Sequence record: LC373201.2
Reading direction: 5' to 3' (one strand)
Source: Enterobacter phage EspM4VN
DNA: 64,000 nt
A model generated the notes under the pieces. It was not told where the DNA came from. It saw only the letters and a list, made by a program, of their open reading frames with translations, and ran no database searches. Each line of letters opens with the position of its first letter. Positions within the stretch are counted from its first letter, which is position 1. Made by a program: the position numbers and the translations under genes. This document shows positions 1 through 64,000 of this stretch, piece by piece.

Positions 1-170
1 AGTCAGCAGGGCGTCCAGGCCTTTACACTCGGTCAGGATCTCATCTGGGTCTTGGTTAAGACTGGTCTTTTCCCAACCCAGAGCAGTGCCCGTCACAGTG
101 TGCAGACGCTCGGTTTCCGGTTTGTTGCGAACAACTTCCGGTGCTACTAATACAGTGATTGTTGGCATGG
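1..170 (-). CDS. hypothetical protein (5' part; continues beyond window start)
   Basis: Minus-strand ATG at 170 preceded by GGAGGAAACC RBS. Open frame (MPTITVLVAPEVVRNKPETERLHTV...) runs off the window start. Confidence 0.45.
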
Positions 171-539
171 TTTCCTCCACTCGCCCAAATCGTTGTTCAG
201 AGCCATTAATAGCTCGTTATCTGGTTCGTATGAACCGGAACATAAATCATCACGCCATACGCCTAACGTCAACAAAGCAGCCTTGAGGCGTGGAAGCTGA
301 GACTTATCCGTCTTCAACACAAGCATACGACAGACTGCTTCTGCTTCGAACGTATTGAAGAGAGTAATCAGCTGATTCAATATGAGCCTTGGACTCTTAC
401 CGGGCACAAATCTCTTCAATGATTGGTTAATTAGCGAAATTCGCTGTATGTCTACCAGCAACTCATCCCATGAGACAGAATCAACAATGTAATGCCTCAG
501 GGCATACTCCATCAGATTGCTTTCGTCAACGATAACCAT
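147..539 (-). CDS. hypothetical protein (130 aa)
   Basis: ORF track; same strand as neighbouring early genes. Confidence 0.45.
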   Translation of the reverse strand: MVIVDESNLMEYALRHYIVDSVSWDELLVDIQRISLINQSLKRFVPGKSPRLILNQLITLFNTFEAEAVCRMLVLKTDKSQLPRLKAALLTLGVWRDDLCSGSYEPDNELLMALNNDLGEWRKPCQQSLY

Positions 540-568
540 ATAGATTAGTTCAGCTGTTGTACACTGCT

Positions 569-993
569 TTATTTAATCTGCAATTTTTCGATCAGCTGAG
601 CAATCAACGTGATGCGATCTTCTACTGTGATCCCCAAAGGTGCAGCCAGCAGCTTCAGGTCGTCCACGCCCAGAAGGTTCAGAGTCTCTACTGTGATGTT
701 GGTGGAGATGACAGCACCCTTCTCAAACGGCTTGCCGTATTTGTCACGCCCGTAGCGCTTGAGCGTACCTGCCAACCCAGGAAGCTCCTGAAGGAGTTCT
801 TTGGTGCCGTCTTGGTATTCGCACACCCAACCATACCCGCCAGCGTAGACGACGCCGTTGTCTCCCCTACGGGCATGTTGTCGACAGCACGTTGGAGGTA
901 GGATGGGAGGATGCCTTCTTCGGTTGCCTGGATGGCATCAACTGGGGCTGGAGTTTGGGTTTCAACTTTCTTGACTTCTGGTTTCTTGGCCAT
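569..993 (-). CDS. hypothetical protein, apparently frameshifted (about 143 aa if one G is added at the C4/G4 run 864-867)
   Basis: MAKKPEVKKVETQ... begins at 993 with an AGGAGA RBS. It is well-formed until about 865, then becomes S/T/R-rich junk. A second frame (..DNGVVYAGGYGWVCEYQDGTKELL..IEKLQIK) is well-formed from about 860 to the stop at 569. Inserting one G at the G4 run (gtaGGGGag) fuses both into one ORF. Confidence 0.4.
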
Positions 994-1267
994 GTTCGGT
1001 TCTCCTATAGACTGTTACGTATTTACCACAGCAATTGCAGCAATACACGTGCATTGCATACCCATCATCGTTGAAGTCACACCCACCACAACGACAGAAC
1101 AACTTCACGAACTGGTCGCCATGCACTTCACGGGGAGGGAATTGTTTGTGGGAGTATTCCCTGGTCTCTCCTTCGAATTGGAAAGAGTCAATCAGGAACT
1201 TCGTTATCCGGCGGTGTGGTCCATATGCTTGCTGGGCATATTTGAAGTAGACATCAGTGGTTAACAT
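962..1267 (-). CDS. small Cys-rich (zinc-ribbon-like) protein, 101 aa
   Basis: ORF with CRCGGC...CCNCC cysteine clusters. Its 3' end overlaps the RBS of the downstream gene. Confidence 0.45.
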   Translation of the reverse strand: MLTTDVYFKYAQQAYGPHRRITKFLIDSFQFEGETREYSHKQFPPREVHGDQFVKLFCRCGGCDFNDDGYAMHVYCCNCCGKYVTVYRRTEHGQETRSQES

Positions 1268-1318
1268 ATCGACCTCAAAGAAAAGGAGGCCGAAGCCCCC
1301 TTGTAGGTTTACTGAAGA

Positions 1319-2882
1319 TTACTTGTACAGGCCTGTCACATCAATAGACTTGTGCTGACGGTTGTACTCAGCCGTGTAATCATCCATCACCATGTATTCA
1401 CAGCAGCGGATTTTACTGGAGCCGTAATCGTTGGTGATAGAAACGATGTCACGTGGGTTCAGCTTACAGCGAACGACACGTTGGCCCACAGAACCGAAAC
1501 ACTCCTTCAGGTAGGCCAGGGAGCACACATGCAGACCGTACGAACACAGGTCGGTGTTGTTGTCGTTAACGAATGAGCGAGCCATACGCACGATGGTGCC
1601 GGGAGCGTTGCTGATCGTGTTGCTGTGCTTGTCCATGTAGTTGCCGCGCACGGATTTATAGAGGATGATGTCACCATCTTCATGAATCTCGATGTCGGAG
1701 TACGCCATGAACTCATAAATGCGCCCAGACTGAACCAGAGCAGCCGACGGGTTCTGGAACATTTTGTCCATGAACTTCGCCATACGTTCCAGATTGTCGA
1801 AATCACCTTTCAGCATCAGAGCCAGAACACGCTTGGCGATAGACGTGCCTGTGATGTCGTGGCCAGACCAGCGAACACGGTTGTCGGTCACTTCCACCAG
1901 ACCAGCAGCATACTTCGCGATGGCATCACGAGGACGCATCAGGGAGTAAGCCAGCTTCACGTCTTGGTCTTTGATCGCCTGAACGATGCGGTCATAGGCC
2001 GGATGAGAGGTGGTGATCGTTTCCGGCTTACCATCAATCGCGATGACAACGCTTTCCGGTAGAATCAGAATCTGGTGTTCGTTCAGGAACACATCCAAGT
2101 CTTTCGCGCCGAAGTCCTGCTTGGTCTTCTTGTCACCAGCCACTTCTTCAACATCTTTGATGACGACGGTGAATTCTACAGAAGACAGAGCCAGGCGCAG
2201 AGTGCGGCCGAGGATGGCATCGAAGTAACCAACACGGCGACGGGCATCCAAGGATCCACGGATAGGATAGGTTTCCCCGTCAACCACAACGCCGATTTCA
2301 ACGTTGCTTGGAACTTTGTCCGCACCTTCTGACAACGCCACAGAAATTTCTGCCATCTTGCCGATAGCTTCAACATTAAAAGCACGGCTGTTGCCTTCCA
2401 CTGCAGTCAGTTCAGACTTTTCAAAGAAAGCGCCTGTGAAATTGCCGTCGTTGGTGAGACACAGATACTTGTTGTGGTTCGGTAGATATGCCCCAACATA
2501 CCATTCTGAGTCCTCTTTGTCTTTGGCTGTCCCACCCGGCTGGACTTCGAATACTTTCTGCTCTTCCGGTTTGATAGGAGAGATCACAGTTACCTTGTTT
2601 TCCTCCTCGGTAATGCGGACCAGCAGAGCGCGAGCAATGGTCTTGGCACTGACGCTGAATGCTTCAGCCAGGGCGCGATTGCTCTCACCAGCCTTACTCT
2701 TCACCTGAATCTGCTGGATGTCTTCGGTAGACAGGGATTTCAGCGACAATGGATTGACGCCGAGTTCCGTGTCTGCAACACGTTGTACAGTCGAGCGGGG
2801 TATGCCCAACAGAGTAGCAATTGCGCTCTGGCTGGCGCCTGCCTTCAAATGCTTGAGGATCTTTTCATCAATCTTGTTCATC
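1319..2882 (-). CDS. rIIB: rIIB-like protein (two N-terminal HTH-like segments)
   Basis: Lies directly downstream of the rIIA-like gene, as in T4 and ViI-like phages. Likely start is MNKIDEK at about 2882, because the longer ORF start at 2968 overlaps the rIIA stop at 2913. Called from size and position, not sequence identity. Confidence 0.45.
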
Positions 2883-2912
2883 TTGTAGTTCCCACGTTGG
2901 TTAACAGGACTA

Positions 2913-5669
2913 TTATGCCCTGACAATGGAATTTGAAATAACGTCCAAGTAATCCGAAGAATTTTCAATCGGGTTCAGGGCGCTTGGTTTGTAGTTCTCT
3001 TTCAAGAACCGAATAACACGGTGTCGCTCGATGGTCAATCGATTGTCCCGCCTTGCCTTTAATGTCGGCGTCCGCGCAATATCGAATCGTGTAAACCCAT
3101 GTGTTTGCAGGGCATCCGAAGCGTATCCAAAGATCTGCAACATCTGGTGTTCTGAACGGAATATCTTTTCGTCGCGCTCGTTACTGTACAAATTCACGTT
3201 AAGAGAACTTATCGTGTCTTGGAAATGACTAAAACGACGTTTATCATGGATCGACACTGGGACTTTTGCCATGCTTTGATAATGGCGCACAGTCTGCTCA
3301 TCTAAGATGTCGTCCACAACTCTCATTAACTTGTTGTAACGTTTGACCAATTTGCCATAACGATCGTCTTCAACAACACCGAACGCCTGTTCAACCAGAT
3401 GGATCCCATATTTCAATCGGTCAGCCCCAAGTCGCATACGGCGGTATGATTCCAGTATGCGCCTGGCGCTATCGCGCTCCATCATAGGCTTCACGTTTTC
3501 CAACATGATCTTCAGAATTTCATCGATCGGGATGAAGACTTCTGGGAACTTCTTCATCATCGGAACCGATTTACGACGAGCCAAGAATATTCTGTCGTGA
3601 ATGTTCAGCATATCTTTGATGTACACAGGCTTGCCATCTTCATCCGCGTGAACGGCATGTTTGTACAGAGCCTCGCGGATGCCTCGCGCCGCAGCTGTGG
3701 TCAACGTTCTATCCATCACCTGGTGGATACACTCGTGGCCAGACACCTCAATGTAGACGATGCGCTCGCCCTTATTGATGATGTCAGAGATTTGTTCACC
3801 AGTCAGTTCTTCGTATTGGCGAATATCAAAATCACTTCTTGTGAACGGAAACAAACCAGGATCTTTGGTGACCGGAGGCGTGACATATGTCAGTTCATTC
3901 ATGAACTTGACTTCAGCAGGCTCCAGCACCGCACCCAACCAATCCATGAACTTGTCGGCGAAGAACAGATAATCGATCGTCGTTTCTTCTTCGCCAATCC
4001 AGGACTTGAAGAAGTCATGAAGTTCTTGGGCATTCCTGAACGCAGGGTTGTCCTTAGACTGGTTGCGCTTGGTGACATAAGAAGTGTTCGGTTTGGCCAC
4101 GATGACCATCGTCCCTGTATCTTTCAGTTGCTTGATCTTCAGGTTACGAGCACGGACACTGTCTTCTACAACCACAGTAACATGTTGACCGCGATCAATC
4201 CACTTCTGGATTTCTGAAATGGTCAAAGTACTGGACTCACCCCAGTCATAGAAGATCTCCATGGAGAACGGCGATGACAATTCATTGAACGGAGCGGTGT
4301 GGTCGTAGTCGCGGTCGATCTCAACAGGCAGCGGGTAACGGTAATATGAATCATGGAAGCGCTTGTCTGCCGGATATTCCTTTTCAACCATCTTGCGGAA
4401 CCCGCTGCCGAACATTTCGCTCAGTTTCGCCTTCTCCATATAGAGAGCAAGAGGACCGCGCTTACACGCCATCTCCAGGTCACGCATTTTATCCGTCAGG
4501 ATTGCATTGGCGGTCTCTTTAAACTCCTCAGAGAGCGTCTCACGCGTAAATTCGTCATATGAGAGGTCTTCACGTGATGGCGGTACGTTCAGGGAACCGA
4601 GTTCGAAGAACGTATAGGACGACGGAAACTTGCTCATGATGGAGGAAGTGTCTGGGTCCAGCTGATCCAGGTCAATCGGGTACGACACGCCACCCATCAC
4701 AGCGTAATGGGTGTGGTCGTTGCCCTTCGGCTGGATGTACGTGTTGTTGACCTTGAAATCGTAGCTGATGTCTTCCCAGCCGAAACGGTATGAAGCGTTC
4801 TCAACAACTGGACGTTGTTCAGGGCGCATGACACGACCAAGACGGACCAGTTCATCGGAGAACGCAGAGAAGCGAGCGTTCTTCACTGGGATCTTCACCG
4901 TCATGCCGTTGAATTCATCGGTGTCTTCCGGCTTAGGATCACGGGTTTCAAGATCTTTGGTGATCAGATCGACCGTTGGGATGCGCTTGGCGTTCAGGTA
5001 CATCAGGAAGCGATGGAGTTTGCCGTCCATGCGGCTTTCCACAGTGAACGAATCCGATACCGCAAATGGTGATTTTGAACCAAGGCCGAACGCCCCGATC
5101 TGATCATCGTCTTCTTCCTTCGTACTGTGGAAGAGTGTCGTGTACAGGCCGGGTGAACGGATGATCTCGCCATCTTCACGGCGGAACACCAGAGACCCAT
5201 TGTAGAACCCTGGGACGCCGATGACTTCAGCCGAGTCAGGGATCTCGTCTTCCTTCACGACCATGTTGCCTTCCAACAGCACTTCGTCTTCTTGGGCTGG
5301 GATGGCTTCGCCAATGATCTTCTCAAGCGGCAGGCCGATACCGTAATCACGGATTTCCAGCCATGGCTCAAAGTCGTCAGGTAGATGCACGACAACTCGT
5401 GTGCCCTTCGGTGCAAGGTATTTGCCGTGACGGGCAGGAGGGGGAGTGAGAGGCGCGTAGTGGGATGCTACCATACGGTGCATACGATCACGCATGCCAT
5501 GGGAGTCGATGGCGTTACAGGTGGTTTCACGCAGGGCTGCTGCCTCTTTGTAACGATATAATGATGAGAACAGAGTCTCAAACATCTTGTCGTTCATTTT
5601 GACGTTAAACGCCTGCCCCTGAATGGAAGACGACGAGCGGATAAAGTGCTCGGACTTGCGCATTTTCAT
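2913..5669 (-). CDS. rIIA: rIIA-like protein with N-terminal GHKL (HATPase_c) ATPase domain
   Basis: 918 aa. Motifs: ExxxNAIDSHG (N-box), IRDYGIGLP (G1), GAFGLGSKS (G2). About 900 aa with an N-terminal GHKL domain is characteristic of rIIA. Confidence 0.6.
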   Translation of the reverse strand: MKMRKSEHFIRSSSSIQGQAFNVKMNDKMFETLFSSLYRYKEAAALRETTCNAIDSHGMRDRMHRMVASHYAPLTPPPARHGKYLAPKGTRVVVHLPDDFEPWLEIRDYGIGLPLEKIIGEAIPAQEDEVLLEGNMVVKEDEIPDSAEVIGVPGFYNGSLVFRREDGEIIRSPGLYTTLFHSTKEEDDDQIGAFGLGSKSPFAVSDSFTVESRMDGKLHRFLMYLNAKRIPTVDLITKDLETRDPKPEDTDEFNGMTVKIPVKNARFSAFSDELVRLGRVMRPEQRPVVENASYRFGWEDISYDFKVNNTYIQPKGNDHTHYAVMGGVSYPIDLDQLDPDTSSIMSKFPSSYTFFELGSLNVPPSREDLSYDEFTRETLSEEFKETANAILTDKMRDLEMACKRGPLALYMEKAKLSEMFGSGFRKMVEKEYPADKRFHDSYYRYPLPVEIDRDYDHTAPFNELSSPFSMEIFYDWGESSTLTISEIQKWIDRGQHVTVVVEDSVRARNLKIKQLKDTGTMVIVAKPNTSYVTKRNQSKDNPAFRNAQELHDFFKSWIGEEETTIDYLFFADKFMDWLGAVLEPAEVKFMNELTYVTPPVTKDPGLFPFTRSDFDIRQYEELTGEQISDIINKGERIVYIEVSGHECIHQVMDRTLTTAAARGIREALYKHAVHADEDGKPVYIKDMLNIHDRIFLARRKSVPMMKKFPEVFIPIDEILKIMLENVKPMMERDSARRILESYRRMRLGADRLKYGIHLVEQAFGVVEDDRYGKLVKRYNKLMRVVDDILDEQTVRHYQSMAKVPVSIHDKRRFSHFQDTISSLNVNLYSNERDEKIFRSEHQMLQIFGYASDALQTHGFTRFDIARTPTLKARRDNRLTIERHRVIRFLKENYKPSALNPIENSSDYLDVISNSIVRA

Positions 5670-5740
5670 AGTGTAGAAATCCTATCAATGTCAAAGGGAA
5701 ACATATTGGTTGAGTGGGTATGATACTGTGGTGGGCTTCA

Positions 5741-5766
5741 ATTGAAAAAGCCCTCGGCTGAGGGCT
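5741..5766 (-). terminator. intrinsic terminator hairpin (GCCCTCggctGAGGGC + T-run on minus strand)
   Basis: Perfect 6-bp GC stem with tetraloop, followed by TTTTT on the minus strand, downstream of gene 5776..6123. Confidence 0.6.
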
Positions 5767-5775
5767 TTGTTCAGA

Positions 5776-6123
5776 TCAATCTTCAGTGGCAAATCGTGCC
5801 TGGAAGTTGAATGTCGGTCGGGTAGCGCCAGGCTCAAGAGTTTCCTCAAGGTAGCCCACGACGGTGCGGGTGACTGACACAGGCTCTTTGCGAGGGTTGA
5901 CCGGAGTCGCCAGTGCGATGATAGATGCCTTCTCTTCTTCAATGCGAGTGTAGTCCACATTGAAGTGATAACGGCTACCGAACGCGGCCACTTCAACTTC
6001 AGTGATCTGTAGATCTTTCAGGTCAGTGCTGCTCAGGGTTCCCACGTTTAACTGTGAGCGCAGATGCTCAACAATGTTGGAATACACATACTGTGGGGTG
6101 ATCAGCTGTTCAATAGAACTCAT
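5776..6123 (-). CDS. hypothetical protein (115 aa)
   Basis: ORF track; terminator immediately downstream. Confidence 0.5.
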   Translation of the reverse strand: MSSIEQLITPQYVYSNIVEHLRSQLNVGTLSSTDLKDLQITEVEVAAFGSRYHFNVDYTRIEEEKASIIALATPVNPRKEPVSVTRTVVGYLEETLEPGATRPTFNFQARFATED

Positions 6124-6278
6124 AACATATCCTCTACTTTTCGGGTTCAGTTTTACTTAATCGAGCGACCTCTGCGCGAAGGAAGAGGATTTCATCGGCC
6201 ATCATCTTACCTTCTTCAAACATCACCCAAGACCTGGACAACTTAGGCTCACCAACGGAAATATCCTTCAGGCGCTCC

Positions 6279-6482
6279 TCACTTACGTTTGCGCTTGTTC
6301 TTTCCATGGGTCTTCGCCTTCTTCTTGCGGGTTACAGATGGACGACCATGGCCTGGCATGCCTGGACCTTCATGGTTGGTGTAGCGTTCTGTCCAAAACT
6401 CACCACGGTGCTCCGCAAGGGAGACACTTTCTGACATAGCCAAAGCAGCAGCGATTACAACCGAAGACATCTTGGGCTTCAT
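6279..6482 (-). CDS. small protein with N-terminal hydrophobic segment and K/R-rich tail (67 aa)
   Basis: ORF; its start overlaps the upstream stop in an ATGA-type junction. Confidence 0.4.
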   Translation of the reverse strand: MKPKMSSVVIAAALAMSESVSLAEHRGEFWTERYTNHEGPGMPGHGRPSVTRKKKAKTHGKNKRKRK

Positions 6483-7147
6483 TTCGTTTCCCCTTTAGCA
6501 GCGTATGCCAGCGCCTGAACGATCATCACCGCCAGATCGATGGGTGAGTAGGTGCCGTTCAGCTCTTCGCGAACGATTTCCTCGATCTCATGATCAGACT
6601 GAACCACAGGGCAATTCTTTTCCTGACGGCGACGTTCTGTGTTGATCAGGTCACGCAAGAGCAGGTCGGTGAAGGAGTACTGGTCAAAGTTCTCCAGATA
6701 ATTCTGAATACCTGTGGATGCCGGGGCTTCCTGCTTGCCCTCTGCGGATTCACCTTTCAGTGCCAGGCGGGTGCGATATACGATACCGGATGCCTTCTCA
6801 CGGAAGTTGTTCACCTCTGTGAAGTTCACTGGTTTACCCCACGCGTTGGTTACAGGGTTGGAGCAGGTCTGAGCGAATAGTTCAGACCATGCGTCATCCA
6901 GATGCACTACAGCAGCAGCCAGTTCATCCTGGTTTGGCATTCTAGGGGAAGCCACCGCATTAGGATCCCTCAGGGCGGCGACAGTGGCATCAATATCCCA
7001 CAGAGGGTTCAGCAACAGCAGAAGATTGACTGCGTTACCTGACTCTGAAGTCGGATTCTTGCCCAGCACCTTGTACAGGGTCTTCAGTGTATCGTCAAAT
7101 GTCAGAACGGTGTGTGCCAGTTCTTCATAAGTTGGTTTGGTAGTCAT
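6479..7147 (-). CDS. hypothetical protein (222 aa)
   Basis: ORF track, translationally coupled to neighbours. Confidence 0.5.
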   Translation of the reverse strand: MTTKPTYEELAHTVLTFDDTLKTLYKVLGKNPTSESGNAVNLLLLLNPLWDIDATVAALRDPNAVASPRMPNQDELAAAVVHLDDAWSELFAQTCSNPVTNAWGKPVNFTEVNNFREKASGIVYRTRLALKGESAEGKQEAPASTGIQNYLENFDQYSFTDLLLRDLINTERRRQEKNCPVVQSDHEIEEIVREELNGTYSPIDLAVMIVQALAYAAKGETK

Positions 7148-7521
7148 CAGCGTTTGCTCCGGCGTTTGTTCTTCATTTTAGTGGCCTGACGTTTTTGAGC
7201 AGCGGCTCCACGCAGGCGTGTGGGTTCTTGATAGCGGCGGTCGGCATAGAACTCCCGCATATCACATTCAGCAGACATCTCCGTGTCTCGTTGTTTCAGC
7301 TTGGCGATCAATTCCTTGGTGCCAGGCATCTGCTGTAACTCGTCGCAGATGATCATGCGCTCGCCAGGTTCACTCCGGCGCTTCGGGATATCATCGGGTG
7401 TAATGTGAACAACTTCCACTCCTGGCAGCTTCTCTTCCAGCAGGATCTTGATCAACCGAGAGCCCAGTCCGGCTCCAACAATCGCAATCTTTCTTGGCTT
7501 GTCTGTCATGTTCTTGTCCAT
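7147..7521 (-). CDS. hypothetical protein with Rossmann-type GxGxxG motif (KIAIVGAGLGS), 124 aa
   Basis: ORF; N-terminal dinucleotide-binding-like motif. Confidence 0.45.
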   Translation of the reverse strand: MDKNMTDKPRKIAIVGAGLGSRLIKILLEEKLPGVEVVHITPDDIPKRRSEPGERMIICDELQQMPGTKELIAKLKQRDTEMSAECDMREFYADRRYQEPTRLRGAAAQKRQATKMKNKRRSKR

Positions 7522-7571
7522 GAAAAAGGGGATAGAGCAATAATACCCTATCCCCTTTTATTGAAGAACGA

Positions 7572-8018
7572 TTAGACTTCAGAGTCGGTTTCTTTTGCGA
7601 TCTGTGTCGTAAGGTCATTAGACCAACGACGCATGTCTAAAACGGGCTTTCCGTTAGGTGCCATGATGTAGATGGTATTGATCGTCTCAAACCAAGACAG
7701 TTCTTCAACCCCTTTAGTGTAAGGAGTTACAGGTACGGAAGTCTTCACATCCTTGCCCTTTACACCAGGATGGGTTTCCGCCAGCCTTAACAGGGCACAG
7801 CGACCAGCTTGGTCTATAACGCCCTCTTCGAACATCACGATCTTCTTGCGAGGATGATTGGCTTCACCCAGGCACACCACCAGATGATGGATCATCTCCG
7901 GACGGTTGATCAACGTGTCGTCACGGATGATCCCCTGCTTAACAGCGGAGATCACCACTTCGTCCAACAGCGCCTGCTGCTGGTCCAGCGTCAGTGATTC
8001 AGTAAGTTTCAGTGCCAT
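7572..8018 (-). CDS. hypothetical protein (about 148 aa; start MALKLTE)
   Basis: ORF track. The internal ATG at 8018 overlaps the stop of a small upstream ORF in a TAATG junction. Confidence 0.45.
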   Translation of the reverse strand: MALKLTESLTLDQQQALLDEVVISAVKQGIIRDDTLINRPEMIHHLVVCLGEANHPRKKIVMFEEGVIDQAGRCALLRLAETHPGVKGKDVKTSVPVTPYTKGVEELSWFETINTIYIMAPNGKPVLDMRRWSNDLTTQIAKETDSEV

Positions 8019-8146
8019 TATTCGTACCCCAGGCATTTGTTTAAGAAGGTCAGAACGTCATCCATGGTCTTGACTTCAATTTCAATACCGAGTTCCTTTG
8101 CCAGCGTGTTAGCATGCTGGACAATTTCTTTATCACGTTCTGACAT
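8018..8146 (-). CDS. small ORF (42 aa, MSERDKEIVQHANTLAKELGIEIEVKTMDDVLTFLNKCLGYE)
   Basis: Below the ORF-track size cutoff. It fills the gap between flanking genes and overlaps the downstream start. Confidence 0.3.
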   Translation of the reverse strand: MSERDKEIVQHANTLAKELGIEIEVKTMDDVLTFLNKCLGYE

Positions 8147-8150
8147 GATA

Positions 8151-8720
8151 TCAGCCTTTGAAGTTGATCGGTTTCTGAACCCCAGCGTCAAACGCGGCCT
8201 GGGTACGGGTATCGCTCACCACCTGACAGGTCTTATCAAGATCGATGCGCGGGTAGCCAAACATGCCAGCAATCAACGAACCAGGGAACTGAGCCAGCTT
8301 GGTCTCGTACATCGCGCAGATGTCCAGCTTCTTGGTCTGGCTGATGCGGAATTCATCACGCCCAGAACTGATCACCACCTGGATCTCTTTGTACAGGCTG
8401 GAATCAAACTGAATGTTCTGCTCCTGGATCCACTGCATGACAGCCTTGGAACCATCAGCGCCATAACGCCCTTCGAACGTACCTTTGATCACTTCCTTCA
8501 GGCCGTCTTTGTACATGTCAGGAATCTGCGCCGTCTCCTGAACTTTGAGCGTGTAGTTGCTCAGGTAGTTCTCGGAGTCTTTGTTGAACTTCTTGACCTG
8601 CTGCTCAGTGCGGTTGAAGTCGTTGAAGTAGCTGATGACAGTGCCGATGCCGACAACAACAGCAGCCAGTAAAGCCAAACCAACGATCCAACCTGTTGCA
8701 ATACCCTTAGATTGAGACAT
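8151..8720 (-). CDS. lemA: LemA-family protein (N-terminal TM helix)
   Basis: TM helix, then YFNDFNRTEQQV and a C-terminal AQFPGSLIAGMFGY segment resembling the LemA KFPTNLVAGMFGF signature. Confidence 0.5.
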   Translation of the reverse strand: MSQSKGIATGWIVGLALLAAVVVGIGTVISYFNDFNRTEQQVKKFNKDSENYLSNYTLKVQETAQIPDMYKDGLKEVIKGTFEGRYGADGSKAVMQWIQEQNIQFDSSLYKEIQVVISSGRDEFRISQTKKLDICAMYETKLAQFPGSLIAGMFGYPRIDLDKTCQVVSDTRTQAAFDAGVQKPINFKG

Positions 8721-8739
8721 TCTTTACTTCCTCTTTTGA

Positions 8740-9855
8740 TTAAAAATTAAACGGATAACGACGACGGCCACCATTGTACTCCATTCGCTGCAATATGAAA
8801 ATTGCGGTGAACGGCAGACAGCCCAGCAGAACAACAATCACAACTTCCCAGGTCTTGAGTTCCCGCCACTTCAGGTACTCCATTTCCTTCATCTCAACCC
8901 GGTTGTAACCTTTGGTGATGTTGGCAACAACGTCTGCCATGACGCCGATACCCATATCATGCCCGGTCAGGTCCATACCGTTGCGGGAGTGGAGTTCACG
9001 GTTGTGCATACCATCAGCGAACGAAGTGCTCTTACCCCAATTGATCTTCAGGTCTTTGCTGATATCGGTCACGACGATAACGTCGTTCTTTTTACCGCCA
9101 TCCCAAGCATAGACCAAGCCCTGGAAGTATTCAACTGGCTGACCGGAAGTCACAACCCAGACGATATTCACCTGCTTGGCTGCGCCCAGCTTCTTCAGGA
9201 CATCGTTCAGATAGTCGTTCCAGTATGTGGTCGGCAACGCCAGACCAGACACGTTCAGGACACGAGTGACACGATAATAGTCATAGACTTCAGGATACTT
9301 CGGAATCTTGTCTTTGAAGCGCTCGGCAAACTGCTGGTCTGAGCGAGAGAACAGAGAGTCCTTGTTGCCCAGCACATAGTTCATGTAGGAATGCTCACGG
9401 GCTGCGGGTTCGCCGATCTGAACCTGCGCCCAGCGCGGCGGCTGACCAAGACCACGGCGGTCGATACGGTCGATTGTCAGGTTGCCAACAGTCGTCAGCA
9501 CATCCCAATCCACGTCGTATGAATGCTCATAGCAGGTACTACAATGGCGGGTACGGGTGCAGGACTTGCTGCTACCGGAGCCGGAGCATGATGTGGTGTA
9601 ATAGCAGTTGCATTGATACGAGTGCTCACAGCTTACCTTATTCCGCTCCTTTGCAGTGACGTACCCGTTCAGGATCTCAACATCCCCTGAACTGCCGAGG
9701 GAGAACGCCGCATAAGCCCCGGCCTGAATCAGACATGACAACACCACTACAATCGCCGTTGCGCCCAAGGTCTCTTTCGGCTCATGGGTCTTGCGGTGGT
9801 AGACCACAAACAGGATGGCCAGTATCAATGGCACACCAAACAGGAGGTAGATCAT
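8740..9855 (-). CDS. Cys-rich integral membrane protein (371 aa)
   Basis: N-terminal TM helices, a cysteine-dense segment (CEHSYQCNCYYTTSCSGSGSSKSCTRTRHCSTCYEH), and C-terminal TM helices. Confidence 0.5.
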   Translation of the reverse strand: MIYLLFGVPLILAILFVVYHRKTHEPKETLGATAIVVVLSCLIQAGAYAAFSLGSSGDVEILNGYVTAKERNKVSCEHSYQCNCYYTTSCSGSGSSKSCTRTRHCSTCYEHSYDVDWDVLTTVGNLTIDRIDRRGLGQPPRWAQVQIGEPAAREHSYMNYVLGNKDSLFSRSDQQFAERFKDKIPKYPEVYDYYRVTRVLNVSGLALPTTYWNDYLNDVLKKLGAAKQVNIVWVVTSGQPVEYFQGLVYAWDGGKKNDVIVVTDISKDLKINWGKSTSFADGMHNRELHSRNGMDLTGHDMGIGVMADVVANITKGYNRVEMKEMEYLKWRELKTWEVVIVVLLGCLPFTAIFILQRMEYNGGRRRYPFNF

Positions 9856-10239
9856 AACACACCGTCCACGAGTTGAGCCTTGGACATCCCAAGGAGTTGA
9901 TTTCTGTGGGCAGTATGCGCTCCATTTCTTTTCAACAACACCCAGCGTTCATCATGATATTTGGGATCCAGGGCTTCATCAAAAGAAACATGATGAGTAA
10001 ACATAATCGCAGCTACTGAATGAAGAACATGTGCCGTAGCCCTTTTCAAAGCGCGATCACTAACGATCTGATCTTCATATTCAAGACCCATGAGATCCAG
10101 TTCTTTGAAAATATATGCAAAGGACAATTCACCCTGAGAATACATACGAACAATGGCATCCTTTTTAGGATGAAGAGTACCATCTGTTTCTTTCATGAAC
10201 AGATCATACAGATACTGCTTGTATTCAGACTTTGTCATC
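9852..10239 (-). CDS. hypothetical protein (start MTKSEYKQ)
   Basis: ORF. The internal start at 10239 makes an ATGA-type overlap with the upstream gene stop at 10235. Confidence 0.4.
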
Positions 10240-10459
10240 TTGTACGCCCTCCAACACAGATGATGTTCAGTTCGCCACGGGCAAATCCACTCTTGCCGGA
10301 GGTTTTGTTGCCGTTCAGCATTTTCCACAGTCCATCAGCGTCGCCCAATTTCGGCATCTGATACTCTACCACAGGGATCTTGCGATCTTCTTCGAGCATT
10401 ACAGACACCATAGATTCGATATCCAGGGAGTCCATATCTTCAATTCGTTGCATTGCCAT
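10235..10459 (-). CDS. hypothetical protein (74 aa)
   Basis: ORF track. Confidence 0.4.
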   Translation of the reverse strand: MAMQRIEDMDSLDIESMVSVMLEEDRKIPVVEYQMPKLGDADGLWKMLNGNKTSGKSGFARGELNIICVGGRTR

Positions 10460-10540
10460 GATGTATTTCCTTGCAAAAGAAAGGGGAACGGGCTAATATT
10501 AACCCATTCCCCTTTATTGAAGAACGCAATCGCAGTCAGA

Positions 10541-10708
10541 TTACTTTTTCTTCAGCTCGTCCAGTTTGGCTTCGATTTGTTCCAGGATGTCTTTACCCTT
10601 CTGAACAATCACTTCACCGTCTTGCGCGTGTTTGCGGAAGACCAGAGCACCAGCGATGAAGCCGACAACCACACCAGGAAGTGTATACACCAACAGATCT
10701 TGTAACAT
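10541..10708 (-). CDS. small single-TM peptide (55 aa, MLQDLLVYTLPGVVVGFIAGALVFRKH...)
   Basis: Below the ORF-track cutoff. GAGGAT RBS 8 nt upstream. Hydrophobic core followed by a charged tail. Confidence 0.35.
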   Translation of the reverse strand: MLQDLLVYTLPGVVVGFIAGALVFRKHAQDGEVIVQKGKDILEQIEAKLDELKKK

Positions 10709-10744
10709 GATAATATCCTCACTTTATAGGCGAGGATATTTATA

Positions 10745-11980
10745 TCAGCGTTTCAAGAGTGCCATGAGGTTGACGCTGTTGGACTTCGGCTTTTCCTCAA
10801 CCTTGCGTACAGGCATCTTCAGGTTTGTACAGACCTCGGATGGTTCCCAGCGCGTACCCTTTTGCAGGTGCCAAATGTGTAGAGGGATACCAGTCTCAAA
10901 GAACACAGGCATCTTCCACTTCTGGACGCCTGGAACGTGCCCTGCAGGAGCCTTTTCGCACAACAGGGTATCTGGTAGCCAGAGTGATCGGGCTTCCCAG
11001 AGCGCTGCACAGGAGTACTCCGGCCAGATGCGTTCCATGTAGTCGATCTCATCCCAGGTACGCTCGGCATCCCACCCAATGTAACGGGTGTTCTTCTCGC
11101 GGAAGAACTTCTTCAGCCAACAGGCACCTGAGGTCTCAAAGTTCAGGCGGTTGATGAACGTCAGATGCCCGAACTCAGCCACGCAATCCTGGAACGCCTG
11201 TTCAAGGTCGGCCTCAAGGATATCACACTCTTCATCCGTGATAGGACAACCGTTGATCTTTTTCTTCCCGTGCTTAGTCACCCAGTCGTCACGGTTGGAC
11301 AAGAACGCCGCGCCGTTGCGGTTGGACTCACTACCATCGCGGTCACGCAGCATGAAACCGGGGACGTCGATATCCCACATGTTACCGAAGACCATGTTCA
11401 AGGCTTCCAGGAAGTTCCAGGCGCTCAGGCGGCCGAAGTATTTCCAGGACATCGCCGTTTCCCACAACTTAGTGAACTGGTCGCCTTGGGGCTTGGTCTC
11501 CAACATCGGTCGGAATGCTTCCATCTGGGAGCGCCCAGCCAGCCAGTCGATGTAAGACTGAACACATGGAATCATCTTGGACTTGCGGTAGCGGCAGTCG
11601 GTATCGAAGCGCATGCGATCAAAGTTCAGGTTGTACCAATCAGAGAAGCGCTGCATCTCTTCCTTAGACTGAGGAGGCACAGGGAACTCACTGTAGATCG
11701 TCCATGGACCGATGGCGTTATAGCAGCAGCCCCAAAGGAACGACATCCAGATCTTGCGCTCGACCTTCTCAAGCTGTGTGATGCCTTCAGTGACTTCGAT
11801 GGCATAGTCCATCAGACGCATCTGCTGGTTGTGCTCTTCGGTGTAGGACAGCGCCTCCACCCAAGCCTTGAGCAGGTACATGCGATTCTCAGGCTTGCGA
11901 TAGTCAACAGCCAGGTCAATCGGGTACTTCCATTCAGCCGGAGGCGTATAGCCCGTCGGCATTTTAGATAGATGGGTCAT
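10745..11980 (-). CDS. hypothetical protein (411 aa), possibly a DNA-modification enzyme by neighbourhood
   Basis: Long ORF in the same operon as the P-loop kinase; no motif recognised. Confidence 0.5.
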   Translation of the reverse strand: MTHLSKMPTGYTPPAEWKYPIDLAVDYRKPENRMYLLKAWVEALSYTEEHNQQMRLMDYAIEVTEGITQLEKVERKIWMSFLWGCCYNAIGPWTIYSEFPVPPQSKEEMQRFSDWYNLNFDRMRFDTDCRYRKSKMIPCVQSYIDWLAGRSQMEAFRPMLETKPQGDQFTKLWETAMSWKYFGRLSAWNFLEALNMVFGNMWDIDVPGFMLRDRDGSESNRNGAAFLSNRDDWVTKHGKKKINGCPITDEECDILEADLEQAFQDCVAEFGHLTFINRLNFETSGACWLKKFFREKNTRYIGWDAERTWDEIDYMERIWPEYSCAALWEARSLWLPDTLLCEKAPAGHVPGVQKWKMPVFFETGIPLHIWHLQKGTRWEPSEVCTNLKMPVRKVEEKPKSNSVNLMALLKR

Positions 11981-12162
11981 CCGAGTTTACTCCCGAGTTC
12001 AACACGGAACGCCAGATAGAATAAAGTGGCGATCGATACAGGACAAATCACCAGGAAGGGGCGCTGCTCAACCCCTTCAGTCACCATGACGCCGACGAGC
12101 GATACCGTGAAGATAACGAACATCAGCATCATAAAGATAAAATCAACCGACCTGATCTTCAT
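11977..12162 (-). CDS. small membrane protein (61 aa)
   Basis: ORF with two hydrophobic segments; ATGA-type overlap with the downstream gene. Confidence 0.4.
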   Translation of the reverse strand: MKIRSVDFIFMMLMFVIFTVSLVGVMVTEGVEQRPFLVICPVSIATLFYLAFRVELGSKLG

Positions 12163-12219
12163 CTTTCGCTTCCTCTTCAGGAGCCGCAGCTTCAGGAGCC
12201 AGCTGGATATCTTCCGGCT

Positions 12220-12516
12220 TCACGAACCCATCGGGCGCTCCCACATATCGATGAAGCGGCGGTCGGCGGTCACAAACCAAAGACGGGCTGCAGTGTGGGT
12301 CTTACCCGAGATGAACATCTGGGCATTCGTCTGGGTGCGGAACGGAGCCGCCTGCAACCACTTACCGAAGTCTTTGGACGACGGGTTGGCATTCAGCTGG
12401 AACTGAGGGATGACGCGGTTCTCTTCAGGAATCAGGCGCACAGCAGTAATGTGCTTGGCGTTTCCGGTGTAGTCAATTGCGACAGCCACAGCATCGCGAG
12501 GGATTTGAATTTTCAT
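12220..12516 (-). CDS. hypothetical protein (about 98 aa, start MKIQIPRD)
   Basis: Internal ATG at 12516 with an AAGGA RBS. The ORF N-terminal extension looks non-coding. Confidence 0.4.
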   Translation of the reverse strand: MKIQIPRDAVAVAIDYTGNAKHITAVRLIPEENRVIPQFQLNANPSSKDFGKWLQAAPFRTQTNAQMFISGKTHTAARLWFVTADRRFIDMWERPMGS

Positions 12517-12716
12517 TTTGGTTCCTTGAATATTTTGTAACCAGCAGCGCCGATAGACATCACCGCGCCAATACAGTACATCACAGTCACGTTCAACTTC
12601 TCTGAGGTTGTTAAGTCCAGAGGAGTGAAATGATAGGCCAGGCCAGCGCACATTGAAACGGCTGCCATAATCAGGCCGATGAACAACAGATAATTAGACA
12701 ACCGTTTCATGATCAC
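12513..12716 (-). CDS. small membrane protein (67 aa)
   Basis: ORF with two TM helices; ATGA-type overlap with the upstream kinase stop. Confidence 0.45.
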   Translation of the reverse strand: MIMKRLSNYLLFIGLIMAAVSMCAGLAYHFTPLDLTTSEKLNVTVMYCIGAVMSIGAAGYKIFKEPK

Positions 12717-13627
12717 CCCTTCTTCATCAGGTCAAGGAGAGAGCGCGACGCTGCCTTCGGTGCTTCTGGCTCGGCACTCGCCTTGGTTTTAGTTTTGGAT
12801 GCCTTCTGCGGCTTCTCAGGCACTCTGTGCGCCAAAGGATCCTGCCCACCGACCTCACGGGTCATTGGGTTGGTCTCACAGAAAGCATAGAAGTCTTTGC
12901 TGTAAAACCCATACGCTCGAGTTTCGTCCAATTGATGGTGGATAGCATTACCAACCACCCACAAAGGAGCATCGAACGGAAGGATAGCCACTTCTGAATT
13001 TGTCGGTGATTTGAACTCCTGGGTGTTGGTTTCCGGCGCTTTGTACAGAATGTCCTGCCCGCTGTAATTGTCTACCACAGGGGTGAAGCCCAGCGCCAGC
13101 ATTTCGGCCTTCGACTTCTCAAACTCCTTGGAGTAAGATTCGTTGCGTGACCAGCCAGAGTCCCCTGCTTCCTTACCAGAGCGCCCACGGATACGCGCAT
13201 CGTACTGGTAGCGGTCAGGGTATGCAAAGTACAGCAGCGCCAGAGATTCAATCGGATAGTTCTTGAACATCCATTCAGGACGCCATTTGTCCGACAACAT
13301 GAGGGGTTCACCCTCACAGACCAGGGTATACCCCTGAGCCAGCCAGCCTTTGACCAGATCACGAGCGATGTCACCGGATCCTGTGGCGGCATGAACGCCG
13401 TCCATAGAAGTCCATGAAGCCAGACCGGACTTGTTGGACACAGTGTACTGGCCGACGAAGATTAACTTCAGCTCTTCGAATTTCAGGCCAAACGGGCGCG
13501 TCTTGTCGCCGATAGTGTAGGTCAGTTCGGTAGGCTCCAGCTTCGTACGGAGCCATTCGATGAACTGTACGACACGAGTGCCTTTACCCGTGCCGGAGGT
13601 TCCTTTGATTACGATGATCTTTGCCAT
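12713..13627 (-). CDS. P-loop kinase, candidate 5-hydroxymethyluracil DNA kinase (5-HMUDK-like)
   Basis: N-terminal Walker A (IKGTSGTGKGTR). The roughly 300-aa size and the phage-modification context match the 5-hmdU DNA kinases of hypermodifying phages. Confidence 0.5.
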   Translation of the reverse strand: MAKIIVIKGTSGTGKGTRVVQFIEWLRTKLEPTELTYTIGDKTRPFGLKFEELKLIFVGQYTVSNKSGLASWTSMDGVHAATGSGDIARDLVKGWLAQGYTLVCEGEPLMLSDKWRPEWMFKNYPIESLALLYFAYPDRYQYDARIRGRSGKEAGDSGWSRNESYSKEFEKSKAEMLALGFTPVVDNYSGQDILYKAPETNTQEFKSPTNSEVAILPFDAPLWVVGNAIHHQLDETRAYGFYSKDFYAFCETNPMTREVGGQDPLAHRVPEKPQKASKTKTKASAEPEAPKAASRSLLDLMKKG

Positions 13628-13932
13628 TATACAGCATCCTCAATACGCCAGCTCACGCCGCCCATCCAAGGTGCCCAGAATACAGCAACCTGCAGACGAC
13701 CGTTTTCTTCAAACTTCACTTTATACTGGTCGTCGAAGTTATAGAAGATTTCATCCGCTTCAGAGCGCTGACCGATCTCCACCAGTACGTCATGGAGAGC
13801 CTTGGCTGCGCCGATAGGAGTCGGAGTCTCCTGGCGACGAATGAAGTTGTTCACATGGATAATCACTCCATCCATATCACTATCACCAGAGCGTTTGTCT
13901 GGGGTTTCCCCGAACTTATTCTGTTCTTGCAC
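13627..13932 (-). CDS. hypothetical protein (101 aa)
   Basis: ORF track. Confidence 0.45.
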   Translation of the reverse strand: MQEQNKFGETPDKRSGDSDMDGVIIHVNNFIRRQETPTPIGAAKALHDVLVEIGQRSEADEIFYNFDDQYKVKFEENGRLQVAVFWAPWMGGVSWRIEDAV

Positions 13933-13941
13933 GATGTCCTC

Positions 13942-14717
13942 CTATCGGACGTATTGATAATGACCAATCAAGCGGTTCACCACTTCAACAATATTGTGAT
14001 TCAGGAAGTCGAAGTGGTTCTGGCCTTCTACTGGTTTAATATAAAGCATATCTTCCGAGTTCGAAAGATCCAGTTTTTCATAATTGCCCTGAGGAACAAA
14101 GATGACGAAGATGTTGTTCAGGCCGCATGGCTCGACATACTTCGGATTGTCATCAATCAGGACATCGCCAGCCAGCAGGTGCTTTTCGTCGGTGCTGACA
14201 AACCCGTTGAAGATGCCTGGGAACTTGTCGTAGACAAACTGGCGCTTGCTGCGCTCGTGTTCCGGCTCGCACTTAGACACTGCGATGAATTCAACATTGT
14301 CAAAGTCTTCGAGCAGAATCTTCTTCAGATTCACTAAGAACTCGTAAGCACCAGGGAGCGGGTTCATCTTGGCATACAGGTCAGGGCGACGCCACCAGTC
14401 CATAGGATCGTTACCGCTCGGCACACGTTGTTTGTGCAGCCCCAATTGGACTTCACGGTACAGCCACGCCGGATGCGCACGTTCGCGCATCAGGATAGCC
14501 AGGTCGCCAGCATGGGCCATATAGCACTCTTTGGTGATCGGCTGGAATGGCGCTGGTCCATGACCGTCATAGTGCTTGGACACGCTGAGGTTGTCTTCGT
14601 TGAACCACTGTACCCAAGGGAGAGGCTATCAACCAGCGTCAGGTCAACATCCACGAGGACGCGATACAGACCACCGACCTTTGATTTCATATCATAGAGG
14701 CAGACCAGGTTGTTCAT
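13942..14717 (-). CDS. 5'(3')-deoxyribonucleotidase (NT5C/HAD family), apparently frameshifted near 14620-14635
   Basis: The N-terminal frame from ATG 14717 gives YRVLVDVDLTLVD (HAD motif I as in dNT-1/dNT-2), then turns to S/T-rich junk. The second frame gives LPWVQWFNEDN... through motif III DVLIDDNP. A one-nucleotide insertion would fuse them. Confidence 0.55.
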
Positions 14718-15064
14718 TTGTCTTCCTCAACTTTGTCATAGCCTGTAGCAACACACTGTTCTTCTGTGCAATCAGCGTACAGAACAACAGACGCCTGCTT
14801 CACATAGGTGGTGCAGTGGTAGGTTTCGTCTTCCTGGATGGAATCGTCATAGTTGCAGACAGTCTGCAGGGGACCAGGAGTGGTGTTTTCCAGAGCCGCA
14901 TGAGCCTTGATGGTGTCTTCCATCTTAGACGTGGCCTGCTCATTAGTGAACGTCGGCGCGTCGAGGTCAACGGTAGACGCAACGTCCAGTAAGGTGGAGC
15001 ATGCGGTGGTAGAGAAAGCCAGAGCACACACCAGAAGAATCTTATTGAGTTTCATTTCAATCAC
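14714..15064 (-). CDS. putative lipoprotein (signal peptide MKLNKILLVCALAFSTTAC)
   Basis: N-terminal signal peptide ending in a Cys at a lipobox-like position. Confidence 0.45.
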   Translation of the reverse strand: MIEMKLNKILLVCALAFSTTACSTLLDVASTVDLDAPTFTNEQATSKMEDTIKAHAALENTTPGPLQTVCNYDDSIQEDETYHCTTYVKQASVVLYADCTEEQCVATGYDKVEEDK

Positions 15065-15116
15065 CTGTTTGTCAAAGGATAACAGGGGGAATTATATCCC
15101 CCTTTGGTTTATTGAA

Positions 15117-18116
15117 TCAACCTTTCTTCTTTTGCATCATGGCAAGAAGGTTCACACGGCGCTTGTGTGACCAGCCGACCACATCGAGGATGGACTGAAT
15201 CGGGTCGATGAAGGACTTCTCAAAGGCTGTATGGTAATCCACCCATTTACCCATACCCAGTTCCTCGGGGAAGAACTCAGGATATGCGAAGTAATTCTGA
15301 CCAAACGGGTTGCCATTCTTCAGCAGTACCATGTTGACCTTATCACCCGACTCAATCATTGGCAAGCCGAGGTCTTCGTTCTTCTCTACCATGCGGTTGT
15401 AACCCACACATGCCTTGGCAGCATAGTGAGCACCAGAGATGAACGAGCCGTCGGCAGCCACACACTTCTCTATGTCGGACACGCCGGATGCCTTGGCGAT
15501 ATCGTCTACAGAGAGCTTCATGTACTCCTCTTTGTACTGGGAGATGAGCGTCTGCACTTCCTCTTCGGTGCCGAGCAGGATACGCTCATAGCACTTAACA
15601 AGACGCTCACGACACCATTCGGGAGTGGTGGACTTACGGGCTTCCAGACCTTTGAACTTGATCTTCGGCTTCTCGTACTTGATGCCCTCACTGTCATACA
15701 CAGCCATGGCATACATCTTCTTGGCTCGCCAGACGGCGGCTGATGCAATTACTTCACGCTCCCACACCATGCGCTGCTCGAACCCGTTCATGGTGTTACA
15801 CAGAAGCTGTGCCCACTCATTGGTCTTCGGCTGGTAGTTGTCTTTGATCCATTGGTCGATGTTGTCAACCATCTTGTGGTGGTCAGTCTCATCCGGCCAC
15901 AGTTGCTTGACAAGACGCTCAATGCAGATGTAGTTGGAGTCGGTATCACCTGCGATGACGAAGTCCTGGCCTGTCGTACCACACAGCTTGTTCAGATAAT
16001 CATCGGTGTAACGCTTGTTCCACTTGTTGATCAGCTGACCGGACGTTGTGATGGCTTCAGCGATGTTGAGGTTGAAGTACTCTTTGAACCAGACGTTCGA
16101 GATCGCGCCATAGCCCGCGTTCATCAAGATCTTCAGACCTTGCTGGAGGGTATCTTGGGCAACCCCAAGGTCTTCCCACTTGTGCATCACTTCAGTCAGG
16201 GCATCAAGATCGATGTTCTTGTGCTCTTCATACCAGTCGGCATCATAGAAGCGAGACTTCATGGCCGACTCAAGCTGGAAGTCGCCCTTCGACATTTCCT
16301 TACACCAACCAGCCCACTGCTCGTACTTCAGCCCCTTGGCTTTCTCCACTTTACGGTCGCTGTAGATACCGCGCATGATTTCAGACAGGAACGACATCTT
16401 CTCGTTGCTGAAGAATTGGACGTTAGGCGTGAAGGACACGTTGTAGCGGCGCAGGGTCTCAAAGTGGAACTCACCCAGGGCGACCAGTTCATCAACGACC
16501 TGTAAACGCTCATCAACCGCACGCAACAGCTTGTCGTGCAGTGCTTTCATCAACCGACGTTTGTGCATCGGCGTGCTCATGTCGTTCATCTTCGCAGCCA
16601 GTTCTTCACACATGGCTTCAATGATTTCACGGCGCTGATGTTTGTCACCAACGATGGTCTCAGGACCGAGGTTGTATTGCTGGATGATGTGAGGGTAGAG
16701 GGAGTTCAAGTCCTCAGAGAAGACCCAGAAGTAGATTCCTGGAGCCACCTCCATGACGTATGCGCCCTCAAAGTCGGTCGGTCCATCGTACACGCGCTGG
16801 ATCTTGGGCACGATCCCCTTCTCATAGAGGCGATAGTAGCACATTGCCAGCCACGGAGCCACAGTGCCAAGGCCATCCTCATAGTTGGACTTGGTGCGGT
16901 ACGCCAGGACGAACATCAGCTGGAGCAGACGCAGCTTCTGTTCAAGACGCCACACCAGCTTGACGTCCTTGATACCATATCGGGTGTGTTTGGCATAGTC
17001 GTTGAAGTACAGATCAAAGAGCGACTTACTCTCACTGTAGTCCATCTTCTTCTCACCCAGCTCAACATATGCAATCCAGTCAAGAGAGTAGCGCTCACGG
17101 GTGGTGTACGTGTGCTTCTTGTAGATCTGCATGTAGTCGAGCATAGGACAGCCCACGAACTGATACGTCGTGATGTCGCCCTTCTTATCGCGAATGATGC
17201 GCTTCTTGATGATACCCCAAGGACTCAGGCGCGATGTCTCGCTCTCACCCAGCACCTGATTCATGCGCTCAACAAGATATGGGCTATCGAACGTCTCAAT
17301 GTTCCATCCCGTCCATCCGTCAAACTGACGCTCTGACCAGAAGTCAAGGAAAGATCTCAGCAGGTCTTGCTCGGTGACAAACTCCTGATACACAACCTCA
17401 AGGCCGCCGATCTCTTTGTCTTCGGTGTCGTAGGCGAACTTATTACGATCTTTGGAACACGGCATACCCCACACCATGAACTTGTTGGTCGCCATGTCCT
17501 GAAGCTGGATGAGCGTGATGGGGAAAGCCGCGTTCATATCTTGGGTGATCTTGCCGTTGCTGTCAATGACAGGGAACTGGTCGGTTACATTGTTGCTGAT
17601 GAAGGAACCAGGGAAGTGCTCGCGAACAAAGTCATGGTTGGCCAGGACTTGCTTATGGAAGCGGCGGATGCGCGCCTCGCTGCCTTTGAACGTCTGTTGC
17701 TCAATGGTTGGGTGTGGGAATGGACCTTTGGTCATCACTCCGTCTTTCCATCCAGCAGAGAACACTTCTATATCCAGGTTGGCGATATGGATGTTGGTGT
17801 AATCGGGTTCAATCTTTCCTGGGAAGCTGTGGGCAATGAACTGGTATGCATAATCCGTCTGGCCGTAGATCGCCGCTCCCTGCACTTCCTTGTACTCCTC
17901 AAGGTAGCCATCGGCTGTTCGCATGTCGGCGAACTTCTTGGCGATCAAGGGTTCATTGAGCAGGCCGACTTTGTCAACATTTGAATAATCAGCCGTGGGT
18001 AAATAGAGAGTGGGTTCGAATTTCTTTTTCAGCAGACGACGATTGCCCATGTCATCCGCGATTCGAATCAACAGGTCATTGCCCCTTCGGGCAACGTTCG
18101 TATAGAAAACGGTCAT
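15117..18116 (-). CDS. DNA polymerase, family B (T4 gp43-like)
   Basis: 999 aa. Motif C (IAGDTDSNYI) and motif B (KILMNAGYG). N-terminal exonuclease region. Confidence 0.9.
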   Translation of the reverse strand: MTVFYTNVARRGNDLLIRIADDMGNRRLLKKKFEPTLYLPTADYSNVDKVGLLNEPLIAKKFADMRTADGYLEEYKEVQGAAIYGQTDYAYQFIAHSFPGKIEPDYTNIHIANLDIEVFSAGWKDGVMTKGPFPHPTIEQQTFKGSEARIRRFHKQVLANHDFVREHFPGSFISNNVTDQFPVIDSNGKITQDMNAAFPITLIQLQDMATNKFMVWGMPCSKDRNKFAYDTEDKEIGGLEVVYQEFVTEQDLLRSFLDFWSERQFDGWTGWNIETFDSPYLVERMNQVLGESETSRLSPWGIIKKRIIRDKKGDITTYQFVGCPMLDYMQIYKKHTYTTRERYSLDWIAYVELGEKKMDYSESKSLFDLYFNDYAKHTRYGIKDVKLVWRLEQKLRLLQLMFVLAYRTKSNYEDGLGTVAPWLAMCYYRLYEKGIVPKIQRVYDGPTDFEGAYVMEVAPGIYFWVFSEDLNSLYPHIIQQYNLGPETIVGDKHQRREIIEAMCEELAAKMNDMSTPMHKRRLMKALHDKLLRAVDERLQVVDELVALGEFHFETLRRYNVSFTPNVQFFSNEKMSFLSEIMRGIYSDRKVEKAKGLKYEQWAGWCKEMSKGDFQLESAMKSRFYDADWYEEHKNIDLDALTEVMHKWEDLGVAQDTLQQGLKILMNAGYGAISNVWFKEYFNLNIAEAITTSGQLINKWNKRYTDDYLNKLCGTTGQDFVIAGDTDSNYICIERLVKQLWPDETDHHKMVDNIDQWIKDNYQPKTNEWAQLLCNTMNGFEQRMVWEREVIASAAVWRAKKMYAMAVYDSEGIKYEKPKIKFKGLEARKSTTPEWCRERLVKCYERILLGTEEEVQTLISQYKEEYMKLSVDDIAKASGVSDIEKCVAADGSFISGAHYAAKACVGYNRMVEKNEDLGLPMIESGDKVNMVLLKNGNPFGQNYFAYPEFFPEELGMGKWVDYHTAFEKSFIDPIQSILDVVGWSHKRRVNLLAMMQKKKG

Positions 18117-18195
18117 GTAATTCTCCAGGTTATCCGCGCCGTTAGCACGTGGGCATATTTAACCATAGAGCCATTCATTGACCAAGGAGTTTATT

Positions 18196-18768
18196 ATGGC
18201 AATCCCCCTCGTTGGTATGATCCCAGGAGCGCTCAAGCAACTCTGGAACCTCGGGACTGATTTGATCCAATATAAGCGGGAAGTTGTGCAAGCCAAACAC
18301 GATGTCAAGCTGGAGGCTATCAAGTCCTCCTCAGATTGGGAGCTGTCCAAGATCACCGAAGTCGGCGGATCTTGGAAAGACGAATTCTGGACTATTGTGT
18401 TGGCCGTACCCGCTATCCTCGTCATGACTGCTCCGGTTGTGGAACTGATTCTGTTCCCTGGTGAGTATCATAAAGGGGATTTCATCAAAGCAGTAATCGG
18501 TGGTCTCCAGGCGCTTGATACCGCACCTGAATGGTATACCTATTCATTATTGACAGCAATTAGTGCATCATTCGGTATCAAAGGCTACAACCACTACAAA
18601 AGCAACGGGCGAAAAGCCCAGGCTGTGGATGCTCTCAAGCAGTTTGGGGTCAGGGTCGTACAAAAAGATCCCACTGTTGTTACTCAGTCGGGTGCTCCCG
18701 ATCTTGAGTCTGCTCCCCCAGCTGGGTCTACTGCGACCTCTGGTGCGTGGCCTGATCTGAAGAAATAA
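18196..18768 (+). CDS. membrane protein (about 190 aa, start MAIPLVGMIPG)
   Basis: AGGAG RBS 8 nt upstream of the ATG at 18196; several hydrophobic segments. Confidence 0.5.
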   Translation: MAIPLVGMIPGALKQLWNLGTDLIQYKREVVQAKHDVKLEAIKSSSDWELSKITEVGGSWKDEFWTIVLAVPAILVMTAPVVELILFPGEYHKGDFIKAVIGGLQALDTAPEWYTYSLLTAISASFGIKGYNHYKSNGRKAQAVDALKQFGVRVVQKDPTVVTQSGAPDLESAPPAGSTATSGAWPDLKK

Positions 18769-18773
18769 GTTCA

Positions 18774-18799
18774 AGGGGAGGAAACTCCCCTTTCTTTTG
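18774..18799 (+). terminator. intrinsic terminator (AAGGGGAGgaaaCTCCCCTT + T-run)
   Basis: GC-rich hairpin followed by TTTCTTTT. Confidence 0.55.
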
Positions 18800-18810
18800 G
18801 TGTTTAGGGA

Positions 18811-19023
18811 ATGAAAGTGGTAAACAAGAGATTGCTCGTCACCCAAGGTGGGGCGACGATAGTGCGCGGAAGGATCTATGAACAGACACAGCTGGGTGAT
18901 CACAAGACACGCCTGACTGTTAAGGCTCCCGATGGTGGTTGGCCGACTAAGGTGATTGTCCCAGACGGTCTCATAGAACGAGGGTCGGCAACGTACAAGG
19001 GAGCAGAGTTCAAAATTTATTAA
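18811..19023 (+). CDS. hypothetical protein (70 aa)
   Basis: ORF track. Confidence 0.4.
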   Translation: MKVVNKRLLVTQGGATIVRGRIYEQTQLGDHKTRLTVKAPDGGWPTKVIVPDGLIERGSATYKGAEFKIY

Positions 19024-19041
19024 AATATTTATTGAATAAAG

Positions 19042-19069
19042 TTTACTTCTTCAATAACTGGCGTATACT
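19042..19069 (+). promoter_or_regulatory. sigma70-like early promoter candidate (TTTACT-N16-TATACT) containing a TTCTTCAATAA motif
   Basis: -35/-10-like hexamers with 16-nt spacing, about 50 nt upstream of the ATG at 19119. Confidence 0.35.
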
Positions 19070-19118
19070 TCTAATTGTAGTACGAACAAACAACAATCTG
19101 AAGAGAAGGAAATACATC

Positions 19119-19646
19119 ATGAAAATTTTAGCAGAAACCGCAAACAAAAACACAGTTCTGTCTGACGCAGGTGAAGGTCACGTCTTCGGTAACTTCTTCG
19201 GCGCGGCAGACGGCGACAAACTTTCTGCTGGCCGTTACATGGTGGTGTATCATCTTATCATGAAAGGCGTTCGCCAAGAGTTGAAACAGAAATTTGACTC
19301 CTACGTTGATGCCATGAACTTCTTCCTCTTCCAGAAACGTCACGAACTGTTCGTTGAAGCGAAAGACGCAGGCCTGGACGACGCGACTGCCGAACTGATC
19401 GCAGAAGGTAAAATGTCCCTCGAGGAAGCTCTGGGTGACATGGATTGCGAAGCCGAAGCCCATTATATCGAATATTCCGCTTACCAGAATGAATGTGAAG
19501 ACGATCCTGAAGATGACGGCTTCGACCCTGACCTTCACGGCGGCGAGGATGACAATACTCCTTCCCTGGAAGTGATCATGGCAGGCGGTCAGGCCGCTTG
19601 GGAGTGGCAGAACGAGAAGAACGCCTGGCTGGATTCCCGTCTTTAA
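19119..19646 (+). CDS. acidic hypothetical protein (about 175 aa, start MKILAET)
   Basis: ORF; start chosen downstream of the candidate promoter. Confidence 0.5.
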   Translation: MKILAETANKNTVLSDAGEGHVFGNFFGAADGDKLSAGRYMVVYHLIMKGVRQELKQKFDSYVDAMNFFLFQKRHELFVEAKDAGLDDATAELIAEGKMSLEEALGDMDCEAEAHYIEYSAYQNECEDDPEDDGFDPDLHGGEDDNTPSLEVIMAGGQAAWEWQNEKNAWLDSRL

Positions 19647-19653
19647 TATGACC

Positions 19654-19671
19654 AAGCCCCTTCGGGGGCTT
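19654..19671 (+). terminator. terminator-like hairpin (AAGCCCCttcgGGGGCTT)
   Basis: Perfect stem with a UUCG-type tetraloop directly after the stop codon. Confidence 0.45.
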
Positions 19672-19694
19672 ACTTTGAACTGAAGGACTATATC

Positions 19695-20246
19695 ATGACT
19701 ATGCCCAAAACTCCTGTCCGTATCGCTGTTGAGCCTCTGTTATCACAGGCTGAAGAAGCTGCCGAGCAGTACGCGAACAAAATCATCAAGAACGTGATGG
19801 ACGACCTGGCCGCCAACGGCTGGGATCTTCAGAAGTGCGCCCCTTGGCCGTCAACTGTCGGCGTCCGGATGGGTCACCACGATTACCACCGCATGAAGGC
19901 AAAACAGTCCTTGTATATGAGCCTGACTACCGACAATAACCCGCCAAACCGCTCTTATCAGGTCGGTGCGCCGAACATCGTCAAGGCCGATCCAGAGCGC
20001 CAACGTCTGTTCATCAAGGAAGCCCGTCGCAACGCTGCCTATCAGTATGAGTCTTTCATCTGTAAACTGGAAGACAAGATTGGCGGTCATAGCGCGGCTG
20101 TCCTCGACGGTTCCCACATTTGGGGACATTCAATCCTGACCGTGACTACTCCGGAAGGGGTTCAGCGCTGGAAGACTCAGACGATCATCAATGTGTCTAA
20201 GCTGGGCAAACTCTTTAACCAATATCCAACTCGCAAGGTGAAATAA
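19695..20246 (+). CDS. hypothetical protein (183 aa)
   Basis: ORF track. Confidence 0.5.
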   Translation: MTMPKTPVRIAVEPLLSQAEEAAEQYANKIIKNVMDDLAANGWDLQKCAPWPSTVGVRMGHHDYHRMKAKQSLYMSLTTDNNPPNRSYQVGAPNIVKADPERQRLFIKEARRNAAYQYESFICKLEDKIGGHSAAVLDGSHIWGHSILTVTTPEGVQRWKTQTIINVSKLGKLFNQYPTRKVK

Positions 20247-20605
20247 TGGAAAACAAAATCAAATTGACCTGGCGCGTCGCCCCTGAACCAACGGGGCGCT
20301 ATCGCTCCTTTGAGCGCCGCGCATGGCCGTCAGCCGAGTACAAGAACGGCGCTTGTGCGGCCTATATGTCTCACGAAGAAAGCTATGAACCATCTGTTCA
20401 CCGAAACGCGACTGATCTCGTCATTAAACTTCACATCGCCAAATGGGATCAGAAAGAAGACGGGCGCTGGGGATTCAAATGGCGTGTGTTGAACAAGCGC
20501 GCTTCTTCCATTGCAGAAGCCAAACAAATCGTGGAAGAGTTCCTGAATGGTCAGGCGAAGAACTCTGTGGTGCACCCGGACTACCGTGGAGGGGAAGTGA
20601 AATGA
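20246..20605 (+). CDS. hypothetical protein (119 aa)
   Basis: ORF; TAATG-type overlap with the upstream gene. Confidence 0.5.
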   Translation: MENKIKLTWRVAPEPTGRYRSFERRAWPSAEYKNGACAAYMSHEESYEPSVHRNATDLVIKLHIAKWDQKEDGRWGFKWRVLNKRASSIAEAKQIVEEFLNGQAKNSVVHPDYRGGEVK

Positions 20606-20607
20606 AG

Positions 20608-20629
20608 AAAGGGGCTTAATGCCCCTTTT
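20608..20629. terminator. bidirectional intrinsic terminator between convergent genes (AAAGGGGCttaaTGCCCCTTTT)
   Basis: Hairpin flanked by an A-run and a T-run, between plus-strand 20246..20605 and minus-strand 20631..21089. Confidence 0.6.
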
Positions 20630-20630
20630 G

Positions 20631-21089
20631 TTATTCTTCCCAGAAGTCGTCATCGTCACCGACGGCGGCCAGTTCCGTGTCCAGGTCTTCATCACTGAAT
20701 GGTGGCAGCACGCCATTCTGGATCAGATAATCCATCTCATCGTCTTCCAGCTGCAGGTCAGTAGCAACATACAATGCTCCGCTGCCCTCTTCGTCCGTCT
20801 CGATGCTGTATGACGTGTATGCCATGCCATTCACCGTGATGATCACCGACGTTGGATCCTCGGGATCTACGTGCGCCTCGAACGGTACACCGTCAATCGG
20901 CGCATCTTCCAGGAAGGTGGCAAGGGCTACTGCTGCGCGGACAACATCAGTGCCTTCAACGCCAGCATAGATTTCTTCCGCGCCCGTCTCTTCACGATCA
21001 AACAGCTCAATCGTGATGCCGTCTTGAACGCCAGTCCAGACTGGGGCGTCGCTTGGGCGTTCTGATTCAAACAATTTGGAGGTTAGCAT
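20631..21089 (-). CDS. highly acidic hypothetical protein (152 aa), late-promoter driven
   Basis: ORF. CTAAATACCCCATATGG late-promoter motif on the minus strand about 30 nt upstream. Confidence 0.5.
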   Translation of the reverse strand: MLTSKLFESERPSDAPVWTGVQDGITIELFDREETGAEEIYAGVEGTDVVRAAVALATFLEDAPIDGVPFEAHVDPEDPTSVIITVNGMAYTSYSIETDEEGSGALYVATDLQLEDDEMDYLIQNGVLPPFSDEDLDTELAAVGDDDDFWEE

Positions 21090-21120
21090 GTTGGGTTCCT
21101 CAGTGGGTTAGCCATATGGG

Positions 21121-21128
21121 GTATTTAG
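21121..21128 (-). promoter_or_regulatory. late promoter motif CTAAATACCCC (minus strand)
   Basis: Exact copy of the motif found upstream of structural genes. Plus strand reads gtatttag. Confidence 0.5.
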
Positions 21129-21588
21129 GCTTCCCGCTTGGCGAGGCCTGGTTTGTACAGGACGATTTCACGCACCATAGGCACCCCAGAGCGGTCCAGC
21201 ACGATGGTGGAGTCATAGCCCGAGCAATTAGCGCGGCGGCGTTCTCATGGATCTTACCAGCTTCGATACCGAGGGCGCGCATTGCATCTTCCCATGCGGA
21301 CACGTTGTTGGAGTCCAGTTCGAGCGGCTTGTTGACGTTGACGTTGAACACCAGCACATGAGGTTCACCAGTCTTGCGATAGCGAACGGCGTTTTCAGCA
21401 TAGCGCTGTGCCTCTTCTTCACTACCAGTCAGATAGAACCCAGGTCCCATCGTACCACAATCAGTCTGACCGAAGCGCTCAAAGTCGAAGACATCGAATT
21501 CTACGTTGGAGCCGTGAAAGAGGCGCATGTTACCGAACTTGGGTTCAGCCTCAGACGCCTCGCGGAAATATTCAAGAAAGGTTTTCAT
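21125..21588 (-). CDS. hypothetical protein, apparently frameshifted near 21231-21242 (GC-rich gccgccgcg)
   Basis: N-terminal 120 aa are well-formed (MKTFLEYFRE...GKIHENAA). A second frame gives a plausible C-terminus (ANCSGYDSTIVLDRSGVPMVREIVLYKPGLAKREA*) whose stop lies inside the late-promoter motif. A one-nucleotide insertion would fuse them. Confidence 0.4.
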
Positions 21589-21627
21589 AGATACCCCACA
21601 CTGGTTGTATGGGGTATTTAGGAGGGA

Positions 21628-22821
21628 TCAGGAAGGAGTGAAGGTGTTGACGTTCACTTCATCTGGGATAGCCAGTTCAGGGCATGCTGCCTTCATTGGC
21701 TCGATGTACGGCTTGCTACCCACGATCCAGAACAGAGTGTTCTCGTTGAGCAGCTCTGGCTTGTGTTGTTGGATCCAGGTCATGACCTTGCCTTCATAAC
21801 GCGGATGCAGTTCGATATCACCCCACTGATAATCCATCAGGTCATTGTAACGAACCCAATTGGTCGTGTGAAGATCCCAATGGTGTACCTCGAAGCGAGG
21901 AAGCGTTATCTCTGGCTCGTCCTTCTGCCTGATACCACTTAGGAGGCCAGCCAGCGAAACGCTCTTAGAGGCATGCTGAAGCTCCTTCTTGCCGTGCACA
22001 TAGTCTGGGTTGTCGTGATAACGACGAGTGAAGTCGACAATGTGAGGCAGATTGGCTTGCTTGCCAATGATGCGTAGGCGGCTTTCAATGAAGTCCAGGC
22101 GGTTCGGACCAATGCCGATCAGATATACGCGCTTCAGATTAGGCTTCGGATGCATTGCCAGTCCGGTCAGGATGCTCGTGCATGAGTTGCATGAGCCAGC
22201 AGGGATAATCAGATCGGTAATATGGTCAGGGATGTTGGAAACCTGCTCACCACCTAGCATGTGGAAACCTGCGATTCGCTCAGGGGAATGCACTGTATGG
22301 TCAAGGGTTATCCCATACTCCAGATAGTATGCCTTCCGGTTGGTCTGTTCGATGAGCTTCTTACAGCGCGGCTGGATGGTGCTGTTGTAGCCCGAGCCGA
22401 CGAAGTTGAACTCACTGCCAAACCAGGCGCTCATCTCCACCATGCCATGGTTCATGCAGGTGTTTGGTTTGGTCGCGCCCAGGACTGTGGTCGTCTTGCC
22501 GCCGAAGTGCCGAGAGACTGCCGTCGCCATAGGGGACTGCGGACTACCAACGACAGTGCCGTGGATGATGTCAGGAGAGCCTCCGGCCTTGAGGTGCTCA
22601 ACCATCAGCCAGATGGCCTGGCGGAGTTTGCTGCCATTGATGCCCTGCTGGCCATTTGCATAATTGGACAGCGGCGCAAAGTAATCTTCACGCTTGAACC
22701 AGACCTGCTGATTGGTTTCTGGGTTGGCAACGAGTTCACACGGAGTGTGCTTGTAGAGATAATCTTCCCAGTGAACCAGGTTGCGGTCGAGGGAAAGGGT
22801 ATCGAAGATGGTCTTGTTCAT
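21628..22821 (-). CDS. PLP-dependent enzyme, fold type II (ACC-deaminase/D-cysteine desulfhydrase-like), candidate thymidine-hypermodification enzyme
   Basis: 397 aa. NGSKLRQAIWL resembles the GGNKxRKL lysine motif. IIPAGSCNSCTSILTG resembles the Gly/Ser phosphate-binding loop. Confidence 0.5.
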   Translation of the reverse strand: MNKTIFDTLSLDRNLVHWEDYLYKHTPCELVANPETNQQVWFKREDYFAPLSNYANGQQGINGSKLRQAIWLMVEHLKAGGSPDIIHGTVVGSPQSPMATAVSRHFGGKTTTVLGATKPNTCMNHGMVEMSAWFGSEFNFVGSGYNSTIQPRCKKLIEQTNRKAYYLEYGITLDHTVHSPERIAGFHMLGGEQVSNIPDHITDLIIPAGSCNSCTSILTGLAMHPKPNLKRVYLIGIGPNRLDFIESRLRIIGKQANLPHIVDFTRRYHDNPDYVHGKKELQHASKSVSLAGLLSGIRQKDEPEITLPRFEVHHWDLHTTNWVRYNDLMDYQWGDIELHPRYEGKVMTWIQQHKPELLNENTLFWIVGSKPYIEPMKAACPELAIPDEVNVNTFTPS

Positions 22822-22890
22822 TCTATTTCTCCTGTAGACATTGGCTTATCATAGCGTATCTACAGGAGTATAGAAAAGGAGAATCTCAGC

Positions 22891-23592
22891 TTACTTGGTC
22901 AGGAAGTAGAACATCCGACGTAGGAAAGACGATTTGACGGCAGGCTTCTCCTTCGGCACTGGGTACTGTAGGATCGGAGGAAGTTCAGGGTCTTGGCCTA
23001 CAGGGGCACCGAAGTCATTCAGAACACGACTGGCCGGAGGAGTCGGCGGTGTCGGCGCTTTCGTTTCACAGGCCGGAACGATGTTCACGACGTGACGCGG
23101 GGATCCAGCGGGATCATGAACAACCACATTACCTTGCACACTGACAGGCTTGACCAGAGTCTTTTCATACTCGCGAGCCATGGCCTGGTACTTCCGATTC
23201 TCTGCGTCGAAGTCCATGGCAACGACTTTGCGACAACGGCGCGTTGCGCTCTCGTCACCGTAGAAATCGTATCCGTTCTTAACCAGCCAGTGCACAGCAC
23301 GTTCAAATGATTGGAAGATCATGAACGGCTGACCATTGCCTTCTTCGGCAGCAGTGATGCTGGAGTAACCCATGAGCACAACCTGGCCTTTGACGCCAAG
23401 ATCAAACGTCATACCGAGGTTTGGGATGTCTTTGTCACGACGGAAGAAACCATTGTCACGGTGGATATAATTCGGCGACAAGAACTCATTCAGAGTACGT
23501 TTGTTGCCTTTGTATTCAAACAGACGGAGGCAGACCGGAGTAGACAGGTGCTCCCAATCTTCTTCGTTAGTCCAGATAGAAACATTACGCAT
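22891..23592 (-). CDS. hypothetical protein (233 aa)
   Basis: ORF track. Confidence 0.5.
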   Translation of the reverse strand: MRNVSIWTNEEDWEHLSTPVCLRLFEYKGNKRTLNEFLSPNYIHRDNGFFRRDKDIPNLGMTFDLGVKGQVVLMGYSSITAAEEGNGQPFMIFQSFERAVHWLVKNGYDFYGDESATRRCRKVVAMDFDAENRKYQAMAREYEKTLVKPVSVQGNVVVHDPAGSPRHVVNIVPACETKAPTPPTPPASRVLNDFGAPVGQDPELPPILQYPVPKEKPAVKSSFLRRMFYFLTK

Positions 23593-23662
23593 TGGTGTAT
23601 CCTCAAATCAATGATAGGGGTTTAACGGTTAAATTTTAAACCCCTATTAGTTGTTGAACAAA

Positions 23663-24181
23663 TTAGATGGTATTCATGTAGAGAGGGACAACCTGCTCAG
23701 CGATCAAAATGATCTCGTTGATGGTAAAGTCGCCGCCATAAGAGTTCAGCTTCATCTGCGCCCCGTTGGTCGCGAGGTTCCCTGCCTTGTCAACACTGAA
23801 GAACGTGATGAAAGAGAGAACGTCCGGAGGCGGTAAACTGGAATCACGGCTCTTTGACAACTGGTTGCCAGTGGAGCCGACAAAGTCCAGCAACATTGTC
23901 CTGTTGGAAGTTGAACCAGACCATGTTCCGATAATGTTCACCTTGACAGGCAAGATGGAATCTACGGGAAACGCATGGAATTTATGATCAGACAATTTGA
24001 AGAAAGGAGCTAACCCGGTCACGGACGAAGGATGTGGTGTCTTGCCATCCAACAACGTTAAGAGATCAACACCAGTCGCTCCAGCAGGCAAAGCCGCTGT
24101 AAGGCCAGAGAACCTCACTTCGACTTTGATGCGATGCGTCTGAAGCATATTGCCCAGATAAGGAGAAGGTAGAATGGCCAT
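23663..24181 (-). CDS. hypothetical protein (172 aa)
   Basis: ORF track. Confidence 0.5.
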   Translation of the reverse strand: MAILPSPYLGNMLQTHRIKVEVRFSGLTAALPAGATGVDLLTLLDGKTPHPSSVTGLAPFFKLSDHKFHAFPVDSILPVKVNIIGTWSGSTSNRTMLLDFVGSTGNQLSKSRDSSLPPPDVLSFITFFSVDKAGNLATNGAQMKLNSYGGDFTINEIILIAEQVVPLYMNTI

Positions 24182-24189
24182 GGCTCCTC

Positions 24190-24426
24190 CTAGGACACGA
24201 TAATAGAAGAAGCGGAAGACGCGCTCTTAACCCATCCGACCGTTGGTGGGGTGAGCACAACGATATTACCTTGATAGAGAGTATGAGCCGGAGAGGAAGC
24301 ACTCGGTGTGGTTGGACTATCACACAAATACACAGAACCTTGAGTCACTTGTATTGTTTTCAATGATGTGCCATCTGAGACTTGCGTCCATGTACTTGCG
24401 TCCAGAGTAAACTTGGCTGTTGCCAT
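24190..24426 (-). CDS. hypothetical protein (about 78 aa, start MATAKF)
   Basis: AGGAGG RBS. A T4-consensus late promoter TATAAATA lies about 27 nt upstream. Confidence 0.5.
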   Translation of the reverse strand: MATAKFTLDASTWTQVSDGTSLKTIQVTQGSVYLCDSPTTPSASSPAHTLYQGNIVVLTPPTVGWVKSASSASSIIVS

Positions 24427-24453
24427 GATACACCTCCTGTACAAGTTCAGATC

Positions 24454-24461
24454 TATTTATA
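24454..24461 (-). promoter_or_regulatory. T4-type late promoter TATAAATA (minus strand)
   Basis: Exact gp55-type consensus upstream of 24190..24426. It is preceded by the terminator hairpin AGCCGGATAaggaTATCCGGCT + T-run (24462-24495). Confidence 0.5.
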
Positions 24462-24907
24462 CCGGACAAAAGAAAGCCGGATATCCTTATCCGGCTATGC
24501 CACATCGATGGGATGGGTGGAAAGACTACACACTTCGCACTGGTACTGCCTTATGGGAGAGCGCGTCAGGAGTCGAACCTGAAGTCGTCGGCGTAGAGAA
24601 AGCTATTTGCATTTCACTATCCTCGCCTCGATTTTCTTAACTTCCTAAACACCCGATTACGAGAGAGTCGACATGCACATCTTCTAACTCTTCAGGAAGT
24701 CACGCCCAAAATATGATTTGCGATGATGGACCCATTCCATCTGGGGCTGGGTGAGTGGGAGTTGAACCCACAACGCTTGGCTCGCTTTCCCTACCATTCA
24801 GGCCACCCAATTCCAGGAGGTAGAACACCTTTGCCGTCAGTGTCCATGCGCCAGTCTTCCGCCCTAGCCTCCACTCGCGTCTGGGATTTCCGCGATGATC
24901 GCAAATT

Positions 24908-24996
24908 TGGCGGAAGGTGAAGGATTCGAACCTTCGGGGCTTATAAGCCCCACTCGATTAGCAATCGAGTCCCTTAAACCTCTCGGGCAACCTTCC
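24908..24996 (-). tRNA. tRNA-Ser (anticodon GCT), CCA encoded
   Basis: Hand fold: acceptor GGAAGGT/ACCTTCC, anticodon stem CTCGA/TCGAG with loop TTGCTAA, long variable arm, T-arm GAAGGTTCGAATCCTTC. Confidence 0.7.
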
Positions 24997-25063
24997 AGTA
25001 TTAGCCCCTCCCTGTCACCATCCAGGAATCCTGTAGGAATCGAACCTACACGAGGGGGTTATT

Positions 25064-25147
25064 TGGAGCGGGAGAGCAGGATTCGAACCTGTCCAGTGAT
25101 CGTCGCCGATGATCAGTCAGCTACTGGCCAACCCCTATGGCTCCCGC
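25064..25147 (-). tRNA. tRNA-like gene, possibly tRNA-Ile (GAT); atypical variable region
   Basis: Acceptor GCGGGAG/CTCCCGC, anticodon stem GCTGA/TCGGC with loop CTGATCA, TTCGAAT T-loop, CCA encoded. The D-arm and T-stem are imperfect. Confidence 0.4.
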
Positions 25148-25255
25148 GAAATTAGGACGGGCTTCACACCCGATTGTGCATTTCATCTGCCCGTTTGAAG
25201 GGCGACCAGTGCCTTCTGGTCAGATACACAGCGTGGCTGCAACGCTTACTGTGTT

Positions 25256-25339
25256 TGGTGTGAGTGGATGGATTCGAACCACCGCGCTGTTACGGGGAGA
25301 TTTACAGTCTCCTGCATTCGACCGCTCTGCCACACTCAC
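25256..25339 (-). tRNA. tRNA-Tyr (anticodon GTA), CCA encoded
   Basis: Acceptor GTGAGTG/CACTCAC, anticodon stem GGAGA/TCTCC with loop CTGTAAA, long variable arm, T-arm GGTGGTTCGAATCCATC. Confidence 0.6.
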
Positions 25340-25584
25340 ATTTGGTCTACCGCTACGTGCTGGGCCACGCTCGAGGACATCGGCCATCCTTCCTCAGCTA
25401 ATCCACGCAGCGGCAGATTTGTTTCAGAGTGTCCGGTGTAGCAACCCGTGAGGTGCGCACTACTGTAGCCTCTACACTCTGAATTTGGTGGGCGTTACTA
25501 TCGTCGTCTTCGGATTCCGTTCGGCTATTGGACAGAGGCTTGGAGCTTGTCGGTTGCGTACTTCGTGCCTATCCACTTTCGTTC

Positions 25585-25660
25585 ACACCCATTGTCTGGC
25601 GACGATGGCAGGACTTGAACCTGCGACATACGGTTTAACAGACCGCCGTTCTACCGACTG
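25585..25660 (-). tRNA. tRNA-Asn (anticodon GTT), CCA encoded
   Basis: Canonical 76-nt cloverleaf: acceptor GACGATG/CATCGTC, D-arm GTTCAGTCGGTAGAAC, loop CTGTTAA, T-arm GCAGGTTCAAGTCCTGC. Confidence 0.75.
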
Positions 25661-25673
25661 AACTACATCGTCT

Positions 25674-25871
25674 TTATCCGTGCTTGTTCGCTTCAATCGC
25701 CCTTAATTGGGCATCAGCGTCAGCTTTGGTGTCATGTGTCCCAAGAACCTTCGTCTTGGTGTGGTCAAGGACAACCCACTTGTCGCCTCGCCTTTCAACA
25801 AACTCGACAATCTCTTTGTTGTCAGTAGCGAGGCCATCCCACTCAGCAATAAAATCACCGAACGTTTTCAT
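25674..25871 (-). CDS. small protein, paralog A (65 aa, MKTFGDFIAEWDG...)
   Basis: ORF 14 nt upstream of tRNA-Asn. The ATG has a GGTGAG RBS. It shares the MKTF.EF N-terminus and a roughly 40-nt conserved leader with 25908..26135. Confidence 0.45.
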   Translation of the reverse strand: MKTFGDFIAEWDGLATDNKEIVEFVERRGDKWVVLDHTKTKVLGTHDTKADADAQLRAIEANKHG

Positions 25872-25907
25872 CTTACTCACCAATTGTTTATTGAACAACT
25901 GGTTTAT

Positions 25908-26135
25908 TTAAACCCCGTACACGATGCCACGGCCTTTCGGTGTCTTACCATTACCGAACCATTTCCCTGTCATCTGAGCAGAGCCTGGTGTACTGGCAAC
26001 AACAAATTCACTACCACCGTGACCTTCTTTGGTGAATTCGGCCTTTGGATTCTTCTTCAGGCAGACCTGTTTCCATTCATCAAAGTCATTGTATTCCTTG
26101 TTGGCTTCGGTCAGGAATTCTTTAAACGTTTTCAT
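25908..26135 (-). CDS. small protein, paralog B (75 aa, MKTFKEFLTEANK...)
   Basis: Tandem paralog of 25674..25871 with a near-identical 5' leader. Confidence 0.45.
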   Translation of the reverse strand: MKTFKEFLTEANKEYNDFDEWKQVCLKKNPKAEFTKEGHGGSEFVVASTPGSAQMTGKWFGNGKTPKGRGIVYGV

Positions 26136-26559
26136 GCTACTCTCCAATTGTTTGTTGAACAACTGGTTTATTTAGGTGCTCCCGAGGCGGCATTTCAATT
26201 CCGCGATCCCATCACGCCTGCCGTAGACCGGAGCTTGCTGGCAGTCCAACAATATTTGGTGTTCCCTGAGGGAGTCGAACCCCCAACTTCCGTTATTCTC
26301 AACAACCTTCCCCAGTCCGTGCAGTCTGGTACTCAGATGTCTACCTTCACGTTCGCCTGTATCCAAGCCTATCTCTTCATTTAACCTTACAGCCTCAATC
26401 TGCACGGGTGAAAGAGCTTCAGAGATACTGCCATACAACGGGAACAAAACTGGCGGGGTCTGAGGCTTTTCACCTCACCTGCTGGGTTTGGCCGCCCAGC
26501 CGTTCTCTATGAGGATTCGCTGTCCGGACAGCTATCCCTTAAACTATCGCCCCTCAATT

Positions 26560-26639
26560 TGGTTGGAGGAGAAGGATTCGAACCTTCAACGGCTGCCGCC
26601 ATCCCCTCAGGGAATGTCTACCCCTTCCATCATCCTCCA
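26560..26639 (-). tRNA. tRNA-Ser (anticodon TGA), CCA encoded; unusual U1-A72
   Basis: Acceptor TGGAGGA/TCCTCCA, anticodon stem CATTC/GGATG with loop CCTGAGG, variable arm GGCGGCAGCC, T-arm GAAGGTTCGAATCCTTC. Confidence 0.5.
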
Positions 26640-28412
26640 AATTATTGTGTGACCAACCAAGGACTGTCAACCCTTTATCCCGTTTGTGCATGATCAGTTC
26701 ATGCAGGCCTCTTTGTGCTGCCTCACGGCAACGCGCTTCTGCTGGTCATTGGCTTGCACCGTAGCCTCACAACAGGCGTTTATTTTTCCAGGGCTTTCCA
26801 CTTGCAAGTCTTGACCATACAGGGATACGGGCTTGCAAGATCGGGTTGGTAACAACTCTGATGGCTCTGAACGTTCTTTTCACTAGTCATCCACAACTGA
26901 TATTCGGATGTCCAGAGCCATCAGAGTTGCAGCCAGGCTACAACCCGCACTTCAGTGTCTTCGTCACACTTCGGCACTTGTCCTCTACGCTCGGACCAAA
27001 CGAGGCTGGCCGACATAAACATAACACCACTCATCACTAGAGCGAGGATGTGGTTGATAGCCACGATGTATGCCTCTGTCGCAGAGTGATCACGCTTGTC
27101 AGGATGATCACTGTTTTGCAGTACCTGCCGCAAAGTAGAGTTCTCTGAACTTCAATGACCCCTCATCTTGTACTATCGCCGTCGGGAACGTTCACCATGT
27201 GAATCAAACCTTTAGGTTAAGTTCAATGTCCAGAGGACTCTACTTTGCGTTGTGGGGGCAAACCCCCACACGGCTACTTCTTTAACAGGGATTGCTAGCC
27301 CTGGGGATTCCACTGTTTAAGGCTTTATCCCATAACGCCTGAGGCGTGTTCTCAAACTAATAGAGTTTGCTTAATTGCAAACTGATGTGGCTATGGGACA
27401 CATCTGTGACGTATCTCTTATCCGGATTCGAACCGGATTTATCCTGGCAGAGGAATCTAACCCCTTTACCTCGTGGCAACGAGGACGGTCAACAGACCTC
27501 AAGATACGTCACAGATGTGTTGCCCGTCACTTGCCAGAGATCGGGGCGGATGGTAAGACTTCGCTCACATCTGGGAGGACACTGCTGTCGTTCGCGACCG
27601 ACAACCACTCAGATATATTTCAATCATGTTGTGGTGCAATGCCCTCTCAGATGTCGGCGGGAGCTTATTAATCACACCCTCCCGCCTATTGTTAGTGCGC
27701 CGAATTTTGTTATGAGGAGTCGGAAGACCTCACTGACTTATAGGCTATTACGCCGCCATCAGAACTACATCATCGTTTGCATTTATTTTTGTGGTCTGTT
27801 TCTAAAAACCCGCAAAGTCACGCACAACGAAAACGAAAACCTGTTTGAGCACAAGACGCCATGTCCTGGGTTCACATCGAAGTGTTTGTCTAGTGCCCAA
27901 ACAGCTTTTCGTTCAGTGGGTTAACTATACTTTGTAACCCGTTATTGACAAAACTTTAAATCTGCCGGAACTTACGCATCCGGCCTCGCCTGTTGGTGCT
28001 CCTTCGAATCCGGGAAGATCAGCAGGAACTATGAATCAAGTTAATTCGACCAACAGGAACCTTTGTGTTGCCCTTTGACGCAACATTATGAACCCTCTGT
28101 GAAGACTCATAATGTTGTCGGCGTGATGGAACCTGGCAGATCCGACCTCCCCTATATGTTGGTGTCGACTTGCCAACGGGGTGCTCTCAAGCATCTGAGC
28201 TAATCACGCTACAACAGGGAGTTTCGTTCTCCGACGGTCAGTGCGTCCACTAACACCATGCAAGGTGGATATTCCGCCTCTATTCACACAAGCCCCTGAG
28301 ACTAGGGGTTAACTGGTTTTGGGCTGCAAACCCGACTCCCACTGTGCTGTTTCCCTCGTGTTTAATACTTTACCGCAGACCAGCTAATTTGAAAAGTCCT
28401 CTCCTCTTTGAG

Positions 28413-28559
28413 CTACACTGCCCACAGCAGTGCGGACGAACCTTCACTCAAAACCGGATGCGCCGAAGTGGGCGACTGAGTACCGGACTGATCGGGTAGA
28501 CCCAGGAGAGTAAAGGTAATCCCGATCAGGAGGATAAGGAGCAACATCATGTAAAACAT
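28413..28559 (-). CDS. small hydrophobic peptide (48 aa, MFYMMLLLILLIGITFTLLGL...)
   Basis: Below the ORF-track cutoff. GGAGGG RBS 7 nt upstream. Single TM helix. Confidence 0.35.
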   Translation of the reverse strand: MFYMMLLLILLIGITFTLLGLPDQSGTQSPTSAHPVLSEGSSALLWAV

Positions 28560-28616
28560 AGTGTTCCCTCCCTTCCATGCAACTAACTTTACTGCAATTC
28601 TGTATTGAATAAAGCG

Positions 28617-29189
28617 TTAATTTAACACTTTTAACTTCACATCGCGCTCGAGCAGATACACATATTCGCGAGCGGCGGCCAGCGACATATAATGGGTGGA
28701 CGGGATGCTGTGTTTGTTCAGCGTCTCTTTTAATTCAACGCGCTCAGCCCAACCATTAATGGATGTGCCGTAGAAGCCGATGATAGCCGCAAAATAAATG
28801 TTGCTAGTCTCAGGCTCCAGGATATAGTTCACCGTGAAGCACACCTCGGAGCGGATTGCTTCAAGCTTGATGCCGACACGAGTGCTAGGATAGTCGTTGG
28901 CCACACATAAATGGCGGAAGCGGTCACGCCTGGCTTGTGACGATTGCGTTAATTCGGATACCAATGTCGCCGTGGCATCGATATTAAAGGAGAAAGTGGA
29001 AGCCGTGTTCAAATCTGACTTTGCCCGATCTACCGCAGATGGGGGAACACGGCGGAAATTGACTTCTTTACGTGTCAGGCGCTTCACTTCGGCGGATATA
29101 TCTTCAAACGAAATATCCTTTGATTTCTTCCCTTCATATTTCTCTAATAAAGGAATGATATGTTTCGTGATGGCAGTGTTGATGTGCAT
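28617..29189 (-). CDS. hypothetical protein (190 aa)
   Basis: ORF track; last minus-strand gene before the divergent late region. Confidence 0.5.
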   Translation of the reverse strand: MHINTAITKHIIPLLEKYEGKKSKDISFEDISAEVKRLTRKEVNFRRVPPSAVDRAKSDLNTASTFSFNIDATATLVSELTQSSQARRDRFRHLCVANDYPSTRVGIKLEAIRSEVCFTVNYILEPETSNIYFAAIIGFYGTSINGWAERVELKETLNKHSIPSTHYMSLAAAREYVYLLERDVKLKVLN

Positions 29190-29490
29190 GAGAGGTTCCT
29201 TAATATATGGTTAATTGACCACACTATTATATTGGTGAAGGTGTTATTGAATTAAAGGCCAACAAAATAGGAGCGCGGTTTATTAATAGGCAAAAACTAC
29301 TTTTCTACACCACTCAGAGACTGTATCTTACTGTGGTGCCCTTTGAGTTGTGAGTGTTAACGAACAACGAAAAGCAGCCTCCATGGCTGTGGAATGGGAC
29401 TGCCTGTCAAGGCGGTGTTACGAGCGAAGCGAGTAGGTTAATATAATCGATATATCGCGAGCGCGAGGAAGCCATTTCAATCTGCTCCGG

Positions 29491-29498
29491 CTAAATAT
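29491..29498 (+). promoter_or_regulatory. late promoter motif CTAAATAT
   Basis: Motif about 40 nt upstream of the baseplate wedge gene start. Confidence 0.45.
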
Positions 29499-29537
29499 CT
29501 TCAACACCATATTCAAGCTCAGGTGATGGAGATCAAC

Positions 29538-31316
29538 ATGGCCACACAAACAGTTCCCTCACTCGATGTCAGGACTTTCGAGTTCCTTCTCAAGAAGCGA
29601 ATGAAAGCAGACCCGACCTTCAAAGATTACAACTTCGAAGGTTCCGGCCTCAGTGCCATCATTCGCCTCTTGGCCTCGGATGCCAATGCCGTCGGGTATA
29701 TGCAGAACATGCTGAATGGCGAAAGTCATCTTCACTCTGCCCAACAGCGTTCCAACGTCGGCCTCGCGGCGGGGTTCCTTTCGTATACCCCTGACAACTA
29801 CAAGGCGGCATTCCTGTATGCCAACGTGACTGTCACTCCATACGATGCCAGCACAGCCCCTGATACAATCGTGATTGACCGCCGCGCGATGTTCATTGGA
29901 GCGAAGGACGGCAAGTCCTATAACTTCACTGTCGACACGCCTGTCAGCGCCACGCTGGTTGACGGATCATACAAGTTCGAAAATCTGAAGCTCGTCCAGG
30001 GCAACTGGTTGTACAAATCATACGACGTCGAGGGTAGTGCGATCTCTTCTTATGTGATCCCGTCTTCAACTGTTGACATCAACCACATGGTGGTGCAGGT
30101 GGCGGCTTCCGACACAGCAGATGAGACTAGCACATATTCCCGTTATGTCAGTCCGTTCGACCTGAGCCAATACGCCCAGCTCTACTTTGTGGAACTTGGC
30201 CTGGATGGGATGTACACCTTTGAATTCGGTGATGGGTACATCTGCAAACGCGTCGAAGACGGGAACGTCGTCTATCTGCAGTATCTAGAGACATCTGGTG
30301 AAGATGGTAACGACATCACCTCTTTGTCTTCTGCTTCATCTATCGGTGGCTTCAACCTCGTGGACGTTGAACTGGTGTCGGAGCGCTCATCAGGCGGTGC
30401 TGCCCCAGAAAGCATCGAAGACACGAAGCGCCTTGCACCACTGGCGTACCAGGCTGAGGGCGCGGCTGTTGCTGAGATGGATTATGCTGTGTTGACAGAG
30501 CGTCTGTTCTCCAATGTATCACGCGCTAAAGCATATGGCGGAGATACGCTCTCTCCTCCCGACTCCGGATACGTGTACATCGCTGTCATCCCTACTACTG
30601 GTGAGACGCTTTCAGACGCCGAGAAGGCAGATATCGTGGCGACGTTAGACAAGTATAATGTTGGGACCATCACACCCAAGATCGTTGATGCTGATATCAC
30701 GTACATCGATGTCACCACAACCGTGTTCTGGGATCCGACTTCTACTGCGTTCAATGAAGAGCAACTCAAGGTCGTTGTGTCAAACGGTGTTGTCAATTGG
30801 GGTGCATCTAACCTTGAAGGATTCGAAGAGTTGTTCGACAAAGAGCAGCTGCAAGAAGCCATCACAAAGATGGACCGTTCTATTGCGTCCAACATCGCAT
30901 CCGTGAAGTACAAGCGCCATTTCAGGCCGGACTACGGGGTTCTGGACAGCTTCACGTTTGACTTCGACAGGTCTATTGCTGCTGGCTCTGTGCGCATCAG
31001 TGGGTTCAAGCCGCTTCCGGCTGAGGTGGATTTCACGTACTACATACGAGACGTCAGTGGTGTGTTGAATATGTACAAGGTCAGCACAACCGATACGACG
31101 AAAGAGTATCTGGTGCAGGCGGTCGGTACTGTGGATTATGTGAATGGTGTTGTGGAATTGCAACAGATCACTGTATCGAACTACAATACCGAGGGTGTGA
31201 CTATCGTGGTGTCACCTGATGGTCTGAATCAGAACCTGCAGGCGGTGCAGAACCAGGTATTGCGCATTGGCACAGTGGCAGTCCTGCCGGAGGTGCGTTA
31301 TGTCCAAAGATCTTAA
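29538..31316 (+). CDS. baseplate wedge subunit (T4 gp6-like)
   Basis: 593 aa. N-terminal KDYNFEGSGLSAIIRLLASDANAVGYMQN parallels T4 gp6 LDYDFEGSRLNVLCDLLAYNTLYIQQFGN. GGAGAT RBS. Confidence 0.6.
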   Translation: MATQTVPSLDVRTFEFLLKKRMKADPTFKDYNFEGSGLSAIIRLLASDANAVGYMQNMLNGESHLHSAQQRSNVGLAAGFLSYTPDNYKAAFLYANVTVTPYDASTAPDTIVIDRRAMFIGAKDGKSYNFTVDTPVSATLVDGSYKFENLKLVQGNWLYKSYDVEGSAISSYVIPSSTVDINHMVVQVAASDTADETSTYSRYVSPFDLSQYAQLYFVELGLDGMYTFEFGDGYICKRVEDGNVVYLQYLETSGEDGNDITSLSSASSIGGFNLVDVELVSERSSGGAAPESIEDTKRLAPLAYQAEGAAVAEMDYAVLTERLFSNVSRAKAYGGDTLSPPDSGYVYIAVIPTTGETLSDAEKADIVATLDKYNVGTITPKIVDADITYIDVTTTVFWDPTSTAFNEEQLKVVVSNGVVNWGASNLEGFEELFDKEQLQEAITKMDRSIASNIASVKYKRHFRPDYGVLDSFTFDFDRSIAAGSVRISGFKPLPAEVDFTYYIRDVSGVLNMYKVSTTDTTKEYLVQAVGTVDYVNGVVELQQITVSNYNTEGVTIVVSPDGLNQNLQAVQNQVLRIGTVAVLPEVRYVQRS

Positions 31317-32154
31317 TAATGGCCACAATGGGGTGAAGTATGAAACCCCGTTGTTCTACCAGAACGAATTCCCTGCGTTCATTGAGTTCATGGATACGTT
31401 CTTCAATTGGCTGTATCGCCAACAGGGGTTCACTGAAGAAGAGATCTTGTCGTATCTTGCGGACCCAGAGGCTTGGGTGAATCCGAACACTGAAGATTCA
31501 CCTCTCATGCAGTTGATCGACATCAAGAAGCGGAAGACTCCTGGCACAGAGGCCAAAGACTTCTTGGAAGACAAGTTCCTGACGCGCACCTTTGAAGAGA
31601 TGATGGCGCTGGATGCCGAGGATCTCTTGGACGTTGATGGTCGACCTTTGTTGTCCATGGAAGACAAGAACGAACGCATCGACGACTGGTATGATGATTT
31701 CGGTTTCCAGAGAACGGTGGATAAGAACTTCCTTGAGTTTGGCCACTTCGTGCCTGATGGATCAGACTCTCTGGTGACCTCAGACGGCGACACGTTCTCT
31801 GTGTTTGTGGCGGGGATCCGACGCCGAACTCTAGACCATGTGCGTTGGTTGAAATTGCTCAAGCACATATATCGTATTCGTGGCACAAAGAAAGCTATCG
31901 AACTGTTCTTCTGGATTTACTTTGGATGTCCTGTGTCTGTATACTATCCAAAGGAAGAGATCGGCGGCCTGGATGATAACTTTGAATGTGATGGCGCAAC
32001 TGGGATGCGCGATGACTATTACTATGATGAATTCACTTACGTGATAAGAGTCCCTGGCGACGTATCTGATTTTGAGGGCGTGTTTGAGCGCGTCTTCCGT
32101 CAGCATTTCCATCCTGCTGGGTTTACCGTATTCCTGGAAAGTTCAAGGAGTTAA
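31300..32154 (+). CDS. baseplate/tail-associated protein (284 aa)
   Basis: ORF overlapping the gp6-like stop; sits within the structural operon. Confidence 0.45.
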   Translation: MSKDLNNGHNGVKYETPLFYQNEFPAFIEFMDTFFNWLYRQQGFTEEEILSYLADPEAWVNPNTEDSPLMQLIDIKKRKTPGTEAKDFLEDKFLTRTFEEMMALDAEDLLDVDGRPLLSMEDKNERIDDWYDDFGFQRTVDKNFLEFGHFVPDGSDSLVTSDGDTFSVFVAGIRRRTLDHVRWLKLLKHIYRIRGTKKAIELFFWIYFGCPVSVYYPKEEIGGLDDNFECDGATGMRDDYYYDEFTYVIRVPGDVSDFEGVFERVFRQHFHPAGFTVFLESSRS

Positions 32155-32156
32155 AA

Positions 32157-33368
32157 ATGGCCGATTTCCTGAGTCAATATACAGGTCAGCAGATTGATGC
32201 AATTCTTGGTTCTGTTGACGACAAAGTAAGCAAGAACGATGTTATCAACGATTTCGCCGTTGATGACCCGTTGTTCCCTCCGTCTGCTCATCTGACGTAT
32301 GAGCTGAAGCGTTCTGTGGATGACATCTACGACACGCTGAACAACAAGGTCATCCGTACTGACGGTGGTGCACAAACCATCAACGGAGCCAAATCATTTG
32401 CGGCGTTGGTGACGGTCAGTGGTGGTTTGAATGTTCCGACTGGCGCGAAATTGTCAATCACTGATGAGCCAACGGTAGCAACAGATGGCGTGAATCTCTC
32501 CATGCTCCGCAAACACGGGGTGAGTGAGGACACGGCTGGAGTGAACTCTGGTCTAAAGATTGAATTGTTGCCCAACGGTTACAACACGCTTGTATTCGAC
32601 GGCACGAATCTGGCCACATACTCTGGAACTGGTGTACCCACTACCATGTTACTGGTGAGCGGGACCAGCACCGTCAGGTACGATACAACCGCTTTCGTGA
32701 CATCCATCTTCAATGATACGCGTTTCAACGCTTATCTGAAGATTGTTGACTACGACGCCGATATGTTGGATATCCAGGCTCAGTTCAACACCGTCAACAC
32801 CACACTGGCTGCGAAGGTCAATACATCGACCTATAACACCAAGATGGCAAGTCTGGATGCCAGCATTTTGGACCTGACAAACAACAAAGTGAACGTCAGC
32901 ACGTATAATACGAAGATGACGTCTTTGGACAGTTCGATCAGCAGCATTCAGGGTGATATCAGTACGATCAATACCACGTTGGCTGGAAAGGTTAACACAA
33001 CAACCTACAATGCCAAAATGACGAGCCTAGACGCCGACATTGCTGCTCGTGTGACGATCGGGAAGACTAACCCGAGCAGCATCACCATTTCTGCATCTGG
33101 TAGCTCTGCCTTGCCTGATTTCAACCTGGTGAATTTGTGCCAGGTATTGGTGACTGCACAATGGGGTACAGGCAACGTCGTGGACACATATCGCGTGACG
33201 ATTACCCGCGACGGGACGATCAAGACCGAGCTGTTGATTCAGAAGTCAACATCAGGTACAGTGTCATTCGCAGGTTCTGTGGTGTCTTCAAAACTTCGCC
33301 TGACGATTACCAACGCGAACACGACGACTGCTTGCTCTGTGGACTACACTCTGGTATCTTCTTTCTAA
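32157..33368 (+). CDS. tail fiber protein with tandem 22-aa (66-nt) repeats
   Basis: 403 aa. Three or four tandem copies of VNxSTYNTKM(A/T)SLD. Glycine- and threonine-rich fibrous composition. Confidence 0.55.
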   Translation: MADFLSQYTGQQIDAILGSVDDKVSKNDVINDFAVDDPLFPPSAHLTYELKRSVDDIYDTLNNKVIRTDGGAQTINGAKSFAALVTVSGGLNVPTGAKLSITDEPTVATDGVNLSMLRKHGVSEDTAGVNSGLKIELLPNGYNTLVFDGTNLATYSGTGVPTTMLLVSGTSTVRYDTTAFVTSIFNDTRFNAYLKIVDYDADMLDIQAQFNTVNTTLAAKVNTSTYNTKMASLDASILDLTNNKVNVSTYNTKMTSLDSSISSIQGDISTINTTLAGKVNTTTYNAKMTSLDADIAARVTIGKTNPSSITISASGSSALPDFNLVNLCQVLVTAQWGTGNVVDTYRVTITRDGTIKTELLIQKSTSGTVSFAGSVVSSKLRLTITNANTTTACSVDYTLVSSF

Positions 33369-33376
33369 AGTGAAAA

Positions 33377-33417
33377 CTAAATACCCCTAGATGACATGAA
33401 CACATTTAGGGGTATTT
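33377..33417 (+). promoter_or_regulatory. late promoter CTAAATACCCC embedded in an 11-bp inverted repeat (AAATACCCCTA...TAGGGGTATTT)
   Basis: Motif plus a perfect inverted complement 17 nt downstream, immediately upstream of the tailspike gene at 33421. Confidence 0.5.
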
Positions 33418-33420
33418 GAA

Positions 33421-36400
33421 GTGGCTAACAAACCAACACAGCCTGTTTTCCCTCTCGGCCTGGGGGCTGAAGAGCAGTCTACTTTGGCTGGTATCCTCAA
33501 CACGGGAACGATTGAGCATGGGCCAGATGCTGTCCTGACTTTGCCTGAGGGTAATGCTAGCGCTGGCCTCCCGTCTTCTGTTCGCTATAATGCTGACTCC
33601 GACGAATTCGAGGGCTTCTACGAAAATGGTGGATGGTTGCCGCTGGGTGGCGGTGGTATCCGCTGGGAAGCGCTTCCGCATGCCTCTACGGCAACGCTCA
33701 CTGAAGGGCGGGGCTATCTGGTAGATAACTCAACCAACGTCTCTACGGTGGTGTTTCCTTCCCCTACTCGCGTGGGTGATTCTGTCACGGTCTGTGACTT
33801 GTATGGGAAGTTCTCACTGTATCCTCTGACTATCGATCCAAACGGGCGTCCAATGTATGGTTCCACAGAGCCTATGACTCTGTCCACCGACAGTGTGTCT
33901 GCGACGTTCACGTGGTCTGGCGACGCGCGTGGCTGGATTGTGACTGCTGGCGTCGGCCTTGGTCAGGGGCGCGTGTATAGTCGTACCATTTTCACAGAAA
34001 CGGTTACGGCAGACACCGCTCAGGTCACTCTGACTTCACAACCATCTATCGTGGATGTGTACGTGGATGGCAAGCGCCTGTTGGAATCCAAGTACTCTCT
34101 GGACGGGTTCAACGTCAACTTCAGTCCATCTATCCCTTCCGGCTCGGAACTCCAGGTCATCCAATACGTCCCGATCCAGTTGGGCAATGGCTCCGGCGGT
34201 TCCGGTGGCGGTACGGTTATCACTTGGATCTACAATAGTGGATCAGCTGCGGGTGGTGAAACTGAGATTGAGTTGGATGTGGATGCAGAAGATGTTTCTG
34301 AGATCTTTATCGGTGGATCCCGCCAACAGAAAGGCCTGGGCTTCACTTATGACTCAGACACCAAGATTATCTCTCTGGCAGATGAGCTGGACGCTGGGGA
34401 TGAGGTTGTCGTTGTCATCAATGGCGACCCAACCCTGTACAACCAGATCGACCGTACACCAAACGAAGTGGCGCGTTCTGCCAACGTTCCTGTGTCTCAG
34501 GTGATTCTGACTTCCGATACTATCACCAAATTGGACGGCAAAACAGTCATCTATGACGTGAACGCACAAAAGATGTGGAGCCTGCCTTCGGGCATTCCAA
34601 CAGGGGCTTCTATCGTCTCGGTGAGCGGGAGCAACCTGACCTACGCTCCTGGCAACGTCGTGGTCTCGCTGAAACCAGTTGTTGGAAGCGGCACAGATAC
34701 AGATCTGAAGTACCTACCGCTGCGCCGTAATCTGTTCAAAGGCGTCGCCGACTATGTGGGAACCCCCCTGTATGACGGTAACGATCAGACACGTATCACC
34801 TTCACCGACAACACCACAGCACTCAAAGAATTTTTGCTGTCTTCAGAAAATGTTGTCAACGGGGTGAAATACGTTTACATCCCAACTGGCCATTACGGAT
34901 TTGGCGGACCAAAGATCATTTTAGACCCGACCACTCTTCCGTACAAAAGTATCTTAATCTATGGTGATGGGATCGGTAAAACAATCCTGGACTACGTGAA
35001 AGAAGACAACACAGGCACTGGCAACACAGAGCAGGGGGATAATGCTCTTGAACTTATTCGCTTTGAAGTCGGTTTCGACCTTGTGTCCTTTGTAGACGTG
35101 ACAACCAAATGTACGACGAAGCACGGGTTTGTGAATGGTATTCCATCAAGTGATCCCTCAAACTGGGCGATCTACAACGGTACTGTTTGGTTCTGCCATA
35201 TCAAGCAGGCAAAACGCGTGGAACTTGATGGTGTTGAAGCGACACGTGGGAATTATCGTTGTATCAGTATTGATGGCATCTCCGACTCTTCGCCAGCAGT
35301 CACAGACCTCTTCATGAGAAACTGTATTGGTCACCACAACACCAGCAGCGGTTTCTGGTTGAGGGGTATTGCCCATGCCGATATCGCAGATTGCACGTTC
35401 TATCGTAATGGCACCTTGGGTGTGACTGCAACGGGTTATGGTCTGACGTTCAGCCAGTACTGCTCGAATATCAAATTGAAAAACGTTAACTCTTACGAAA
35501 ACTACAGAAAAGGCATTGACAAACACGGCGGTCTGGGTACTGTGAGCATGGAGAACGTTACGGTAGCAGACAACATCGTATTCCAGATGTCGTTTGATCA
35601 TCAGTACAACGGAAAGTATGACCCAAGCACCATTACCAATATGATTCTGAGTGGGGTACATATTTCATTCGGCGAAAACCTTGATTTTTGTAATGAGGCA
35701 TTGGCGGCGATTGATTTACAGTACAGAAACCACATCACGGTGTTGTTGAACGACAAGAACATCGATGGGACTCCGGCCAACAGACTGGGTTCAGTCGTGA
35801 TGAACGATTGCTCTATCCGATATTTGCCTGGTGTGACCCAAAACTTCTACGGTTACAATGGACTGAATTGTATGGCCAGTGAACTTCGCCTGGATAATCT
35901 TAACATGGATATCCGAAACATGAAGTTGGATCGAGCAGGCAACAAAACTGTCTACACCTTCATGCCTATCACGATGGCGAGGGATAACAACACTCTGGTG
36001 ATCAACGGGGGTGATTACCTAACCGGCTCCGGCAAGATGAATGACAATACCGGAGTGGCCAGTAATGCTCTGTTTATATCTCAGGTGGCAACTGGTAGGG
36101 TTATCTCGGACAACGCGTGCTATGATATGCAAGACATGGTTCTGTTTGGTACAACTGGCGGTGGTCGCGCGTTCGCCTGGAACGGTGCCCGCAAATTGAA
36201 CGGCAACACGTTCAAGTTCAGGGATATCCAAGGCAACACCCACAACATCGTCGGTTCTGGTTTCGCTTGGTTGTCTACTGCTATGATGTTCGGTGGCGGA
36301 GCAGCAACCCAATACGGTGGCAAAAACAGAGTTGGGTTCGGTGATTGTAATGTCGTTGCGGATTACGCCTTTGGTGACTTGGACAATGGAGTGACATTTA

Positions 36401-36750
36401 AGGTCAGCAACCAAGTGTTGTCGGCTGCGTCCCCTCTGAAGATATTGACTGGTAACTTGTATGGTAACTTGTCGATGGTTCTGTCTGGTCGTTGTGTGCG
36501 CACTGGAGATACTTTGGCTGTTCGTTGGCTTGGTTCAGCCAACACGTATCAGGTTGCTACCGGAAGTGCGATCTTGGCTTCTGGTGCACCGACGGATTAC
36601 ACGATACAGTATAACGGCGTCAACACCGGGTTTGTGTGCAAAGCAATCCCTTTGACCACCACGACAGACCTGGCGGTGACCGAATTCTATCTGGGTGAAA
36701 TTACAGGGTATGACAGCTACACGCCTAAATTCCTTGGCTTTGCTAAATAA
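33421..36750 (+). CDS. tailspike protein with extended N-terminal attachment module (CBA120 TSP4-like), right-handed beta-helix
   Basis: 1109 aa. N-terminal extension, then a VILTSDTITKLDGKTVIYDV...SGSNLTYAPGNV anchor module shared with the other three tailspikes. The C-terminus is a beta-helix-type (pectate-lyase-like) region. Confidence 0.6.
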   Translation: MANKPTQPVFPLGLGAEEQSTLAGILNTGTIEHGPDAVLTLPEGNASAGLPSSVRYNADSDEFEGFYENGGWLPLGGGGIRWEALPHASTATLTEGRGYLVDNSTNVSTVVFPSPTRVGDSVTVCDLYGKFSLYPLTIDPNGRPMYGSTEPMTLSTDSVSATFTWSGDARGWIVTAGVGLGQGRVYSRTIFTETVTADTAQVTLTSQPSIVDVYVDGKRLLESKYSLDGFNVNFSPSIPSGSELQVIQYVPIQLGNGSGGSGGGTVITWIYNSGSAAGGETEIELDVDAEDVSEIFIGGSRQQKGLGFTYDSDTKIISLADELDAGDEVVVVINGDPTLYNQIDRTPNEVARSANVPVSQVILTSDTITKLDGKTVIYDVNAQKMWSLPSGIPTGASIVSVSGSNLTYAPGNVVVSLKPVVGSGTDTDLKYLPLRRNLFKGVADYVGTPLYDGNDQTRITFTDNTTALKEFLLSSENVVNGVKYVYIPTGHYGFGGPKIILDPTTLPYKSILIYGDGIGKTILDYVKEDNTGTGNTEQGDNALELIRFEVGFDLVSFVDVTTKCTTKHGFVNGIPSSDPSNWAIYNGTVWFCHIKQAKRVELDGVEATRGNYRCISIDGISDSSPAVTDLFMRNCIGHHNTSSGFWLRGIAHADIADCTFYRNGTLGVTATGYGLTFSQYCSNIKLKNVNSYENYRKGIDKHGGLGTVSMENVTVADNIVFQMSFDHQYNGKYDPSTITNMILSGVHISFGENLDFCNEALAAIDLQYRNHITVLLNDKNIDGTPANRLGSVVMNDCSIRYLPGVTQNFYGYNGLNCMASELRLDNLNMDIRNMKLDRAGNKTVYTFMPITMARDNNTLVINGGDYLTGSGKMNDNTGVASNALFISQVATGRVISDNACYDMQDMVLFGTTGGGRAFAWNGARKLNGNTFKFRDIQGNTHNIVGSGFAWLSTAMMFGGGAATQYGGKNRVGFGDCNVVADYAFGDLDNGVTFKVSNQVLSAASPLKILTGNLYGNLSMVLSGRCVRTGDTLAVRWLGSANTYQVATGSAILASGAPTDYTIQYNGVNTGFVCKAIPLTTTTDLAVTEFYLGEITGYDSYTPKFLGFAK

Positions 36751-36755
36751 ACAAA

Positions 36756-36772
36756 AGCCCCTTCGGGGGCTT
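36756..36772 (+). terminator. terminator hairpin AAGCCCCttcgGGGGCTT
   Basis: Perfect stem with a UUCG loop after the tailspike stop. Confidence 0.5.
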
Positions 36773-36795
36773 CATGAGAACAACAGGAGATTCAC

Positions 36796-38592
36796 ATGAA
36801 TCCGCAATTCAATCAGCCGAAAGGCTCGACGTCTTGGAACATCAACCGCAAGGCCATTGCCCGCGCTGCGAACGTGGCCGAAAGTGCTGTTATCTTCAGT
36901 TCTGAAACAACTGTGAATCTGGATAGCAAGACCGTCATTTATGATGAAACCGCGCAAAAGATTTGGGGCAAACCATCTGGTATCCCGAATGGTGTCAAGA
37001 TCATTTCAGTATCCGGTTCTAACTTGACATACACAGGTCCGGTTACTGTTCCTTTGGTGTCGTACACGGGTTCAGCAGATGAAATGGTGGCACGACTGGG
37101 TATTGTACCACACCGTGCCAAAATCAGTGATGATCTCAACGCCATTGACCGTCGCCCTGACGGTTATGGCGGATCATTCGCTTCGGTCCTGGCGAATGGC
37201 CAGGATGTACAGGTCAATAAAGACGTAAATTTGACCAGCCCTATTCTTCCTGGGGATTATCAGGTAATTCAGGGTGCTGGCGGCAGCGTTACCATGACCA
37301 GCATAGCGCGAGCAGTCAGTATCGCCTCCAAGAAAGGGGTTTTCGTCAGGATGCTCCGGGCGATAGGTTCTGTTGTCAATGGCGCATCAACTGGGAACGT
37401 TGCATACGCTTGCGTAGCTTCTGATTCAAGCAATATACACGTCGACTATATTGATGCCTCCAAATTCACTGGAGCCGTGGAATTCCTGAGAACTAGTGAT
37501 TTCACCATCAGGAATGTTATGGCGCGAAATATGAGGTATCATCCAGATGTTGTGGCAGGTGGGTATGGCGTGTTGTTGGAAGGTTGTACTCGCGGCCTGG
37601 TTGACGGAATCAATTTCAGGGCATCGAACGAAGACGGCGACCTCGGGCGTCATGCTGTGTATATTTCCGTGGACTCTAGTGGTAATTTCTGCGAAGATAT
37701 TATTGTCAGAAACATTATTGCGACTTATTCTAATATTGACAACCGTGATATGCCTGCTGCCGTTGTAAGGAAGAGCAACCGCTGCATGATTGATGGATTT
37801 GATATAAATGGTTCAAACGGCGGCATTGGACTGAATGCGGATAACGGCGCTATTCAAGACTTTCAAATCCGAAACGGTCACATGAAGATCATCCAGTATG
37901 ATGATAACGCCATTTATGGAATATCTGGAGGCGTAGACAACACTCCAGCAACTGTTATTGGGTTGAGAGTTGACAACGTCACTATTGAGATGGAAGTCAA
38001 ATCCGGTGTGACCCCGACAACTGTCCGCCTGCACGGTCTGAACATGACGTGTCGTGACAGCCGTTTTACTAACTTGAGATTCAAAAGTCACGGGTCTTCG
38101 AACCCAATTCTTGTCCCTGTCGGAGCGATGAATCTGGTGTTCGACGGTATTTCGGATTTTGTGACAGCAGGATCGGCAACGGGAGCCGCCCTCATCCGTT
38201 TCCAAGGGACCAACAGCAATATCAGTGTGTTCAACGTGAAGACAGCACGAGCCGTGTTTGTCGGCCTTGATAATGTGACTGATCTGACGGTCAACTGGGA
38301 GCGTTTCGCTCGCATCGTGAACAACAACGGAACGATCACCACCACTGATTCTAACTCGCTGATCAGTTCGGTTACGACTACGGGCACTGGGGAAATCACT
38401 GTTGTGTTCAAGAACCATGTGACGACTGACGCAGTACGCAACTGCACTGTGACTCCAGCGAGCGTGGCGGGGTTGGTAGTTCTTCCAGAGATAACAGGTA
38501 GAAACTTGGTGTTGCGCTTCTACAACGGTAGTGGAACTCTTGTACCTCTTTCCTCTTCGATTGTCAGCGCAGATATCCGACTGCATTCTTGA
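36796..38592 (+). CDS. tailspike protein (short N-terminal anchor type)
   Basis: 598 aa. Begins MNPQFNQPKGS... with the conserved VIFSSETTVNLDSKTVIYDE..SGSNLTY anchor. Confidence 0.6.
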   Translation: MNPQFNQPKGSTSWNINRKAIARAANVAESAVIFSSETTVNLDSKTVIYDETAQKIWGKPSGIPNGVKIISVSGSNLTYTGPVTVPLVSYTGSADEMVARLGIVPHRAKISDDLNAIDRRPDGYGGSFASVLANGQDVQVNKDVNLTSPILPGDYQVIQGAGGSVTMTSIARAVSIASKKGVFVRMLRAIGSVVNGASTGNVAYACVASDSSNIHVDYIDASKFTGAVEFLRTSDFTIRNVMARNMRYHPDVVAGGYGVLLEGCTRGLVDGINFRASNEDGDLGRHAVYISVDSSGNFCEDIIVRNIIATYSNIDNRDMPAAVVRKSNRCMIDGFDINGSNGGIGLNADNGAIQDFQIRNGHMKIIQYDDNAIYGISGGVDNTPATVIGLRVDNVTIEMEVKSGVTPTTVRLHGLNMTCRDSRFTNLRFKSHGSSNPILVPVGAMNLVFDGISDFVTAGSATGAALIRFQGTNSNISVFNVKTARAVFVGLDNVTDLTVNWERFARIVNNNGTITTTDSNSLISSVTTTGTGEITVVFKNHVTTDAVRNCTVTPASVAGLVVLPEITGRNLVLRFYNGSGTLVPLSSSIVSADIRLHS

Positions 38593-38603
38593 TTACAGCT
38601 TCA

Positions 38604-38640
38604 CTAAATACCCCATATTGGCAAATCCTCTATGGGGTAT
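38604..38640 (+). promoter_or_regulatory. late promoter CTAAATACCCCATA with a downstream inverted complement TATGGGGTAT
   Basis: Same architecture as at 33377. Confidence 0.5.
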
Positions 38641-38646
38641 CTTCAA

Positions 38647-41211
38647 ATGACCAGAAACGTCGAGAGCATCTTTGGAGCGGTCGTAACAGCGCCGCACCAG
38701 ATTCCATACACTTACACAGCAACGGGCGGGGAGACGTTTATCTCCCTCCCGTTCTATCCCGTTACGGGCTTTGTTACAATCAATGGTGGTGTCCAAGTTC
38801 CTGTGGACAACTATGAAATCGATGGGAACACGATCAACCTGGGTCGGACTCTGGAACCAGAAGACGTTGTATACTGTCTGTTTGACAAGATTCTGTCGCC
38901 GGAAGATTATGCAGACGGCATCCGCATCTACAAGTTCCAGGCCGTCGGTACTGAAACATCGTTCACTCCCGACTTCACCACATACGGTGTGCAGACCCTG
39001 TACATTGATGGGAAGTTCCAGGTTCCAGACATCAACTACAGCTACAGCAGCACGACGGGCACTGTGAGTTTCCTCACGGGTTCACCAACGGCTGGAGTTT
39101 GGGTTGTGGCCGAGATGTCTGTGAAGCAGCCGAATATCAGCCCTCTGTTTGACCGCACCATTCAAGAAGTCGGTCGTTCTACCAACCTGGCAGACACTGC
39201 TGTTATTCTGAGCACTGACATTGGTACTCCTCTTGATGATAAAACTGTCATCTATGATGTTGTGGCTGAGAAGATTTATGGTCTTCCAACCCTACCTTCT
39301 AACGCCTACATCAACACCGTTTCCAACGGACAGTTAACTTACTCTCCTGGCAACGTCACTGTGGATCTTGTGGCAATTCCAGATTCTGCCGTGAAACTTA
39401 AAGAAGAACTGGCTGAGTTTGATGGTGAATCATTAGTTGGTGTTTGCCCTACTGTTGCCATATTACGAACCACTGAACCAAAAGCTAACAAGCAACTGAT
39501 CACTGTTCGCGAATACGCTGCTGATACAGGAAAGGGCGGCGGGCGTTTTCGCGCAGTATTGGACGGTTCCAGTTATACAGATAATAGTGGCACTATCATC
39601 AAGACCACAGGCGGAGCGGCGTGGATCAGGGTTAATGATGTTGTCAGTGTTACCGACTTCGGTGCAGTTTCTGACTTTAATCGAGACACCAATGTTGGTA
39701 CAGATAACACTACTGCATTCCAGGCAGCAATTGATTATTGCAAAGTATCTCATAAGGCATTGTTTGTACCTTCTGGTTGGTATCTGGTGAGTGGGAATCT
39801 TACTGCTACTTACGCCATCGTTATGTATGGTGAAGGCGCGAATGGCGTGTCAATAACAACTGCTGCACAACAGGATTCTCCATTTATTGGTTCTGTTATT
39901 GTTGGCGGTAACACTACCGGGTATACACTTAATGTTAGCCCACCTAACTACCAGTTTGGTTTGTCCATTCGTAACGTTGCATTTTATGGTTTACCCGCAC
40001 AACGTTCTAATGTTAACCACAAAGCATTGCGACTTCATAACACAGGTTTACAGGGTTATGTGGAGAACGTGGCAATTTCTGGTTATGGAGGTAATGGCCT
40101 GGTTATTGGTTATCTACAAGATACCCATATTATCAGTTTGTTCATTGAACGTTGTGGTACGCTTGACGTCGCAGCTATTAAGTTTGAAGCACGAGCAAAC
40201 TATGTGTACTTCCAGGATTGTCTGATGATGGCTTGCCATTATTTTGTAGATAACACCGATGCTACTTTGTTTGGTCGTTATATTTTCTGGAGTGGATGTC
40301 ATATCGAGCATGGCGACTACAACGGTGCTCTTGGTGCCGAGTGGGACTTCTACTACAACAAGACTCCGTTTAATATCGGCGCAGGCTCAGATTGGTCTTT
40401 CCAGAACTGTATCTTTATCCCAGTATCCAACTCTGGTCTGGCCACGTCTTTGGGTATTTCGCGTTTGTCAACCCCATATTTTATGGTTTGTTCTGGTGAA
40501 CGTTTTAACATGGTCAATTGCCGTTTCAATGCCCCACGAGATTCTGTATCCAGCTTAGCCCTAACTGGCCCTAACTCCAGAACAGCTATGATTACAGATA
40601 CTATTTTCCAAGGTGCTGATGGTGGCCGTCCTTGTATTGACGCCTACTACGCAGAAATCACTAACTGTACTTTCAACCTGGATATCTCGGCTTATACCGA
40701 CCGTTGTTCTGGTGTGTATGTTCGTCGTGGTGGTGCAGTGAAAAGTTGTAAATTCCGTCTTGGAGCAACTACTGGTTCGCGTCGCACCCTCGGGCACTTA
40801 ATCCTCACAGACGACGACCGTTATGAGGCAATTAATGTGAGTGGTAACACTTACCCAGATACCACTTATGTGAATGCCTTTGTTCACCGTGGTTGTACTA
40901 TTTCTGGGGAAGATGGTGGAACCCCTCGTTTGGTTTCCATTACTACAACCCAGAGCATTGACCTTAGCTTGTATCCAACTAACGTTAACTTCTGGGTTAC
41001 TGCTGCTGTTACTATCACTGATATTCTTAATGGCCAGTATGGTCGCAGGGTCAGCGTTATTGCCAACACTGCTGGTGCGGTGATTAATACTACTGGTAAC
41101 GTTTATCCGAAGGGTAACGTTAACTACACCATGACAGCAGGCGTACCTGTTGAGTTCCGTGGAATGCTGGATATCTCTGGAAACAGAAAGATGTTCCAAC
41201 TTGCTGGATAA
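38647..41211 (+). CDS. tailspike protein with N-terminal extension (CBA120 TSP2-like)
   Basis: About 855 aa. N-terminal tandem domains, then the shared anchor AVILSTDIGTPLDDKTVIYDV..NGQLTYSPGNV. The start at 38647 is preferred because the ATG at 38632 lies inside the promoter hairpin. Confidence 0.55.
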   Translation: MTRNVESIFGAVVTAPHQIPYTYTATGGETFISLPFYPVTGFVTINGGVQVPVDNYEIDGNTINLGRTLEPEDVVYCLFDKILSPEDYADGIRIYKFQAVGTETSFTPDFTTYGVQTLYIDGKFQVPDINYSYSSTTGTVSFLTGSPTAGVWVVAEMSVKQPNISPLFDRTIQEVGRSTNLADTAVILSTDIGTPLDDKTVIYDVVAEKIYGLPTLPSNAYINTVSNGQLTYSPGNVTVDLVAIPDSAVKLKEELAEFDGESLVGVCPTVAILRTTEPKANKQLITVREYAADTGKGGGRFRAVLDGSSYTDNSGTIIKTTGGAAWIRVNDVVSVTDFGAVSDFNRDTNVGTDNTTAFQAAIDYCKVSHKALFVPSGWYLVSGNLTATYAIVMYGEGANGVSITTAAQQDSPFIGSVIVGGNTTGYTLNVSPPNYQFGLSIRNVAFYGLPAQRSNVNHKALRLHNTGLQGYVENVAISGYGGNGLVIGYLQDTHIISLFIERCGTLDVAAIKFEARANYVYFQDCLMMACHYFVDNTDATLFGRYIFWSGCHIEHGDYNGALGAEWDFYYNKTPFNIGAGSDWSFQNCIFIPVSNSGLATSLGISRLSTPYFMVCSGERFNMVNCRFNAPRDSVSSLALTGPNSRTAMITDTIFQGADGGRPCIDAYYAEITNCTFNLDISAYTDRCSGVYVRRGGAVKSCKFRLGATTGSRRTLGHLILTDDDRYEAINVSGNTYPDTTYVNAFVHRGCTISGEDGGTPRLVSITTTQSIDLSLYPTNVNFWVTAAVTITDILNGQYGRRVSVIANTAGAVINTTGNVYPKGNVNYTMTAGVPVEFRGMLDISGNRKMFQLAG

Positions 41212-41225
41212 GAATTGTAAAACCA

Positions 41226-41246
41226 AAGCCCTCTCCGGAGGGCTTT
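41226..41246 (+). terminator. terminator hairpin AAGCCCTCtccgGAGGGCTT
   Basis: Perfect stem after the tailspike stop. Confidence 0.5.
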
Positions 41247-41275
41247 AACATGACTAAAACAACAGGAGATTCTTT

Positions 41276-43846
41276 ATGAATCCGCAATTTTCACAGCCGA
41301 AAGGCTCAGTTGGTAAAGAGACAAACAAGGACTCGATCGCCCGCAAGTTCGGGTGCAAGAAATCCGAGGTTCTCTACGCTAAACCAGGTTCCACCCTGAC
41401 TGGTTACAAGGTGATCTACGATAAGGTGTCTCAGCGCTCCTATGCACTGCCTTCTAACCTGCCTGCTGGCGCTACCATCACCAGCCTCACTGACGGCATT
41501 CTCGTACACAATACGGGCACTGTCGACTTGGGTGCACTGGCTGTGTTGCGTGGTGAGTTCGTTAATCTGGTCGAAAACTTCACAACCGGATTTACTTTGA
41601 AAGTGAAGAATGAACTGGTCAGCGACGGAGCGAACTTGTATCGTTGGGGTGGGAGTCTTCCTAAAACGGTCAGTGCTGGAACTAGCGTGGGTGCATCTGG
41701 TGGTGTCGGCTCATCTGCTTGGGTAAGACACAGCGAGTCGCTGGCAACGAATTTCACCCCGCGCCCGTACAAAGCACGAAATGACATTACATTCACAACT
41801 GGTGGTGTTGTCAACAAGGGTGAGGCGATCCTCTATGCAGACGATGGCTTGTATTATGCTTCACTTTCCACAAACCCGTATGTGACCGTGTCTACAGGAT
41901 TCACGCCAGACACTACGTGGATCTGTGTTGGCCTGCTGAACGAATACCCTCTGTGGGACAGCCGCGCATGGTATGCCCCATCCAGCACTCTAGACAACAC
42001 AAAGGCTGCGAAACAATTTTATCGCACGATGTCGCTTCTCGGGCTGGAAGCGCGATTTGTGGGTGACCTCCGTTTGTCTTCGCGAGTCACGGGGTACGCA
42101 CAACTCGATCTGTCGCAATGCCGTATCTACATAGACCCAAACAGTGATGACACTGTGTCTGGTGGTGGCGGCAAGGTGTTCTTGATTGAAGATCCCGACA
42201 CACAGGTTCTGACGGGGCAGAGCTTCGCCACTAGTAATATCGGCCAGGTCGCTCACGTTCAACTTAGTGGAGCGGCGTTCAGTAACAAAACCGTGGGCGT
42301 TGAGGGCGAAGGCACGAACAACCGCGCTTATCTCAGACAACCACAGAACACTTACATCCAGGCAAGTGATCTTTTTGTGATGGACGGCGGCACCACAGGC
42401 CTCCACCCAGATACTCCTGCGTTGTTCAAGTTCAACGACACCGCCAAGTTCATCATCAGACCACAACGTCCTGGTATGGTAATCAAAGGTGGCGAATTCA
42501 TCCTGGAAGCGCCTTTGTCTGGTGGTCGCAGTCTGAGAACCTGTATCGCAATCGAAAGAAACAACACATGCCTGGTTGGTGGTTATTTCAATGCCCAACA
42601 CGATGACGTCGTTGCAGAATCGTATGTTCAGTTTAGTTGGGTTTCCGACATCATGGTTATTGGTGTGTCGATGCCGAACAACGTGGCTTCTTCAAACTAT
42701 ATGATTTTAGCCCAGGGTACGAACAGACTGCGGGTTCAACATTGTCACGCCGCCGCAGGCTGGGCGCTGACTGATGGTAATTTCATGCGCAATACTGTGG
42801 TGGAAGACAGTTCTGGTGCGACTATCGGTTGTCACGCAATGGCCTGGAACTTTACAGTTCAACGCTGTACGCTCATGCCTGTTCTGGTTGGTGGAAATTA
42901 CCAGGGTGGTATCTCCCTGACGGGCGGTGGCCTGCTGAAGGTGAGAGATATCACTTACACCTACATGGGCGGTCCACGCAGATTAGACCATCCTGTATCC
43001 ACCCGTGGTGATTATGGCCAGTCTTGGGAAGGTGTGATCGATGTATCGCGTGTTCACCTGCGTTATGGCGCTGCTGCTCCGTCTGGGCAAGGGTGTTCTA
43101 TCGTATATTGTGAAGGTGCATACAACGGCGCTATAGACCTGACGCGCACCTGCTACCTCGGCGGTAAAGAGATCAACGTTCGCAATGTCCGTGTTGAAGT
43201 GTTGAACGCATCTTGGGGAGCAACAGAGGTTGTTCTGAGCCCTGCTTGGTTTGAGACTCAGTTCAGCCAGACTGTGAAATATCCCGAGACGTATCTTGTT
43301 GACAACTTTGTTGTTGAAGGTGTTGGCAACAACTTCTCCTTCGATCCGCGCTTCCCAGCTCTGGTGAGCAATACCAATGCTGTTGTCAGTACCTGCGTGG
43401 CTAATTTCAATAATGTGCAATGGCCTTCTACCAGCGCGGCCTTTATCGGCGCGGCAGCGAGTACGACATATCGCGTGACGTTGCTCCTCACTATCGAGAA
43501 CGCGAGAAGTTCATTATCTTTGAACTTGTTGGCTCTTCCTGCTGGTAGCAAGGCGACCATTCGTAAATGCATCATCGGGAACTTGGTTCTCGGGAATGCC
43601 AACAGTGCTGGCGAGTATTACCTGGAACGCAATACGGTCACAGGAACAAACTTCGGTGGCTCGCCTGCTGGCTCTGACAAGGCGTACTATTACCAGAACC
43701 ACATCACCACAGTCAATGCTGTGGCAGTGGGTACTGTGGCGAAGTACTGCCACGGAAACACGGTCGTCACCGGAGGCAGTATCACGGGAAGAACTCTCGA
43801 CGAATGGTACTCCTACCGAGACACTTCAGTCTTCCGCACAACGTAA
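41276..43846 (+). CDS. tailspike protein (short N-terminal anchor type)
   Basis: 856 aa. MNPQFSQPKGS... Its 5' 45 nt, including the RBS, are near-identical to the gene at 36796. Confidence 0.6.
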   Translation: MNPQFSQPKGSVGKETNKDSIARKFGCKKSEVLYAKPGSTLTGYKVIYDKVSQRSYALPSNLPAGATITSLTDGILVHNTGTVDLGALAVLRGEFVNLVENFTTGFTLKVKNELVSDGANLYRWGGSLPKTVSAGTSVGASGGVGSSAWVRHSESLATNFTPRPYKARNDITFTTGGVVNKGEAILYADDGLYYASLSTNPYVTVSTGFTPDTTWICVGLLNEYPLWDSRAWYAPSSTLDNTKAAKQFYRTMSLLGLEARFVGDLRLSSRVTGYAQLDLSQCRIYIDPNSDDTVSGGGGKVFLIEDPDTQVLTGQSFATSNIGQVAHVQLSGAAFSNKTVGVEGEGTNNRAYLRQPQNTYIQASDLFVMDGGTTGLHPDTPALFKFNDTAKFIIRPQRPGMVIKGGEFILEAPLSGGRSLRTCIAIERNNTCLVGGYFNAQHDDVVAESYVQFSWVSDIMVIGVSMPNNVASSNYMILAQGTNRLRVQHCHAAAGWALTDGNFMRNTVVEDSSGATIGCHAMAWNFTVQRCTLMPVLVGGNYQGGISLTGGGLLKVRDITYTYMGGPRRLDHPVSTRGDYGQSWEGVIDVSRVHLRYGAAAPSGQGCSIVYCEGAYNGAIDLTRTCYLGGKEINVRNVRVEVLNASWGATEVVLSPAWFETQFSQTVKYPETYLVDNFVVEGVGNNFSFDPRFPALVSNTNAVVSTCVANFNNVQWPSTSAAFIGAAASTTYRVTLLLTIENARSSLSLNLLALPAGSKATIRKCIIGNLVLGNANSAGEYYLERNTVTGTNFGGSPAGSDKAYYYQNHITTVNAVAVGTVAKYCHGNTVVTGGSITGRTLDEWYSYRDTSVFRTT

Positions 43847-43853
43847 TGCTCAA

Positions 43854-43875
43854 GCCCTCTTCGGAGGGCTTATTT
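43854..43875 (+). terminator. terminator hairpin GCCCTCttcgGAGGGC + T-run
   Basis: Stem-loop followed by TTATTTCTTTC. Confidence 0.55.
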
Positions 43876-43901
43876 CTTTCTATTCCTCGGTTGGCTGTAT
43901 A

Positions 43902-43918
43902 CTAAATATCTCTATAAT
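43902..43918 (+). promoter_or_regulatory. late promoter CTAAATATCTCTATAAT
   Basis: Motif about 35 nt upstream of the ATG at 43943. Confidence 0.45.
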
Positions 43919-43942
43919 GGCACCTATCGATGGAGCATCAAA

Positions 43943-46900
43943 ATGCAAGAAATGAACCTCAACCGCCGCCCGTACTGGGATGACTGGAATCCAGAGAAGC
44001 GTTTTTCACGCATCCTGTTCCGTCCGGCTCCTATCAAAGTTCAGACGCGTGAACTGAACCAGATGCAGACCATCTTCCAAGATCAGCTGGAGAAACTTGG
44101 CAATCATCTCTTCAAAGATGGTTCCATGGTTATCCCAGGCGGCCTGACGATCACCAACACCGCAGTGTCTATGAAGTTCACTCTGGCTGGTGGTAGCGAG
44201 TTCACTGATCTGGAAGGTATCTCCGAACTCTATGTTCTGGGCAAGGACAACAATGCGAAAGCCCGTGTCCTGTCTCTGGAACGTTACCTGGCCGAGCCGG
44301 ACACAATGTACGCCATCTTGGAGATGACCGAGAGCGGCAGTTCAGACGGTTTCGAAGCTGGTGATGACCTGTACTTCAACACCTACGACGTGAATGATAA
44401 CTTCATTCGTGTTGGTTACGGTGTTGCTGCAACAGTCGGGGGTTCTATCGTTGCCCGTATGACCAAGGGCGTTTATTTCGTCCGTGGGATGTTCCTTGAT
44501 GTTGAGGCCGCCACCCTGATCGTCGACAACGCATCCAACTCCACTTCACACCGCGTTGGGTTCAAGGTGACAGAGACCATCGTCACCGAAGACGATGACG
44601 AAAGTTTGTTCTCCAATGCTCAGGGAACTCCTAACTCCAAAGCCCCTGGTGCGCACCGCTTCCGTGTCGACCTCGTGCTGTCTCGCTTCGGTTATGATGA
44701 AGAAGTGGCTGACTTCGTTGAACTGGCGAAGGTGAAGGACGGTCGCATTCAGTCTATGGTGACCCAGTCCACCTATAACATCCTCGAAGACACCATGGCT
44801 CAGCGAACCTATGAGACCAACGGTGACTACAACGTGTCTACGCACCAGATCGACCTGCGTGAACACCTGAAAGAGAACAACAACGGCGGCGTTTACACCC
44901 CTGCAGAAGGTGGTGATGAAAGCAAATTCGTGGCGGTTATGAAGCCAGGGATCTCCTATGTTCGCGGTCGCCGTATCGAAAACCTTGGTGAAGAACTGGT
45001 CACCATTGACAAGGCGCGTGACACCGATGTCTTGAACAACAACCCGGTGGCTGTTGCAACTGGCAACTACCTTGTGTCCAAGAACTCCAAGGGTGTCCCA
45101 GTCATATCGCGCACGATTCGTTACAAGTTCCTGAACGCATCAAGTGTAACCCAAGCCACCGCACTGCTGATTTCGGCAGAACGTTCCGGCTCTGAATTCC
45201 GCCTGTATATGCGCGACCTCGTTGTCACTGGGGACATGGGTACTGTCACCAAAGTTGCATACGAAGAAAGCGGTACAACAATGTTCTCCTGCGAACTGGA
45301 GTCCAATCAGTTCAGCCAGAGTTCAGCGATTGACCTGATCTTCCCTCTGCCTGTGTTTGGTGTGAAGACCCTGGCTCCTACAGGGACCATTGACATCAAC
45401 TACACTGTCCTGCGGTCAAACAAGATCACGTTGAACGCCGCTGGCGCAGGCTCAATCTCTGCTCCTCTGGGGTACAGCTTCAGTCCTGAATTCTCTTTGT
45501 ATTCGGCGGCGAAAGCAGATGGCACTGCGGCACAATTCGACGTTACTTCTGGTCTGTCCCTGACAGGTACGCCAGTGGGTTCTGCTCTCCAGATCTCGTT
45601 GGGCGCTGGCTATGCCAACCAATCCATCAACCTGCTGGCTCTGATGGTGCGCACAACGGCAACGATCAAAACCAAGACAGTTACTGAAGTCACGGAGACT
45701 GTAACGTTTACGACAGCGGCGAGTGTACCTCTTGCCAACCATGACGGATACAAGCTAGTGAGTGTGAAGAACGCAAGTGGCGCTGACGTCACCTCGAACT
45801 TCACTCTGGATGGCGGCCAGCGTGATGCTGCATACTATCGTTCTAACCTGTTATCGGGCACTGGAGCCATTTCAGGGACGTTCACGGTGGTGTATCAGTA
45901 TTTCGCTCACAGCTCTGGTGACTTCTTCACAGCGGATTCCTATTCTTCCATCGATTACCCAGACATCCCGAACTATGTTTCATCCAGTTCCGGTACTGTG
46001 TATGGTCTGGCAGACAGCCTGGACTTCCGTCCTAAGATCACCAGCGGTGCTTCCGACACTGACATGGTTCGCCCGAACACTGCTATCGTCCTCGATGCGG
46101 AGTACTATCTGCCTCGTATTGATGCCGTGTATCTGGCCGACAACGGCGTGTTCAACGTGGCTCGTGGTGTGAGTTCCAATAACCTGGCTTCGCCTGCGAT
46201 CCCAGACAACGGCATGCGTCTGTACGAACTGATGATCCCGCCTTACACGGCCAATATCGACGATATCCAGATCCGTACTATCGACAACCGCCGTTACACG
46301 ATGCGTGATATCGGTAAACTGGAGACCCGTATCTCTAACGTTGAATACTACACCTCACTGTCACAGCTGGAATCTTCAGCGATGACACAACAGGTGTTCG
46401 ATCCAATCACTGGCAACCCGCGCTTCAAAAACGGTATTGCAGCAGACCCATTCAAAGACTTCCGTCTGATCGACGATTTGTCTTCAGACTGGATGGGATC
46501 TATCGATACTGACAATGGTCGCCTGCGCCCGTTTGTTCAGCAGAACGCGATTGACCTGACGCCAGTCGGCTGGAACAACGTTCAGGATGGCATGGTTGTG
46601 TGCAACTACACCCGTGAGATCTCTGTACGTCAGGACTATGCGACCACGACCATCAACGTGAACCCGTATGCAGTGTTCAACTGGGAAGGTTTCCTGAAAC
46701 TGAACCCGACTACTGACTACTGGTTTGAGAACTACTATGTTGCTCCACGTGTGATCAACGAAACGATCAACACCCGTGGCGCGATCAAAGAGGGTTCTGT
46801 GTATGGCACATGGCGTACTGTGTCTGTGTCTGAGCGTGTGTGGGAACCGCATGGTGCAGGCGGTGTGTGGTGGGGCTACCGCTACCGCACGACTGTGTCC

Positions 46901-48780
46901 ACTCGTGACGTCACCACGTACACGTACACCGACAAGACGACGACTACCCTGACTGGTGAGCAGATCGTTGAAACGCAGGTTATCCCATACATGCGCAAAA
47001 CGAACATCAACTTTGAAGCCACAGGCCTGCGTCCGTTTACTCGCGTGTATCCGTTCTTCTCCGGTCGCGATGTCAGCCCGTACTGTACTCCAAACGGCGG
47101 GGCACTGGGCGGCGCGTTGAATACTGACGCCAACGGTAACATCAAAGGTGTGTTTGCAGTTCCTCAGAACGAGACTATCAAGTTCAACACGGGCGACAAC
47201 GTCTTCCGTCTGACCGACAGTCCTGTGGACAGCAAGTCTGCTGATGATACCCTGACCAATGCCGAGGCCGTTCACAAATCCTTCGGTAAGAAACAAGGCA
47301 TTCAGAAGACCTATGTCAACACTCGTGTGCTGGGCTACACTGCGACCAAGTCTACAGAGAACAAGACCGAGACGGTTGAAGTTGCGAAGTGGAAAGACCC
47401 GATTGCTCAATCCTTCATGGTTGCTACCAACATCGGCGGCGAATACATTGAAGGTATTGAAGTGTTCTTCTCCACCAAGTCCCGCGATATCCCGATCACT
47501 CTGGAAATCCGTGAGATGAGCAATGGTCTGCCAGCGACGACTGTGGTCACTCGTAAGACTTTGAACCCATCAGAAGTTTCCGTCTCTACAGACTCTTCTG
47601 TACCAACGATGTTCAAGTTTGATTATCCTGTGTATCTGCAGGCACAGACTGAGTTCGCGATCGTACTCCTGGCCAACACCCAAGATTACAATGCGTACAT
47701 CGCGGAGATGGGTAAGAAGAACTTGCTGACCAACGAGTTCATTGCCAAGCAGCCGTACACTGGCGTGTTCTTCACATCTTCAAACGGTACGACCTGGACT
47801 CCGAACCAGACTGCGGATATGAAGTTCCGTGTATATCGCTGCAACTTCGGTGCTGGTGATAACATCGTGACCTTCGATGCCAAAGTCGGTCCGAAGACTC
47901 GTCCTCTGGGTCTTAATGCTGTGAATTGCGTCAATGGTTCTTCAACTGTTACTGTGTACGCTCCAGGGCATGGCCTGACTGCGGGTGAAAGCGTGACATT
48001 GTCCGACCTGACGGGCGGCTGCGGGTTTACTCCAGAGCAGCTGAACATCCAGCATACTGTGACAGACGCGACGTTCACGACGTTCAAAGTGGTGCTGAGT
48101 TCTAGCGCAGACTCTGACGGCCAGATCGGCGGTGAGACGGCTTCTTTCTTGGGCAACTACTTGGTTGACATGTTCTATGCAAGTGTGACCAATTCAGCTC
48201 TGGAAGGTTCTGTGTTGAAACTGGAATACCGCTACCGCGATGCGACCTCCAACTCATTCTCTGATTGGGCTGAGTTCGAATCCGATACGGACGTACCGCT
48301 GCCGACGGAAGGCATCTATCGTCAGGTGGGTGATTTCCAGGTGCGGGCAACCATGACTCGCAACGAAAGCAACGTGTACACGGCTCCGATGATCGACGGT
48401 GATGACTTCACTATCATCTTCAACACCTACGGTGTGGATCCGTTCGAAGACGTGTTCAGCTACGTGACCAAGGATATCGGCTTCGATAACCCTTGCACCA
48501 CACTGAAGCAGTACTTCGGCGCGATGCTGCCTTCTCAGTCTTCAATGACTGTGCAGGTCAAACTGTTGCGTGCAGGTCAGGAGATGGACAATGTAGCATG
48601 GGAAACCGTGACACCGACGTCCCTCTGGTTAACGACGGTTCGACGTTCTTTGAATACGAATATGACAAGACCGTGGACAGCACCAACCCGTTTGTTGGCC
48701 TGAAGATCCGCCTGCTGGTGAGAGGCAACCGTACAGCGCCGCCATCATTCAAAGATTTCCGTTTGATTGCTCTGGCATAA
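43943..48780 (+). CDS. large virion structural protein (about 1612 aa), apparent frameshift at A3 run about 48603
   Basis: The main ORF ends in junk-like sequence at 48703. A second frame continues with well-formed sequence (RDTDVPLVNDGSTFFEYEYDKTVDSTNPFVGLKIRLLV...) to 48780. Adding one A at gggAAAcc fuses them. Function uncalled; possibly baseplate or tail-fiber-associated. Confidence 0.5.
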
Positions 48781-48793
48781 GTAGTATTACCAA

Positions 48794-48812
48794 GGCGGGG
48801 GCAACCCCGCCC
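48794..48812 (+). terminator. terminator-like hairpin GGCGGGGgcaaCCCCGCC
   Basis: Perfect 7-bp GC stem after the stop. Confidence 0.45.
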
Positions 48813-48831
48813 AACAACAGAGGATATTATC

Positions 48832-49083
48832 ATGCGTGGTGTAAAAGTACAGGGGCATGCATCGATGATGAGAAGTAGCTCTTGCCCTGGGGCTATCATC
48901 TGCACCGACAGTGCTGCTGGTTTAGCGGCTCTGAACGCCCGTCGTAATCAGGAAGAAAAGGACAGGACTATTGCAGCGCAGGCAGCGCAAATCGATCAAC
49001 TGACAGCGACGGTACAACTCATGGCGGAGCACCTCGGGATCGAAATCCCTACAGGAGGCCAAGATGACAACGTCGACGAATAA
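48832..49083 (+). CDS. hypothetical protein (83 aa)
   Basis: ORF with an AGAGGA RBS. Confidence 0.4.
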   Translation: MRGVKVQGHASMMRSSSCPGAIICTDSAAGLAALNARRNQEEKDRTIAAQAAQIDQLTATVQLMAEHLGIEIPTGGQDDNVDE

Positions 49084-49402
49084 TATCATTGATGTGAAAG
49101 CCATCCTCACAGGAGTGCTGACAGCAGCGATAGTCTCTGTCGGCTCTGTTGTTTGGATGATGGGCAAATTTGAGAACCGTCTTGATGTGGTTGAGCGTGA
49201 CTCCAACAAGGTCGACCAAATCCTCACCAAGGTGAACGATATGAGTGAGAAGATTGCCGTGTTGAACACAGACGTCAACTACGTCAAGCAGAACGTTGCT
49301 GAGCTAAAACTCAATAGCAGCAGTCTGTCCGACGACGTTCGCACCCTGCGTATCACCGTCGCCGATCTCCAGAGCAACAAGGGGAACGTCAATGGCCGTT
49401 AA
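49064..49402 (+). CDS. membrane-anchored coiled-coil protein (112 aa)
   Basis: N-terminal TM helix followed by heptad-like periplasmic region. Overlaps both neighbouring genes. Confidence 0.45.
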   Translation: MTTSTNNIIDVKAILTGVLTAAIVSVGSVVWMMGKFENRLDVVERDSNKVDQILTKVNDMSEKIAVLNTDVNYVKQNVAELKLNSSSLSDDVRTLRITVADLQSNKGNVNGR

Positions 49403-50144
49403 TTCTATTGTCGACCGCAAAGGCTTTATGAATTATATCCTCAAGAAATTGGGGGCACCTGTAATTCAGATCAACCTTGACCCAACACAGGTATCGGATG
49501 CTGTGGACGACGCTCTACAGAAGTTCTGGGAGTATCATCGTGATGGCAGCCAAGACGCATTCTTTGTTCACCAGGTGACCGAAGAAACTATCACCAATGG
49601 TTACATCGAATTCCCCAAAGACATCGACGACGTGGTTGAAGTCATCGTCGGACCTCCGATTGAATCGATCGGTAACTGGGCAACCCCTCAATGGCAAATG
49701 GCCCAGGCCATGTTGGTTCCAAAGGCCGCCCTCGTGTCCATCCGTCTGATTGACTACGTGTCTATGCAGCAGCGCCTGTCTGACATCACCAGTGTACTGA
49801 ACGTGAAGCGCACCTTCGTGTACAAGAAATTCCAGCGTAAACTCTACCCACAATTCGCCCTGACAAAGGACGAGGCTTTGGCGTTCAAATGTTATCAGAA
49901 CATCGATCCAGAGGTAGAAGGGAACGAAGAAGCGTGGAATGACATGTGGCTGAAGGCATATGCGACTGCGTTGGTCAAGCGCCGCTGGGCTGAAGTGCTC
50001 AAGAAGGCAAGAGGCATCCGTCTCCCAGGCGGTATCGAGCTGGATGGTGATACTATGTTCAGTGAAGCCGAAAGCGAGATTGAGCGTTTAGAGGAAGAAC
50101 TGCGTACTGGTCAGCAGTACCCGATTGACTTCTTTATGGGATAA
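49392..50144 (+). CDS. neck protein (T4 gp13-like)
   Basis: 250 aa. LKKLGAPVIQINLDPTQVSDAVDDALQKFWEYH parallels gp13 [33 protein letters not shown]. Also a conserved C-terminal ...LPGGIELDGD. Confidence 0.65.
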   Translation: MAVNSIVDRKGFMNYILKKLGAPVIQINLDPTQVSDAVDDALQKFWEYHRDGSQDAFFVHQVTEETITNGYIEFPKDIDDVVEVIVGPPIESIGNWATPQWQMAQAMLVPKAALVSIRLIDYVSMQQRLSDITSVLNVKRTFVYKKFQRKLYPQFALTKDEALAFKCYQNIDPEVEGNEEAWNDMWLKAYATALVKRRWAEVLKKARGIRLPGGIELDGDTMFSEAESEIERLEEELRTGQQYPIDFFMG

Positions 50145-50149
50145 GGAAA

Positions 50150-50172
50150 GGCGGGATTACCCGCCCTTCTTT
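50150..50172 (+). terminator. terminator hairpin GGCGGGattaCCCGCC + T-run
   Basis: Stem-loop followed by CTTCTTTT. Confidence 0.5.
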
Positions 50173-50384
50173 TAGATTTTCAAATCCAGATTTCCATTAC
50201 CGCTACCACGCAGCAGGCCGTCTTCGGTCTTGTCGTTGGAGTTCCACCACTCAATGAAGTCTGTGCCATCCACTTCCTTCACCAGACCGACAATGTCGTA
50301 ATCACCGCCTCCAATCTTGGCGTCCACACAGATGATTCGGACGCGACGACCGCTTCGAACTTCTTTGATGTCTTCCACTTGCAT
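50172..50384 (-). CDS. antisense-oriented small protein (70 aa) inside the neck gene cluster
   Basis: Minus-strand ORF with a GAGGAA RBS, flanked by a plus-strand terminator and a late promoter. T4 has no counterpart between gp13 and gp14. Confidence 0.45.
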   Translation of the reverse strand: MQVEDIKEVRSGRRVRIICVDAKIGGGDYDIVGLVKEVDGTDFIEWWNSNDKTEDGLLRGSGNGNLDLKI

Positions 50385-50413
50385 GAGCTATTCCTCAAAA
50401 GAATAAACTTCGA

Positions 50414-50440
50414 CTAAATACCTTCAAAATTGAGGGTATT
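50414..50440 (+). promoter_or_regulatory. late promoter CTAAATACCTTC with a downstream inverted complement GAGGGTATT
   Basis: Same promoter-plus-hairpin architecture as at 33377 and 38604. Confidence 0.45.
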
Positions 50441-50443
50441 GAT

Positions 50444-51094
50444 ATGGCCACTTCAAAATATTTCAACTACACCGGACACAACGGCACACAGAAGCTGATT
50501 GATGACCTCGTGCAGGAAATGATCGAGTTGCGTGGGATAGACGTCAAGTATATACCACGTTCCATCGTTGAAAAATTTCCCATCACCAACGATGCTAACC
50601 ATCGATTCGACCAAGCGTTCGACATCGAAGTTTACATGCAGGATTACCAGGGCTTCAACACCCAGATGTGGGAGAAGTTCGGGGGCATTAGTCTACAGGA
50701 TGAGGTGACGTTCACCATATCCCGTCGTCGTTTTTCTGAAGTAATCGCCAATGGTGTTGGCCTGGAGCAACAGCCTCAGGAAGGTGACCTGATCTATCTA
50801 CCATTGGCGAACAAGATCTTCAAGGTCAACAACCCGAACAACGATGAAGACTTCATGCAATTTGGCAAATGGTATACGTTCTCTCTGCCATGCACGTTGT
50901 TCCAGTACGGCAACGAAAACTTCGACACAGGCGTTCCAGAGATCGACGATATCGACAAGCGCCTGTCCATCTTGGACGAAGAGAACGAACCGGATGTGTA
51001 CAAAGATTCTTCTCTGCAGACCGACAATGCTCTGGCGGATGTGCTTGAGCAGGGGCTTGCAGTAGACAAGATGAAGATCGACTTTGGAGAATAA
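50444..51094 (+). CDS. neck protein (gp14-like, by synteny)
   Basis: 216 aa. Position between gp13-like and gp15-like genes. No motif checked. Confidence 0.45.
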   Translation: MATSKYFNYTGHNGTQKLIDDLVQEMIELRGIDVKYIPRSIVEKFPITNDANHRFDQAFDIEVYMQDYQGFNTQMWEKFGGISLQDEVTFTISRRRFSEVIANGVGLEQQPQEGDLIYLPLANKIFKVNNPNNDEDFMQFGKWYTFSLPCTLFQYGNENFDTGVPEIDDIDKRLSILDEENEPDVYKDSSLQTDNALADVLEQGLAVDKMKIDFGE

Positions 51095-51096
51095 TC

Positions 51097-51792
51097 ATGG
51101 CCAGACCATTTGAAAATTACTTCTACCATGAGTCGCTGCTGAAATACATCAATCTGTTCGCCACCATCATGTCTGATCTGAAGGTGGACACAGAGCGCGG
51201 TCTTATGGAAGTCCCGTTACACATGGCCATCGGGCGACGCAATGACCTCAATCGCAACGTGCCGTCCAATATGTTGCCGTTTGCGACGTTCAGCTTTGGG
51301 CAATTTGAACCGAATAAGAACGTGACGAAGTCATTCCACAACCGCCAGAGCACCCAGACAGCAGGGGCGAAGCAACGCATCCCCATCAATATCGATTTTG
51401 AGTACAACATTCGGACGAAGAAATTGATCGAGATGCTTCAGGTGTTGGAACAGATCTATTCTGTGTTCACGCCATCTCTGGACTGCGCTATCAAGGACAA
51501 CGATACACTACAGCAAGACCAGAAGATCAAGCTGCAGCTGACAGGTCACCAGATGTCCGACAACTGGGAGGGAGACGCTTCCGAATCACCACATGTTGAT
51601 TGCACTTTCACCTTCGTGGTCAGTGGGTTCATCTATGGATACGACTATTGGGTGGACAACGGCGGCGGTGGGGATCCTAACGGGATCAAAGAGATAATTA
51701 TCGAAATGTCTAATGATTTGAAAACGCCGTGGTCGGAACTGCCAGAGTGGTTCCGCGTCGATAAAGACGGTGTACATCATCCTGGAGATTGA
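51097..51792 (+). CDS. tail completion/sheath stabiliser (gp15-like, by synteny)
   Basis: 231 aa; gene order matches T4 gp13-14-15-16-17. Confidence 0.45.
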   Translation: MARPFENYFYHESLLKYINLFATIMSDLKVDTERGLMEVPLHMAIGRRNDLNRNVPSNMLPFATFSFGQFEPNKNVTKSFHNRQSTQTAGAKQRIPINIDFEYNIRTKKLIEMLQVLEQIYSVFTPSLDCAIKDNDTLQQDQKIKLQLTGHQMSDNWEGDASESPHVDCTFTFVVSGFIYGYDYWVDNGGGGDPNGIKEIIIEMSNDLKTPWSELPEWFRVDKDGVHHPGD

Positions 51793-52490
51793 TTATGAGT
51801 GCTATGTCAGAACGCCTATTGTCCACCCTCGGTGCTATCCAAGCGCGGGATGAGGTCGCTCAGGAAGTGATGGAGAAGACCGCGCCTGTGGCTGGGAAAG
51901 ATTATGATCCAGATACTGGAGTGTGGTTGGGTGAAAAGCCTGCAGGGTATGAGCCTGTGGTGTTCCCTCCTTCTCTGGACCCAGAAGAGCTGAAGTCCAA
52001 GGATTCCAAAGTCCCAGACTTTGACGACACGGACGCCACCACGGATTACAAACGCATCCGCGACACGACTTACGCCATGCAGGAAGCCACGATGTTCATG
52101 ATGGGACAGGCGGCCAAACTCGCGACGACCACAGAAGCGCCTCGGGCGTTTACAGTCTTCAAGGAGTTGGGTGAACTCATGCGCGGCCTGAACAAAGACT
52201 TGATGGAGAACCAGAAGACCATCAAGGCAGTTACAGGCGACAAAGAGCCTCCAACAGATGACACGACTGTCGAGGTCACAACATCTCCAGATGGTGCAAC
52301 CAAGGTTACAGTCGGGAAACAGGCGCGTTCTTCTCGAGATCTACTCAAGACAATCGAGGATGCCAAGAAGCGTGCTGACGAGCGTACTCAGTCCAAGGTT
52401 AAGCCGAACGAAGAAGTGATAGACGTTCAGGCTGAACAACCTGTGGAACCGAAGGATGAAGGTGAAGACAATGGCGTATCAGAAGCGTGA
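51789..52490 (+). CDS. terminase small subunit (gp16-like, by synteny)
   Basis: 233 aa ORF immediately upstream of, and overlapping, the large terminase. Confidence 0.45.
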   Translation: MIMSAMSERLLSTLGAIQARDEVAQEVMEKTAPVAGKDYDPDTGVWLGEKPAGYEPVVFPPSLDPEELKSKDSKVPDFDDTDATTDYKRIRDTTYAMQEATMFMMGQAAKLATTTEAPRAFTVFKELGELMRGLNKDLMENQKTIKAVTGDKEPPTDDTTVEVTTSPDGATKVTVGKQARSSRDLLKTIEDAKKRADERTQSKVKPNEEVIDVQAEQPVEPKDEGEDNGVSEA

Positions 52491-54681
52491 TATAGAATAT
52501 GCCCCGCTCAAGACGGGGTTCAAGATAGAAGACGTCAAATTGCGTATGGACCAAACGTTCATGCGCAAGCCGTCTGTGCGCGCCCCTCGTGTCCAGTTGA
52601 TGTTGACAGATGAGCAGGAAGATGAATTCGTCGAATGCGCGATGGATGCCCATTACTTCGCTGCCAACTACTACAAGATCACGACTATCGATAAAGGCTT
52701 CATCCTATTCGATATGCACGACTATCAGAAGCAGTTGTTCCATGACTTCCAGGATCACCGCTTCAACGCCGTTGTCCAGGCACGTCAGTCAGGTAAATGT
52801 GTGAAGGGTGACAGCATCGTCGAGGTCTACGACACAGTCAGCCAAGAAGAGTTTAAAGTCACCATCGAGGAGCTTCACAGCCGCTTCGAGGGACCGAACC
52901 ACGCCGAGCCACTGAACGCCTTTGGCAAACACGATAAGTTCGTAGACAGCCGCTTCGGCAAGCGTTATTTCGTTCGCTGTGATATAGGCTGGGTGCCTGT
53001 CATCGCCGCGCACAAGACCAAGCAGTATCAGGAATATGTTGTCGTCACTTCCAGCGGCCGTCGTATCAACGTGGCCGATGATCACATGTTCTTCAATCAG
53101 AATATGAAGGAAGTGTTTGCCAAAGATCTGGTTGCTGGTTCACAGCTGATGACCGAAGAAGGTCTAGAAGAAGTCGTTGAGGTATGGCAGACTGGTGAGA
53201 TGCACCACATGTATGACCTACAGGTGAAATCCAGCGACCAGCGCTACTACACCAACGGCTTCCTCAGTCATAACACGACTGTTGTGGCTGCGTTCCTTCT
53301 CTGGTATGCGATGTTCCACTCTGACAAAGAGATCGCGGTACTGGCGAACAAAGAGAAGCAGGCGATTGAAATCCTTGACCGTATTCGTAAGGCGTATCAG
53401 GATTTGCCATTCTTCATCCAGCAGGGCTGTGAGAAGTTCGGCTCCACGCTCATCGAATTCGAGAACGGCTCGAAGATATACGCCTATGCAACATCTTCTG
53501 ACTCCATCCGTGGTCGATCTGTATCGCTCCTGTATGTGGACGAAGTGGCGTTCATCGAAAACGACTTTGAATTCTGGGAGTCAACATTCCCTGCGATTGC
53601 ATCTGCAGAGACTTCACGTTGTATCCTGACCAGTACACCGAAAGGCCAGCGCGGGTTGTTCTACGACATCGTCACCAAGGCGAACCCAGAACATCCTCAG
53701 TACAACGACTTCAATCTCACAGAGGTTCCATGGTATCGTGTGCCAACATACACCAAGGATCCAAACTGGGAATCCAAGCAGAGGGCGAAGCTGGGCGATG
53801 CACGTTTCGATCAGGAATTTGGCATCAAGTTCCGTGGGTCGGTCGGTTCACTTATCCCGGCCAAGTGCCTGGACAAGATGACCTCGAAGCTGTATCAGGA
53901 GCCGAACGAGTTCACCAAGATCTATCACGACTACGATCCGAAGCGAATCTATATGGGTATCGCAGATACAGGCAAGGGCGTCGAGGGGGATTATTCTGTG
54001 CTGACCATTATCGACATCACAGACTATCCTCACAAGATCGCAGCCAAGTATCGAAACAACACGATACCTCCAATGATGTATGCGTACACAATCGCCGATA
54101 TGGGCGAGAAGTATGGGACGTGTCCAATGTTGGTAGAAACCAACAACGACGTGGGTGGACAGGTAATCACAATTCTATATCAGGAAATTGAATATCCAGA
54201 GATCATCTTCACCACAACAGATGCGAAGGGTACTGGTAAGCGAATCGGCGGTAGGCGGCCTGAACCTGGTATCAACACCAACAAGAAGGTGCGCACAAAC
54301 GGCTGTGCCAACCTGAAAGCCCTGATCGAAAGGGAGATGCTGGTTGTTGACGATCAAGACACGATAGATGAACTCAGTACATTCGTATGGACTGGGACAA
54401 GGTATGAAGCCGATGATGGTTGTCATGATGACTGTGTAATGCCTCTTGTGCTGTATGCATGGGCGGTGAAACAAGAATGGTTTAGTGACCTCACCAATTC
54501 CAGTATCTCAGTCGACATGAGAGGCCGCTTGTCTGCGATGGAAGAATCGCAGATGATGCCTTTCGGTGGTGTGTTGTCGGCTCCTGATCCGTTCTCTGTG
54601 GAGAGTGTGCCAGGATTTGGTGGCGTGCAGGTTTATGACGAACGTTCTGGCATGTCCATGGAAGAATGGCTGAGACGGTGA
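52471..54681 (+). CDS. terminase large subunit (T4 gp17-like) interrupted by a mini-intein
   Basis: Exteins give QARQSGK|TTVVAAFLLWYAMF, matching the T4 gp17 Walker A SRQLGKTTVVAIFLAHF. The C-terminal nuclease region is conserved. Start at 52471 (MAYQK) is preferred by RBS spacing. Confidence 0.85.
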   Translation: MAYQKRDIEYAPLKTGFKIEDVKLRMDQTFMRKPSVRAPRVQLMLTDEQEDEFVECAMDAHYFAANYYKITTIDKGFILFDMHDYQKQLFHDFQDHRFNAVVQARQSGKCVKGDSIVEVYDTVSQEEFKVTIEELHSRFEGPNHAEPLNAFGKHDKFVDSRFGKRYFVRCDIGWVPVIAAHKTKQYQEYVVVTSSGRRINVADDHMFFNQNMKEVFAKDLVAGSQLMTEEGLEEVVEVWQTGEMHHMYDLQVKSSDQRYYTNGFLSHNTTVVAAFLLWYAMFHSDKEIAVLANKEKQAIEILDRIRKAYQDLPFFIQQGCEKFGSTLIEFENGSKIYAYATSSDSIRGRSVSLLYVDEVAFIENDFEFWESTFPAIASAETSRCILTSTPKGQRGLFYDIVTKANPEHPQYNDFNLTEVPWYRVPTYTKDPNWESKQRAKLGDARFDQEFGIKFRGSVGSLIPAKCLDKMTSKLYQEPNEFTKIYHDYDPKRIYMGIADTGKGVEGDYSVLTIIDITDYPHKIAAKYRNNTIPPMMYAYTIADMGEKYGTCPMLVETNNDVGGQVITILYQEIEYPEIIFTTTDAKGTGKRIGGRRPEPGINTNKKVRTNGCANLKALIEREMLVVDDQDTIDELSTFVWTGTRYEADDGCHDDCVMPLVLYAWAVKQEWFSDLTNSSISVDMRGRLSAMEESQMMPFGGVLSAPDPFSVESVPGFGGVQVYDERSGMSMEEWLRR
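52798..53274 (+). other. mini-intein (159 aa) inserted in the terminase Walker A P-loop
   Basis: Begins with Cys (CVKGDSIVEV, block A). Block B is INVADDHMF. Ends LSHN followed by a +1 Thr (block G). There is no homing-endonuclease-sized insert. Removing it restores a canonical P-loop. Confidence 0.7.
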
Positions 54682-54684
54682 TCA

Positions 54685-54695
54685 CTAAATATCTT
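54685..54695 (+). promoter_or_regulatory. late promoter motif CTAAATATCTT
   Basis: About 40 nt upstream of the sheath gene start. Confidence 0.45.
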
Positions 54696-54733
54696 TCAAA
54701 TTGAGCGAAACTCTACCGAGAAGGAATAAGATT

Positions 54734-56632
54734 ATGGCAACTACAAGCTTCAGCGTTGCGCCGTCCGTACAGTGGACGGAGCGTGATGCCACGCTTCAGA
54801 CGTCTCCGTCCGTTGTTGTTCAGGGCGCGACTGTTGGTAAATTCCAGTGGGGTGAAGTTGAACTCCCTGTGCTGGTTACTGGTGGTGAGACTGGTCTGGT
54901 GAAGAAATTCTTCAAACCTAACGATGACACTGCTGTCGACTTCCTGGTCGTGGCGGACTTCCTGTCCTATAGTTCTGTGGCATGGGTCACCCGTGTTGTC
55001 GGACCTCTGGCCAAGAACTCTGTGACCAAAGGCCAAACGGCGATCACCATCAAGAACAAATTGGACTTTGAATCAGCAAGCCCATCAGCATCTATCACCT
55101 GGACTGGTCGCTACCCTGGTTCTCTGGGTAACGATGTGGCGGTGAACATTTGTGACGCTGCGTCTTTCTCTACTTGGGAATTCCGCAACAACTTCGCTTA
55201 TGCTCCGCAGGCTGGTGAATACCACATTGTCGTTCTGGACAAAGTAGGTCGCATTACCAACTCTTCTGGTGCTGTTGGTCAGGTTGAGCGTATCTCCCTG
55301 TCCGGTACTGCGACCGCTGATGGCAACATCACCGTCGATGGCGTGGCTTACGACTTCCTGACTGGTGATACAGCGGCCGAGATTGCTGCTCAGCTGGGCA
55401 CTGATCTGGCGGCTCTGACAAACAAGTTCACCAACGTGGTAGCCAAGTCCAACACTGTGACTTTCACTCGCGTTGACATCGGTCCACAGACTGCAATTGC
55501 TGTTTCTGTTGAAGCCTCCAAAGGCATCACCATCGGCAACGTTGTAACCACTGTTGGTACTTCCGGCTCCATCATCGAGAAGTATGAACTGATGCAGCAG
55601 ACCCAGGGTTCTAAGAAATCCGACGGCGCGAATGCATACTTCAAAGATGTGATCAACGACACGTCCAACTGGGTGTATGTCTTCACCGATACTCTGGCGG
55701 CTGGCGTGACCGAGCTGGAAGGTGGTGTTGACGATTACGATGTGAACCGCGTGGCGGCCATCGAAGTTCTGAACAACGCAGAAGCCTACGCCGCCAAACC
55801 AGTGTTCGCATACTGTGAAGAACTCATCGAGCAGCAGGCCATCATCGATCTGTCCACCGAGCGCAAAGACACCGTGTCCTTCGTTTCTCCACTGCGAGAT
55901 AACGTTGTTGGCAACCGTGGTCGTGAGATGGATGATGTTGTGGCCTGGCGTGAAAGCCTGGTGCGCGACTCCTCCTACTTCTTCATGGATGACAACTGGG
56001 CGTATGTGTACGACAAGTACAACGACAAGATGCGTTGGATCCCTGCTTGTGGCGGTACGGCGGGTGTTTGGGCACGCAGCATTGAGCTGGCTGGTATCTA
56101 CAAGTCTCCGGCGTTCCATAACCGTGGCAAATACAACAACTACAACCGTATGGCGTGGTCTGCGTCTTCTGATGAGCGTGCTGTCCTGTATCGCAACCAG
56201 ATCAACAGCATCGTTACCTTCTCCACCGAAGGCATCGTGCTGTATGGCGACAAGACTGGCCTGACCCGCCCATCTGCGTTCGATCGCATCAACGTTCGCG
56301 GCCTGTTCATCATGGCAGAACAGAACATCGCTGCAATCGCCAAATACTACCTTGGTGAAAACAACGATGAGTTCACTCGCAGCCTGTTCAGCAACGCAGT
56401 GCGTCCGTATCTGCGCCAGCTGACCAACATGGGTGCGATCTATGACGGTACTGTCAAGTGTGATGCAGACAACAACACTGCCGATATCATCGCTGCGAAC
56501 CAGATGGTTGCGGGTATCTGGATGAAACCAGAATACTCTATCAACTGGGTGTACCTGGACTTCGCTGCTGTTCGTCCGGATATGGAGTTCAGCGAGATCG
56601 AAACGGGTGGTGGCATCGTAGCCGCATCCTGA
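54734..56632 (+). CDS. tail sheath protein (T4 gp18-like)
   Basis: GKFQWGEV near the N-terminus. IVLYGDKTGLTRPSAFDRINVRGLF parallels gp18 YVLYGDKTATSVPSPFDRINVRRLF. Confidence 0.85.
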   Translation: MATTSFSVAPSVQWTERDATLQTSPSVVVQGATVGKFQWGEVELPVLVTGGETGLVKKFFKPNDDTAVDFLVVADFLSYSSVAWVTRVVGPLAKNSVTKGQTAITIKNKLDFESASPSASITWTGRYPGSLGNDVAVNICDAASFSTWEFRNNFAYAPQAGEYHIVVLDKVGRITNSSGAVGQVERISLSGTATADGNITVDGVAYDFLTGDTAAEIAAQLGTDLAALTNKFTNVVAKSNTVTFTRVDIGPQTAIAVSVEASKGITIGNVVTTVGTSGSIIEKYELMQQTQGSKKSDGANAYFKDVINDTSNWVYVFTDTLAAGVTELEGGVDDYDVNRVAAIEVLNNAEAYAAKPVFAYCEELIEQQAIIDLSTERKDTVSFVSPLRDNVVGNRGREMDDVVAWRESLVRDSSYFFMDDNWAYVYDKYNDKMRWIPACGGTAGVWARSIELAGIYKSPAFHNRGKYNNYNRMAWSASSDERAVLYRNQINSIVTFSTEGIVLYGDKTGLTRPSAFDRINVRGLFIMAEQNIAAIAKYYLGENNDEFTRSLFSNAVRPYLRQLTNMGAIYDGTVKCDADNNTADIIAANQMVAGIWMKPEYSINWVYLDFAAVRPDMEFSEIETGGGIVAAS

Positions 56633-56637
56633 TAAGA

Positions 56638-56656
56638 AAGCCCGCTCCGGCGGGCA
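56638..56656 (+). terminator. terminator-like hairpin GCCCGCtccgGCGGGC
   Basis: Perfect stem after the sheath stop. Confidence 0.45.
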
Positions 56657-56660
56657 ATTT

Positions 56661-56668
56661 CTTTGAAG
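56661..56668 (+). promoter_or_regulatory. late promoter motif CTAAATAG
   Basis: About 40 nt upstream of the tube gene ATG at 56709. Confidence 0.4.
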
Positions 56669-56708
56669 ACCTAAATAGAATTGTGTAACTCTTTTTGGAG
56701 AATCTATA

Positions 56709-57241
56709 ATGGCTACAGTTAATGAATTTCGCGCGGCCATGTCACGTGGGGCGGCGTACAACGTCAGCACCGCTGGCGTGTGACCGTCAACTTCCCAGCT
56801 TTCGTAGCAGGTTCGGACACCATTCGTGACGTGTCCCTGTTGGCTGTAACGACCAACACCCCTACTGGTCAGCTGGGCGAGATCCTTGTGCCTTGGGGTG
56901 GTCGTGAACTTCCATTCCCTGGTGACCGTCGCTTCGAAGCACTGCCTATCACATTCATCAACGTGGTAGAGAACGGACCATACAATGCCTTTGAGGTCTG
57001 GCAGCAGTACATCAACGGTAGCAACAACAACCGTGCAAGCGCGAACGCTGACGACTACTTCCGTGACGTGATCATGGAGTTGCTGGACGCGAACGACAAC
57101 GTCACCAAGACCTGGACTCTGCAGGGGACCTGGCCTCAGAACCTCGGTCAGCTGGAACTGGATATGTCCGCGATGGACTCATATACTCAGTTCACTGTTG
57201 ATTTGCGCTACTTCCAAGCCATCTCTGACCGATCTCTCTAA
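56709..57241 (+). CDS. tail tube protein (T4 gp19-like), apparent frameshift near 56776-56783
   Basis: ATG at 56709 with a GGAGAA RBS gives MATVNEFRAAMSRGAAYNVSTAGV, then a TGA stop. The main frame starts 1 nt back with VTVNFPAF... through QGTWPQNLGQLELDMSAMDSYTQFTVDLRYF, matching gp19 GLWPTNVGELQLDWDSNNEIQTFEVTLALDYW. One inserted nucleotide fuses them. Confidence 0.75.
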
Positions 57242-57254
57242 TGTCCTCAGTGCT

Positions 57255-57274
57255 GGGGGAATCTTTATTCCCCC
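57255..57274 (+). terminator. terminator hairpin GGGGGAAtctttaTTCCCCC
   Basis: Perfect 7-bp stem after the tube stop. Confidence 0.45.
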
Positions 57275-57308
57275 TCACTAATTACAAGAAAATGTTGAGG
57301 ACTTAATC

Positions 57309-59000
57309 ATGGCATTCGGTAATGGTGCATTCGGTAACGGGTTCTTCGGTCTGTTCGGTACTGGCGGGAAGATTGAAGCCCCAGTAGACACCGACAAGCT
57401 GGTAACGAACCAAGAAGAGAAGTTGCTTTCTAAAGCAACTGTTGTTGCGCTGGACGATGCTCAGGATGGTTCTATCATCTTGCAGGGCGGTGCCAACACA
57501 TTCAATTTCGTAGGCGTTGAGAGTGAACTGCTCAGCGTCAAACAAGTCGTCGAAGAATACCAGTCTATGGCTCAGCAACCTGAGATCCGTAAGGCTGTCG
57601 ACATCATCGTGAACGACGTCGTCACCTGTGAAGAGGATGAGACGCCAGTCACCATCAATCTAGAGAAGGTTGAGGGGATCAATGACGCTCTGAAAGAGAA
57701 GATCAGCGATGCCTTCAAGGAAGTTCTTGAACTCATGGACTTCGACAACACCGCATACCAAAAGATCCGTCGCTGGTATGTAGAAGGTCGTCAGGCTTAC
57801 CATGTTGTTGTTGATCCCAAGAACAAGAAGAATGGTATCGCCAAGCTGGTGATGCTGGACTCTCGTTGTATCCGGCCTGTGTATATCGTTCAGAAAGAAC
57901 TTCGCGATGGCGTTGAAGTTATCAGCAATGTCAAACTTCAATACTACTACAATCCGAATTACAACCGCAATCAGTTCACTGGCCAGTCTGGCACTTCACA
58001 GAACTTTCAGCCGTCTCAGCAAGAACTGGTGTTTGATGAAGAAAGCATTGTCTACATCGACAGCGGTGAAGATCCATTGGCCAATGGGGTTATCCCAGGC
58101 CTGCTGAACCCTGCTATCCGTCCCCTGAACAACCTCGTTACAACTGAGGATGCGACGGTCATCTATGCCATCACACGTGCCCCTGAGAAGCGAGCGTTCT
58201 ATCTCGACGTGGGTACTCTGGGCAAGAAGTCTGCGGAAGAGTATATGCAGGCGATGATGGGTAAGTTCAAGAACCGTCTGGCGTATGACCGCACCACTGG
58301 TAAAGTAGCAGGCAACACCCATCTGATGGGTATCGCTGAAGACTACTGGTTGCCACGCCGTGAAGGTCAGAACGCAACGGAGATATCCAACGTAGGTGGT
58401 GGCGATCAGCTGGGTCAAATGGATCACGTAGTATACTTCCGCGAGAAGCTCTATGAGGCTCTGATGATCCCTAAGAGCCGTCTCCAAGAGGAAGGTTCCA
58501 TCAACATCGGCGGTTCCAATCTTGCTGAGATCACCCAGGAAGAACTGCGCTTCAACAAATTCTGTGCAGGCCTGCGTCGTCGTTATTCAGGATTCTTCCT
58601 TGAACTTCTTCGCCGTCAGCTGATCCTGAAGAACATCACCGACCAGACTGATTGGAACGAAAAGATCAAGCCGTTTGTCAAGTTCGAGTTCACTTCCGAC
58701 AGCTTCATTCGTGAGCAGCAGGAAAACGAAATCCTGGCGCAACGCATGTCTGCTCTTGGCCAGATCGAACCGTACATTGGCACTCTATTCTCTATCGATT
58801 ATGCTCAGCGCAATCTGCTGCGTATGTCTGACGAAGACATCAAAGAACAGCAAGAGAAGATCGCGCAAGAGAAGAAAGACGGGAAATATCCTGAAGTGCA
58901 GGCAGATGAATCCGGCGGCTTCGGCGGCGGCGAAGTCAGCCCACTGAAATTCAGACCTAACGTCATCCCAGCGCCAATCCAGCCTGGTGGTGAAGAATAA
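57309..59000 (+). CDS. portal protein (T4 gp20-like)
   Basis: IRRWYVEG, VIYAITRAPEKRAFYLDVG and AEDYWLPRREG parallel gp20 FRRWYVDS, VIYRITRAPDRRVWYVDTG and TEDYWLQRRDG. Confidence 0.85.
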   Translation: MAFGNGAFGNGFFGLFGTGGKIEAPVDTDKLVTNQEEKLLSKATVVALDDAQDGSIILQGGANTFNFVGVESELLSVKQVVEEYQSMAQQPEIRKAVDIIVNDVVTCEEDETPVTINLEKVEGINDALKEKISDAFKEVLELMDFDNTAYQKIRRWYVEGRQAYHVVVDPKNKKNGIAKLVMLDSRCIRPVYIVQKELRDGVEVISNVKLQYYYNPNYNRNQFTGQSGTSQNFQPSQQELVFDEESIVYIDSGEDPLANGVIPGLLNPAIRPLNNLVTTEDATVIYAITRAPEKRAFYLDVGTLGKKSAEEYMQAMMGKFKNRLAYDRTTGKVAGNTHLMGIAEDYWLPRREGQNATEISNVGGGDQLGQMDHVVYFREKLYEALMIPKSRLQEEGSINIGGSNLAEITQEELRFNKFCAGLRRRYSGFFLELLRRQLILKNITDQTDWNEKIKPFVKFEFTSDSFIREQQENEILAQRMSALGQIEPYIGTLFSIDYAQRNLLRMSDEDIKEQQEKIAQEKKDGKYPEVQADESGGFGGGEVSPLKFRPNVIPAPIQPGGEE

Positions 59001-59038
59001 TTCGACTAAGTATAGAAAACATTTGAGAGGATATGATC

Positions 59039-59206
59039 ATGGCCGCTATCGATCTGGTAAAAGCAATCATCGCTGGTGACACCGATGCTGCTGTTGCTGA
59101 ATGTCAAACTGAACTGTCTGCTCGCGCCCAGGAACTCGTTCAACAGGGCACCGCATATGTCATGAACTCTCTGAGTCAAGACATGTCTCCTGCGAAAGAC
59201 GAATAA
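59039..59206 (+). CDS. small protein (55 aa), candidate prohead core protein (gp67 position)
   Basis: Below the ORF cutoff. GAGAGG RBS. Sits between portal and protease as in T4. Confidence 0.35.
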   Translation: MAAIDLVKAIIAGDTDAAVAECQTELSARAQELVQQGTAYVMNSLSQDMSPAKDE

Positions 59207-59216
59207 GGAGAGCATC

Positions 59217-59522
59217 ATGGAAATCGAAGAAGTTGCGACATTCGCTGATTTCCTGGCTTCCCGCATGGACGAGCAGAAAGTCATTGACAAGGTGAATGCA
59301 AAAGGTAAACGCCGCCGCCGCCTGCAATGTGCTCCTGGTTTCAAATTGTCTGCAGATGGTTCTCGTTGTGAGGTTATGGTTGCCAGTGAGCGCCGTACTC
59401 GCAAGCTGGGCAACCGCAAGGCAATCCGAGCCAAGAAACGCATGGGCATGGGCTACAATCGCAAGATTGAGCGTCGTAAGAAGAAAGCGATGAAGTTCCG
59501 CAAAATGATGGGACTGAGTTAA
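59217..59522 (+). CDS. highly basic small protein (101 aa), candidate prohead core/internal protein
   Basis: AAGGAG RBS; R/K-rich; gp68 position. Confidence 0.45.
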   Translation: MEIEEVATFADFLASRMDEQKVIDKVNAKGKRRRRLQCAPGFKLSADGSRCEVMVASERRTRKLGNRKAIRAKKRMGMGYNRKIERRKKKAMKFRKMMGLS

Positions 59523-59529
59523 GGAGCGA

Positions 59530-60198
59530 ATGATGAAACTGTTGCGTGAGATCACGGCGATAGGGAAAGACCTCCAAATCGGTGAAAGCACCACCTCCAC
59601 TGGGGGTAAGGCTATGTTCATCGAAGGTCCATTCGTGATGTGTAATCAGGTGAACCGTAATGGACGCAACTACGATCTCCAGAAAGTGGGCATGCCAGCT
59701 GTCGAAGCATATGACAAAGAGTATGTTCAAGATCGTCGCGCAATCGGTGAACTCAAACATCCCGACTACCCTTTCCCAGATATTGCTGAAGCTGCGCTGA
59801 AGACCGAGAGCCTCCGTTGGGAGGGCACGAACGCAATCGGTCGAGCGCGTGTGCTAAATACACCAAAAGGCCAGATCATTCGTGCTCTGGCTGAAGCAGA
59901 CTTCAACTTGGCCGTGTCTACACGTGGCCTTGGTGAGACCAAGTCAGTAAACGGTTATGATGACGTTCAACCTGGCTTTATGCTCACTGCTGTTGATGCA
60001 GTCGACCGTCCTTCTGGACAAGTTTGTTATGTAAAGGCTGTGAGCGAATCTGTTGAATGGCAGCTTGATGAATCTTCAGGGATTTGGGTTCCTAAGGACA
60101 TCAAAGGGCAAGTGGTCGATTCATTGGTGAAAACCAATATTCAGTTCGAAGACGACTTCCTGCGCCGCCTCGATATCGCATTGAGACATCTGGGCTGA
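59530..60198 (+). CDS. prohead core protein protease (T4 gp21-like)
   Basis: QVNRNGRNY, RAIGELKHP, LNTPKGQI and AVSTRGLG match gp21 IVNRNGRLY, RALGELNHP, LNTPMGNI and GVSSRGLG. Confidence 0.8.
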   Translation: MMKLLREITAIGKDLQIGESTTSTGGKAMFIEGPFVMCNQVNRNGRNYDLQKVGMPAVEAYDKEYVQDRRAIGELKHPDYPFPDIAEAALKTESLRWEGTNAIGRARVLNTPKGQIIRALAEADFNLAVSTRGLGETKSVNGYDDVQPGFMLTAVDAVDRPSGQVCYVKAVSESVEWQLDESSGIWVPKDIKGQVVDSLVKTNIQFEDDFLRRLDIALRHLG

Positions 60199-60209
60199 AT
60201 TCAGCCTCA

Positions 60210-60218
60210 CTAAATACT
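60210..60218 (+). promoter_or_regulatory. late promoter motif CTAAATACT
   Basis: About 25 nt upstream of the scaffold gene. Confidence 0.4.
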
Positions 60219-60243
60219 GAAAATCGTTCAGAAGGAAATAATC

Positions 60244-61119
60244 ATGAAACCTGAATTGCAAAAACTGTTTGAGGGCGTTAACGGCCTCAGCACCGACTTC
60301 CTGGATAAAGTGTCCGGTCTGCTGGAATCTAAAGTAGAAGCCGCTCGCCTGACCGCTATTCAAGAAACCGAAAACGCTGCCAACGTTGAGCGCCTGCGTC
60401 TGGTTGAAGCTCATCAGTCTGAGATTGCTCAGCTGAAAGAGTCTCACTTGATGGAGATCGCAACCAAAGTTGACAGCTTCCTGAACGCTGTTGTAGAAGA
60501 GTGGGCTAACACCAACGCTCCTGCAATCGATGCTCAGATCAAGCGTGAAGCAGCTGAAAACCTGCTGACTGGCCTGACTGGCGTTCTGAAAGAAGCTGGT
60601 ATCAACTTTGCGACTGACGAAAACGGCCAGATCGCTGCGCTGACTGCCCGCCTGACTGAAGCAGAACAACGTGCTGCGGCTGCTGAAAGCGAAAACCGTC
60701 AAATCAAAGAAGCCGCGAATGCAACTCTGCGCGACTCTGTGATCACCCGTATCTGTGAAGGTATGGTCGACACCAAGAAAGCAACGGTTGTCAATCTGCT
60801 GGAAGCGGTGCAGTTCACCACCGAAAGCGAATTCGCTTCCCGCGTACACACCTTCCGCAACCTGGTAGAAGGTAAGTCCGCGAAGAAAGAAGGCGATGAC
60901 GATGACTTCCAGGACAAAGTCGGCGGCAAAGACGGTGACGACGACAATAAAGACAAAGGCGACAAAGACAAAGTCGACGAAGGCAAAAAGCCTAAGAAAG
61001 AAGGCGATGACGACAAAGACGATGATAAAGACGATGAAGATGAAACAGACAAAGAGCTGAAAGAATCTATCAAGCGTCAGTTGGAAGACTACAATCGTCG
61101 CTTCGGCATCAACGGCTAA
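60244..61119 (+). CDS. prohead scaffolding protein (T4 gp22-like)
   Basis: Coiled-coil-rich, with an acidic/K-rich D/K/E tail; sits between protease and major capsid protein. Confidence 0.65.
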   Translation: MKPELQKLFEGVNGLSTDFLDKVSGLLESKVEAARLTAIQETENAANVERLRLVEAHQSEIAQLKESHLMEIATKVDSFLNAVVEEWANTNAPAIDAQIKREAAENLLTGLTGVLKEAGINFATDENGQIAALTARLTEAEQRAAAAESENRQIKEAANATLRDSVITRICEGMVDTKKATVVNLLEAVQFTTESEFASRVHTFRNLVEGKSAKKEGDDDDFQDKVGGKDGDDDNKDKGDKDKVDEGKKPKKEGDDDKDDDKDDEDETDKELKESIKRQLEDYNRRFGING

Positions 61120-61210
61120 TTTTAGCAGCCACAGCCCTCGAAAGGGGGCTTGATTTTGAACTACTAAGTAATTTCAACTTAACTGAATATCAATGTAAGG
61201 AATGACCATC

Positions 61211-62533
61211 ATGGCTAAGAAACTTGTTACCGAACAAATGCGCGAGCAGTGGCTGCCAGTTCTTCAGAAAGAATCTGAAAGTATCCAGCCGCTTTCTGCC
61301 GAAAACGTTGCCGTCCGCCTGCTGCAAAACCAGGCTGAGTGGAACGCCAAAAACCTGGGCGAATCCGACGCTCCTGGTTCTGTAAACGCCTCTGTGGGCA
61401 AATGGCAGCCAGTCCTGATCGACATGGCTAAACGTCTGGCTCCGATCAACATCGCGATGGACTTCTTCGGTGTTCAGCCGCTGTCTGGTCCTGACGGTCA
61501 GATCTTTGCTCTGCGTGCTCGCCAGGGTATCGCCGACGGTTCCAACACCCAACAGTCCCGTAAAGAACTGTTCATGCAGGAAGCTGATTCTGGCTACTCT
61601 GGTGACGGTACTGTACAGGCTGGTGACCCATCTGGCTTTACTCAGGCCGAGATCGAAGGTTCCGGCGCTGGCGTGACCACCATCGGTAAAGGCATGCCAA
61701 CCACCGACGCTGAACTGCTGGGTACTACCACCAACCCTTGGGCGCGTGTTGGTATCACCGTTCAGAAAGCAACCGTGACTGCGAAGTCTCGCGGCCTGTA
61801 CGCTGACTACAGCCACGAGCTGCGTCAGGACATGATGGCGATCCACGGCGAAGACGTTGACAGCATCCTGTCCGACGTGATGGTAACTGAAATTCAGGCC
61901 GAGATGAACCGTGAGTTTATCCGCACCATGAACTTCAGCGCAGTACGCTTCAAAAAATTCGGCGCAAACGGCGTTGTAGACATCTCCACCGACATCTCCG
62001 GTCGTTGGGCGCTGGAAAAATGGAAGTACATGACTTTCATGCTGGAAGTCGAAGCGAACGGCATCGGTGTTGACACCCGTCGTGGTAAAGGCAACCGTGT
62101 TCTGTGTTCTCCGAACGTAGCATCCGCTCTGGCGATGTCCGGCATGCTGGATTACGCTCCGGCACTGCAGGAAAACACCAAGCTGGCGATCGACCCAACT
62201 GGCCAGACCTTCGCTGGTGTTCTGTCTAACGGTATGCGTGTCTACATCGACCCGTATGCAGTAGCAGAGTACATCACCCTGGCATACAAAGGCGCGACCG
62301 CGCTGGATGCTGGTATCTTCTTCGCGCCGTATGTGCCGCTGGAAATGTACCGCACCCAGGGTGAAACCACCTTCAGCCCACGTATGGCGTTCAAAACTCG
62401 TTACGGCATCTGCGCGAACCCATTCGTACAGATCCCAGCGAACCAGGACCCACAGGTTTACGTGACTGCCGACGGTATCGCTCAGGACAGCAACCCTTAC
62501 TTCCGTAAAGGTCTGATCAAAGGTCTGTTCTAA
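61211..62533 (+). CDS. major capsid protein (T4 gp23-like)
   Basis: FFGVQPLSGPDGQIFALRA, TDNPWARVGITVQKATVTAKSR, FAGVLSNGMRVYIDPYA and AFKTRYGICANPF parallel the gp23 signature segments. Confidence 0.9.
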   Translation: MAKKLVTEQMREQWLPVLQKESESIQPLSAENVAVRLLQNQAEWNAKNLGESDAPGSVNASVGKWQPVLIDMAKRLAPINIAMDFFGVQPLSGPDGQIFALRARQGIADGSNTQQSRKELFMQEADSGYSGDGTVQAGDPSGFTQAEIEGSGAGVTTIGKGMPTTDAELLGTTTNPWARVGITVQKATVTAKSRGLYADYSHELRQDMMAIHGEDVDSILSDVMVTEIQAEMNREFIRTMNFSAVRFKKFGANGVVDISTDISGRWALEKWKYMTFMLEVEANGIGVDTRRGKGNRVLCSPNVASALAMSGMLDYAPALQENTKLAIDPTGQTFAGVLSNGMRVYIDPYAVAEYITLAYKGATALDAGIFFAPYVPLEMYRTQGETTFSPRMAFKTRYGICANPFVQIPANQDPQVYVTADGIAQDSNPYFRKGLIKGLF

Positions 62534-62552
62534 TCTAACAGACTGGTCCTAC

Positions 62553-62577
62553 AAAACCCCGCTTCGGCGGGGTTTTT
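62553..62577 (+). terminator. intrinsic terminator AAAACCCCGCttcgGCGGGGTTTTT
   Basis: Strong hairpin plus T-run after the capsid gene. Confidence 0.65.
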
Positions 62578-62625
62578 CATTATGGGGATTCGCTATATGA
62601 TGTGCCAAACTAATTGGAGGCCATC

Positions 62626-62850
62626 ATGATTGACAAAGAAATAGACATCCGCGGCATAGAGCTGCAGGGCACCAAGAAATATATCGTCTCCATACTGGAA
62701 GACATAGACAAAGAAACAAGCGAAACCCGCAAAGGATTCGGGTGGCTGTTGCGATCTAAAGAATTGGAGAGTCTCCGCCTGTTCAGGCGAGTTGTCTGCA
62801 TTATGCTTGACGACATCAATGAAAAGATCGCCAAGCACATTCCGAGCTAA
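62626..62850 (+). CDS. hypothetical protein (about 74 aa, start MIDKEID)
   Basis: GGAGG RBS. Confidence 0.4.
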   Translation: MIDKEIDIRGIELQGTKKYIVSILEDIDKETSETRKGFGWLLRSKELESLRLFRRVVCIMLDDINEKIAKHIPS

Positions 62851-62942
62851 TTCCTTTATCGTGTCGATTTAATACCCGCGTTGTTCAATACACCCACCTG
62901 TTGTATGCTTATACAGTCAACCATACAACAGGAGTACAAATC

Positions 62943-63260
62943 ATGTCAAGTAACCTCGTAGCACCACCACAATCCGTGTCCCAAATCTTGGTCAATGCTC
63001 GTTCTCATAAAGAGCGTCTGTGCAACCTCCTCACCAATATCAGAAACATCCGTATCCAACTCGACGGTGATTTCCCAACCCCTCAGAATGGGGACGACAA
63101 AGAAGTGGCCACGCCTGGTCTGGTTGGCAGGGTGATTGACATCCAGTCTGATCAGGACGATATTGTCGACGCTATCTTTACCCATCTGGATGTGATCCAT
63201 GAAAAGTTGGGCAGTTCCTATCACCCAGATTGTGAAGATGAAAGAGACTCAGGCAATTAA
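62943..63260 (+). CDS. hypothetical protein (about 105 aa, start MSSNLVAPPQ)
   Basis: AGGAG RBS, preceded by an 11-bp inverted repeat at 62906-62938. Confidence 0.4.
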   Translation: MSSNLVAPPQSVSQILVNARSHKERLCNLLTNIRNIRIQLDGDFPTPQNGDDKEVATPGLVGRVIDIQSDQDDIVDAIFTHLDVIHEKLGSSYHPDCEDERDSGN

Positions 63261-63317
63261 TCTAAGCCTTGGGGTGGATATATAATACATTCACCATATT
63301 CACCCCAGGAGTCTTGA

Positions 63318-64000
63318 ATGAAAAAGGCTATATTCATTTGTAACCTGACCGACATCATGGCAGAGCCGTGGCACAAAGCAGGTTACGAATGCTGGTTGTT
63401 CGATGCCCAACATCCTGAAGGTTGCCACAAAGGCGACGATGGGATCTACAGAGTCGGTTGCTGGCTCAATACCCCCGAAGATATCTTCCGCCATACTGGG
63501 CGCGACAACATTGCGTTCGTCATGGGGTTCCCTGAATGTACCCATCTCACTGTGACAGGATCGCGCTGGTTTGAATCCAAGCGTGAAGAGGATCCGTTGT
63601 TCCAAGAGAAGGCAATGGAACTGGTCTATCTGTGCCGCGATGTTGGTGAGGCTGCAGGTTGCCCATGGGCGCTTGAGAACCCCGTCAGCGTGATCTCATC
63701 CTTCTGGAGACCATCCGACTTTCTTATCAACCCACATGAATACGGTGCATACCTCCCTGAAGATGATGAGCACCCTCTGTATCCCAAGTACATCAAGCCC
63801 CGCGACGCATACACGAAGAAGACTTGTCTTTGGGTGGGCGGCGGTTTTAAACTGCCTGAGAAGAAGCCCGTGGGTCCAGATGGCACAGCCCTGGTTCATG
63901 GTCGCCATCCTGATCCTAAGCTGGCACACACTCTGCTGTATCCTGAGGGGGAAGACAGGGCTGGCGAGCCGATGTATGACGAGCGCGGTTATCCGGACTG
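63318..64000 (+). CDS. hypothetical protein (5' part; continues beyond window end)
   Basis: Open frame from the ATG at 63318 (MKKAIFICNLTDIMAEPWHKAGYECWLFD...) with no stop before 64000. Cys-rich. Confidence 0.45.
   Translation, partial: MKKAIFICNLTDIMAEPWHKAGYECWLFDAQHPEGCHKGDDGIYRVGCWLNTPEDIFRHTGRDNIAFVMGFPECTHLTVTGSRWFESKREEDPLFQEKAMELVYLCRDVGEAAGCPWALENPVSVISSFWRPSDFLINPHEYGAYLPEDDEHPLYPKYIKPRDAYTKKTCLWVGGGFKLPEKKPVGPDGTALVHGRHPDPKLAHTLLYPEGEDRAGEPMYDERGYPD

Follow-up and report, generated by a model that had tools for sequence, protein, structure and literature searches.

The 64-kb stretch of Enterobacter phage EspM4VN DNA analysed here (the window) carries, between positions 10745 and 22821, genes for a P-loop kinase (12713-13627), a 411-aa protein (10745-11980) and a PLP-dependent enzyme (21628-22821). 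A family-B DNA polymerase (15117-18116; Pfam DNA_pol_B_exo1 and DNA_pol_B), 86% identical to that of Salmonella phage ViI, separates the kinase block from the PLP gene. All listed open reading frames, every one on the minus strand, were confirmed at their coordinates, those of these four proteins are intact, and the E-values of the family matches are far beyond chance. At the nucleotide level, the segment 10745-22821 matched 282 Ackermannviridae records, with SKML-39, Ag3, Gloob and P46FS4 (Agtrevirus; Aglimvirinae, Ackermannviridae) as the nearest genomes at 91-92% identity, and the whole window is colinear with the genome of ViI. Judged by sequence, the window is thus that of an Agtrevirus-like, ViI-like member of the Ackermannviridae.

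The kinase is a 304-aa protein that begins MAKIIVIKGTSGTGKGT and carries a Walker A motif of the form GxxGxGKG[T] (GTSGTGKGT) at residues 9-17, in agreement with an earlier note on this DNA that had described a P-loop kinase of about 300 aa with an N-terminal Walker A. The profile search proposed there against 5-hmdU DNA kinases returned a full-length match to Pfam PF18747, HMUD2 (profile positions 1-298 of 298; E 2.3e-158; 526.5 bits, cut-off 25 bits), and no other Pfam family matched at an E-value of 0.01 or better. ViI gp243, encoded at the syntenic position, is 85.9% identical over 304 aa, with only 6 differences in the first 180 residues; the C-terminal 120 residues, which end in a Lys-rich tail, diverge more. 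ViI has two kinases, of which gp243 phosphorylates 5-hmdU in SP8 DNA, giving 5-PmdU in DNA in vitro (PMC8989533). On the other hand, orthologues are labelled 'guanylate kinase' in RefSeq, a name also borne by PHROG 4409, and would accordingly be guanylate/dNMP kinases of the nucleotide pool, with free nucleotides rather than DNA as substrate. Given the HMUD2 match, the DNA-level activity of gp243 and a distinct dNMP kinase gene elsewhere in relatives, this reading is barely credible. Grouping with dNMP kinases, the outcome that the earlier note had set against hypermodification, was not seen; by profile and orthology, the enzyme is placed with the DNA-level 5-hmdU kinases.

The 411-aa protein had been taken as uncharacterised, which it is not. 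It matches Pfam PF18724, ADDT (E 4.5e-61; 207 bits, cut-off 26.2 bits), a family carried by 62 of 62 homologues found, and is 91.5% identical over 411 aa to the serine:DNA transferase gp247 of ViI, from which none of its 54 family-invariant positions differs. These matches identify it as a putative amino acid:DNA transferase (AADT, aGPT-Pplase clade 2). Residues E282 and C287, within ETSGAC, are invariant in 40 homologues and represent a candidate for the essential Glu/Cys pair demonstrated in ViI gp247 and M6 gp51; they also align with ETILC of PaMx11 gp46, albeit in a weak profile alignment (E 0.046). Structure prediction, likewise proposed earlier, yielded a model with a pLDDT of 91 whose only meaningful PDB matches were the structures 8z2n and 8z2m of PaMx11 gp46/PUGT, a 5-PmdU glycinyltransferase (probability 1.00 and TM 0.56-0.59 on the target, with a Foldseek E-value of only 0.044). 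The predicted fold is all-helical and DNA-glycosylase-like, as in that solved enzyme. The suggestion that this protein might be an additional pathway component therefore holds as to membership but not as to role, which would be that of the phosphate-displacing transferase and not of an accessory factor.

The third enzyme, of 397 aa, scores 31.5 bits (E 1.5e-7) against PF00291, so that the search proposed for it gave a significant E-value but stayed under the gathering score of 35 bits; for many homologues, too, no PF00291 match is precomputed. Its AlphaFold model (pLDDT 90) best matches D-cysteine desulfhydrase and ACC deaminase (Foldseek E 1e-11), both fold-type-II enzymes, and 1j0a, the template used for ViI gp226, is among the structural matches. 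The lysine motif reads G60-I-N-G-S-K65-L-R67, which resembles the GGNKxRKL noted earlier without being identical to it. K65, the putative Schiff-base lysine, does not vary among 40 homologues and is the counterpart of ViI K92 after a 27-residue offset. Indeed, the protein is 91.6% identical to residues 30-423 of gp226, the O-serinyl-thymidine decarboxylase of ViI, and lacks the 27 N-terminal residues of that 424-aa protein, an extension that is not conserved; SKML-39 has the same 397-aa form, and a ribosome-binding site (AGGAG) lies 8 nt upstream of the ATG. Names of UniRef and JGI homologues ('threonine ammonia lyase', 'ACC deaminase/D-cysteine desulfhydrase-like') and the best structural matches could both be taken to indicate an auxiliary metabolic enzyme that acts on free amino acids, as threonine ammonia-lyase, ACC deaminase or D-cysteine desulfhydrase do, and has nothing to do with DNA. 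However, the protein shares only 13-17% sequence identity with those enzymes, and the ViI orthologue removes CO2 from O-SerT in DNA, which makes a purely metabolic role extremely improbable. The 91.6% identity to gp226 instead suggests that the EspM4VN enzyme, too, decarboxylates O-serinyl-thymidine in DNA.

Together, these data argue that the kinase, the transferase and the PLP enzyme are close orthologues of the characterised ViI enzymes by which 5-hydroxymethyl-uracil in DNA is converted to 5-(2-aminoethoxy)methyl-uracil. The region very probably holds three genes of a ViI-type pathway to 5-(2-aminoethoxy)methyl-2'-deoxyuridine (5-NeOmdU), in an Agtrevirus-like member of the family. The proposal of a hypermodified thymidine of ViI type is thereby sustained by the HMUD2 and ADDT matches and by the 86-92% identity to the ViI enzymes.

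The arrangement is also that of ViI (Vi01, Kuttervirus), in which polymerase, DUF7292, NT5C-like, DUF7254, kinase 2, small ORFs and transferase follow in this order, with the PLP gene ~8 kb away beyond the polymerase. The three enzymes, orthologues of gp243, gp247 and gp226, keep the catalytic Lys, Glu and Cys and the Walker A motif. Unlike ViI, EspM4VN has the shorter PLP enzyme, a kinase with a divergent C-terminal third, an extra 61-aa membrane ORF before the transferase, and frameshifts in the NT5C-like and gp245-like genes. Its proteins are 90-97% identical to those of the Agtrevirus phages SKML-39, Ag3, P46FS4 and Gloob. Ag3 and P46FS4 carry a SegD homing endonuclease before the kinase, which EspM4VN lacks, whereas an ART-PolyVal-like gene is found in EspM4VN but not in SKML-39, Ag3 or P46FS4.

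Several smaller genes surround the kinase and the transferase. DUF7254 (13627-13932; 101 aa, no cysteine; Pfam PF23912, E 1.9e-52) is translationally coupled to the kinase, its stop overlapping the kinase start (TAATG); it is 75% identical to ViI gp240, and its homologues formed only 20 clusters, each at 58% identity or more. Between kinase and transferase lie a 67-aa membrane protein (12513-12716; 33% identical to ViI gp244), a gp245-like ORF (12220-12516) that is cut short by a deletion in a G run at 12227-12229, and the 61-aa protein with two TM segments (11977-12162), which is present in SKML-39, Ag3 and P46FS4 and absent from ViI, Gloob and RPN242. A 55-aa small membrane ORF (10541-10708) was confirmed as well. 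Small membrane proteins had been considered as further pathway components, a suggestion that does not stand: their sequences appear poorly conserved or lineage-specific, kinase and transferase are directly adjacent without them in distant relatives, and the published ViI reconstitution, in which each reaction step was reproduced with purified enzymes, did not require them.

The NT5C-like gene (13942-14717), orthologous to ViI orf00239, encodes a HAD phosphatase and is split. Its match to Pfam NT5C, PF06941, is real, at 33.1-34.6 bits (cut-off 24.8 bits), and covers profile positions 56-142 of 180 only; the nucleotidase thus belongs in the set as a family match, though frameshifted here and with no demonstrated pathway role. 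A run of three C at 14618-14620 stands where all six relatives compared have four and ViI reads CGCC, leaving a gene of 776 nt as against 780-783 nt in the six relatives. HAD motif I (DVDLT, with the DxDxT nucleophile) lies upstream of the shift and is cut off from the rest of the domain; a single intact frame joining the two is absent here and present in the six relatives, Agtrevirus phages included. Read at face value, these two uncompensated one-base deletions, found among the relatives compared only in the EspM4VN sequence, would make the NT5C-like and gp245-like genes pseudogenes of a partly decayed pathway, with an altered level of modification. Such decay is unlikely. Both deletions fall in four-base G/C homopolymer runs, where sequencing errors typically arise; once repaired, the NT5C-like protein shows no further damage and retains 90% identity to its SKML-39 counterpart; and the genes of the polymerase and of the three characterised enzymes are unbroken. 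The NT5C-like gene keeps its place beside the polymerase even in Vibrio relatives.

As to function, a T-excluding phosphatase has a single precedent, the Bacillus hmU phage dTMPase that PMC8989533 cites, and we found no role for an NT5C-type phosphatase in Ackermannviridae in the literature; by analogy, the NT5C-like protein may be a candidate dTMPase-type enzyme of the nucleotide pool. It is quite unlikely that DUF7254, the NT5C-like or the gp245-like protein assists the polymer-level pathway as an accessory factor, for example by helping to choose which 5-hmdU sites are hypermodified or by acting in the conversion of the remaining 5-hmdU to thymine.

The gene set proposed earlier for this region does comprise the post-replicative hypermodification genes, but it is incomplete: comparison with ViI revealed no homologue of the dUMP hydroxymethylase, kinase 1 or gp160 in the 64-kb window. 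In ViI and SKML-39, the dUMP hydroxymethylase is encoded outside the stretch homologous to the window, and SKML-39, the closest relative, has the remaining genes (homologues of gp67, thyA-like, dNMP kinase, dUTPase, gp160 and dCMP deaminase). With these three homologues placed outside the window, the case for a complete pathway in EspM4VN comes from its relatives.

The identity to the ViI enzymes, their conserved catalytic residues and synteny lead us to infer the following route in EspM4VN. Prior to replication, a phage thymidylate-synthase homologue, encoded outside the window, would make 5-hmdUMP, and the phage polymerase, which from the published pathway presumably takes up 5-hmdUTP, would put 5-hmdU into DNA instead of T. 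On the DNA polymer, the kinase would then phosphorylate the 5-hydroxymethyl group with the gamma-phosphate of ATP, yielding 5-phosphomethyl-dU. The active-site cysteine of the transferase probably attacks C6, upon which the phosphate would depart and an exocyclic methylene form, to which the side-chain hydroxyl of free L-serine would add to give O-serinyl-thymidine. Finally, the PLP enzyme would form an aldimine with the alpha-amine of the attached serine and release CO2, leaving an aminoethoxy group. The three steps on DNA have been demonstrated in vitro with ViI gp243 (5-HMUDK), gp247 and gp226 (Lee et al. 2018 PNAS, PMC5889632; 2021 NAR, PMC8989533). This scheme corrects the earlier note in two respects: the published pathway has three enzyme classes and not two, the transferase having been missed, and phosphate is displaced by the 411-aa transferase rather than by a PLP-dependent reaction, the PLP enzyme only decarboxylating the appended serine.

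A comparable series of kinase, transferase and tailoring enzyme operates in the Pseudomonas phages M6 and PaMx11 (gp54/gp49 kinase, gp51/gp46 glycine:DNA transferase, gp52 PLP decarboxylase), whose transferases share the fold and the Glu/Cys motif. These siphoviruses, however, have tight operons where the EspM4VN genes are dispersed, their kinase is another, shorter P-loop enzyme in place of HMUD2, and they attach glycine via an N-C bond, after which a radical-SAM isomerase or a flavin lyase acts. Since glycine, serine and putrescine all have known uses within the family, the Agtrevirus lineage might employ the same enzyme classes to reach a different end product, either with another amino acid or as an undecarboxylated adduct. 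Compared with ViI, the transferase carries 35 substitutions and the PLP enzyme 34 besides its missing N-terminus, which would leave room for this, and our literature search found no nucleoside analysis of an Agtrevirus. Yet both enzymes are over 91% identical to their ViI counterparts with no family-invariant position changed, the glycine-using transferases are distant (only 13-16% identity in structural alignment), and a review regards the modification as family-wide (PMC11721090), which renders a different product very unlikely. Serine as donor with an O-linkage is thus suggested by the resemblance to gp247, donor specificity itself being unreadable from sequence.

The ViI-type pathway is already known for Ackermannviridae and explains the gene set. 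The discovery value of the set is small, as the pathway was reconstituted in vitro in 2018-2021 and reviews describe family-wide conservation of the modification genes (PMC11721090). The value lies in annotation: in public records of the nearest relatives, the kinase still appears as 'guanylate kinase', and the labels 'hypothetical protein' or 'threonine ammonia lyase' are attached to the other two enzymes. ViI DNA has ~40% of its T replaced, and DNA of this kind withstands most of the commercial restriction enzymes tested on it. EspM4VN DNA is likewise predicted to be refractory to many restriction enzymes, a point of relevance to cloning, sequencing and use in phage therapy.

A megablast search of the region 10745-22821 against phage records retrieved 282 matches, all of them from Ackermannviridae, the best being the Agtrevirus phages Gloob, SKML-39, P46FS4, MK-13, and Ag3 (91-92% identity, 90-95% query coverage). 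Over all 64 kb, from rIIB/rIIA by way of the polymerase region, tRNAs, baseplate, tail spikes, and terminase up to the capsid genes, the window is colinear with the Salmonella phage ViI (Vi01) genome. These matches and this colinearity show that the earlier note was right in guessing a ViI-like phage, and we used the ViI genome as the reference for a protein-by-protein comparison. The ORFs that the note had named are all present, on the minus strand; its main conclusion, a ViI-type hypermodified thymidine, held, but the mechanism that it proposed did not.

ViI DNA contains 5-(2-aminoethoxy)methyl-2'-deoxyuridine (5-NeOmdU), a modification reconstituted from five lysates, namely gp67, gp160, gp226, gp243, and gp247 (Lee et al. 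2018, PMC5889632), and whose steps were resolved by Lee et al. 2021 (PMC8989533). According to the latter study, gp67 and gp243 each phosphorylate 5-hmdU in DNA, adding a single phosphate, whereupon purified gp247 joins L-serine via its hydroxyl to the phosphorylated base (5-PmdU), yielding O-serinyl-thymidine (O-SerT); the evidence favors a gp247 reaction that passes through a Cys-C6 adduct and then an exocyclic methylene. Purified gp226 then decarboxylates O-SerT to 5-NeOmdU, K92 being its proposed Schiff-base lysine (PMC8989533). The ViI biochemistry hence involves three enzyme classes (kinase, transferase, and PLP enzyme) rather than the two previously envisaged, and displacement of the phosphate, which had been attributed to the PLP enzyme, is the step of the 411-aa transferase, the PLP enzyme only removing CO2 from the appended serine.

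The predicted 5-hmdU DNA kinase (12713-13627, minus strand; 304 aa) is 85.9% identical to ViI gp243, with only 6 differences in the first 180 residues. It begins MAKIIVIKGTSGTGKGT, and residues 9-17 form the Walker A motif expected of the P-loop kinase originally described here. In Pfam it matches HMUD2 ("5-hmdU DNA kinase 2") along the entire length of the profile (E 2.3e-158). Public names of the orthologues are misleading: in RefSeq NC_015296, NC_019910, NC_013693, and NC_049509 the HMUD2 kinase is a 'guanylate kinase', the HMUD1 kinase a 'terminase small subunit', and the transferase a 'hypothetical protein'. The kinase of P46FS4 is annotated in a shortened form of 693 nt. A SegD-type homing endonuclease lies between DUF7254 and the kinase in Ag3, P46FS4, and RPN242, and is absent at the window's 13627 junction.

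The 411-aa ORF (10745-11980, minus strand), which the earlier note had left as uncharacterised, matches Pfam ADDT ("amino acid:DNA transferase", E 4.5e-61) and is a predicted serine:DNA transferase with 91.5% identity to ViI gp247; the two proteins agree at all 54 positions that are invariant in an alignment of 40 homologues. The four window proteins yielded no match in NCBIfam. Single-sequence phmmer searches of the three enzymes against PDB sequences were likewise empty, so structure prediction and Foldseek were needed instead. The predicted transferase model (pLDDT 91.1) found as its only meaningful PDB matches the two crystal structures of PaMx11 gp46/PUGT, a 5-PmdU glycinyltransferase, with probability 1.00 but a modest E-value of 0.044. 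In an hhalign comparison of the transferase family with gp46, weak overall (E 0.046) and useful only for the ET..C motif, E282/C287 (ETSGAC) align with ETILC of gp46, that is, with its E243/C247 pair, residues named in PMC11472151.

The third enzyme, a predicted 397-aa PLP-dependent decarboxylase (21628-22821, minus strand), shares 91.6% identity with ViI gp226. PF00291 did match it (E 1.5e-7), though at 31.5 bits, below the 35-bit gathering score. An AlphaFold model based on 40 homologues (pLDDT 90.2) found its best matches among fold-type-II PLP enzymes, Salmonella D-cysteine desulfhydrase and ACC deaminase homologues (E about 1e-11, including 1j0a), and the lysine of the GINGSK65LR motif is invariant in the 40-homologue alignment. 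K65 corresponds to ViI K92 after a 27-residue N-terminal offset. The protein has 397 aa in the window and SKML-39, and 418-432 aa in Ag3, P46FS4, ViI, RPN242, and Gloob; the variable N-terminal extension (window N-terminus at 22821) is not conserved. Adjoining the PLP gene, a 162-aa protein (21100-21588, minus strand) gives weak matches to ART-PolyVal/DUF3990 (ADP-ribosyltransferase-like); its gene occurs in Gloob, RPN242, and ViI, is deleted in SKML-39, Ag3, and P46FS4, and differs in frame at its 3' end among relatives. Just downstream of the PLP-gene block, the product of 23663-24181 (minus strand) carries a tail needle knob domain of Sf6 type (PF16532, E 2.4e-28).

Gene order is common to the window and ViI. 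The stretch that starts with the DUF7292 lipoprotein-like gene (15064) and ends with the transferase (10745) has all its genes co-directional, with junctions of 1- or 4-nt overlaps or ~10-nt gaps, an arrangement compatible with co-transcription. The PLP gene stands ~8 kb off, past the polymerase and a plus-strand gene block flanked by two-way hairpins (18773-18792 and 20607-20629), which makes "dispersed" a fair description of the set, in agreement with the published account of ViI (PMC5889632). Within 8000-24500, promoter-like sites were no commoner than in shuffles and terminator-like hairpins exceeded expectation, lying where gene blocks meet; neither finding is proof of an operon. The RPN242 polymerase gene is split, and that of the window (15117-18116) carries no such insertion. 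In a distant relative, a Vibrio-phage-type contig (Logan ERR14232598, 4644-18011), the whole pathway is far more compact, spanning ~13 kb in the order polB, NT5C-like, two ORFs, HMUD2, ADDT, HMUDK_hel, HMUD1, thymidylate-synthase homologue, and dUTPase. The window's tRNA cluster (24908-26639) comprises Ser(gct), Tyr(gta), Asn(gtt), and Ser(tga); a fifth prediction, tRNA-Asp(atc) at 52879-52966, falls inside a 741-aa ORF (52456-54681) that aligns with the ViI terminase region, and is probably a false positive.

The small membrane ORFs, also proposed as pathway components, are unlikely to be so. They vary among relatives: the 67-aa ORF has only 33% identity to its ViI counterpart, and the 61-aa ORF is present in SKML-39, Ag3, and P46FS4 and absent from ViI, Gloob, and RPN242. 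Moreover, HMUD2 and ADDT are immediately adjacent in two distant relatives, the Vibrio-phage-type contig and another contig, and purified ViI proteins suffice in vitro without these ORFs (PMC8989533). The stop codon of DUF7254 (13627-13932) overlaps the kinase start; its annotation in Gloob as thioredoxin was rejected, since the protein has no cysteine, and it is found only in close relatives.

The match of Pfam NT5C to the HAD phosphatase gene at 13942-14717 (minus strand) is real but partial. This gene has 776 nt in the window versus 780-783 nt in six relatives, and is split by a one-base deletion (C4 to C3, 14618-14620), unique among the seven genomes compared, that leaves the catalytic N-terminal HAD motif I (DVDLT) in a 75-aa ORF of its own, parted from the remaining domain. 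With one C restored, the gene encodes 258 aa, at 90% identity to the SKML-39 protein. Another one-base deletion, likewise unique (G4 to G3, 12227-12229), cuts the gp245-like ORF (12220-12516, minus strand) to 98 aa, and the C-terminal tail goes on out of frame (ORF 12143-12280). That two homopolymer runs less than 2.5 kb apart have each lost a base, and that nothing else is damaged, suggests a sequencing or assembly error. A programmed -1 frameshift is a less likely reading of the NT5C-like site, which has no canonical slippery heptamer, and the second deletion nearby favors sequencing error. A homologue with 29% identity occupies the same position in the Vibrio-type contig, directly after the polymerase and before HMUD2, so this neighborhood is conserved. 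For its function the one precedent is a dTMPase known from Bacillus hmU phages, to which PMC8989533 refers in its introduction. The NT5C-like protein may act in depleting dTMP; a literature search for a phage nucleotidase tied to hydroxymethyluracil found none.

Within the 64-kb window there is no homologue of the ViI thyA-like dUMP hydroxymethylase, gp67 (kinase 1), gp160, dNMP kinase, dUTPase, or dCMP deaminase; in ViI and SKML-39 all six sit in genome parts outside the window's span. The Ag3 "thymidylate synthase" had already been grouped with hmU-phage hydroxymethylases by Kutter et al. (PMC3184105). According to a 2024 review (PMC11721090), the modification genes are conserved family-wide, and 5-NeOmdU DNA resists cutting by about 60% of commercial endonucleases. 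The gene set is already known, and the window genes are a new sequence variant of this characterised set in a well-studied phage family.

What the first reader, a model, noticed from the sequence alone, without database searches (positions are those of the whole stretch)
27398..27520. Perfect 19-bp inverted repeat encloses an 85-nt tRNA-like core with a GCC anticodon-like loop
ACACATCTGTGACGTATCT at 27398-27416 is exactly complementary to AGATACGTCACAGATGTGT at 27502-27520. The 85 nt between them contain a 6-bp T-arm (ATCCGGTTCGAATCCGGAT) and an anticodon-like hairpin (CCTCG-TTGCCAC-CGAGG), but no normal acceptor or D-arm. A 19-bp perfect helix clamping a tRNA-like module is not a normal tRNA. 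It looks like a distinct structured RNA, possibly a processed ncRNA, a tRNA-derived regulatory element, or a recombination or cruciform site.
Basis: seen in the sequence. Interest (0 to 1): 0.6.

Follow-up and report, generated by a model that had tools for sequence, protein, structure and literature searches.

The report
tRNA-like tip on conserved phage RNA hairpin
The inverted repeat is the stem of a folded RNA domain in a phage's non-coding "small-RNA island": the stem is conserved across the phage family, while its tip here is a rare, degenerate tRNA look-alike that cannot be an ordinary tRNA.

Summary
The 19-bp perfect inverted repeat (27398-27416 / 27502-27520) is real and not chance. 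The RNA sense is the minus strand. The window is an Ackermannviridae phage (about 93% to Shigella phage Ag3). The element lies in a roughly 2-kb gene-free stretch beside the tRNA cluster.

It is not a tRNA. ARAGORN and Rfam find nothing. That loop differs in relatives.

The stem is one member of a conserved family of about 17-20-bp "CAUCU...AGAUG" helices. All Ackermannviridae loci with enough downstream sequence to judge carry one, downstream of an unannotated tmRNA-like tag-coding RNA. On 14 variants, 10 of 19 pairs covary. Helix length is constant, but the tips differ: 4, 48, 50, 51, 83 or 95-96 nt. The 83-nt T-arm tip found here occurs in only five other database phages, all Taipeivirus. 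All stem differences between those copies and this one are compensatory.

Best reading: a structured, probably processed RNA module. The helix is a dsRNA punctuation or processing stem, RNase III-like by inference. It carries a tRNA-derived tip. Function is untested. The architecture resembles Y RNAs and tmRNA tRNA-like domains, but the element fails membership tests for both.

The parts
27502..27520 (-). 5' arm of the long helix (RNA sense ACACAUCUGUGACGUAUCU). A further U.G pair (27501 with 27417) makes 20 pairs.
   Evidence: Compensatory changes against Taipeivirus copies. Member WIN_B of the CAUCU-helix family.
27398..27416 (-). 3' arm of the long helix (AGAUACGUCACAGAUGUGU).
27487..27498 (-). 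D-like hairpin GGUC-UGUU-GACC (4 bp, 4-nt loop, no G18G19 equivalent).
   Evidence: fold. Invariant in all five copies.
27469..27484 (-). 'Anticodon-like' hairpin CCUCG-UUGCCA-CGAGG with a 6-nt loop. Taipeivirus copies have CCUUG-UGAAGA-CAAGG.
   Evidence: One compensatory pair (C-G to U-A). Four of the 11 differences between copies sit in this loop.
27449..27465 (-). Variable-arm-like hairpin AGGGG-UUAGAUU-CCUCU. It contains a G.U pair, which favours the minus-strand RNA.
27420..27438 (-). Canonical T-arm AUCCGG-UUCGAAU-CCGGAU. It is preceded by a 10-nt linker GCCAGGAUAA (27448-27439).
27568..27653 (-). Paralogous CAUCU helix 'WIN_A' (CAUCUGAGAGGGCAUUGC / GCAGUGUCCUCCCAGAUG) with an unrelated 50-nt tip. 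It is the orthologue of the only such helix in Ag3 and Det7.
27521..27567 (-). Spacer 'seg' (GAGCGAAGUCUUACC...CUGGCAAGUGACGGGCA), a small hairpin. In Taipeivirus it lies after the helix rather than before it. Together with helix B it forms the 168-nt stretch that Ag3 lacks, bounded by the 8-nt direct repeat CAGATGTG.
27745..27780 (-). tmRNA-like tag reading frame GCA AAC GAT GAT GTA GTT CTG ATG GCG GCG TAA TAG (ANDDVVLMAA**) in the same putative transcript.
   Evidence: Rfam RF04321 29.4 bits, E = 0.0035 / 0.00038, below the gathering score. Tag variants ANDNTFLAVA, ANDNVFLAVA and ANDDLMMAAA in relatives.
27656..27733 (-). Structured region after the tag: helix 5 (27733-27728 with 27717-27712), its loop (27723-27720) paired with 27703-27700 as a pseudoknot, and hairpin GGCGGGAG...CUCCCGCC (27686-27656) with a conserved UGAUUAAUAA loop.
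   Evidence: helix 97.9% paired, 3 covarying pairs; pseudoknot CCGA/UCGG, CCAA/UUGG, CCAG/CUGG, GUCG/CGAC.
27924..27951 (-). Sigma-70-like promoter TTGTCA-16-TATAGT upstream of the tag RNA. Consensus match only.
   Evidence: The sequence is conserved in Taipeivirus.
27364..27383 (-). Hairpin AGUUUGC-AAUUAA-GCAAACU immediately 3' of the element. Weak terminator-like site with a poor U run.
   Evidence: Also forms in the full-transcript fold.

Best explanation
**What it is**
- The inverted repeat is the closing stem of a roughly 125-nt RNA domain read from the minus strand.
- It sits at the 3' end of a long non-coding transcript, about 560 nt from promoter-like 27951-27924 to hairpin 27383-27364.
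- The same transcript carries a tmRNA-like tag reading frame and pseudoknots. It lies in the phage's tRNA/small-RNA island.

**Shown**
- The stem belongs to a conserved family of about 17-20-bp 'CAUCU-NN-GAGG... / ...CCUC-NN-AGAUG' helices in Ackermannviridae.
- Their length and pairing are kept by many compensatory changes.
- Their tips are interchangeable inserts of 4 to 96 nt.
- The tip here is a tRNA-derived module: a perfect T-arm plus three hairpins. It is nearly invariant between two genera, apart from compensated stem changes and one apical loop.
- It is not a decoding tRNA.

**Inferred**
- The helix works at the RNA level as a double-stranded 'punctuation' or processing signal between modules of a polycistronic small-RNA precursor. 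The most likely reader is host RNase III, whose footprint is about 22 bp.
- Cleavage in the stem would release the tip as a stub-ended small RNA of about 100 nt.
- The tip's T-arm would make it a mimic of, or substrate for, tRNA-binding enzymes (TruB, TrmA, RNase P, CCA-adding enzyme). This would stabilise it or let it titrate such factors.
- The 168-nt presence/absence difference against Ag3 arose by recombination between the repeated helix arms.
For: **The structure is real.** Perfect 19 bp plus a U.G pair; z = -7.35. It survives in the 563-nt context fold (z = -7.4).

**Strand.**
- Canonical UUCGAAU T-loop, and G.U pairs in the V-like hairpin and at the inner end of the helix.
- Model R1, built from minus-strand copies, scores 151.9 bits on the minus strand and 28.9 on the plus strand.
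- Same orientation as the tRNAs.

**Non-coding.**
- Ag3 annotates no gene across this stretch.
- The overlapping ORFs have no Pfam match.

**Helix family.**
- Present in every Ackermannviridae locus with enough downstream sequence to judge, including a second copy in this window. Arm length is constantly 17-18 from the CATCT anchor. Tips are 4, 48, 50, 51, 83 and 95-96 nt.
- On 14 variants: 95.5% paired, 10 of 19 pairs changed on both sides, 0 of 500 shuffles as good, and slid registers collapse to 35-58%.

**The element itself.**
- There are 11 differences between the window and Taipeivirus copies. Six form 3 compensated pairs, four lie in one apical loop and one lies in a junction. None breaks a stem.

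**Punctuation role.**
- In many relatives the helix starts exactly where an upstream tRNA-like module ends...AAACGGC-T-CCA|CATCT.
- In this window, helix A starts directly after the pseudoknot hairpin.
- Homologous long helices with variable tips flank the tag RNA in T1-like, N4-like and T5-like phages.

**RNase III footprint.** About 22 bp (PMC6212723). The window's helix is 20 bp, plus 3 more G-C pairs beyond a 2-nt bulge.
Against: - No expression or cleavage data exist. RNase III is inferred only from helix length and regularity, and the published scoring matrix could not be obtained.
- The promoter and terminator are consensus matches at background frequency.
- Only 3 distinct sequences of the 83-nt tip exist, so its internal hairpins, apart from one pair, are invariant and uninformative.
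- The helix variants were collected with a pairing-based detector. This inflates percent paired, though not the both-sided changes.
- Compensatory changes would also preserve a DNA hairpin.
- The strong conservation of the tip is not explained by a mere processing by-product.
Confidence: 0.45

Rival explanations
1. The tip is the tRNA-like domain, or its remnant, of the phage's own tmRNA-like RNA. The T-arm-bearing 3' domain would work together with the upstream tag reading frame to enter stalled ribosomes or to interfere with host trans-translation.
For: - Same strand and putative transcript as a tag frame ANDDVVLMAA** with tmRNA-like helix 5 and pseudoknots.
- The T-arm lies about 350 nt 3' of the tag, as in one-piece tmRNA.
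- It is the only T-arm module in this window's tag-RNA region. Most related loci with full flanks also keep at least one.
- Felixounavirus Mushroom has a closed tRNA-Ala-like domain (CGGGGCG...CGCCUCG-ACCA, G3.U70) about 80 nt after its tag RNA. It matches RF00023 at E = 5e-5.
- Other tips (51 nt) also carry a T-arm abutting the helix.
Against: - No G3.U70. Position 3:70 of a 7-bp reading would be A-U.
- No encoded CCA in the window copy.
- Two unpaired A between the T-stem and the helix.
- Rfam tmRNA models do not reach the element.
- Most Ackermannviridae carry non-T-arm tips in this helix.
- Loci L122 and L123 showed no T-arm motif within -400 to +1000 of the anchor.
- Many phages with the same tag RNA have no T-arm within -700 to +1200 nt.
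Confidence: 0.15
2. The tip is a decayed tRNA (or tRNA-like) gene with no function of its own. It is carried along because it sits inside a functional hairpin. Only the helix is selected.
For: - The region is littered with degenerate, sporadically present T-arm modules.
- The same helix works with a 4-nt loop in P01 and L107.
- The tip is rare: 5 other phages among 50,697 records, nothing in IMG/VR beyond two of these, and nothing in metagenome or genome scans.
- Model R1 finds no diverged relatives.
Against: - 78 of 83 tip positions are identical between an Agtrevirus-like phage and Taipeiviruses, whose surrounding non-coding DNA is about 85% identical and rearranged.
- The one stem substitution is compensated.
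- The changes cluster in a single loop rather than being spread out.
Confidence: 0.2
3. It is a Y-RNA-like scaffold. The long terminal stem binds one protein (as Ro60/Rsr binds Y RNA) and the tRNA-like domain recruits a second factor.
For: - Architecture and size match the published description of Y RNAs: 80-130 nt, a long stem formed by the 5' and 3' ends, and a tRNA-like domain with a T-arm.
- D. radiodurans Yrn1 even has a 5-bp 'anticodon' stem with a 6-nt loop (PMC4201824).
- Salmonella hosts encode Rsr-YrlA.
- The base of the helix (CAUCU/AGAUG, GAGG/CCUC) is sequence-conserved, as expected for a protein site.
Against: - The GNCGAAN0-1G Rsr motif is absent.
- Module order is D-AC-V-T, not the T-AS-D order of YrlA.
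- There is no Ro60-size ORF within 4 kb.
- No Rfam family matches, even at E <= 10.
- The same stem carries non-tRNA-like tips in most relatives.
Confidence: 0.07
4. It is a DNA-level element: a MITE-like mobile insertion with terminal inverted repeats, or a cruciform or recombination hotspot.
For: - Presence/absence polymorphism: Ag3 lacks a 168-nt block bounded by an 8-nt direct repeat CAGATGTG.
- Perfect terminal repeats.
- The order of helix and spacer is permuted between the window and Taipeivirus, as expected from recombination via a circle or tandem copy.
Against: - Single copy in 64 kb, and always at the same syntenic place.
- The 'target duplication' is simply the shared end of two paralogous helix arms.
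- The arms are conserved in phages without the insert, capping a 4-nt loop.
- Spacing of 4-96 nt argues against a dimeric DNA-binding site, and an 85-nt loop disfavours cruciform extrusion.
- G.U pairs are strand-specific.
Confidence: 0.05
5. It is a genuine, unusual tRNA-Gly(GCC) or another decoding tRNA.
For: - Perfect T-arm.
- UUGCCA equals the first six bases of a tRNA-Gly(GCC) anticodon loop (from the sequence; the comparison with E. coli tRNA-Gly is from memory).
Against: - ARAGORN and Rfam tRNA, tRNA-Sec and tmRNA models are all negative, even at E <= 10 on 161 nt.
- 6-nt loop.
- The loop reads UGAAGA in the other copies.
- No 7-bp acceptor contiguous with the T-stem, and no D-loop GG.
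Confidence: 0.01

Closest known systems
Bacterial Y RNAs (D. radiodurans Yrn1; YrlA of Salmonella and mycobacteriophages)
   Same: - About 120 nt.
- A long stem made by the 5' and 3' ends closes a tRNA-like domain with a canonical T-arm.
- Yrn1 also has a 5-bp 'anticodon' stem with a 6-nt loop.
- Some are phage-encoded (PMC4201824).
   Different: - No GNCGAAN0-1G motif.
- No adjacent Ro60 gene.
- No D-loop conservation.
- Module order differs from YrlA.
- No Rfam match.
- The stem family here also carries non-tRNA-like tips.
tmRNA tRNA-like domain (one-piece, permuted two-piece, and tag-less phage forms such as DS6A)
   Same: - T-arm-bearing domain 3' of a tag reading frame, with pseudoknots in between.
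- In permuted tmRNA genes the tRNA-like domain is likewise the 'tip' of a long helix.
- Sub-threshold Rfam tmRNA hits lie upstream of the element.
   Different: - No G3.U70 and no ACCA end.
- The domain is closed on itself by 20 bp rather than pairing with the RNA's 5' end.
- It has extra D-, anticodon- and variable-like hairpins that tmRNA lacks.
RNase III processing stems (rRNA operon stems, T7 R sites, sRNA precursors)
   Same: - Regular double helix of about 20-23 bp enclosing or separating functional RNAs in a polycistronic precursor.
- Length is conserved while sequence covaries.
   Different: - Cleavage has not been shown.
- Conserved base sequences (CAUCU, GAGG) are not known RNase III determinants.
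- The enclosed cargo is variable.
Class II tRNAs and tRNA-Sec
   Same: - T-arm identical to real tRNAs.
- Long variable-arm-like hairpin.
- D-arm with a 4-nt loop, as in bacterial tRNA-Sec (from memory).
   Different: Fails every detector. It has a 6-nt 'anticodon' loop, 10 unpaired nt before the T-arm, and no acceptor end.
Large phage-associated ncRNAs next to tRNAs (GOLLD, ROOL)
   Same: Phage-borne, adjacent to tRNA clusters, modular, and some embed tRNAs (from memory).
   Different: No Rfam GOLLD or ROOL match. The locus here looks like a string of separate small modules.

Membership tests
tRNA | Recognised by tRNA detectors / covariance model RF00005 | tested here: not met
   ARAGORN finds no gene here. 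Rfam tRNA and tRNA-Sec give no hit at the gathering score, nor at E <= 10 on 161 nt.
tRNA | 7-nt anticodon loop with U33 on a 5-bp stem | tested here: not met
   The loop is 6 nt (UUGCCA; UGAAGA in Taipeivirus)..
tRNA | 7-bp acceptor stem contiguous with the T-stem, plus discriminator and CCA | tested here: not met
   A 20-bp helix is separated from the T-stem by AA. The 3' side continues UCACAG in the window.
tRNA | T-arm: 5-bp stem, loop UUCRANY, G53-C61 | tested here: met
   UCCGG-UUCGAAU-CCGGA at 27437-27421.
tRNA | D-loop with G18 G19 to dock on the T-loop | tested here: not met
   The D-like loop is UGUU.
tmRNA tRNA-like domain | Acceptor stem with G3.U70, A73 and a CCA end | tested here: not met
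   Read as a 7-bp acceptor from the junction, position 3:70 is A-U. There is no CCA in the window copy (alignment).
tmRNA tRNA-like domain | Linked to a tag reading frame (resume codon GCA, ...AA stop) in the same RNA | tested here: inconclusive
   The tag frame lies 230 nt upstream on the same strand, with no predicted terminator between. Co-transcription has not been shown.
tmRNA tRNA-like domain | Match to Rfam tmRNA models (RF00023, RF04321, RF01849-51) | tested here: not met
   Only the tag region scores, and below gathering (29.4 against 47 bits). Nothing covers 27398-27520.
Y RNA / YrlA | Long stem formed by the 5' and 3' ends plus an internal tRNA-like domain with a T stem-loop; 80-130 nt | tested here: met
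   Definition taken from PMC4201824.
Y RNA / YrlA | GNCGAAN0-1G (Ro60/Rsr recognition) near the 5' end | tested here: not met
   The 5' arm is ACACAUCUGUGACGUAUCU. The closest stretch, GACGUAUC, does not fit, and it is not conserved in Taipeivirus (GGAGGUAUC).
Y RNA / YrlA | Encoded within about 4 kb of, and on the same strand as, a Ro60 (TROVE) gene | tested here: not met
   There is no minus-strand ORF over 200 aa in 24000-30500. The neighbours are a tail needle knob protein, gp6 baseplate wedge and a 190-aa protein with no Pfam match.
RNase III processing stem | Near-continuous dsRNA of about two helical turns (about 20-22 bp) | tested here: met
   19 Watson-Crick pairs plus 1 G.U, then 3 more G-C pairs after a 2-nt bulge. 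Family arm length is constant. Footprint from PMC6212723.
RNase III processing stem | Staggered cleavage with 2-nt 3' overhangs, dependent on rnc | not testable with these tools
   No transcript-end data are available. The position-specific score table of PMC6212723 is not held.
MITE-like mobile element | Multiple dispersed copies with terminal inverted repeats and target-site duplications | tested here: not met
   One copy in the window. All database copies lie at the syntenic site. The 8-nt direct repeat is part of a paralogous helix arm.

The most novel reading that the evidence does not exclude
The element is the tRNA-like end of an undescribed, phage-borne descendant of tmRNA. This would be a family of RNAs found in hundreds of enterobacterial phages: Ackermannviridae and T1-like, T5-like, N4-like, Felix O1-like and P1-like groups. 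The family keeps a tag reading frame (ANDDVVLMAA and variants), helix 5 and pseudoknots. It has replaced the canonical alanine-accepting domain with long helices carrying swappable tips, some of them tRNA-like. Phages would use it to hijack, redirect or block host trans-translation.
Probability: 0.15. Interest if true: 0.85.

Novelty: new variant of a known kind. Interest (0 to 1): 0.55.

Why it matters
- If the helix family is a processing or recognition signal, it defines how a whole unannotated small-RNA operon in a therapeutically used phage family (Ackermannviridae) is cut into working parts.
- It also shows that phages shuffle tRNA-like modules as cassettes on a fixed RNA stem.
- The tip adds a new example to the short list of non-decoding tRNA mimics: Y RNAs, tmRNA and mascRNA.
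- The larger prize is the neighbouring tag-coding RNA. A tmRNA-like gene shared by hundreds of unrelated enterobacterial phages, and missed by ARAGORN and by Rfam gathering thresholds, would open the question of how virulent phages manipulate ribosome rescue.
- At the practical level, several deposited genomes annotate strings of tiny 'hypothetical proteins' across this region. These are very probably RNA.

Tried and rejected
1. **Ordinary or unusual tRNA.** ARAGORN and Rfam are negative at the gathering score, at E <= 10 on 5.5 kb, and at E <= 10 on 161 nt.
2. **Known RNA family.** Only chance microRNA-hairpin matches to the long stem.
3. **Wider relatives of the 83-nt tip.**
   - blastn 'distant' against 50,697 phage records found 7 records, which are 5 phages.
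   - Of the 10 IMG/VR 16-mer matches, only the two contigs that are copies of the same two published genomes carry the element; the other eight are unrelated chance matches.
   - Two metagenome scans gave zero hits and one chance hairpin.
   - The genome scan gave zero.
   - Covariance model R1 over 620 kb of related loci found only the known copies plus the Det7 helix at 21 bits.
4. **Protein-coding reading.** The four overlapping ORFs have no Pfam match.
5. **Loop-to-spacer kissing interaction.** I tried to explain the variable apical loop this way, by inspection. The spacer forms its own hairpin and the complementarity does not covary, so I dropped it.
6. **Encoded CCA after an 8-bp 'acceptor'.** It is present in the Taipeivirus copy (AGAUACCU-C-CCA) and in some T5-like and 45-kb phages. 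It is absent in the window (UCACAG) and in others. I treat it as coincidence with the conserved CCUCCCAG arm.
7. **RNase III scoring.** The published in-vivo matrix is not held.
8. **Literature.** No paper mentions the tag ANDDVVLMAA, 'phage-encoded tmRNA' or tmRNA in Ackermannviridae, other than as the name of the ARAGORN tool. The 2025 tmRNA database paper does not discuss these phages.
Full report
**1. Observation**

- The two 19-nt arms are exactly complementary, at exactly the stated coordinates, with 85 nt between them.
- The arm sequence occurs nowhere else in the window, even with three mismatches. 0.02 matches are expected, and 0 of 100 shuffles give two.
- The three longest spaced inverted repeats of the whole 64-kb window all fall within 26853-27520.
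- The domain folds far better than shuffled sequence: -65.2 against -37.8 +/- 3.7 kcal/mol, z = -7.35.
On that strand the order is:
  - 5' arm;
  - GA;
  - D-like hairpin GGUC-UGUU-GACC;
  - hairpin CCUCG-UUGCCA-CGAGG;
  - hairpin AGGGG-UUAGAUU-CCUCU;
  - 10-nt linker;
  - T-arm AUCCGG-UUCGAAU-CCGGAU;
  - AA;
  - 3' arm.
- One detail is wrong. The 'anticodon-like' hairpin is 16 nt with a 6-nt loop.

**2. Context**

- The window is an Ackermannviridae phage. Its closest relatives are Salmonella phage P46FS4 and Shigella phage Ag3, at 92-94% identity.
- The element lies in a stretch of about 2 kb (26640-28600) that Ag3's authors left without genes.
  - On one side is a 190-aa ORF with no Pfam family, next to the gp6 baseplate wedge gene.
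  - On the other side is a minus-strand tRNA cluster: Ser, Tyr, Asn and a Ser-like gene.
- ORFs overlapping the element have no Pfam match.

**3. It is not a tRNA or any curated RNA family**

- ARAGORN does not call it.
- Rfam gives nothing at gathering thresholds.
- At E <= 10, whether 5.5 kb, 606 nt or only 161 nt is searched, only chance microRNA-hairpin matches to the long stem appear. There is no tRNA, tRNA-Sec, tmRNA or Y-RNA-type hit.

**4. Distribution of the 83-nt tip**

- A sensitive blastn of the element against 50,697 phage records finds it in only seven records, which are five phages: KWBSE43-6, K5lambda5, phi1_175010 and IME250 (three records). All are Taipeivirus. The match covers exactly arm to arm at about 91% identity.
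- In each case it sits at the same syntenic place, between the gp6-side ORF and the tRNA cluster.
- IMG/VR holds only copies of two of these genomes.
- Two metagenome scans and a genome scan found nothing related.
- The closest relatives of the window lack it. Ag3 reads ...CCUCCCAGAUGUG|UCUCACAG..., while the window has 168 extra nt there, bounded by the direct repeat CAGATGTG.

**5. Substitution pattern**

- The window and Taipeivirus copies differ at 11 positions:
  - six form three fully compensated pairs, two in the long helix (U-A to G-C, C-G to G-C) and one in the 6-nt-loop hairpin (C-G to U-A);
  - four lie in that hairpin's apical loop (UUGCCA against UGAAGA);
  - one lies in a junction.
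- No stem is weakened.
- With only three distinct sequences this is suggestive, not decisive: 24 of 500 shuffles reach the observed score.

**6. The key result: the helix is the conserved unit and the tip is optional**

- In Klebsiella phage P01 the same position holds CACAUCUUUGAGGAUAUUC-UUAC-GAGUAUCUUGAAAGAUGUG. That is the helix capped by four nucleotides.
- I scanned 30 Ackermannviridae-type loci, anchoring on CATCT and AGATG. Every locus with enough downstream sequence has such a helix, and the window has two: helix A at 27653-27568 and the finding, helix B.
- Arm length is always 17-18 bp from the anchor. The tips fall into six classes:

| Tip length | Found in | Note |
|---|---|---|
| 4 nt | P01, L107 | |
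| 48 nt | Ag3, Det7, SW16-7 and others | |
| 50 nt | window helix A, L117 | |
| 51 nt | L111, L115, L118, L119 | has a T-arm abutting the 3' arm |
| 83 nt | the finding | tRNA-like |
| 95-96 nt | Bestiario, L079, L113, L120, L123 | |

- On 14 distinct arm pairs:
  - 95.5% of cells pair;
  - 10 of 19 pairs show changes on both sides (32 cells);
  - no shuffle of 500 matches any of the main measures;
  - sliding the partner by 1-3 columns drops pairing to 35-58%.
- Caveat: the variants were collected with a pairing-based detector. This inflates percent paired but cannot create two-sided changes.
- The base of the helix (CAUCU/AGAUG) and a central GAGG/CCUC are nearly invariant.

**7. What surrounds it**

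*The tag reading frame*
- On the same strand, 230 nt upstream, is GCA AAC GAU GAU GUA GUU CUG AUG GCG GCG UAA UAG, which reads ANDDVVLMAA**. It lies at 27780-27745.
- Rfam's permuted-tmRNA model scores it at 29.4 bits (gathering score 47; E = 0.0035 on 5.5 kb, 0.00038 on 606 nt).

*How widely the tag segment is shared*
- The 140-nt segment around it is shared at 75-89% identity with hundreds of otherwise unrelated enterobacterial phages: 742 records matched the 1951-nt query.
- These include Deseoctovirus DS8, Felixounavirus, Gamaleyavirus and other N4-like phages, contigs of about 110 kb that I take to be T5-like, Erwinia phages, and P7 and other P1-like phages.
- The tag varies the way a coding sequence does: ANDNTFLAVA, ANDNVFLAVA, ANDDLMMAAA, ANDDVVLIAA.

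*Structure after the tag*
- The hairpin after the stop codons is 97.9% paired, with three covarying pairs.
- Its loop pairs with a downstream tetranucleotide that covaries: CCGA/UCGG, CCAA/UUGG, CCAG/CUGG, and GUCG/CGAC in a shifted register.

*Status in annotation and the literature*
- No record inspected annotates this RNA. ARAGORN does not call a tmRNA in the window or in the five related loci tested.
- I found no paper that mentions it.

*Transcript signals and recurring architecture*
- A sigma-70-like promoter (27951-27924) precedes it, and a weak terminator-like hairpin (27383-27364) follows the finding. Both are only consensus matches at background frequency.
- The whole 563-nt stretch folds into the same local domains, with z = -7.4.
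- In the other phage groups the tag RNA is likewise flanked by long helices with variable tips and related arm sequences, for example CACAACAGGUAAGAGCA / UGCUCUUUCCGUUGUG. One of them (L025) again encloses a T-arm.
- In many Ackermannviridae the CAUCU helix begins exactly where an upstream tRNA-like module ends...AAACGGC-U-CCA|CAUCU.

**8. Mechanism**

*Shown*
- It is a selected RNA helix of fixed length with swappable tips.
- It is co-oriented with tRNAs and with a tmRNA-like RNA.
- The tip has a perfect T-arm but fails every other tRNA criterion.

*Inferred (confidence about 0.45 for the whole statement)*
- The helix is a double-stranded punctuation or processing signal in a polycistronic small-RNA precursor.
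- E. coli-type RNase III is the obvious reader. Its substrate valley takes about 22 bp (PMC6212723). The window's helix offers 20 pairs, plus three more beyond a 2-nt bulge.
- Cleavage would free a tRNA-like RNA of about 100 nt. Its T-arm could attract TruB, TrmA, RNase P or the CCA-adding enzyme, as shown experimentally for bacterial Y RNAs (PMC4201824).
- The 168-nt difference from Ag3, and the swapped order of helix and spacer relative to Taipeivirus, are best explained by recombination between the repeated arms.

**9. Rivals**

- **(a) The tip is the tRNA-like domain or its remnant of the phage tmRNA-like RNA (0.15).**
  - This is attractive because Felixounavirus Mushroom has a closed tRNA-Ala-like domain with G3.U70 and ACCA just after its tag RNA. 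That domain matches RF00023 at E = 5e-5.
  - The finding's T-arm is also the only one in this window's tag-RNA region.
  - Against it: the element has no G3.U70 and no CCA. Many phages with the tag RNA have no nearby T-arm.
- **(b) The tip is a functionless decayed tRNA (0.20).** This fits the many sporadic T-arm fragments in the region. It does not fit the near-invariance of the tip.
- **(c) Y-RNA-like scaffold (0.07).** The architecture matches, down to a 6-nt 'anticodon' loop as in Yrn1. However, the Ro60 motif, a neighbouring Ro60 gene and any Rfam match are all absent.
- **(d) DNA-level mobile element or cruciform (0.05).** It is single copy and always syntenic. The arms are conserved without the insert.
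- **(e) Real tRNA (0.01).**

**10. Novelty and verdict**

- The interpretation 'distinct structured RNA' holds. The 'GCC anticodon' and 'helix clamps a tRNA-like module' readings do not.
- What is there is a rare tRNA-derived tip on a conserved, covarying helix family. That family is part of an undescribed phage small-RNA locus with tmRNA ancestry.
- I rate it a new variant of a known kind (non-decoding tRNA mimics and processing stems), with interest 0.55.
- The neighbouring tag RNA deserves its own follow-up and is the more surprising object.

Noticed in passing
window 27693-27834 (minus strand); also L016-L019, L025-L103: An unannotated tmRNA-like RNA.
- It has a tag frame ANDDVVLMAA** (27780-27745), a covarying helix 5 with pseudoknot, and a second pseudoknot-type hairpin with a conserved UGAUUAAUAA loop.
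- It is shared at 75-89% identity with hundreds of unrelated enterobacterial phages, including T1-like, N4-like, T5-like, Felix O1-like and P1/P7.
- It scores below Rfam gathering thresholds. ARAGORN did not call a tmRNA in the window or the five loci tested. No paper was found.
   Followed up: partly
L017 (Salmonella phage Mushroom) about 1665-1750: A closed tRNA-Ala-like domain, CGGGGCG...GCGGGUUCGAGUCCUGC-CGCCUCG-ACCA, with G3.U70. It lies about 80 nt downstream of that phage's tag RNA and is unannotated. It matches RF00023 at 22 bits, E = 5e-5. It looks like a tag-less tmRNA head placed next to a head-less tag RNA.
   Followed up: partly
window 26780-27010 (minus strand), including inverted repeat 26853-26929: This stretch is homologous to the region that scores as sRNA STnc100 (RF02076) in Serratia phage IME250 (48.7 bits) and is annotated STnc100 in Klebsiella phage P01. 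The window copy itself gives no Rfam hit. The 20-bp inverted repeat is its central hairpin.
   Followed up: partly
window 27129-27249: Another long inverted repeat: 22-nt arms, 91% complementary, 77-nt insert. Its inner ends, CTCTGAAC/GTCCAGAG, are the same as those of the 26853-26929 repeat. It is conserved in Ag3. Nature unknown.
   Followed up: no
window 28120-28209 (minus strand): A degenerate tRNA-like sequence, GCGUGAU...AUCACGC-C, with a good D-arm but an aberrant anticodon region and T-arm. Rfam tRNA scores 22.8 bits (gathering score 29). ARAGORN does not call it.
   Followed up: no
window 26560-26639 and 26641-26670 (minus strand): ARAGORN's tRNA-Ser(tga) is not confirmed by Rfam tRNA; only tRNA-Sec matches, at 24.5 bits and E = 0.15. 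The best sigma-70-like promoter of the region (TTGACA-18-AATAAT, 11 of 12) sits immediately upstream of it.
   Followed up: no
window about 26255-26300, 25092 and 25049 (minus strand): Further T-arm motifs outside called tRNAs. One example is GGGGG-TTCGACT-CCCTC followed by AGGGAAC-A-CCA at about 26284, which also occurs in Dickeya phage Kamild. These are possible undetected or decayed tRNA genes.
   Followed up: no
window 52879-52966 (minus strand): ARAGORN calls a tRNA-Asp with anticodon ATC far from the tRNA cluster. Rfam does not support it at the gathering score. It is probably a false positive.
   Followed up: no
L001 (Ag3) minus strand just upstream of the promoter-like site; absent at window 27959/27960: A discrete 77-nt tRNA-like module, GGCGAGG...UGUGGUUCGAUUCCACA-C-CCUCGCC.
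- It is present in Ag3, Det7 and SW16-7.
- Taipeivirus has a larger module there, about 150 nt.
- It is exactly missing in the window.
This is another example of cassette-like gain or loss of T-arm modules.
   Followed up: partly
L075 and L098 (IMG/VR contigs of about 182-185 kb): Genuine permuted (two-piece) tmRNA genes in large phage contigs: ...GCGGGUUCGACUCCCGC-CAACUCC-ACCA, then GGGGUUG..., with tag ANDDVYMVRAAA.
   Followed up: no
L005 (Klebsiella phage phi1_175010) and L023 (Bestiario): The deposited annotations fill this RNA-rich region with 10-15 'hypothetical proteins' of 30-70 aa on both strands. These are very probably over-calls.
   Followed up: no
L017 feature table: The table lists the Mushroom tRNAs on the minus strand of the locus. 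However, their T-arm/CCA motifs and the Rfam hits are on the plus strand. This is a strand inconsistency in the record or in its conversion.
   Followed up: no

Follow-up and report, generated by a model that had tools for sequence, protein, structure and literature searches.

A predicted mini-intein within the Walker A motif of the T4 gp17-type large terminase of Enterobacter phage EspM4VN

The large terminase (TerL) gene of Enterobacter phage EspM4VN very probably encodes a class 1 mini-intein that is inserted between the Lys and Thr residues of the Walker A motif (GK|T), and that is predicted from sequence comparisons and a structural model to splice in cis. The gene lies in the 64,000-nucleotide stretch of sequence record LC373201.2 that was analysed here (the window), and the insert occupies positions 52798..53274 of the plus strand, a length of 477 nt or 159 codons that keeps the reading frame and is without a stop codon. 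These coordinates, together with the initial Cys1, the terminal His-Asn pair and the Thr at the +1 position, had been given in an earlier note on this DNA and proved exact. A mini-intein in the TerL P-loop is already known, with annotations in related phages of Salmonella and Klebsiella that go back to 2013; what is added here is a family-wide count that includes its patchiness, the exchange of alleles between genera, and the existence of many naturally split relatives.

The longest TerL ORF extends from 52456 to 54681 on the plus strand, but the start codon is probably that at position 52471, as judged from homologues that begin with MAYQKRD. Counted from there, the precursor gene (52471..54681, plus strand) encodes 736 aa with a mass of 84.5 kDa, of which residues 110-268 are the intein. 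The N-extein (52471..52797; 109 aa) ends in QARQSGK, the first half of Walker A, with the Gly-Lys codons at 52792-52797, and aligns with T4 gp17 through 'srqlgk'. The first intein codon is TGT for Cys1 (52798-52800) and the last are CAT-AAC for His-Asn (53269-53274), so that the insert is flanked as ...NAVVQARQSGK | TTVVAAFLLWYAMF. The +1 Thr codon, ACG (53275-53277), doubles as the Walker A Thr codon and opens the C-extein (53275..54678; 468 aa), which starts with TTVVAAF and holds the rest of the ATPase domain together with an RNase H-like nuclease domain. Upstream, the small terminase gene (TerS; 51789..52490, plus strand; PHROG 735, E 1.8e-50) overlaps the start of TerL, and a tail sheath gene is found downstream.

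The assignment of the host gene as a large terminase of the T4 gp17 type, also made in the earlier note, is borne out by matches above threshold to both Pfam domains, Terminase_6N (61 bits, cut-off 22) and Terminase_6C (29.2 bits, cut-off 22.6). Removal of the insert restores a continuous GKTT, and the resulting 582-aa protein aligns to T4 gp17 (3ezk/3cpe) with an E-value of 2e-72 and no gap at the junction, where 'arqsgkttvvaafl' of EspM4VN is matched to 'srqlgkttvvaifl' of T4. The likeness of the insert-free P-loop to that of gp17, on which the earlier note had relied, is thus upheld, and this alignment together with the intein matches described below shows that the pattern has not arisen by chance.

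The insert on its own matches the Pfam family Intein_splicing with an E-value of 4e-8. As a single sequence it scores just under the curated cut-offs of PF14890 (33.7 versus 35.8 bits), TIGR01445 (19 versus 24.5 bits) and TIGR01443 (13.3 versus 15.6 bits), yet these scores are significant or near-significant by E-value; the similarity to intein HMMs anticipated in the earlier note was therefore found, but with the curated cut-offs narrowly missed. All eight matches of the insert in a phmmer search of the PDB are inteins, with weak E-values of 0.006-0.8. Because of this weakness, a profile was built from 18 homologues and the structure of the insert was predicted. The profile retrieves from the PDB VidaL (2e-10), gp41-1 (1.4e-9) and CatC, a consensus TerL intein (2e-8). 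The AF2 model (pLDDT 94.9, pTM 0.87) is a single compact all-beta domain with two short helices, and in a Foldseek search of the PDB with this model ranks 1-40 are all inteins, the best being VidaL (E 4e-11, TM 0.76/0.83). The insert would accordingly adopt the HINT fold of a class 1 intein, in agreement with the intein identity proposed in the earlier note. A search of PHROGs with the intein sequence returned no family.

Intein blocks A, B, F and G can be recognised in the 18.4-kDa splicing domain, as had been noted earlier, although block B departs from the canonical form. Block A (52798..52836), CVKGDSIVEVYDT, begins with Cys1, the nucleophile of the N-S acyl shift, which is conserved in 22 of 22 homologous inteins. 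Block B (53056..53094), GRRINVADDHMFF, contains His96, and reads A-D-x-H rather than T-x-x-H, with Ala93 at the usual Thr position in every member of the family. The same Ala is present in VidaL in the profile alignment; an Ala in place of Thr here could in principle slow the first splicing step. Block F (53203..53259), HHMYDLQVKSSDQRYYTNG, contains Asp140, and block G with the +1 Thr (53260..53277) reads FLSHN followed by Thr. The residues that are invariant across the 22 homologous inserts, C1, A93, D94, H96, D140, S157, H158 and N159, include the Cys1, block B His, block F Asp and block G His-Asn that are characteristic of class 1 inteins. The +1 position is occupied by Thr in each of the 22 full-length homologues; split relatives have either Thr or Ser there. 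A class 3 assignment, with its WCT triplet, was rejected in view of the Cys1, a block F in which Asp140 is present and a conserved Cys is missing, and a block G that ends in S-H-N.

The block B Ala, along with the slightly sub-threshold HMM scores, would also be expected of an intein that is decaying or only partly active, undergoing mainly N- or C-terminal cleavage and wasting much of the TerL precursor. This is very improbable, as inserts that share only 32-84% identity with that of EspM4VN all keep this Ala, which points to a trait of the lineage and not to decay, while the intein dN/dS lies between 0.01 and 0.18 in unsaturated pairs and the carriers are all viable lytic isolates.

Another reading of the HINT fold is that of a non-splicing domain retained in the mature terminase. 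The insert has a weak match to the Pfam PT-HINT family (E 3e-4, 21.4 bits), and the GenBank product name in the Dickeya phages phiD3, phiDP23.1 and RC-2014 is 'pretoxin HINT domain protein'. However, 21.4 bits falls short of the 27.7-bit cut-off and is exceeded by the intein match, the splicing residues are all invariant, insert-free homologues are colinear, and a Walker A motif with 159 residues inside GK|T could not bind ATP, making retention extremely unlikely. The pretoxin assignment itself (PF07591) was rejected on the same score and on the nature of the downstream sequence, which encodes the terminase ATPase and nuclease and no toxin module. In the case of an RNA-level element, such as a group I or group II intron, the precedent is the occurrence of introns in other essential genes of T4-like and LIMEstone-type phages (PMC3296691). 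The probability of such an element is nonetheless negligible, and it was rejected, given that no Rfam family was matched at E<=1 in 52300-54800, that the insert is in frame and without stops, that selection acts at the protein level, and that the product is predicted to have a HINT fold.

At 159 aa, the insert falls in the size range of mini-inteins (~130-200 aa), with only ~40 residues between block B and block F. No endonuclease domain, whether LAGLIDADG, HNH or other, was found in it, since Pfam matches are of the HINT type only and the model is one compact domain of 159 aa; the earlier view that there is no room for an endonuclease is thereby substantiated.

For a cis-splicing intein at this position, TerL would be made as the 84.5-kDa precursor with a physically interrupted P-loop. 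On folding of the HINT domain, Cys1 would carry out an N-S acyl shift at the Lys-Cys bond, and Thr+1, as the second nucleophile, would attack the resulting thioester in a trans-esterification. Cyclisation of Asn159 would then free the 18.4-kDa intein, and an O-N shift would create a native Lys-Thr peptide bond. Ligation of the exteins would thereby yield a terminase of the gp17 type (66.1 kDa) whose P-loop, ...RQSGKTTVVAAF..., is intact and which is able to bind ATP and package DNA, and a peptide across the ligated junction would read ...ARQSGKTTVVAAF... We infer both the occurrence of splicing in EspM4VN TerL and its efficiency; dependence of the phage on splicing for its packaging ATPase, as the earlier note had proposed, is strongly implied. 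A proteomics paper on a Vi01-like phage, consulted for evidence of splicing, gives spectral counts for TerL without junction information. Persistence of the intein may be explained by the fact that TerL is essential and would be destroyed by any imprecise loss, such that gain or loss would occur only by ordinary homologous recombination between co-infecting relatives.

The intein is carried by ~277 records of the Ackermannviridae, the phage family that the earlier note had correctly named, representing cultured, viable isolates of at least five genera, and its distribution across the family is patchy. Intein-free TerL genes with a continuous RQSGK|TTVVAAF are present in metagenomic P0007 (extein 85% identical), P0012/13 and P0015/16, and in the cultured Erwinia phages phiEa2809 and Bue1. 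The junction between intein-plus and intein-free alleles is precise to the codon at the DNA level, and homologues that lack the insert (T4 gp17, P0007, P0012/13, P0015/16 and Erwinia phiEa2809) are colinear with the exteins, placing the insert at a conserved site. The possibility that the same 159 aa are an ordinary in-frame domain of related terminases is excluded by these precise intein-free alleles.

The breadth of this distribution and the strong purifying selection on the intein raise the question of whether splicing is conditional, with the intein gating the terminase, for example by holding back maturation of the ATPase until late in infection or by sensing redox state or temperature, and so acting as a post-translational switch and not as a neutral parasite. 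Possible regulatory roles of P-loop and TerL inteins have been discussed by Kelley et al. (PMC5050341), and such a role would refine, rather than replace, the splicing explanation. It is an improbable refinement, because the need to splice fully explains the purifying selection, and intein-free alleles work in close relatives (phiEa2809, Bue1, and P0007 with its 85% extein identity). In addition, there is no second conserved Cys, C61 of EspM4VN being Ser in most homologues, and thus no conserved disulfide trap is evident.

Among carriers, the intein exists as discrete allele classes with ~21-27% protein divergence on nearly identical exteins. The EspM4VN intein is 99.4% identical to the inteins of Dickeya Limestonevirus phages, and one intein allele is common to phages of different subfamilies, the Kuttervirus PhaxI and the Aglimvirinae phage AV101. 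For this pair the intein dS is 0.30, versus an extein dS of >1.3, whereas PhaxI and LPEK22 have an N-extein dS of 0.18 with a saturated intein, and the left breakpoint falls exactly at the intein border. These dS contrasts and the identity profiles, on which the claim rests, indicate that intein alleles are exchanged between genera by recombination; neighbour-joining trees (without bootstrap) were used only for patchiness. The value of the intein as an evolutionary marker, suggested in the earlier note, is consequently weakened: not all members of the family carry the intein, and its alleles pass from genus to genus by recombination.

An intein without an endonuclease could still be mobile within the Ackermannviridae if the exchange were intein-specific, as opposed to generic mosaic recombination of the T4-like kind. 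This seems rather unlikely, but would, if true, reveal how inteins that lack an endonuclease continue to circulate. A speculative driver of such exchange is a free-standing homing endonuclease acting in trans, for example the product of the GIY-YIG gene that sits between TerS and TerL in LIMEstone1 and pSal-SNUABM-02. In the EspM4VN window, no free-standing homing endonuclease gene adjoins TerL, which is overlapped by TerS and followed by the tail sheath gene. A homing endonuclease gene is also absent between TerS and TerL in PhaxI, AV101 and LPEK22, the phages with the clearest intein exchange, and endonuclease-driven mobility thus remains speculative. In PhaxI, an annotated endonuclease gene is located upstream of gp14.

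TerL inteins were mentioned in the genome announcements of Salmonella phage Marshall in 2013, where TerL 'is interrupted by an intein' (PMC3853055), and likewise of Klebsiella phage Magnus (Taipeivirus) in 2019 (PMC6763660), both being one-sentence remarks without an insertion site, splicing test or distribution analysis. The RefSeq 'intein' of the Salmonella phages Marshall and Maynard (Kuttervirus; YP_008772116.1, P0121) resides in the same host gene and has the same length of 159 aa, but is 74% identical to the EspM4VN insert and represents another allele, that of EspM4VN being of the Dickeya Limestonevirus type. The inteins of the other Kuttervirus and Taipeivirus TerLs examined share the GK|T site. 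In mycobacteriophages, the TerL1-a intein described by Kelley et al. in 2016 is a 'classic' P-loop insertion at the invariant Lys|Thr (PMC5050341), the same position as in EspM4VN, and in both cases the ATPase cannot form before splicing; the host of TerL1-a, however, is a Terminase_1-family TerL of actinophages, and Terminase_6-family inteins in that study are at a different site, site f in the C-motif (PMC5050341). Efficient splicing in a reporter was reported there for TerL1-b, -c and -e, TerL6-f and Pham3880-g, an assayed set without TerL1-a (PMC5050341). TerL1-b and TerL1-c carry active endonucleases (PMC5050341), unlike the EspM4VN intein.

The closest solved structures by profile and fold are AceL-TerL, GOS-TerL, the consensus Cat-TerL (PDB 6dsl) and VidaL (PDB 6vgv), which are compact, endonuclease-free HINT domains as in EspM4VN, at only ~22% sequence identity. 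They differ in being naturally split and splicing in trans, whereas the EspM4VN intein is contiguous and predicted to splice in cis, and AceL-TerL and GOS-TerL have Cys at +1 instead of Thr. The EspM4VN intein family itself includes many naturally split members, in which the break follows the first helix and immediately precedes the invariant K47-F48. For EspM4VN an atypically split intein was rejected, in spite of the relationship to AceL-TerL, GOS-TerL and VidaL, as its intein is encoded by one uninterrupted reading frame. A further counterpart is the homologous mini-intein in the TerL of Campylobacter phages CPt10 and CP21, which interrupts a gp17-like P-loop and shows 28-30% identity across 71% of the query, but is inserted three residues upstream (PRQ|C...SHN|SSKSTTT) and has Ser at +1. 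The CPt10 / CP21 record bears the PS00881 protein-splicing signature.

Inteins are well documented to favour P-loop ATPases and phage terminases as hosts, and the EspM4VN intein is a further example, one that settles no open question. For annotation, the gene should be named 'terminase large subunit precursor' with the intein as a mature-peptide feature, in place of 'pretoxin HINT domain protein' or 'hypothetical protein'. Because the history of the intein differs from that of the host gene, the intein should be removed before TerL phylogenies of the Ackermannviridae are constructed. As a compact 159-aa intein with Cys1 and Thr+1 from mesophilic enterobacterial phages, predicted to splice in cis, it could modestly extend the set available for protein engineering. 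Engineered split inteins of the TerL and VidaL types are among the relatives of the EspM4VN intein.

The longest large terminase (TerL) ORF in the window (52456..54681, plus strand) encodes 741 aa, and the full protein scores above the cut-offs of two Pfam families, Terminase_6N (61 bits) and Terminase_6C (29 bits). The earlier note had placed a mini-intein within the Walker A P-loop of this protein, and its coordinates proved exact: the insert opens with a TGT (Cys) codon at 52798-52800, closes with CAT AAC (His-Asn) at 53274, and is followed from 53275 by ACG, the Thr codon of the +1 position. The insert, whose flanks read ...FNAVVQARQSGK and TTVVAAFLLWYAMF, comprises 477 nt, or 159 in-frame, stop-free codons, and its G+C content (0.516) matches the value for the exteins and for the whole window (0.49-0.51). 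When the 159 aa are removed, the protein aligns gap-free to the T4 gp17 crystal-structure sequences (3ezk, 3cpe; E 2e-72), with a junction that reads 'vvqarqsgkttvvaafllw' against 'cnlsrqlgkttvvaiflah', and thus the insert sits between the invariant Lys and Thr of Walker A.

Homologous TerL proteins start at MAYQKRD and the window ORF reads MKVKTMAYQ... from the ATG at 52456; the true start is therefore probably the ATG at 52471, upstream of which lies a plausible ribosome-binding site, AAGGTGAAGACA. With this start, the precursor is 736 aa long and the intein corresponds to residues 110-268. The small terminase (TerS) gene lies upstream and overlaps TerL, the tail sheath gene lies downstream, and no Rfam family matches across the TerL region. 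Opposite the sheath gene (54701-56632, plus strand) is a 561-aa antisense ORF (55085-56770, minus strand), most likely a non-coding shadow of the sheath codon pattern that lacks stops by chance.

The insert is a class 1 mini-intein, typical of its kind and at a classic site, which confirms the initial observation and supports its interpretation. On comparison with intein HMMs, the insert alone matched Pfam Intein_splicing (E 4e-8), but its 33.7 bits fell slightly below the gathering score of 35.8, the match to PT-HINT was weaker, and scores were under threshold for the two TIGRFAM models of the intein N- and C-termini. All eight matches in a PDB sequence search were inteins. A profile made from 18 of 22 homologous inserts matched VidaL (2e-10), gp41-1 (1.4e-9) and CatC, a consensus TerL intein (2e-8), and the AlphaFold2 model built from the same 18-insert alignment is a single compact, mostly beta domain (pLDDT 94.9, pTM 0.87), for which the 40 top-ranked Foldseek matches in the PDB were all intein structures, headed by VidaL (E 4e-11, TM 0.76/0.83).

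The 22 inserts range from 150 to 179 aa, with identities to the window's insert as low as 32%. The predicted intein motifs A, B, F and G are borne out by residues invariant in every one, including Cys1, Ala93-Asp94-x-His96 (block B), Asp140 (block F) and Ser157-His158-Asn159 (block G), and the +1 residue is likewise always Thr. The sole deviation from the textbook motifs is the replacement of the block B Thr by Ala, which is invariant in this lineage and also found in VidaL. As expected for a mini-intein, a Pfam search found no endonuclease domain in the insert, and only ~40 residues separate blocks B and F.

From this anatomy, which is consistent with the standard pathway of class 1 inteins, we infer that the TerL precursor is converted by that route. 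An N-S acyl shift at the Lys-Cys1 bond would be followed by trans-esterification onto Thr+1, cyclisation of Asn159 and an O-N shift, such that an 84.5-kDa precursor would yield an 18.4-kDa free intein and a 66.1-kDa terminase whose P-loop is intact. No published experimental splicing test was found in the literature for any Ackermannviridae TerL; a phage proteomics paper gives only spectral counts for TerL, and calls the gene of one phage 'terminase large subunit precursor'. Reporter assays have shown efficient splicing of mycobacteriophage TerL inteins located at other sites; the paper concerned also describes the K/T-type TerL1-a, outside the assayed set, as a classic insertion in the P-loop (PMC5050341, Kelley et al.).

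The TerL intein has already been described, and is annotated in sister phages. For instance, the genome announcements of phage Marshall in 2013 (PMC3853055) and Klebsiella phage Magnus in 2019 (PMC6763660) report an intein-interrupted large terminase, and RefSeq holds a separate 159-aa 'intein' protein for phages Maynard and Marshall, with 74% identity to the window's insert. In the genome paper of LIMEstone1, introns and homing endonucleases are listed and the intein is not (PMC3296691). In several Dickeya phage records, the TerL gene is mislabelled 'pretoxin HINT domain protein'.

The window genome belongs to the Ackermannviridae, and its TerL gene is 93% identical at the nucleotide level to those of Dickeya Limestonevirus phages and 91% to those of Agtrevirus-type phages, with an intein 99.4% identical in protein sequence to that of LIMEstone1. 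Carriers of the intein comprise ~277 phage records in Limestonevirus, Agtrevirus, Kuttervirus, Taipeivirus and Miltonvirus, and Vibrio phage VP-1 (Vapseptimavirus) has a 179-aa version at the same site. Were the insert an ordinary TerL domain, related terminases should carry it as well. Instead, when the spliced exteins were searched against 5.8 billion proteins, the matches included intein-free alleles with a continuous RQSGK/TTVVAAF (the slash marks the insertion site), namely the metagenomic proteins P0007 (85% extein identity), P0012/13 (77-78%) and P0015/16 (73-76%), around which the gene order gp15-TerS-TerL-sheath is retained. Relative to intein-bearing DNA, the junction is codon-precise. 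Among cultured phages, probing with 60 nt of spliced junction identified just two with an intein-free TerL (four database records), both Ackermannviridae of the genus Nezavisimistyvirus, Erwinia phiEa2809 and Bue1; the more distant Vibrio phages K493, K475, K440 and GR28A are also without the intein. Carriers and non-carriers are interleaved in a neighbour-joining extein tree (built without support values). Together, the precise intein-free alleles and the interleaved tree argue that the insert is an optional, exactly bounded element rather than an ordinary domain.

Free-standing homing endonuclease genes lie between TerS and TerL in LIMEstone1 (locus L006, 1809-2693; F-LimIX, GIY-YIG according to the LIMEstone1 paper) and pSal-SNUABM-02 (locus L010, 1809-2687; a NUMOD3-motif protein), and because of this insertion the Dickeya phage matches begin only at TerL query base 75. 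The window has no such gene at 52456-52490, where TerS overlaps TerL as in Ag3.

In TerL codon alignments of nine phages (the window, LIMEstone1, Ag3, pSal-SNUABM-02, AV101, PhaxI, LPEK22, May and Serratia 2050H1), intein dN/dS was 0.01-0.18 in all comparisons with unsaturated dS, and thus selection maintains the intein protein sequence, as expected if unspliced terminase is dead. Salmonella phage 38 (KR296692.1), where TerL, gp13, gp15 and sheath are each annotated in two to three fragments, probably through frameshift sequencing errors rather than biology, was omitted from the codon analyses.

The history of the intein differs from that of its host gene. In the case of the kutterviruses PhaxI and LPEK22, the exteins share 98.3% protein identity and the inteins 78.6%; dS is 0.18 for the N-extein, 0.61 for the C-extein and saturated for the intein, and the 5' border of the intein is the precise point where nucleotide identity drops from 97-98% to ~70%. 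Between PhaxI (Cvivirinae) and AV101 (Aglimvirinae), intein dS is 0.30 and extein dS exceeds 1.3, with a common tract of 94-100% identity extending from ~60 nt upstream of the intein (about -63) to ~nt 385 inside it, and flanks of 60-85%. The AV101/Ag3 comparison shows the complementary pattern, indicating mosaic TerL genes. The PhaxI-type allele is found at ≥95% identity in 94 records, followed by a gap and then 181 records in a 60-80% band; the alleles thus form discrete classes. Kutterviruses have two, 78.6% identical, with intermediates absent. We interpret this pattern as the outcome of homologous recombination among relatives that co-infect a host. TerL has breakpoints elsewhere too, and therefore intein-specific homing cannot be claimed; that this endonuclease-less intein is still mobile, possibly with assistance, seems unlikely. 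Given the mismatch with host-gene history, the intein serves poorly as a simple phylogenetic marker, contrary to the usefulness first ascribed to it.

Among solved structures, the closest are VidaL and Cat-TerL, the latter a consensus of two TerL inteins, AceL-TerL and GOS-TerL; both structures come from the group of well-studied, atypically split inteins. Some 60 metagenomic proteins (within P0122-P0197) and the annotated TerL of Salicola phage SCTP-2 (P0153) begin with a Met followed by the intein from the invariant Lys47-Phe48; they carry its C-terminal ~113-120 aa from an RKF motif, and continue past S-H-N into T/S and TerL. Metagenomes and jumbo phages therefore commonly contain split versions, and this intein family is often naturally split. 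Many of these proteins are only ~230-300 aa long, which may reflect further gene fragmentation or contigs cut off.

In Delftia phage PhiW-14, TerL is broken inside the homologous P-loop intein into two ORFs, at 1910-2377 and 2426-4183 of locus L014 (the reverse complement of GQ357915.1 40360-45647). The first, which lacks annotation, codes for 155 aa that comprise the N-terminal part of TerL up to ARQMGK and a 43-aa N-intein, and ends in TGA TAA; these two stop codons are followed by a terminator-like structure, a GC hairpin plus T-run, then by a GGAG ribosome-binding site and finally by a new ATG, from which the annotated gp17 opens with the C-intein (MDKPSRKFV...ASHN/TTTVAAF). Judged from its sequence, this cultured phage seems to carry a TerL intein that is naturally and atypically split. 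The terminase of Campylobacter phage CPt10 (locus L015, 78-2273) carries a homologous mini-intein three residues upstream of the window's site, with junctions PRQ/CIEAN...LSHN/SSKSTTT and Ser at +1; related inteins thus use neighbouring positions in the same P-loop.
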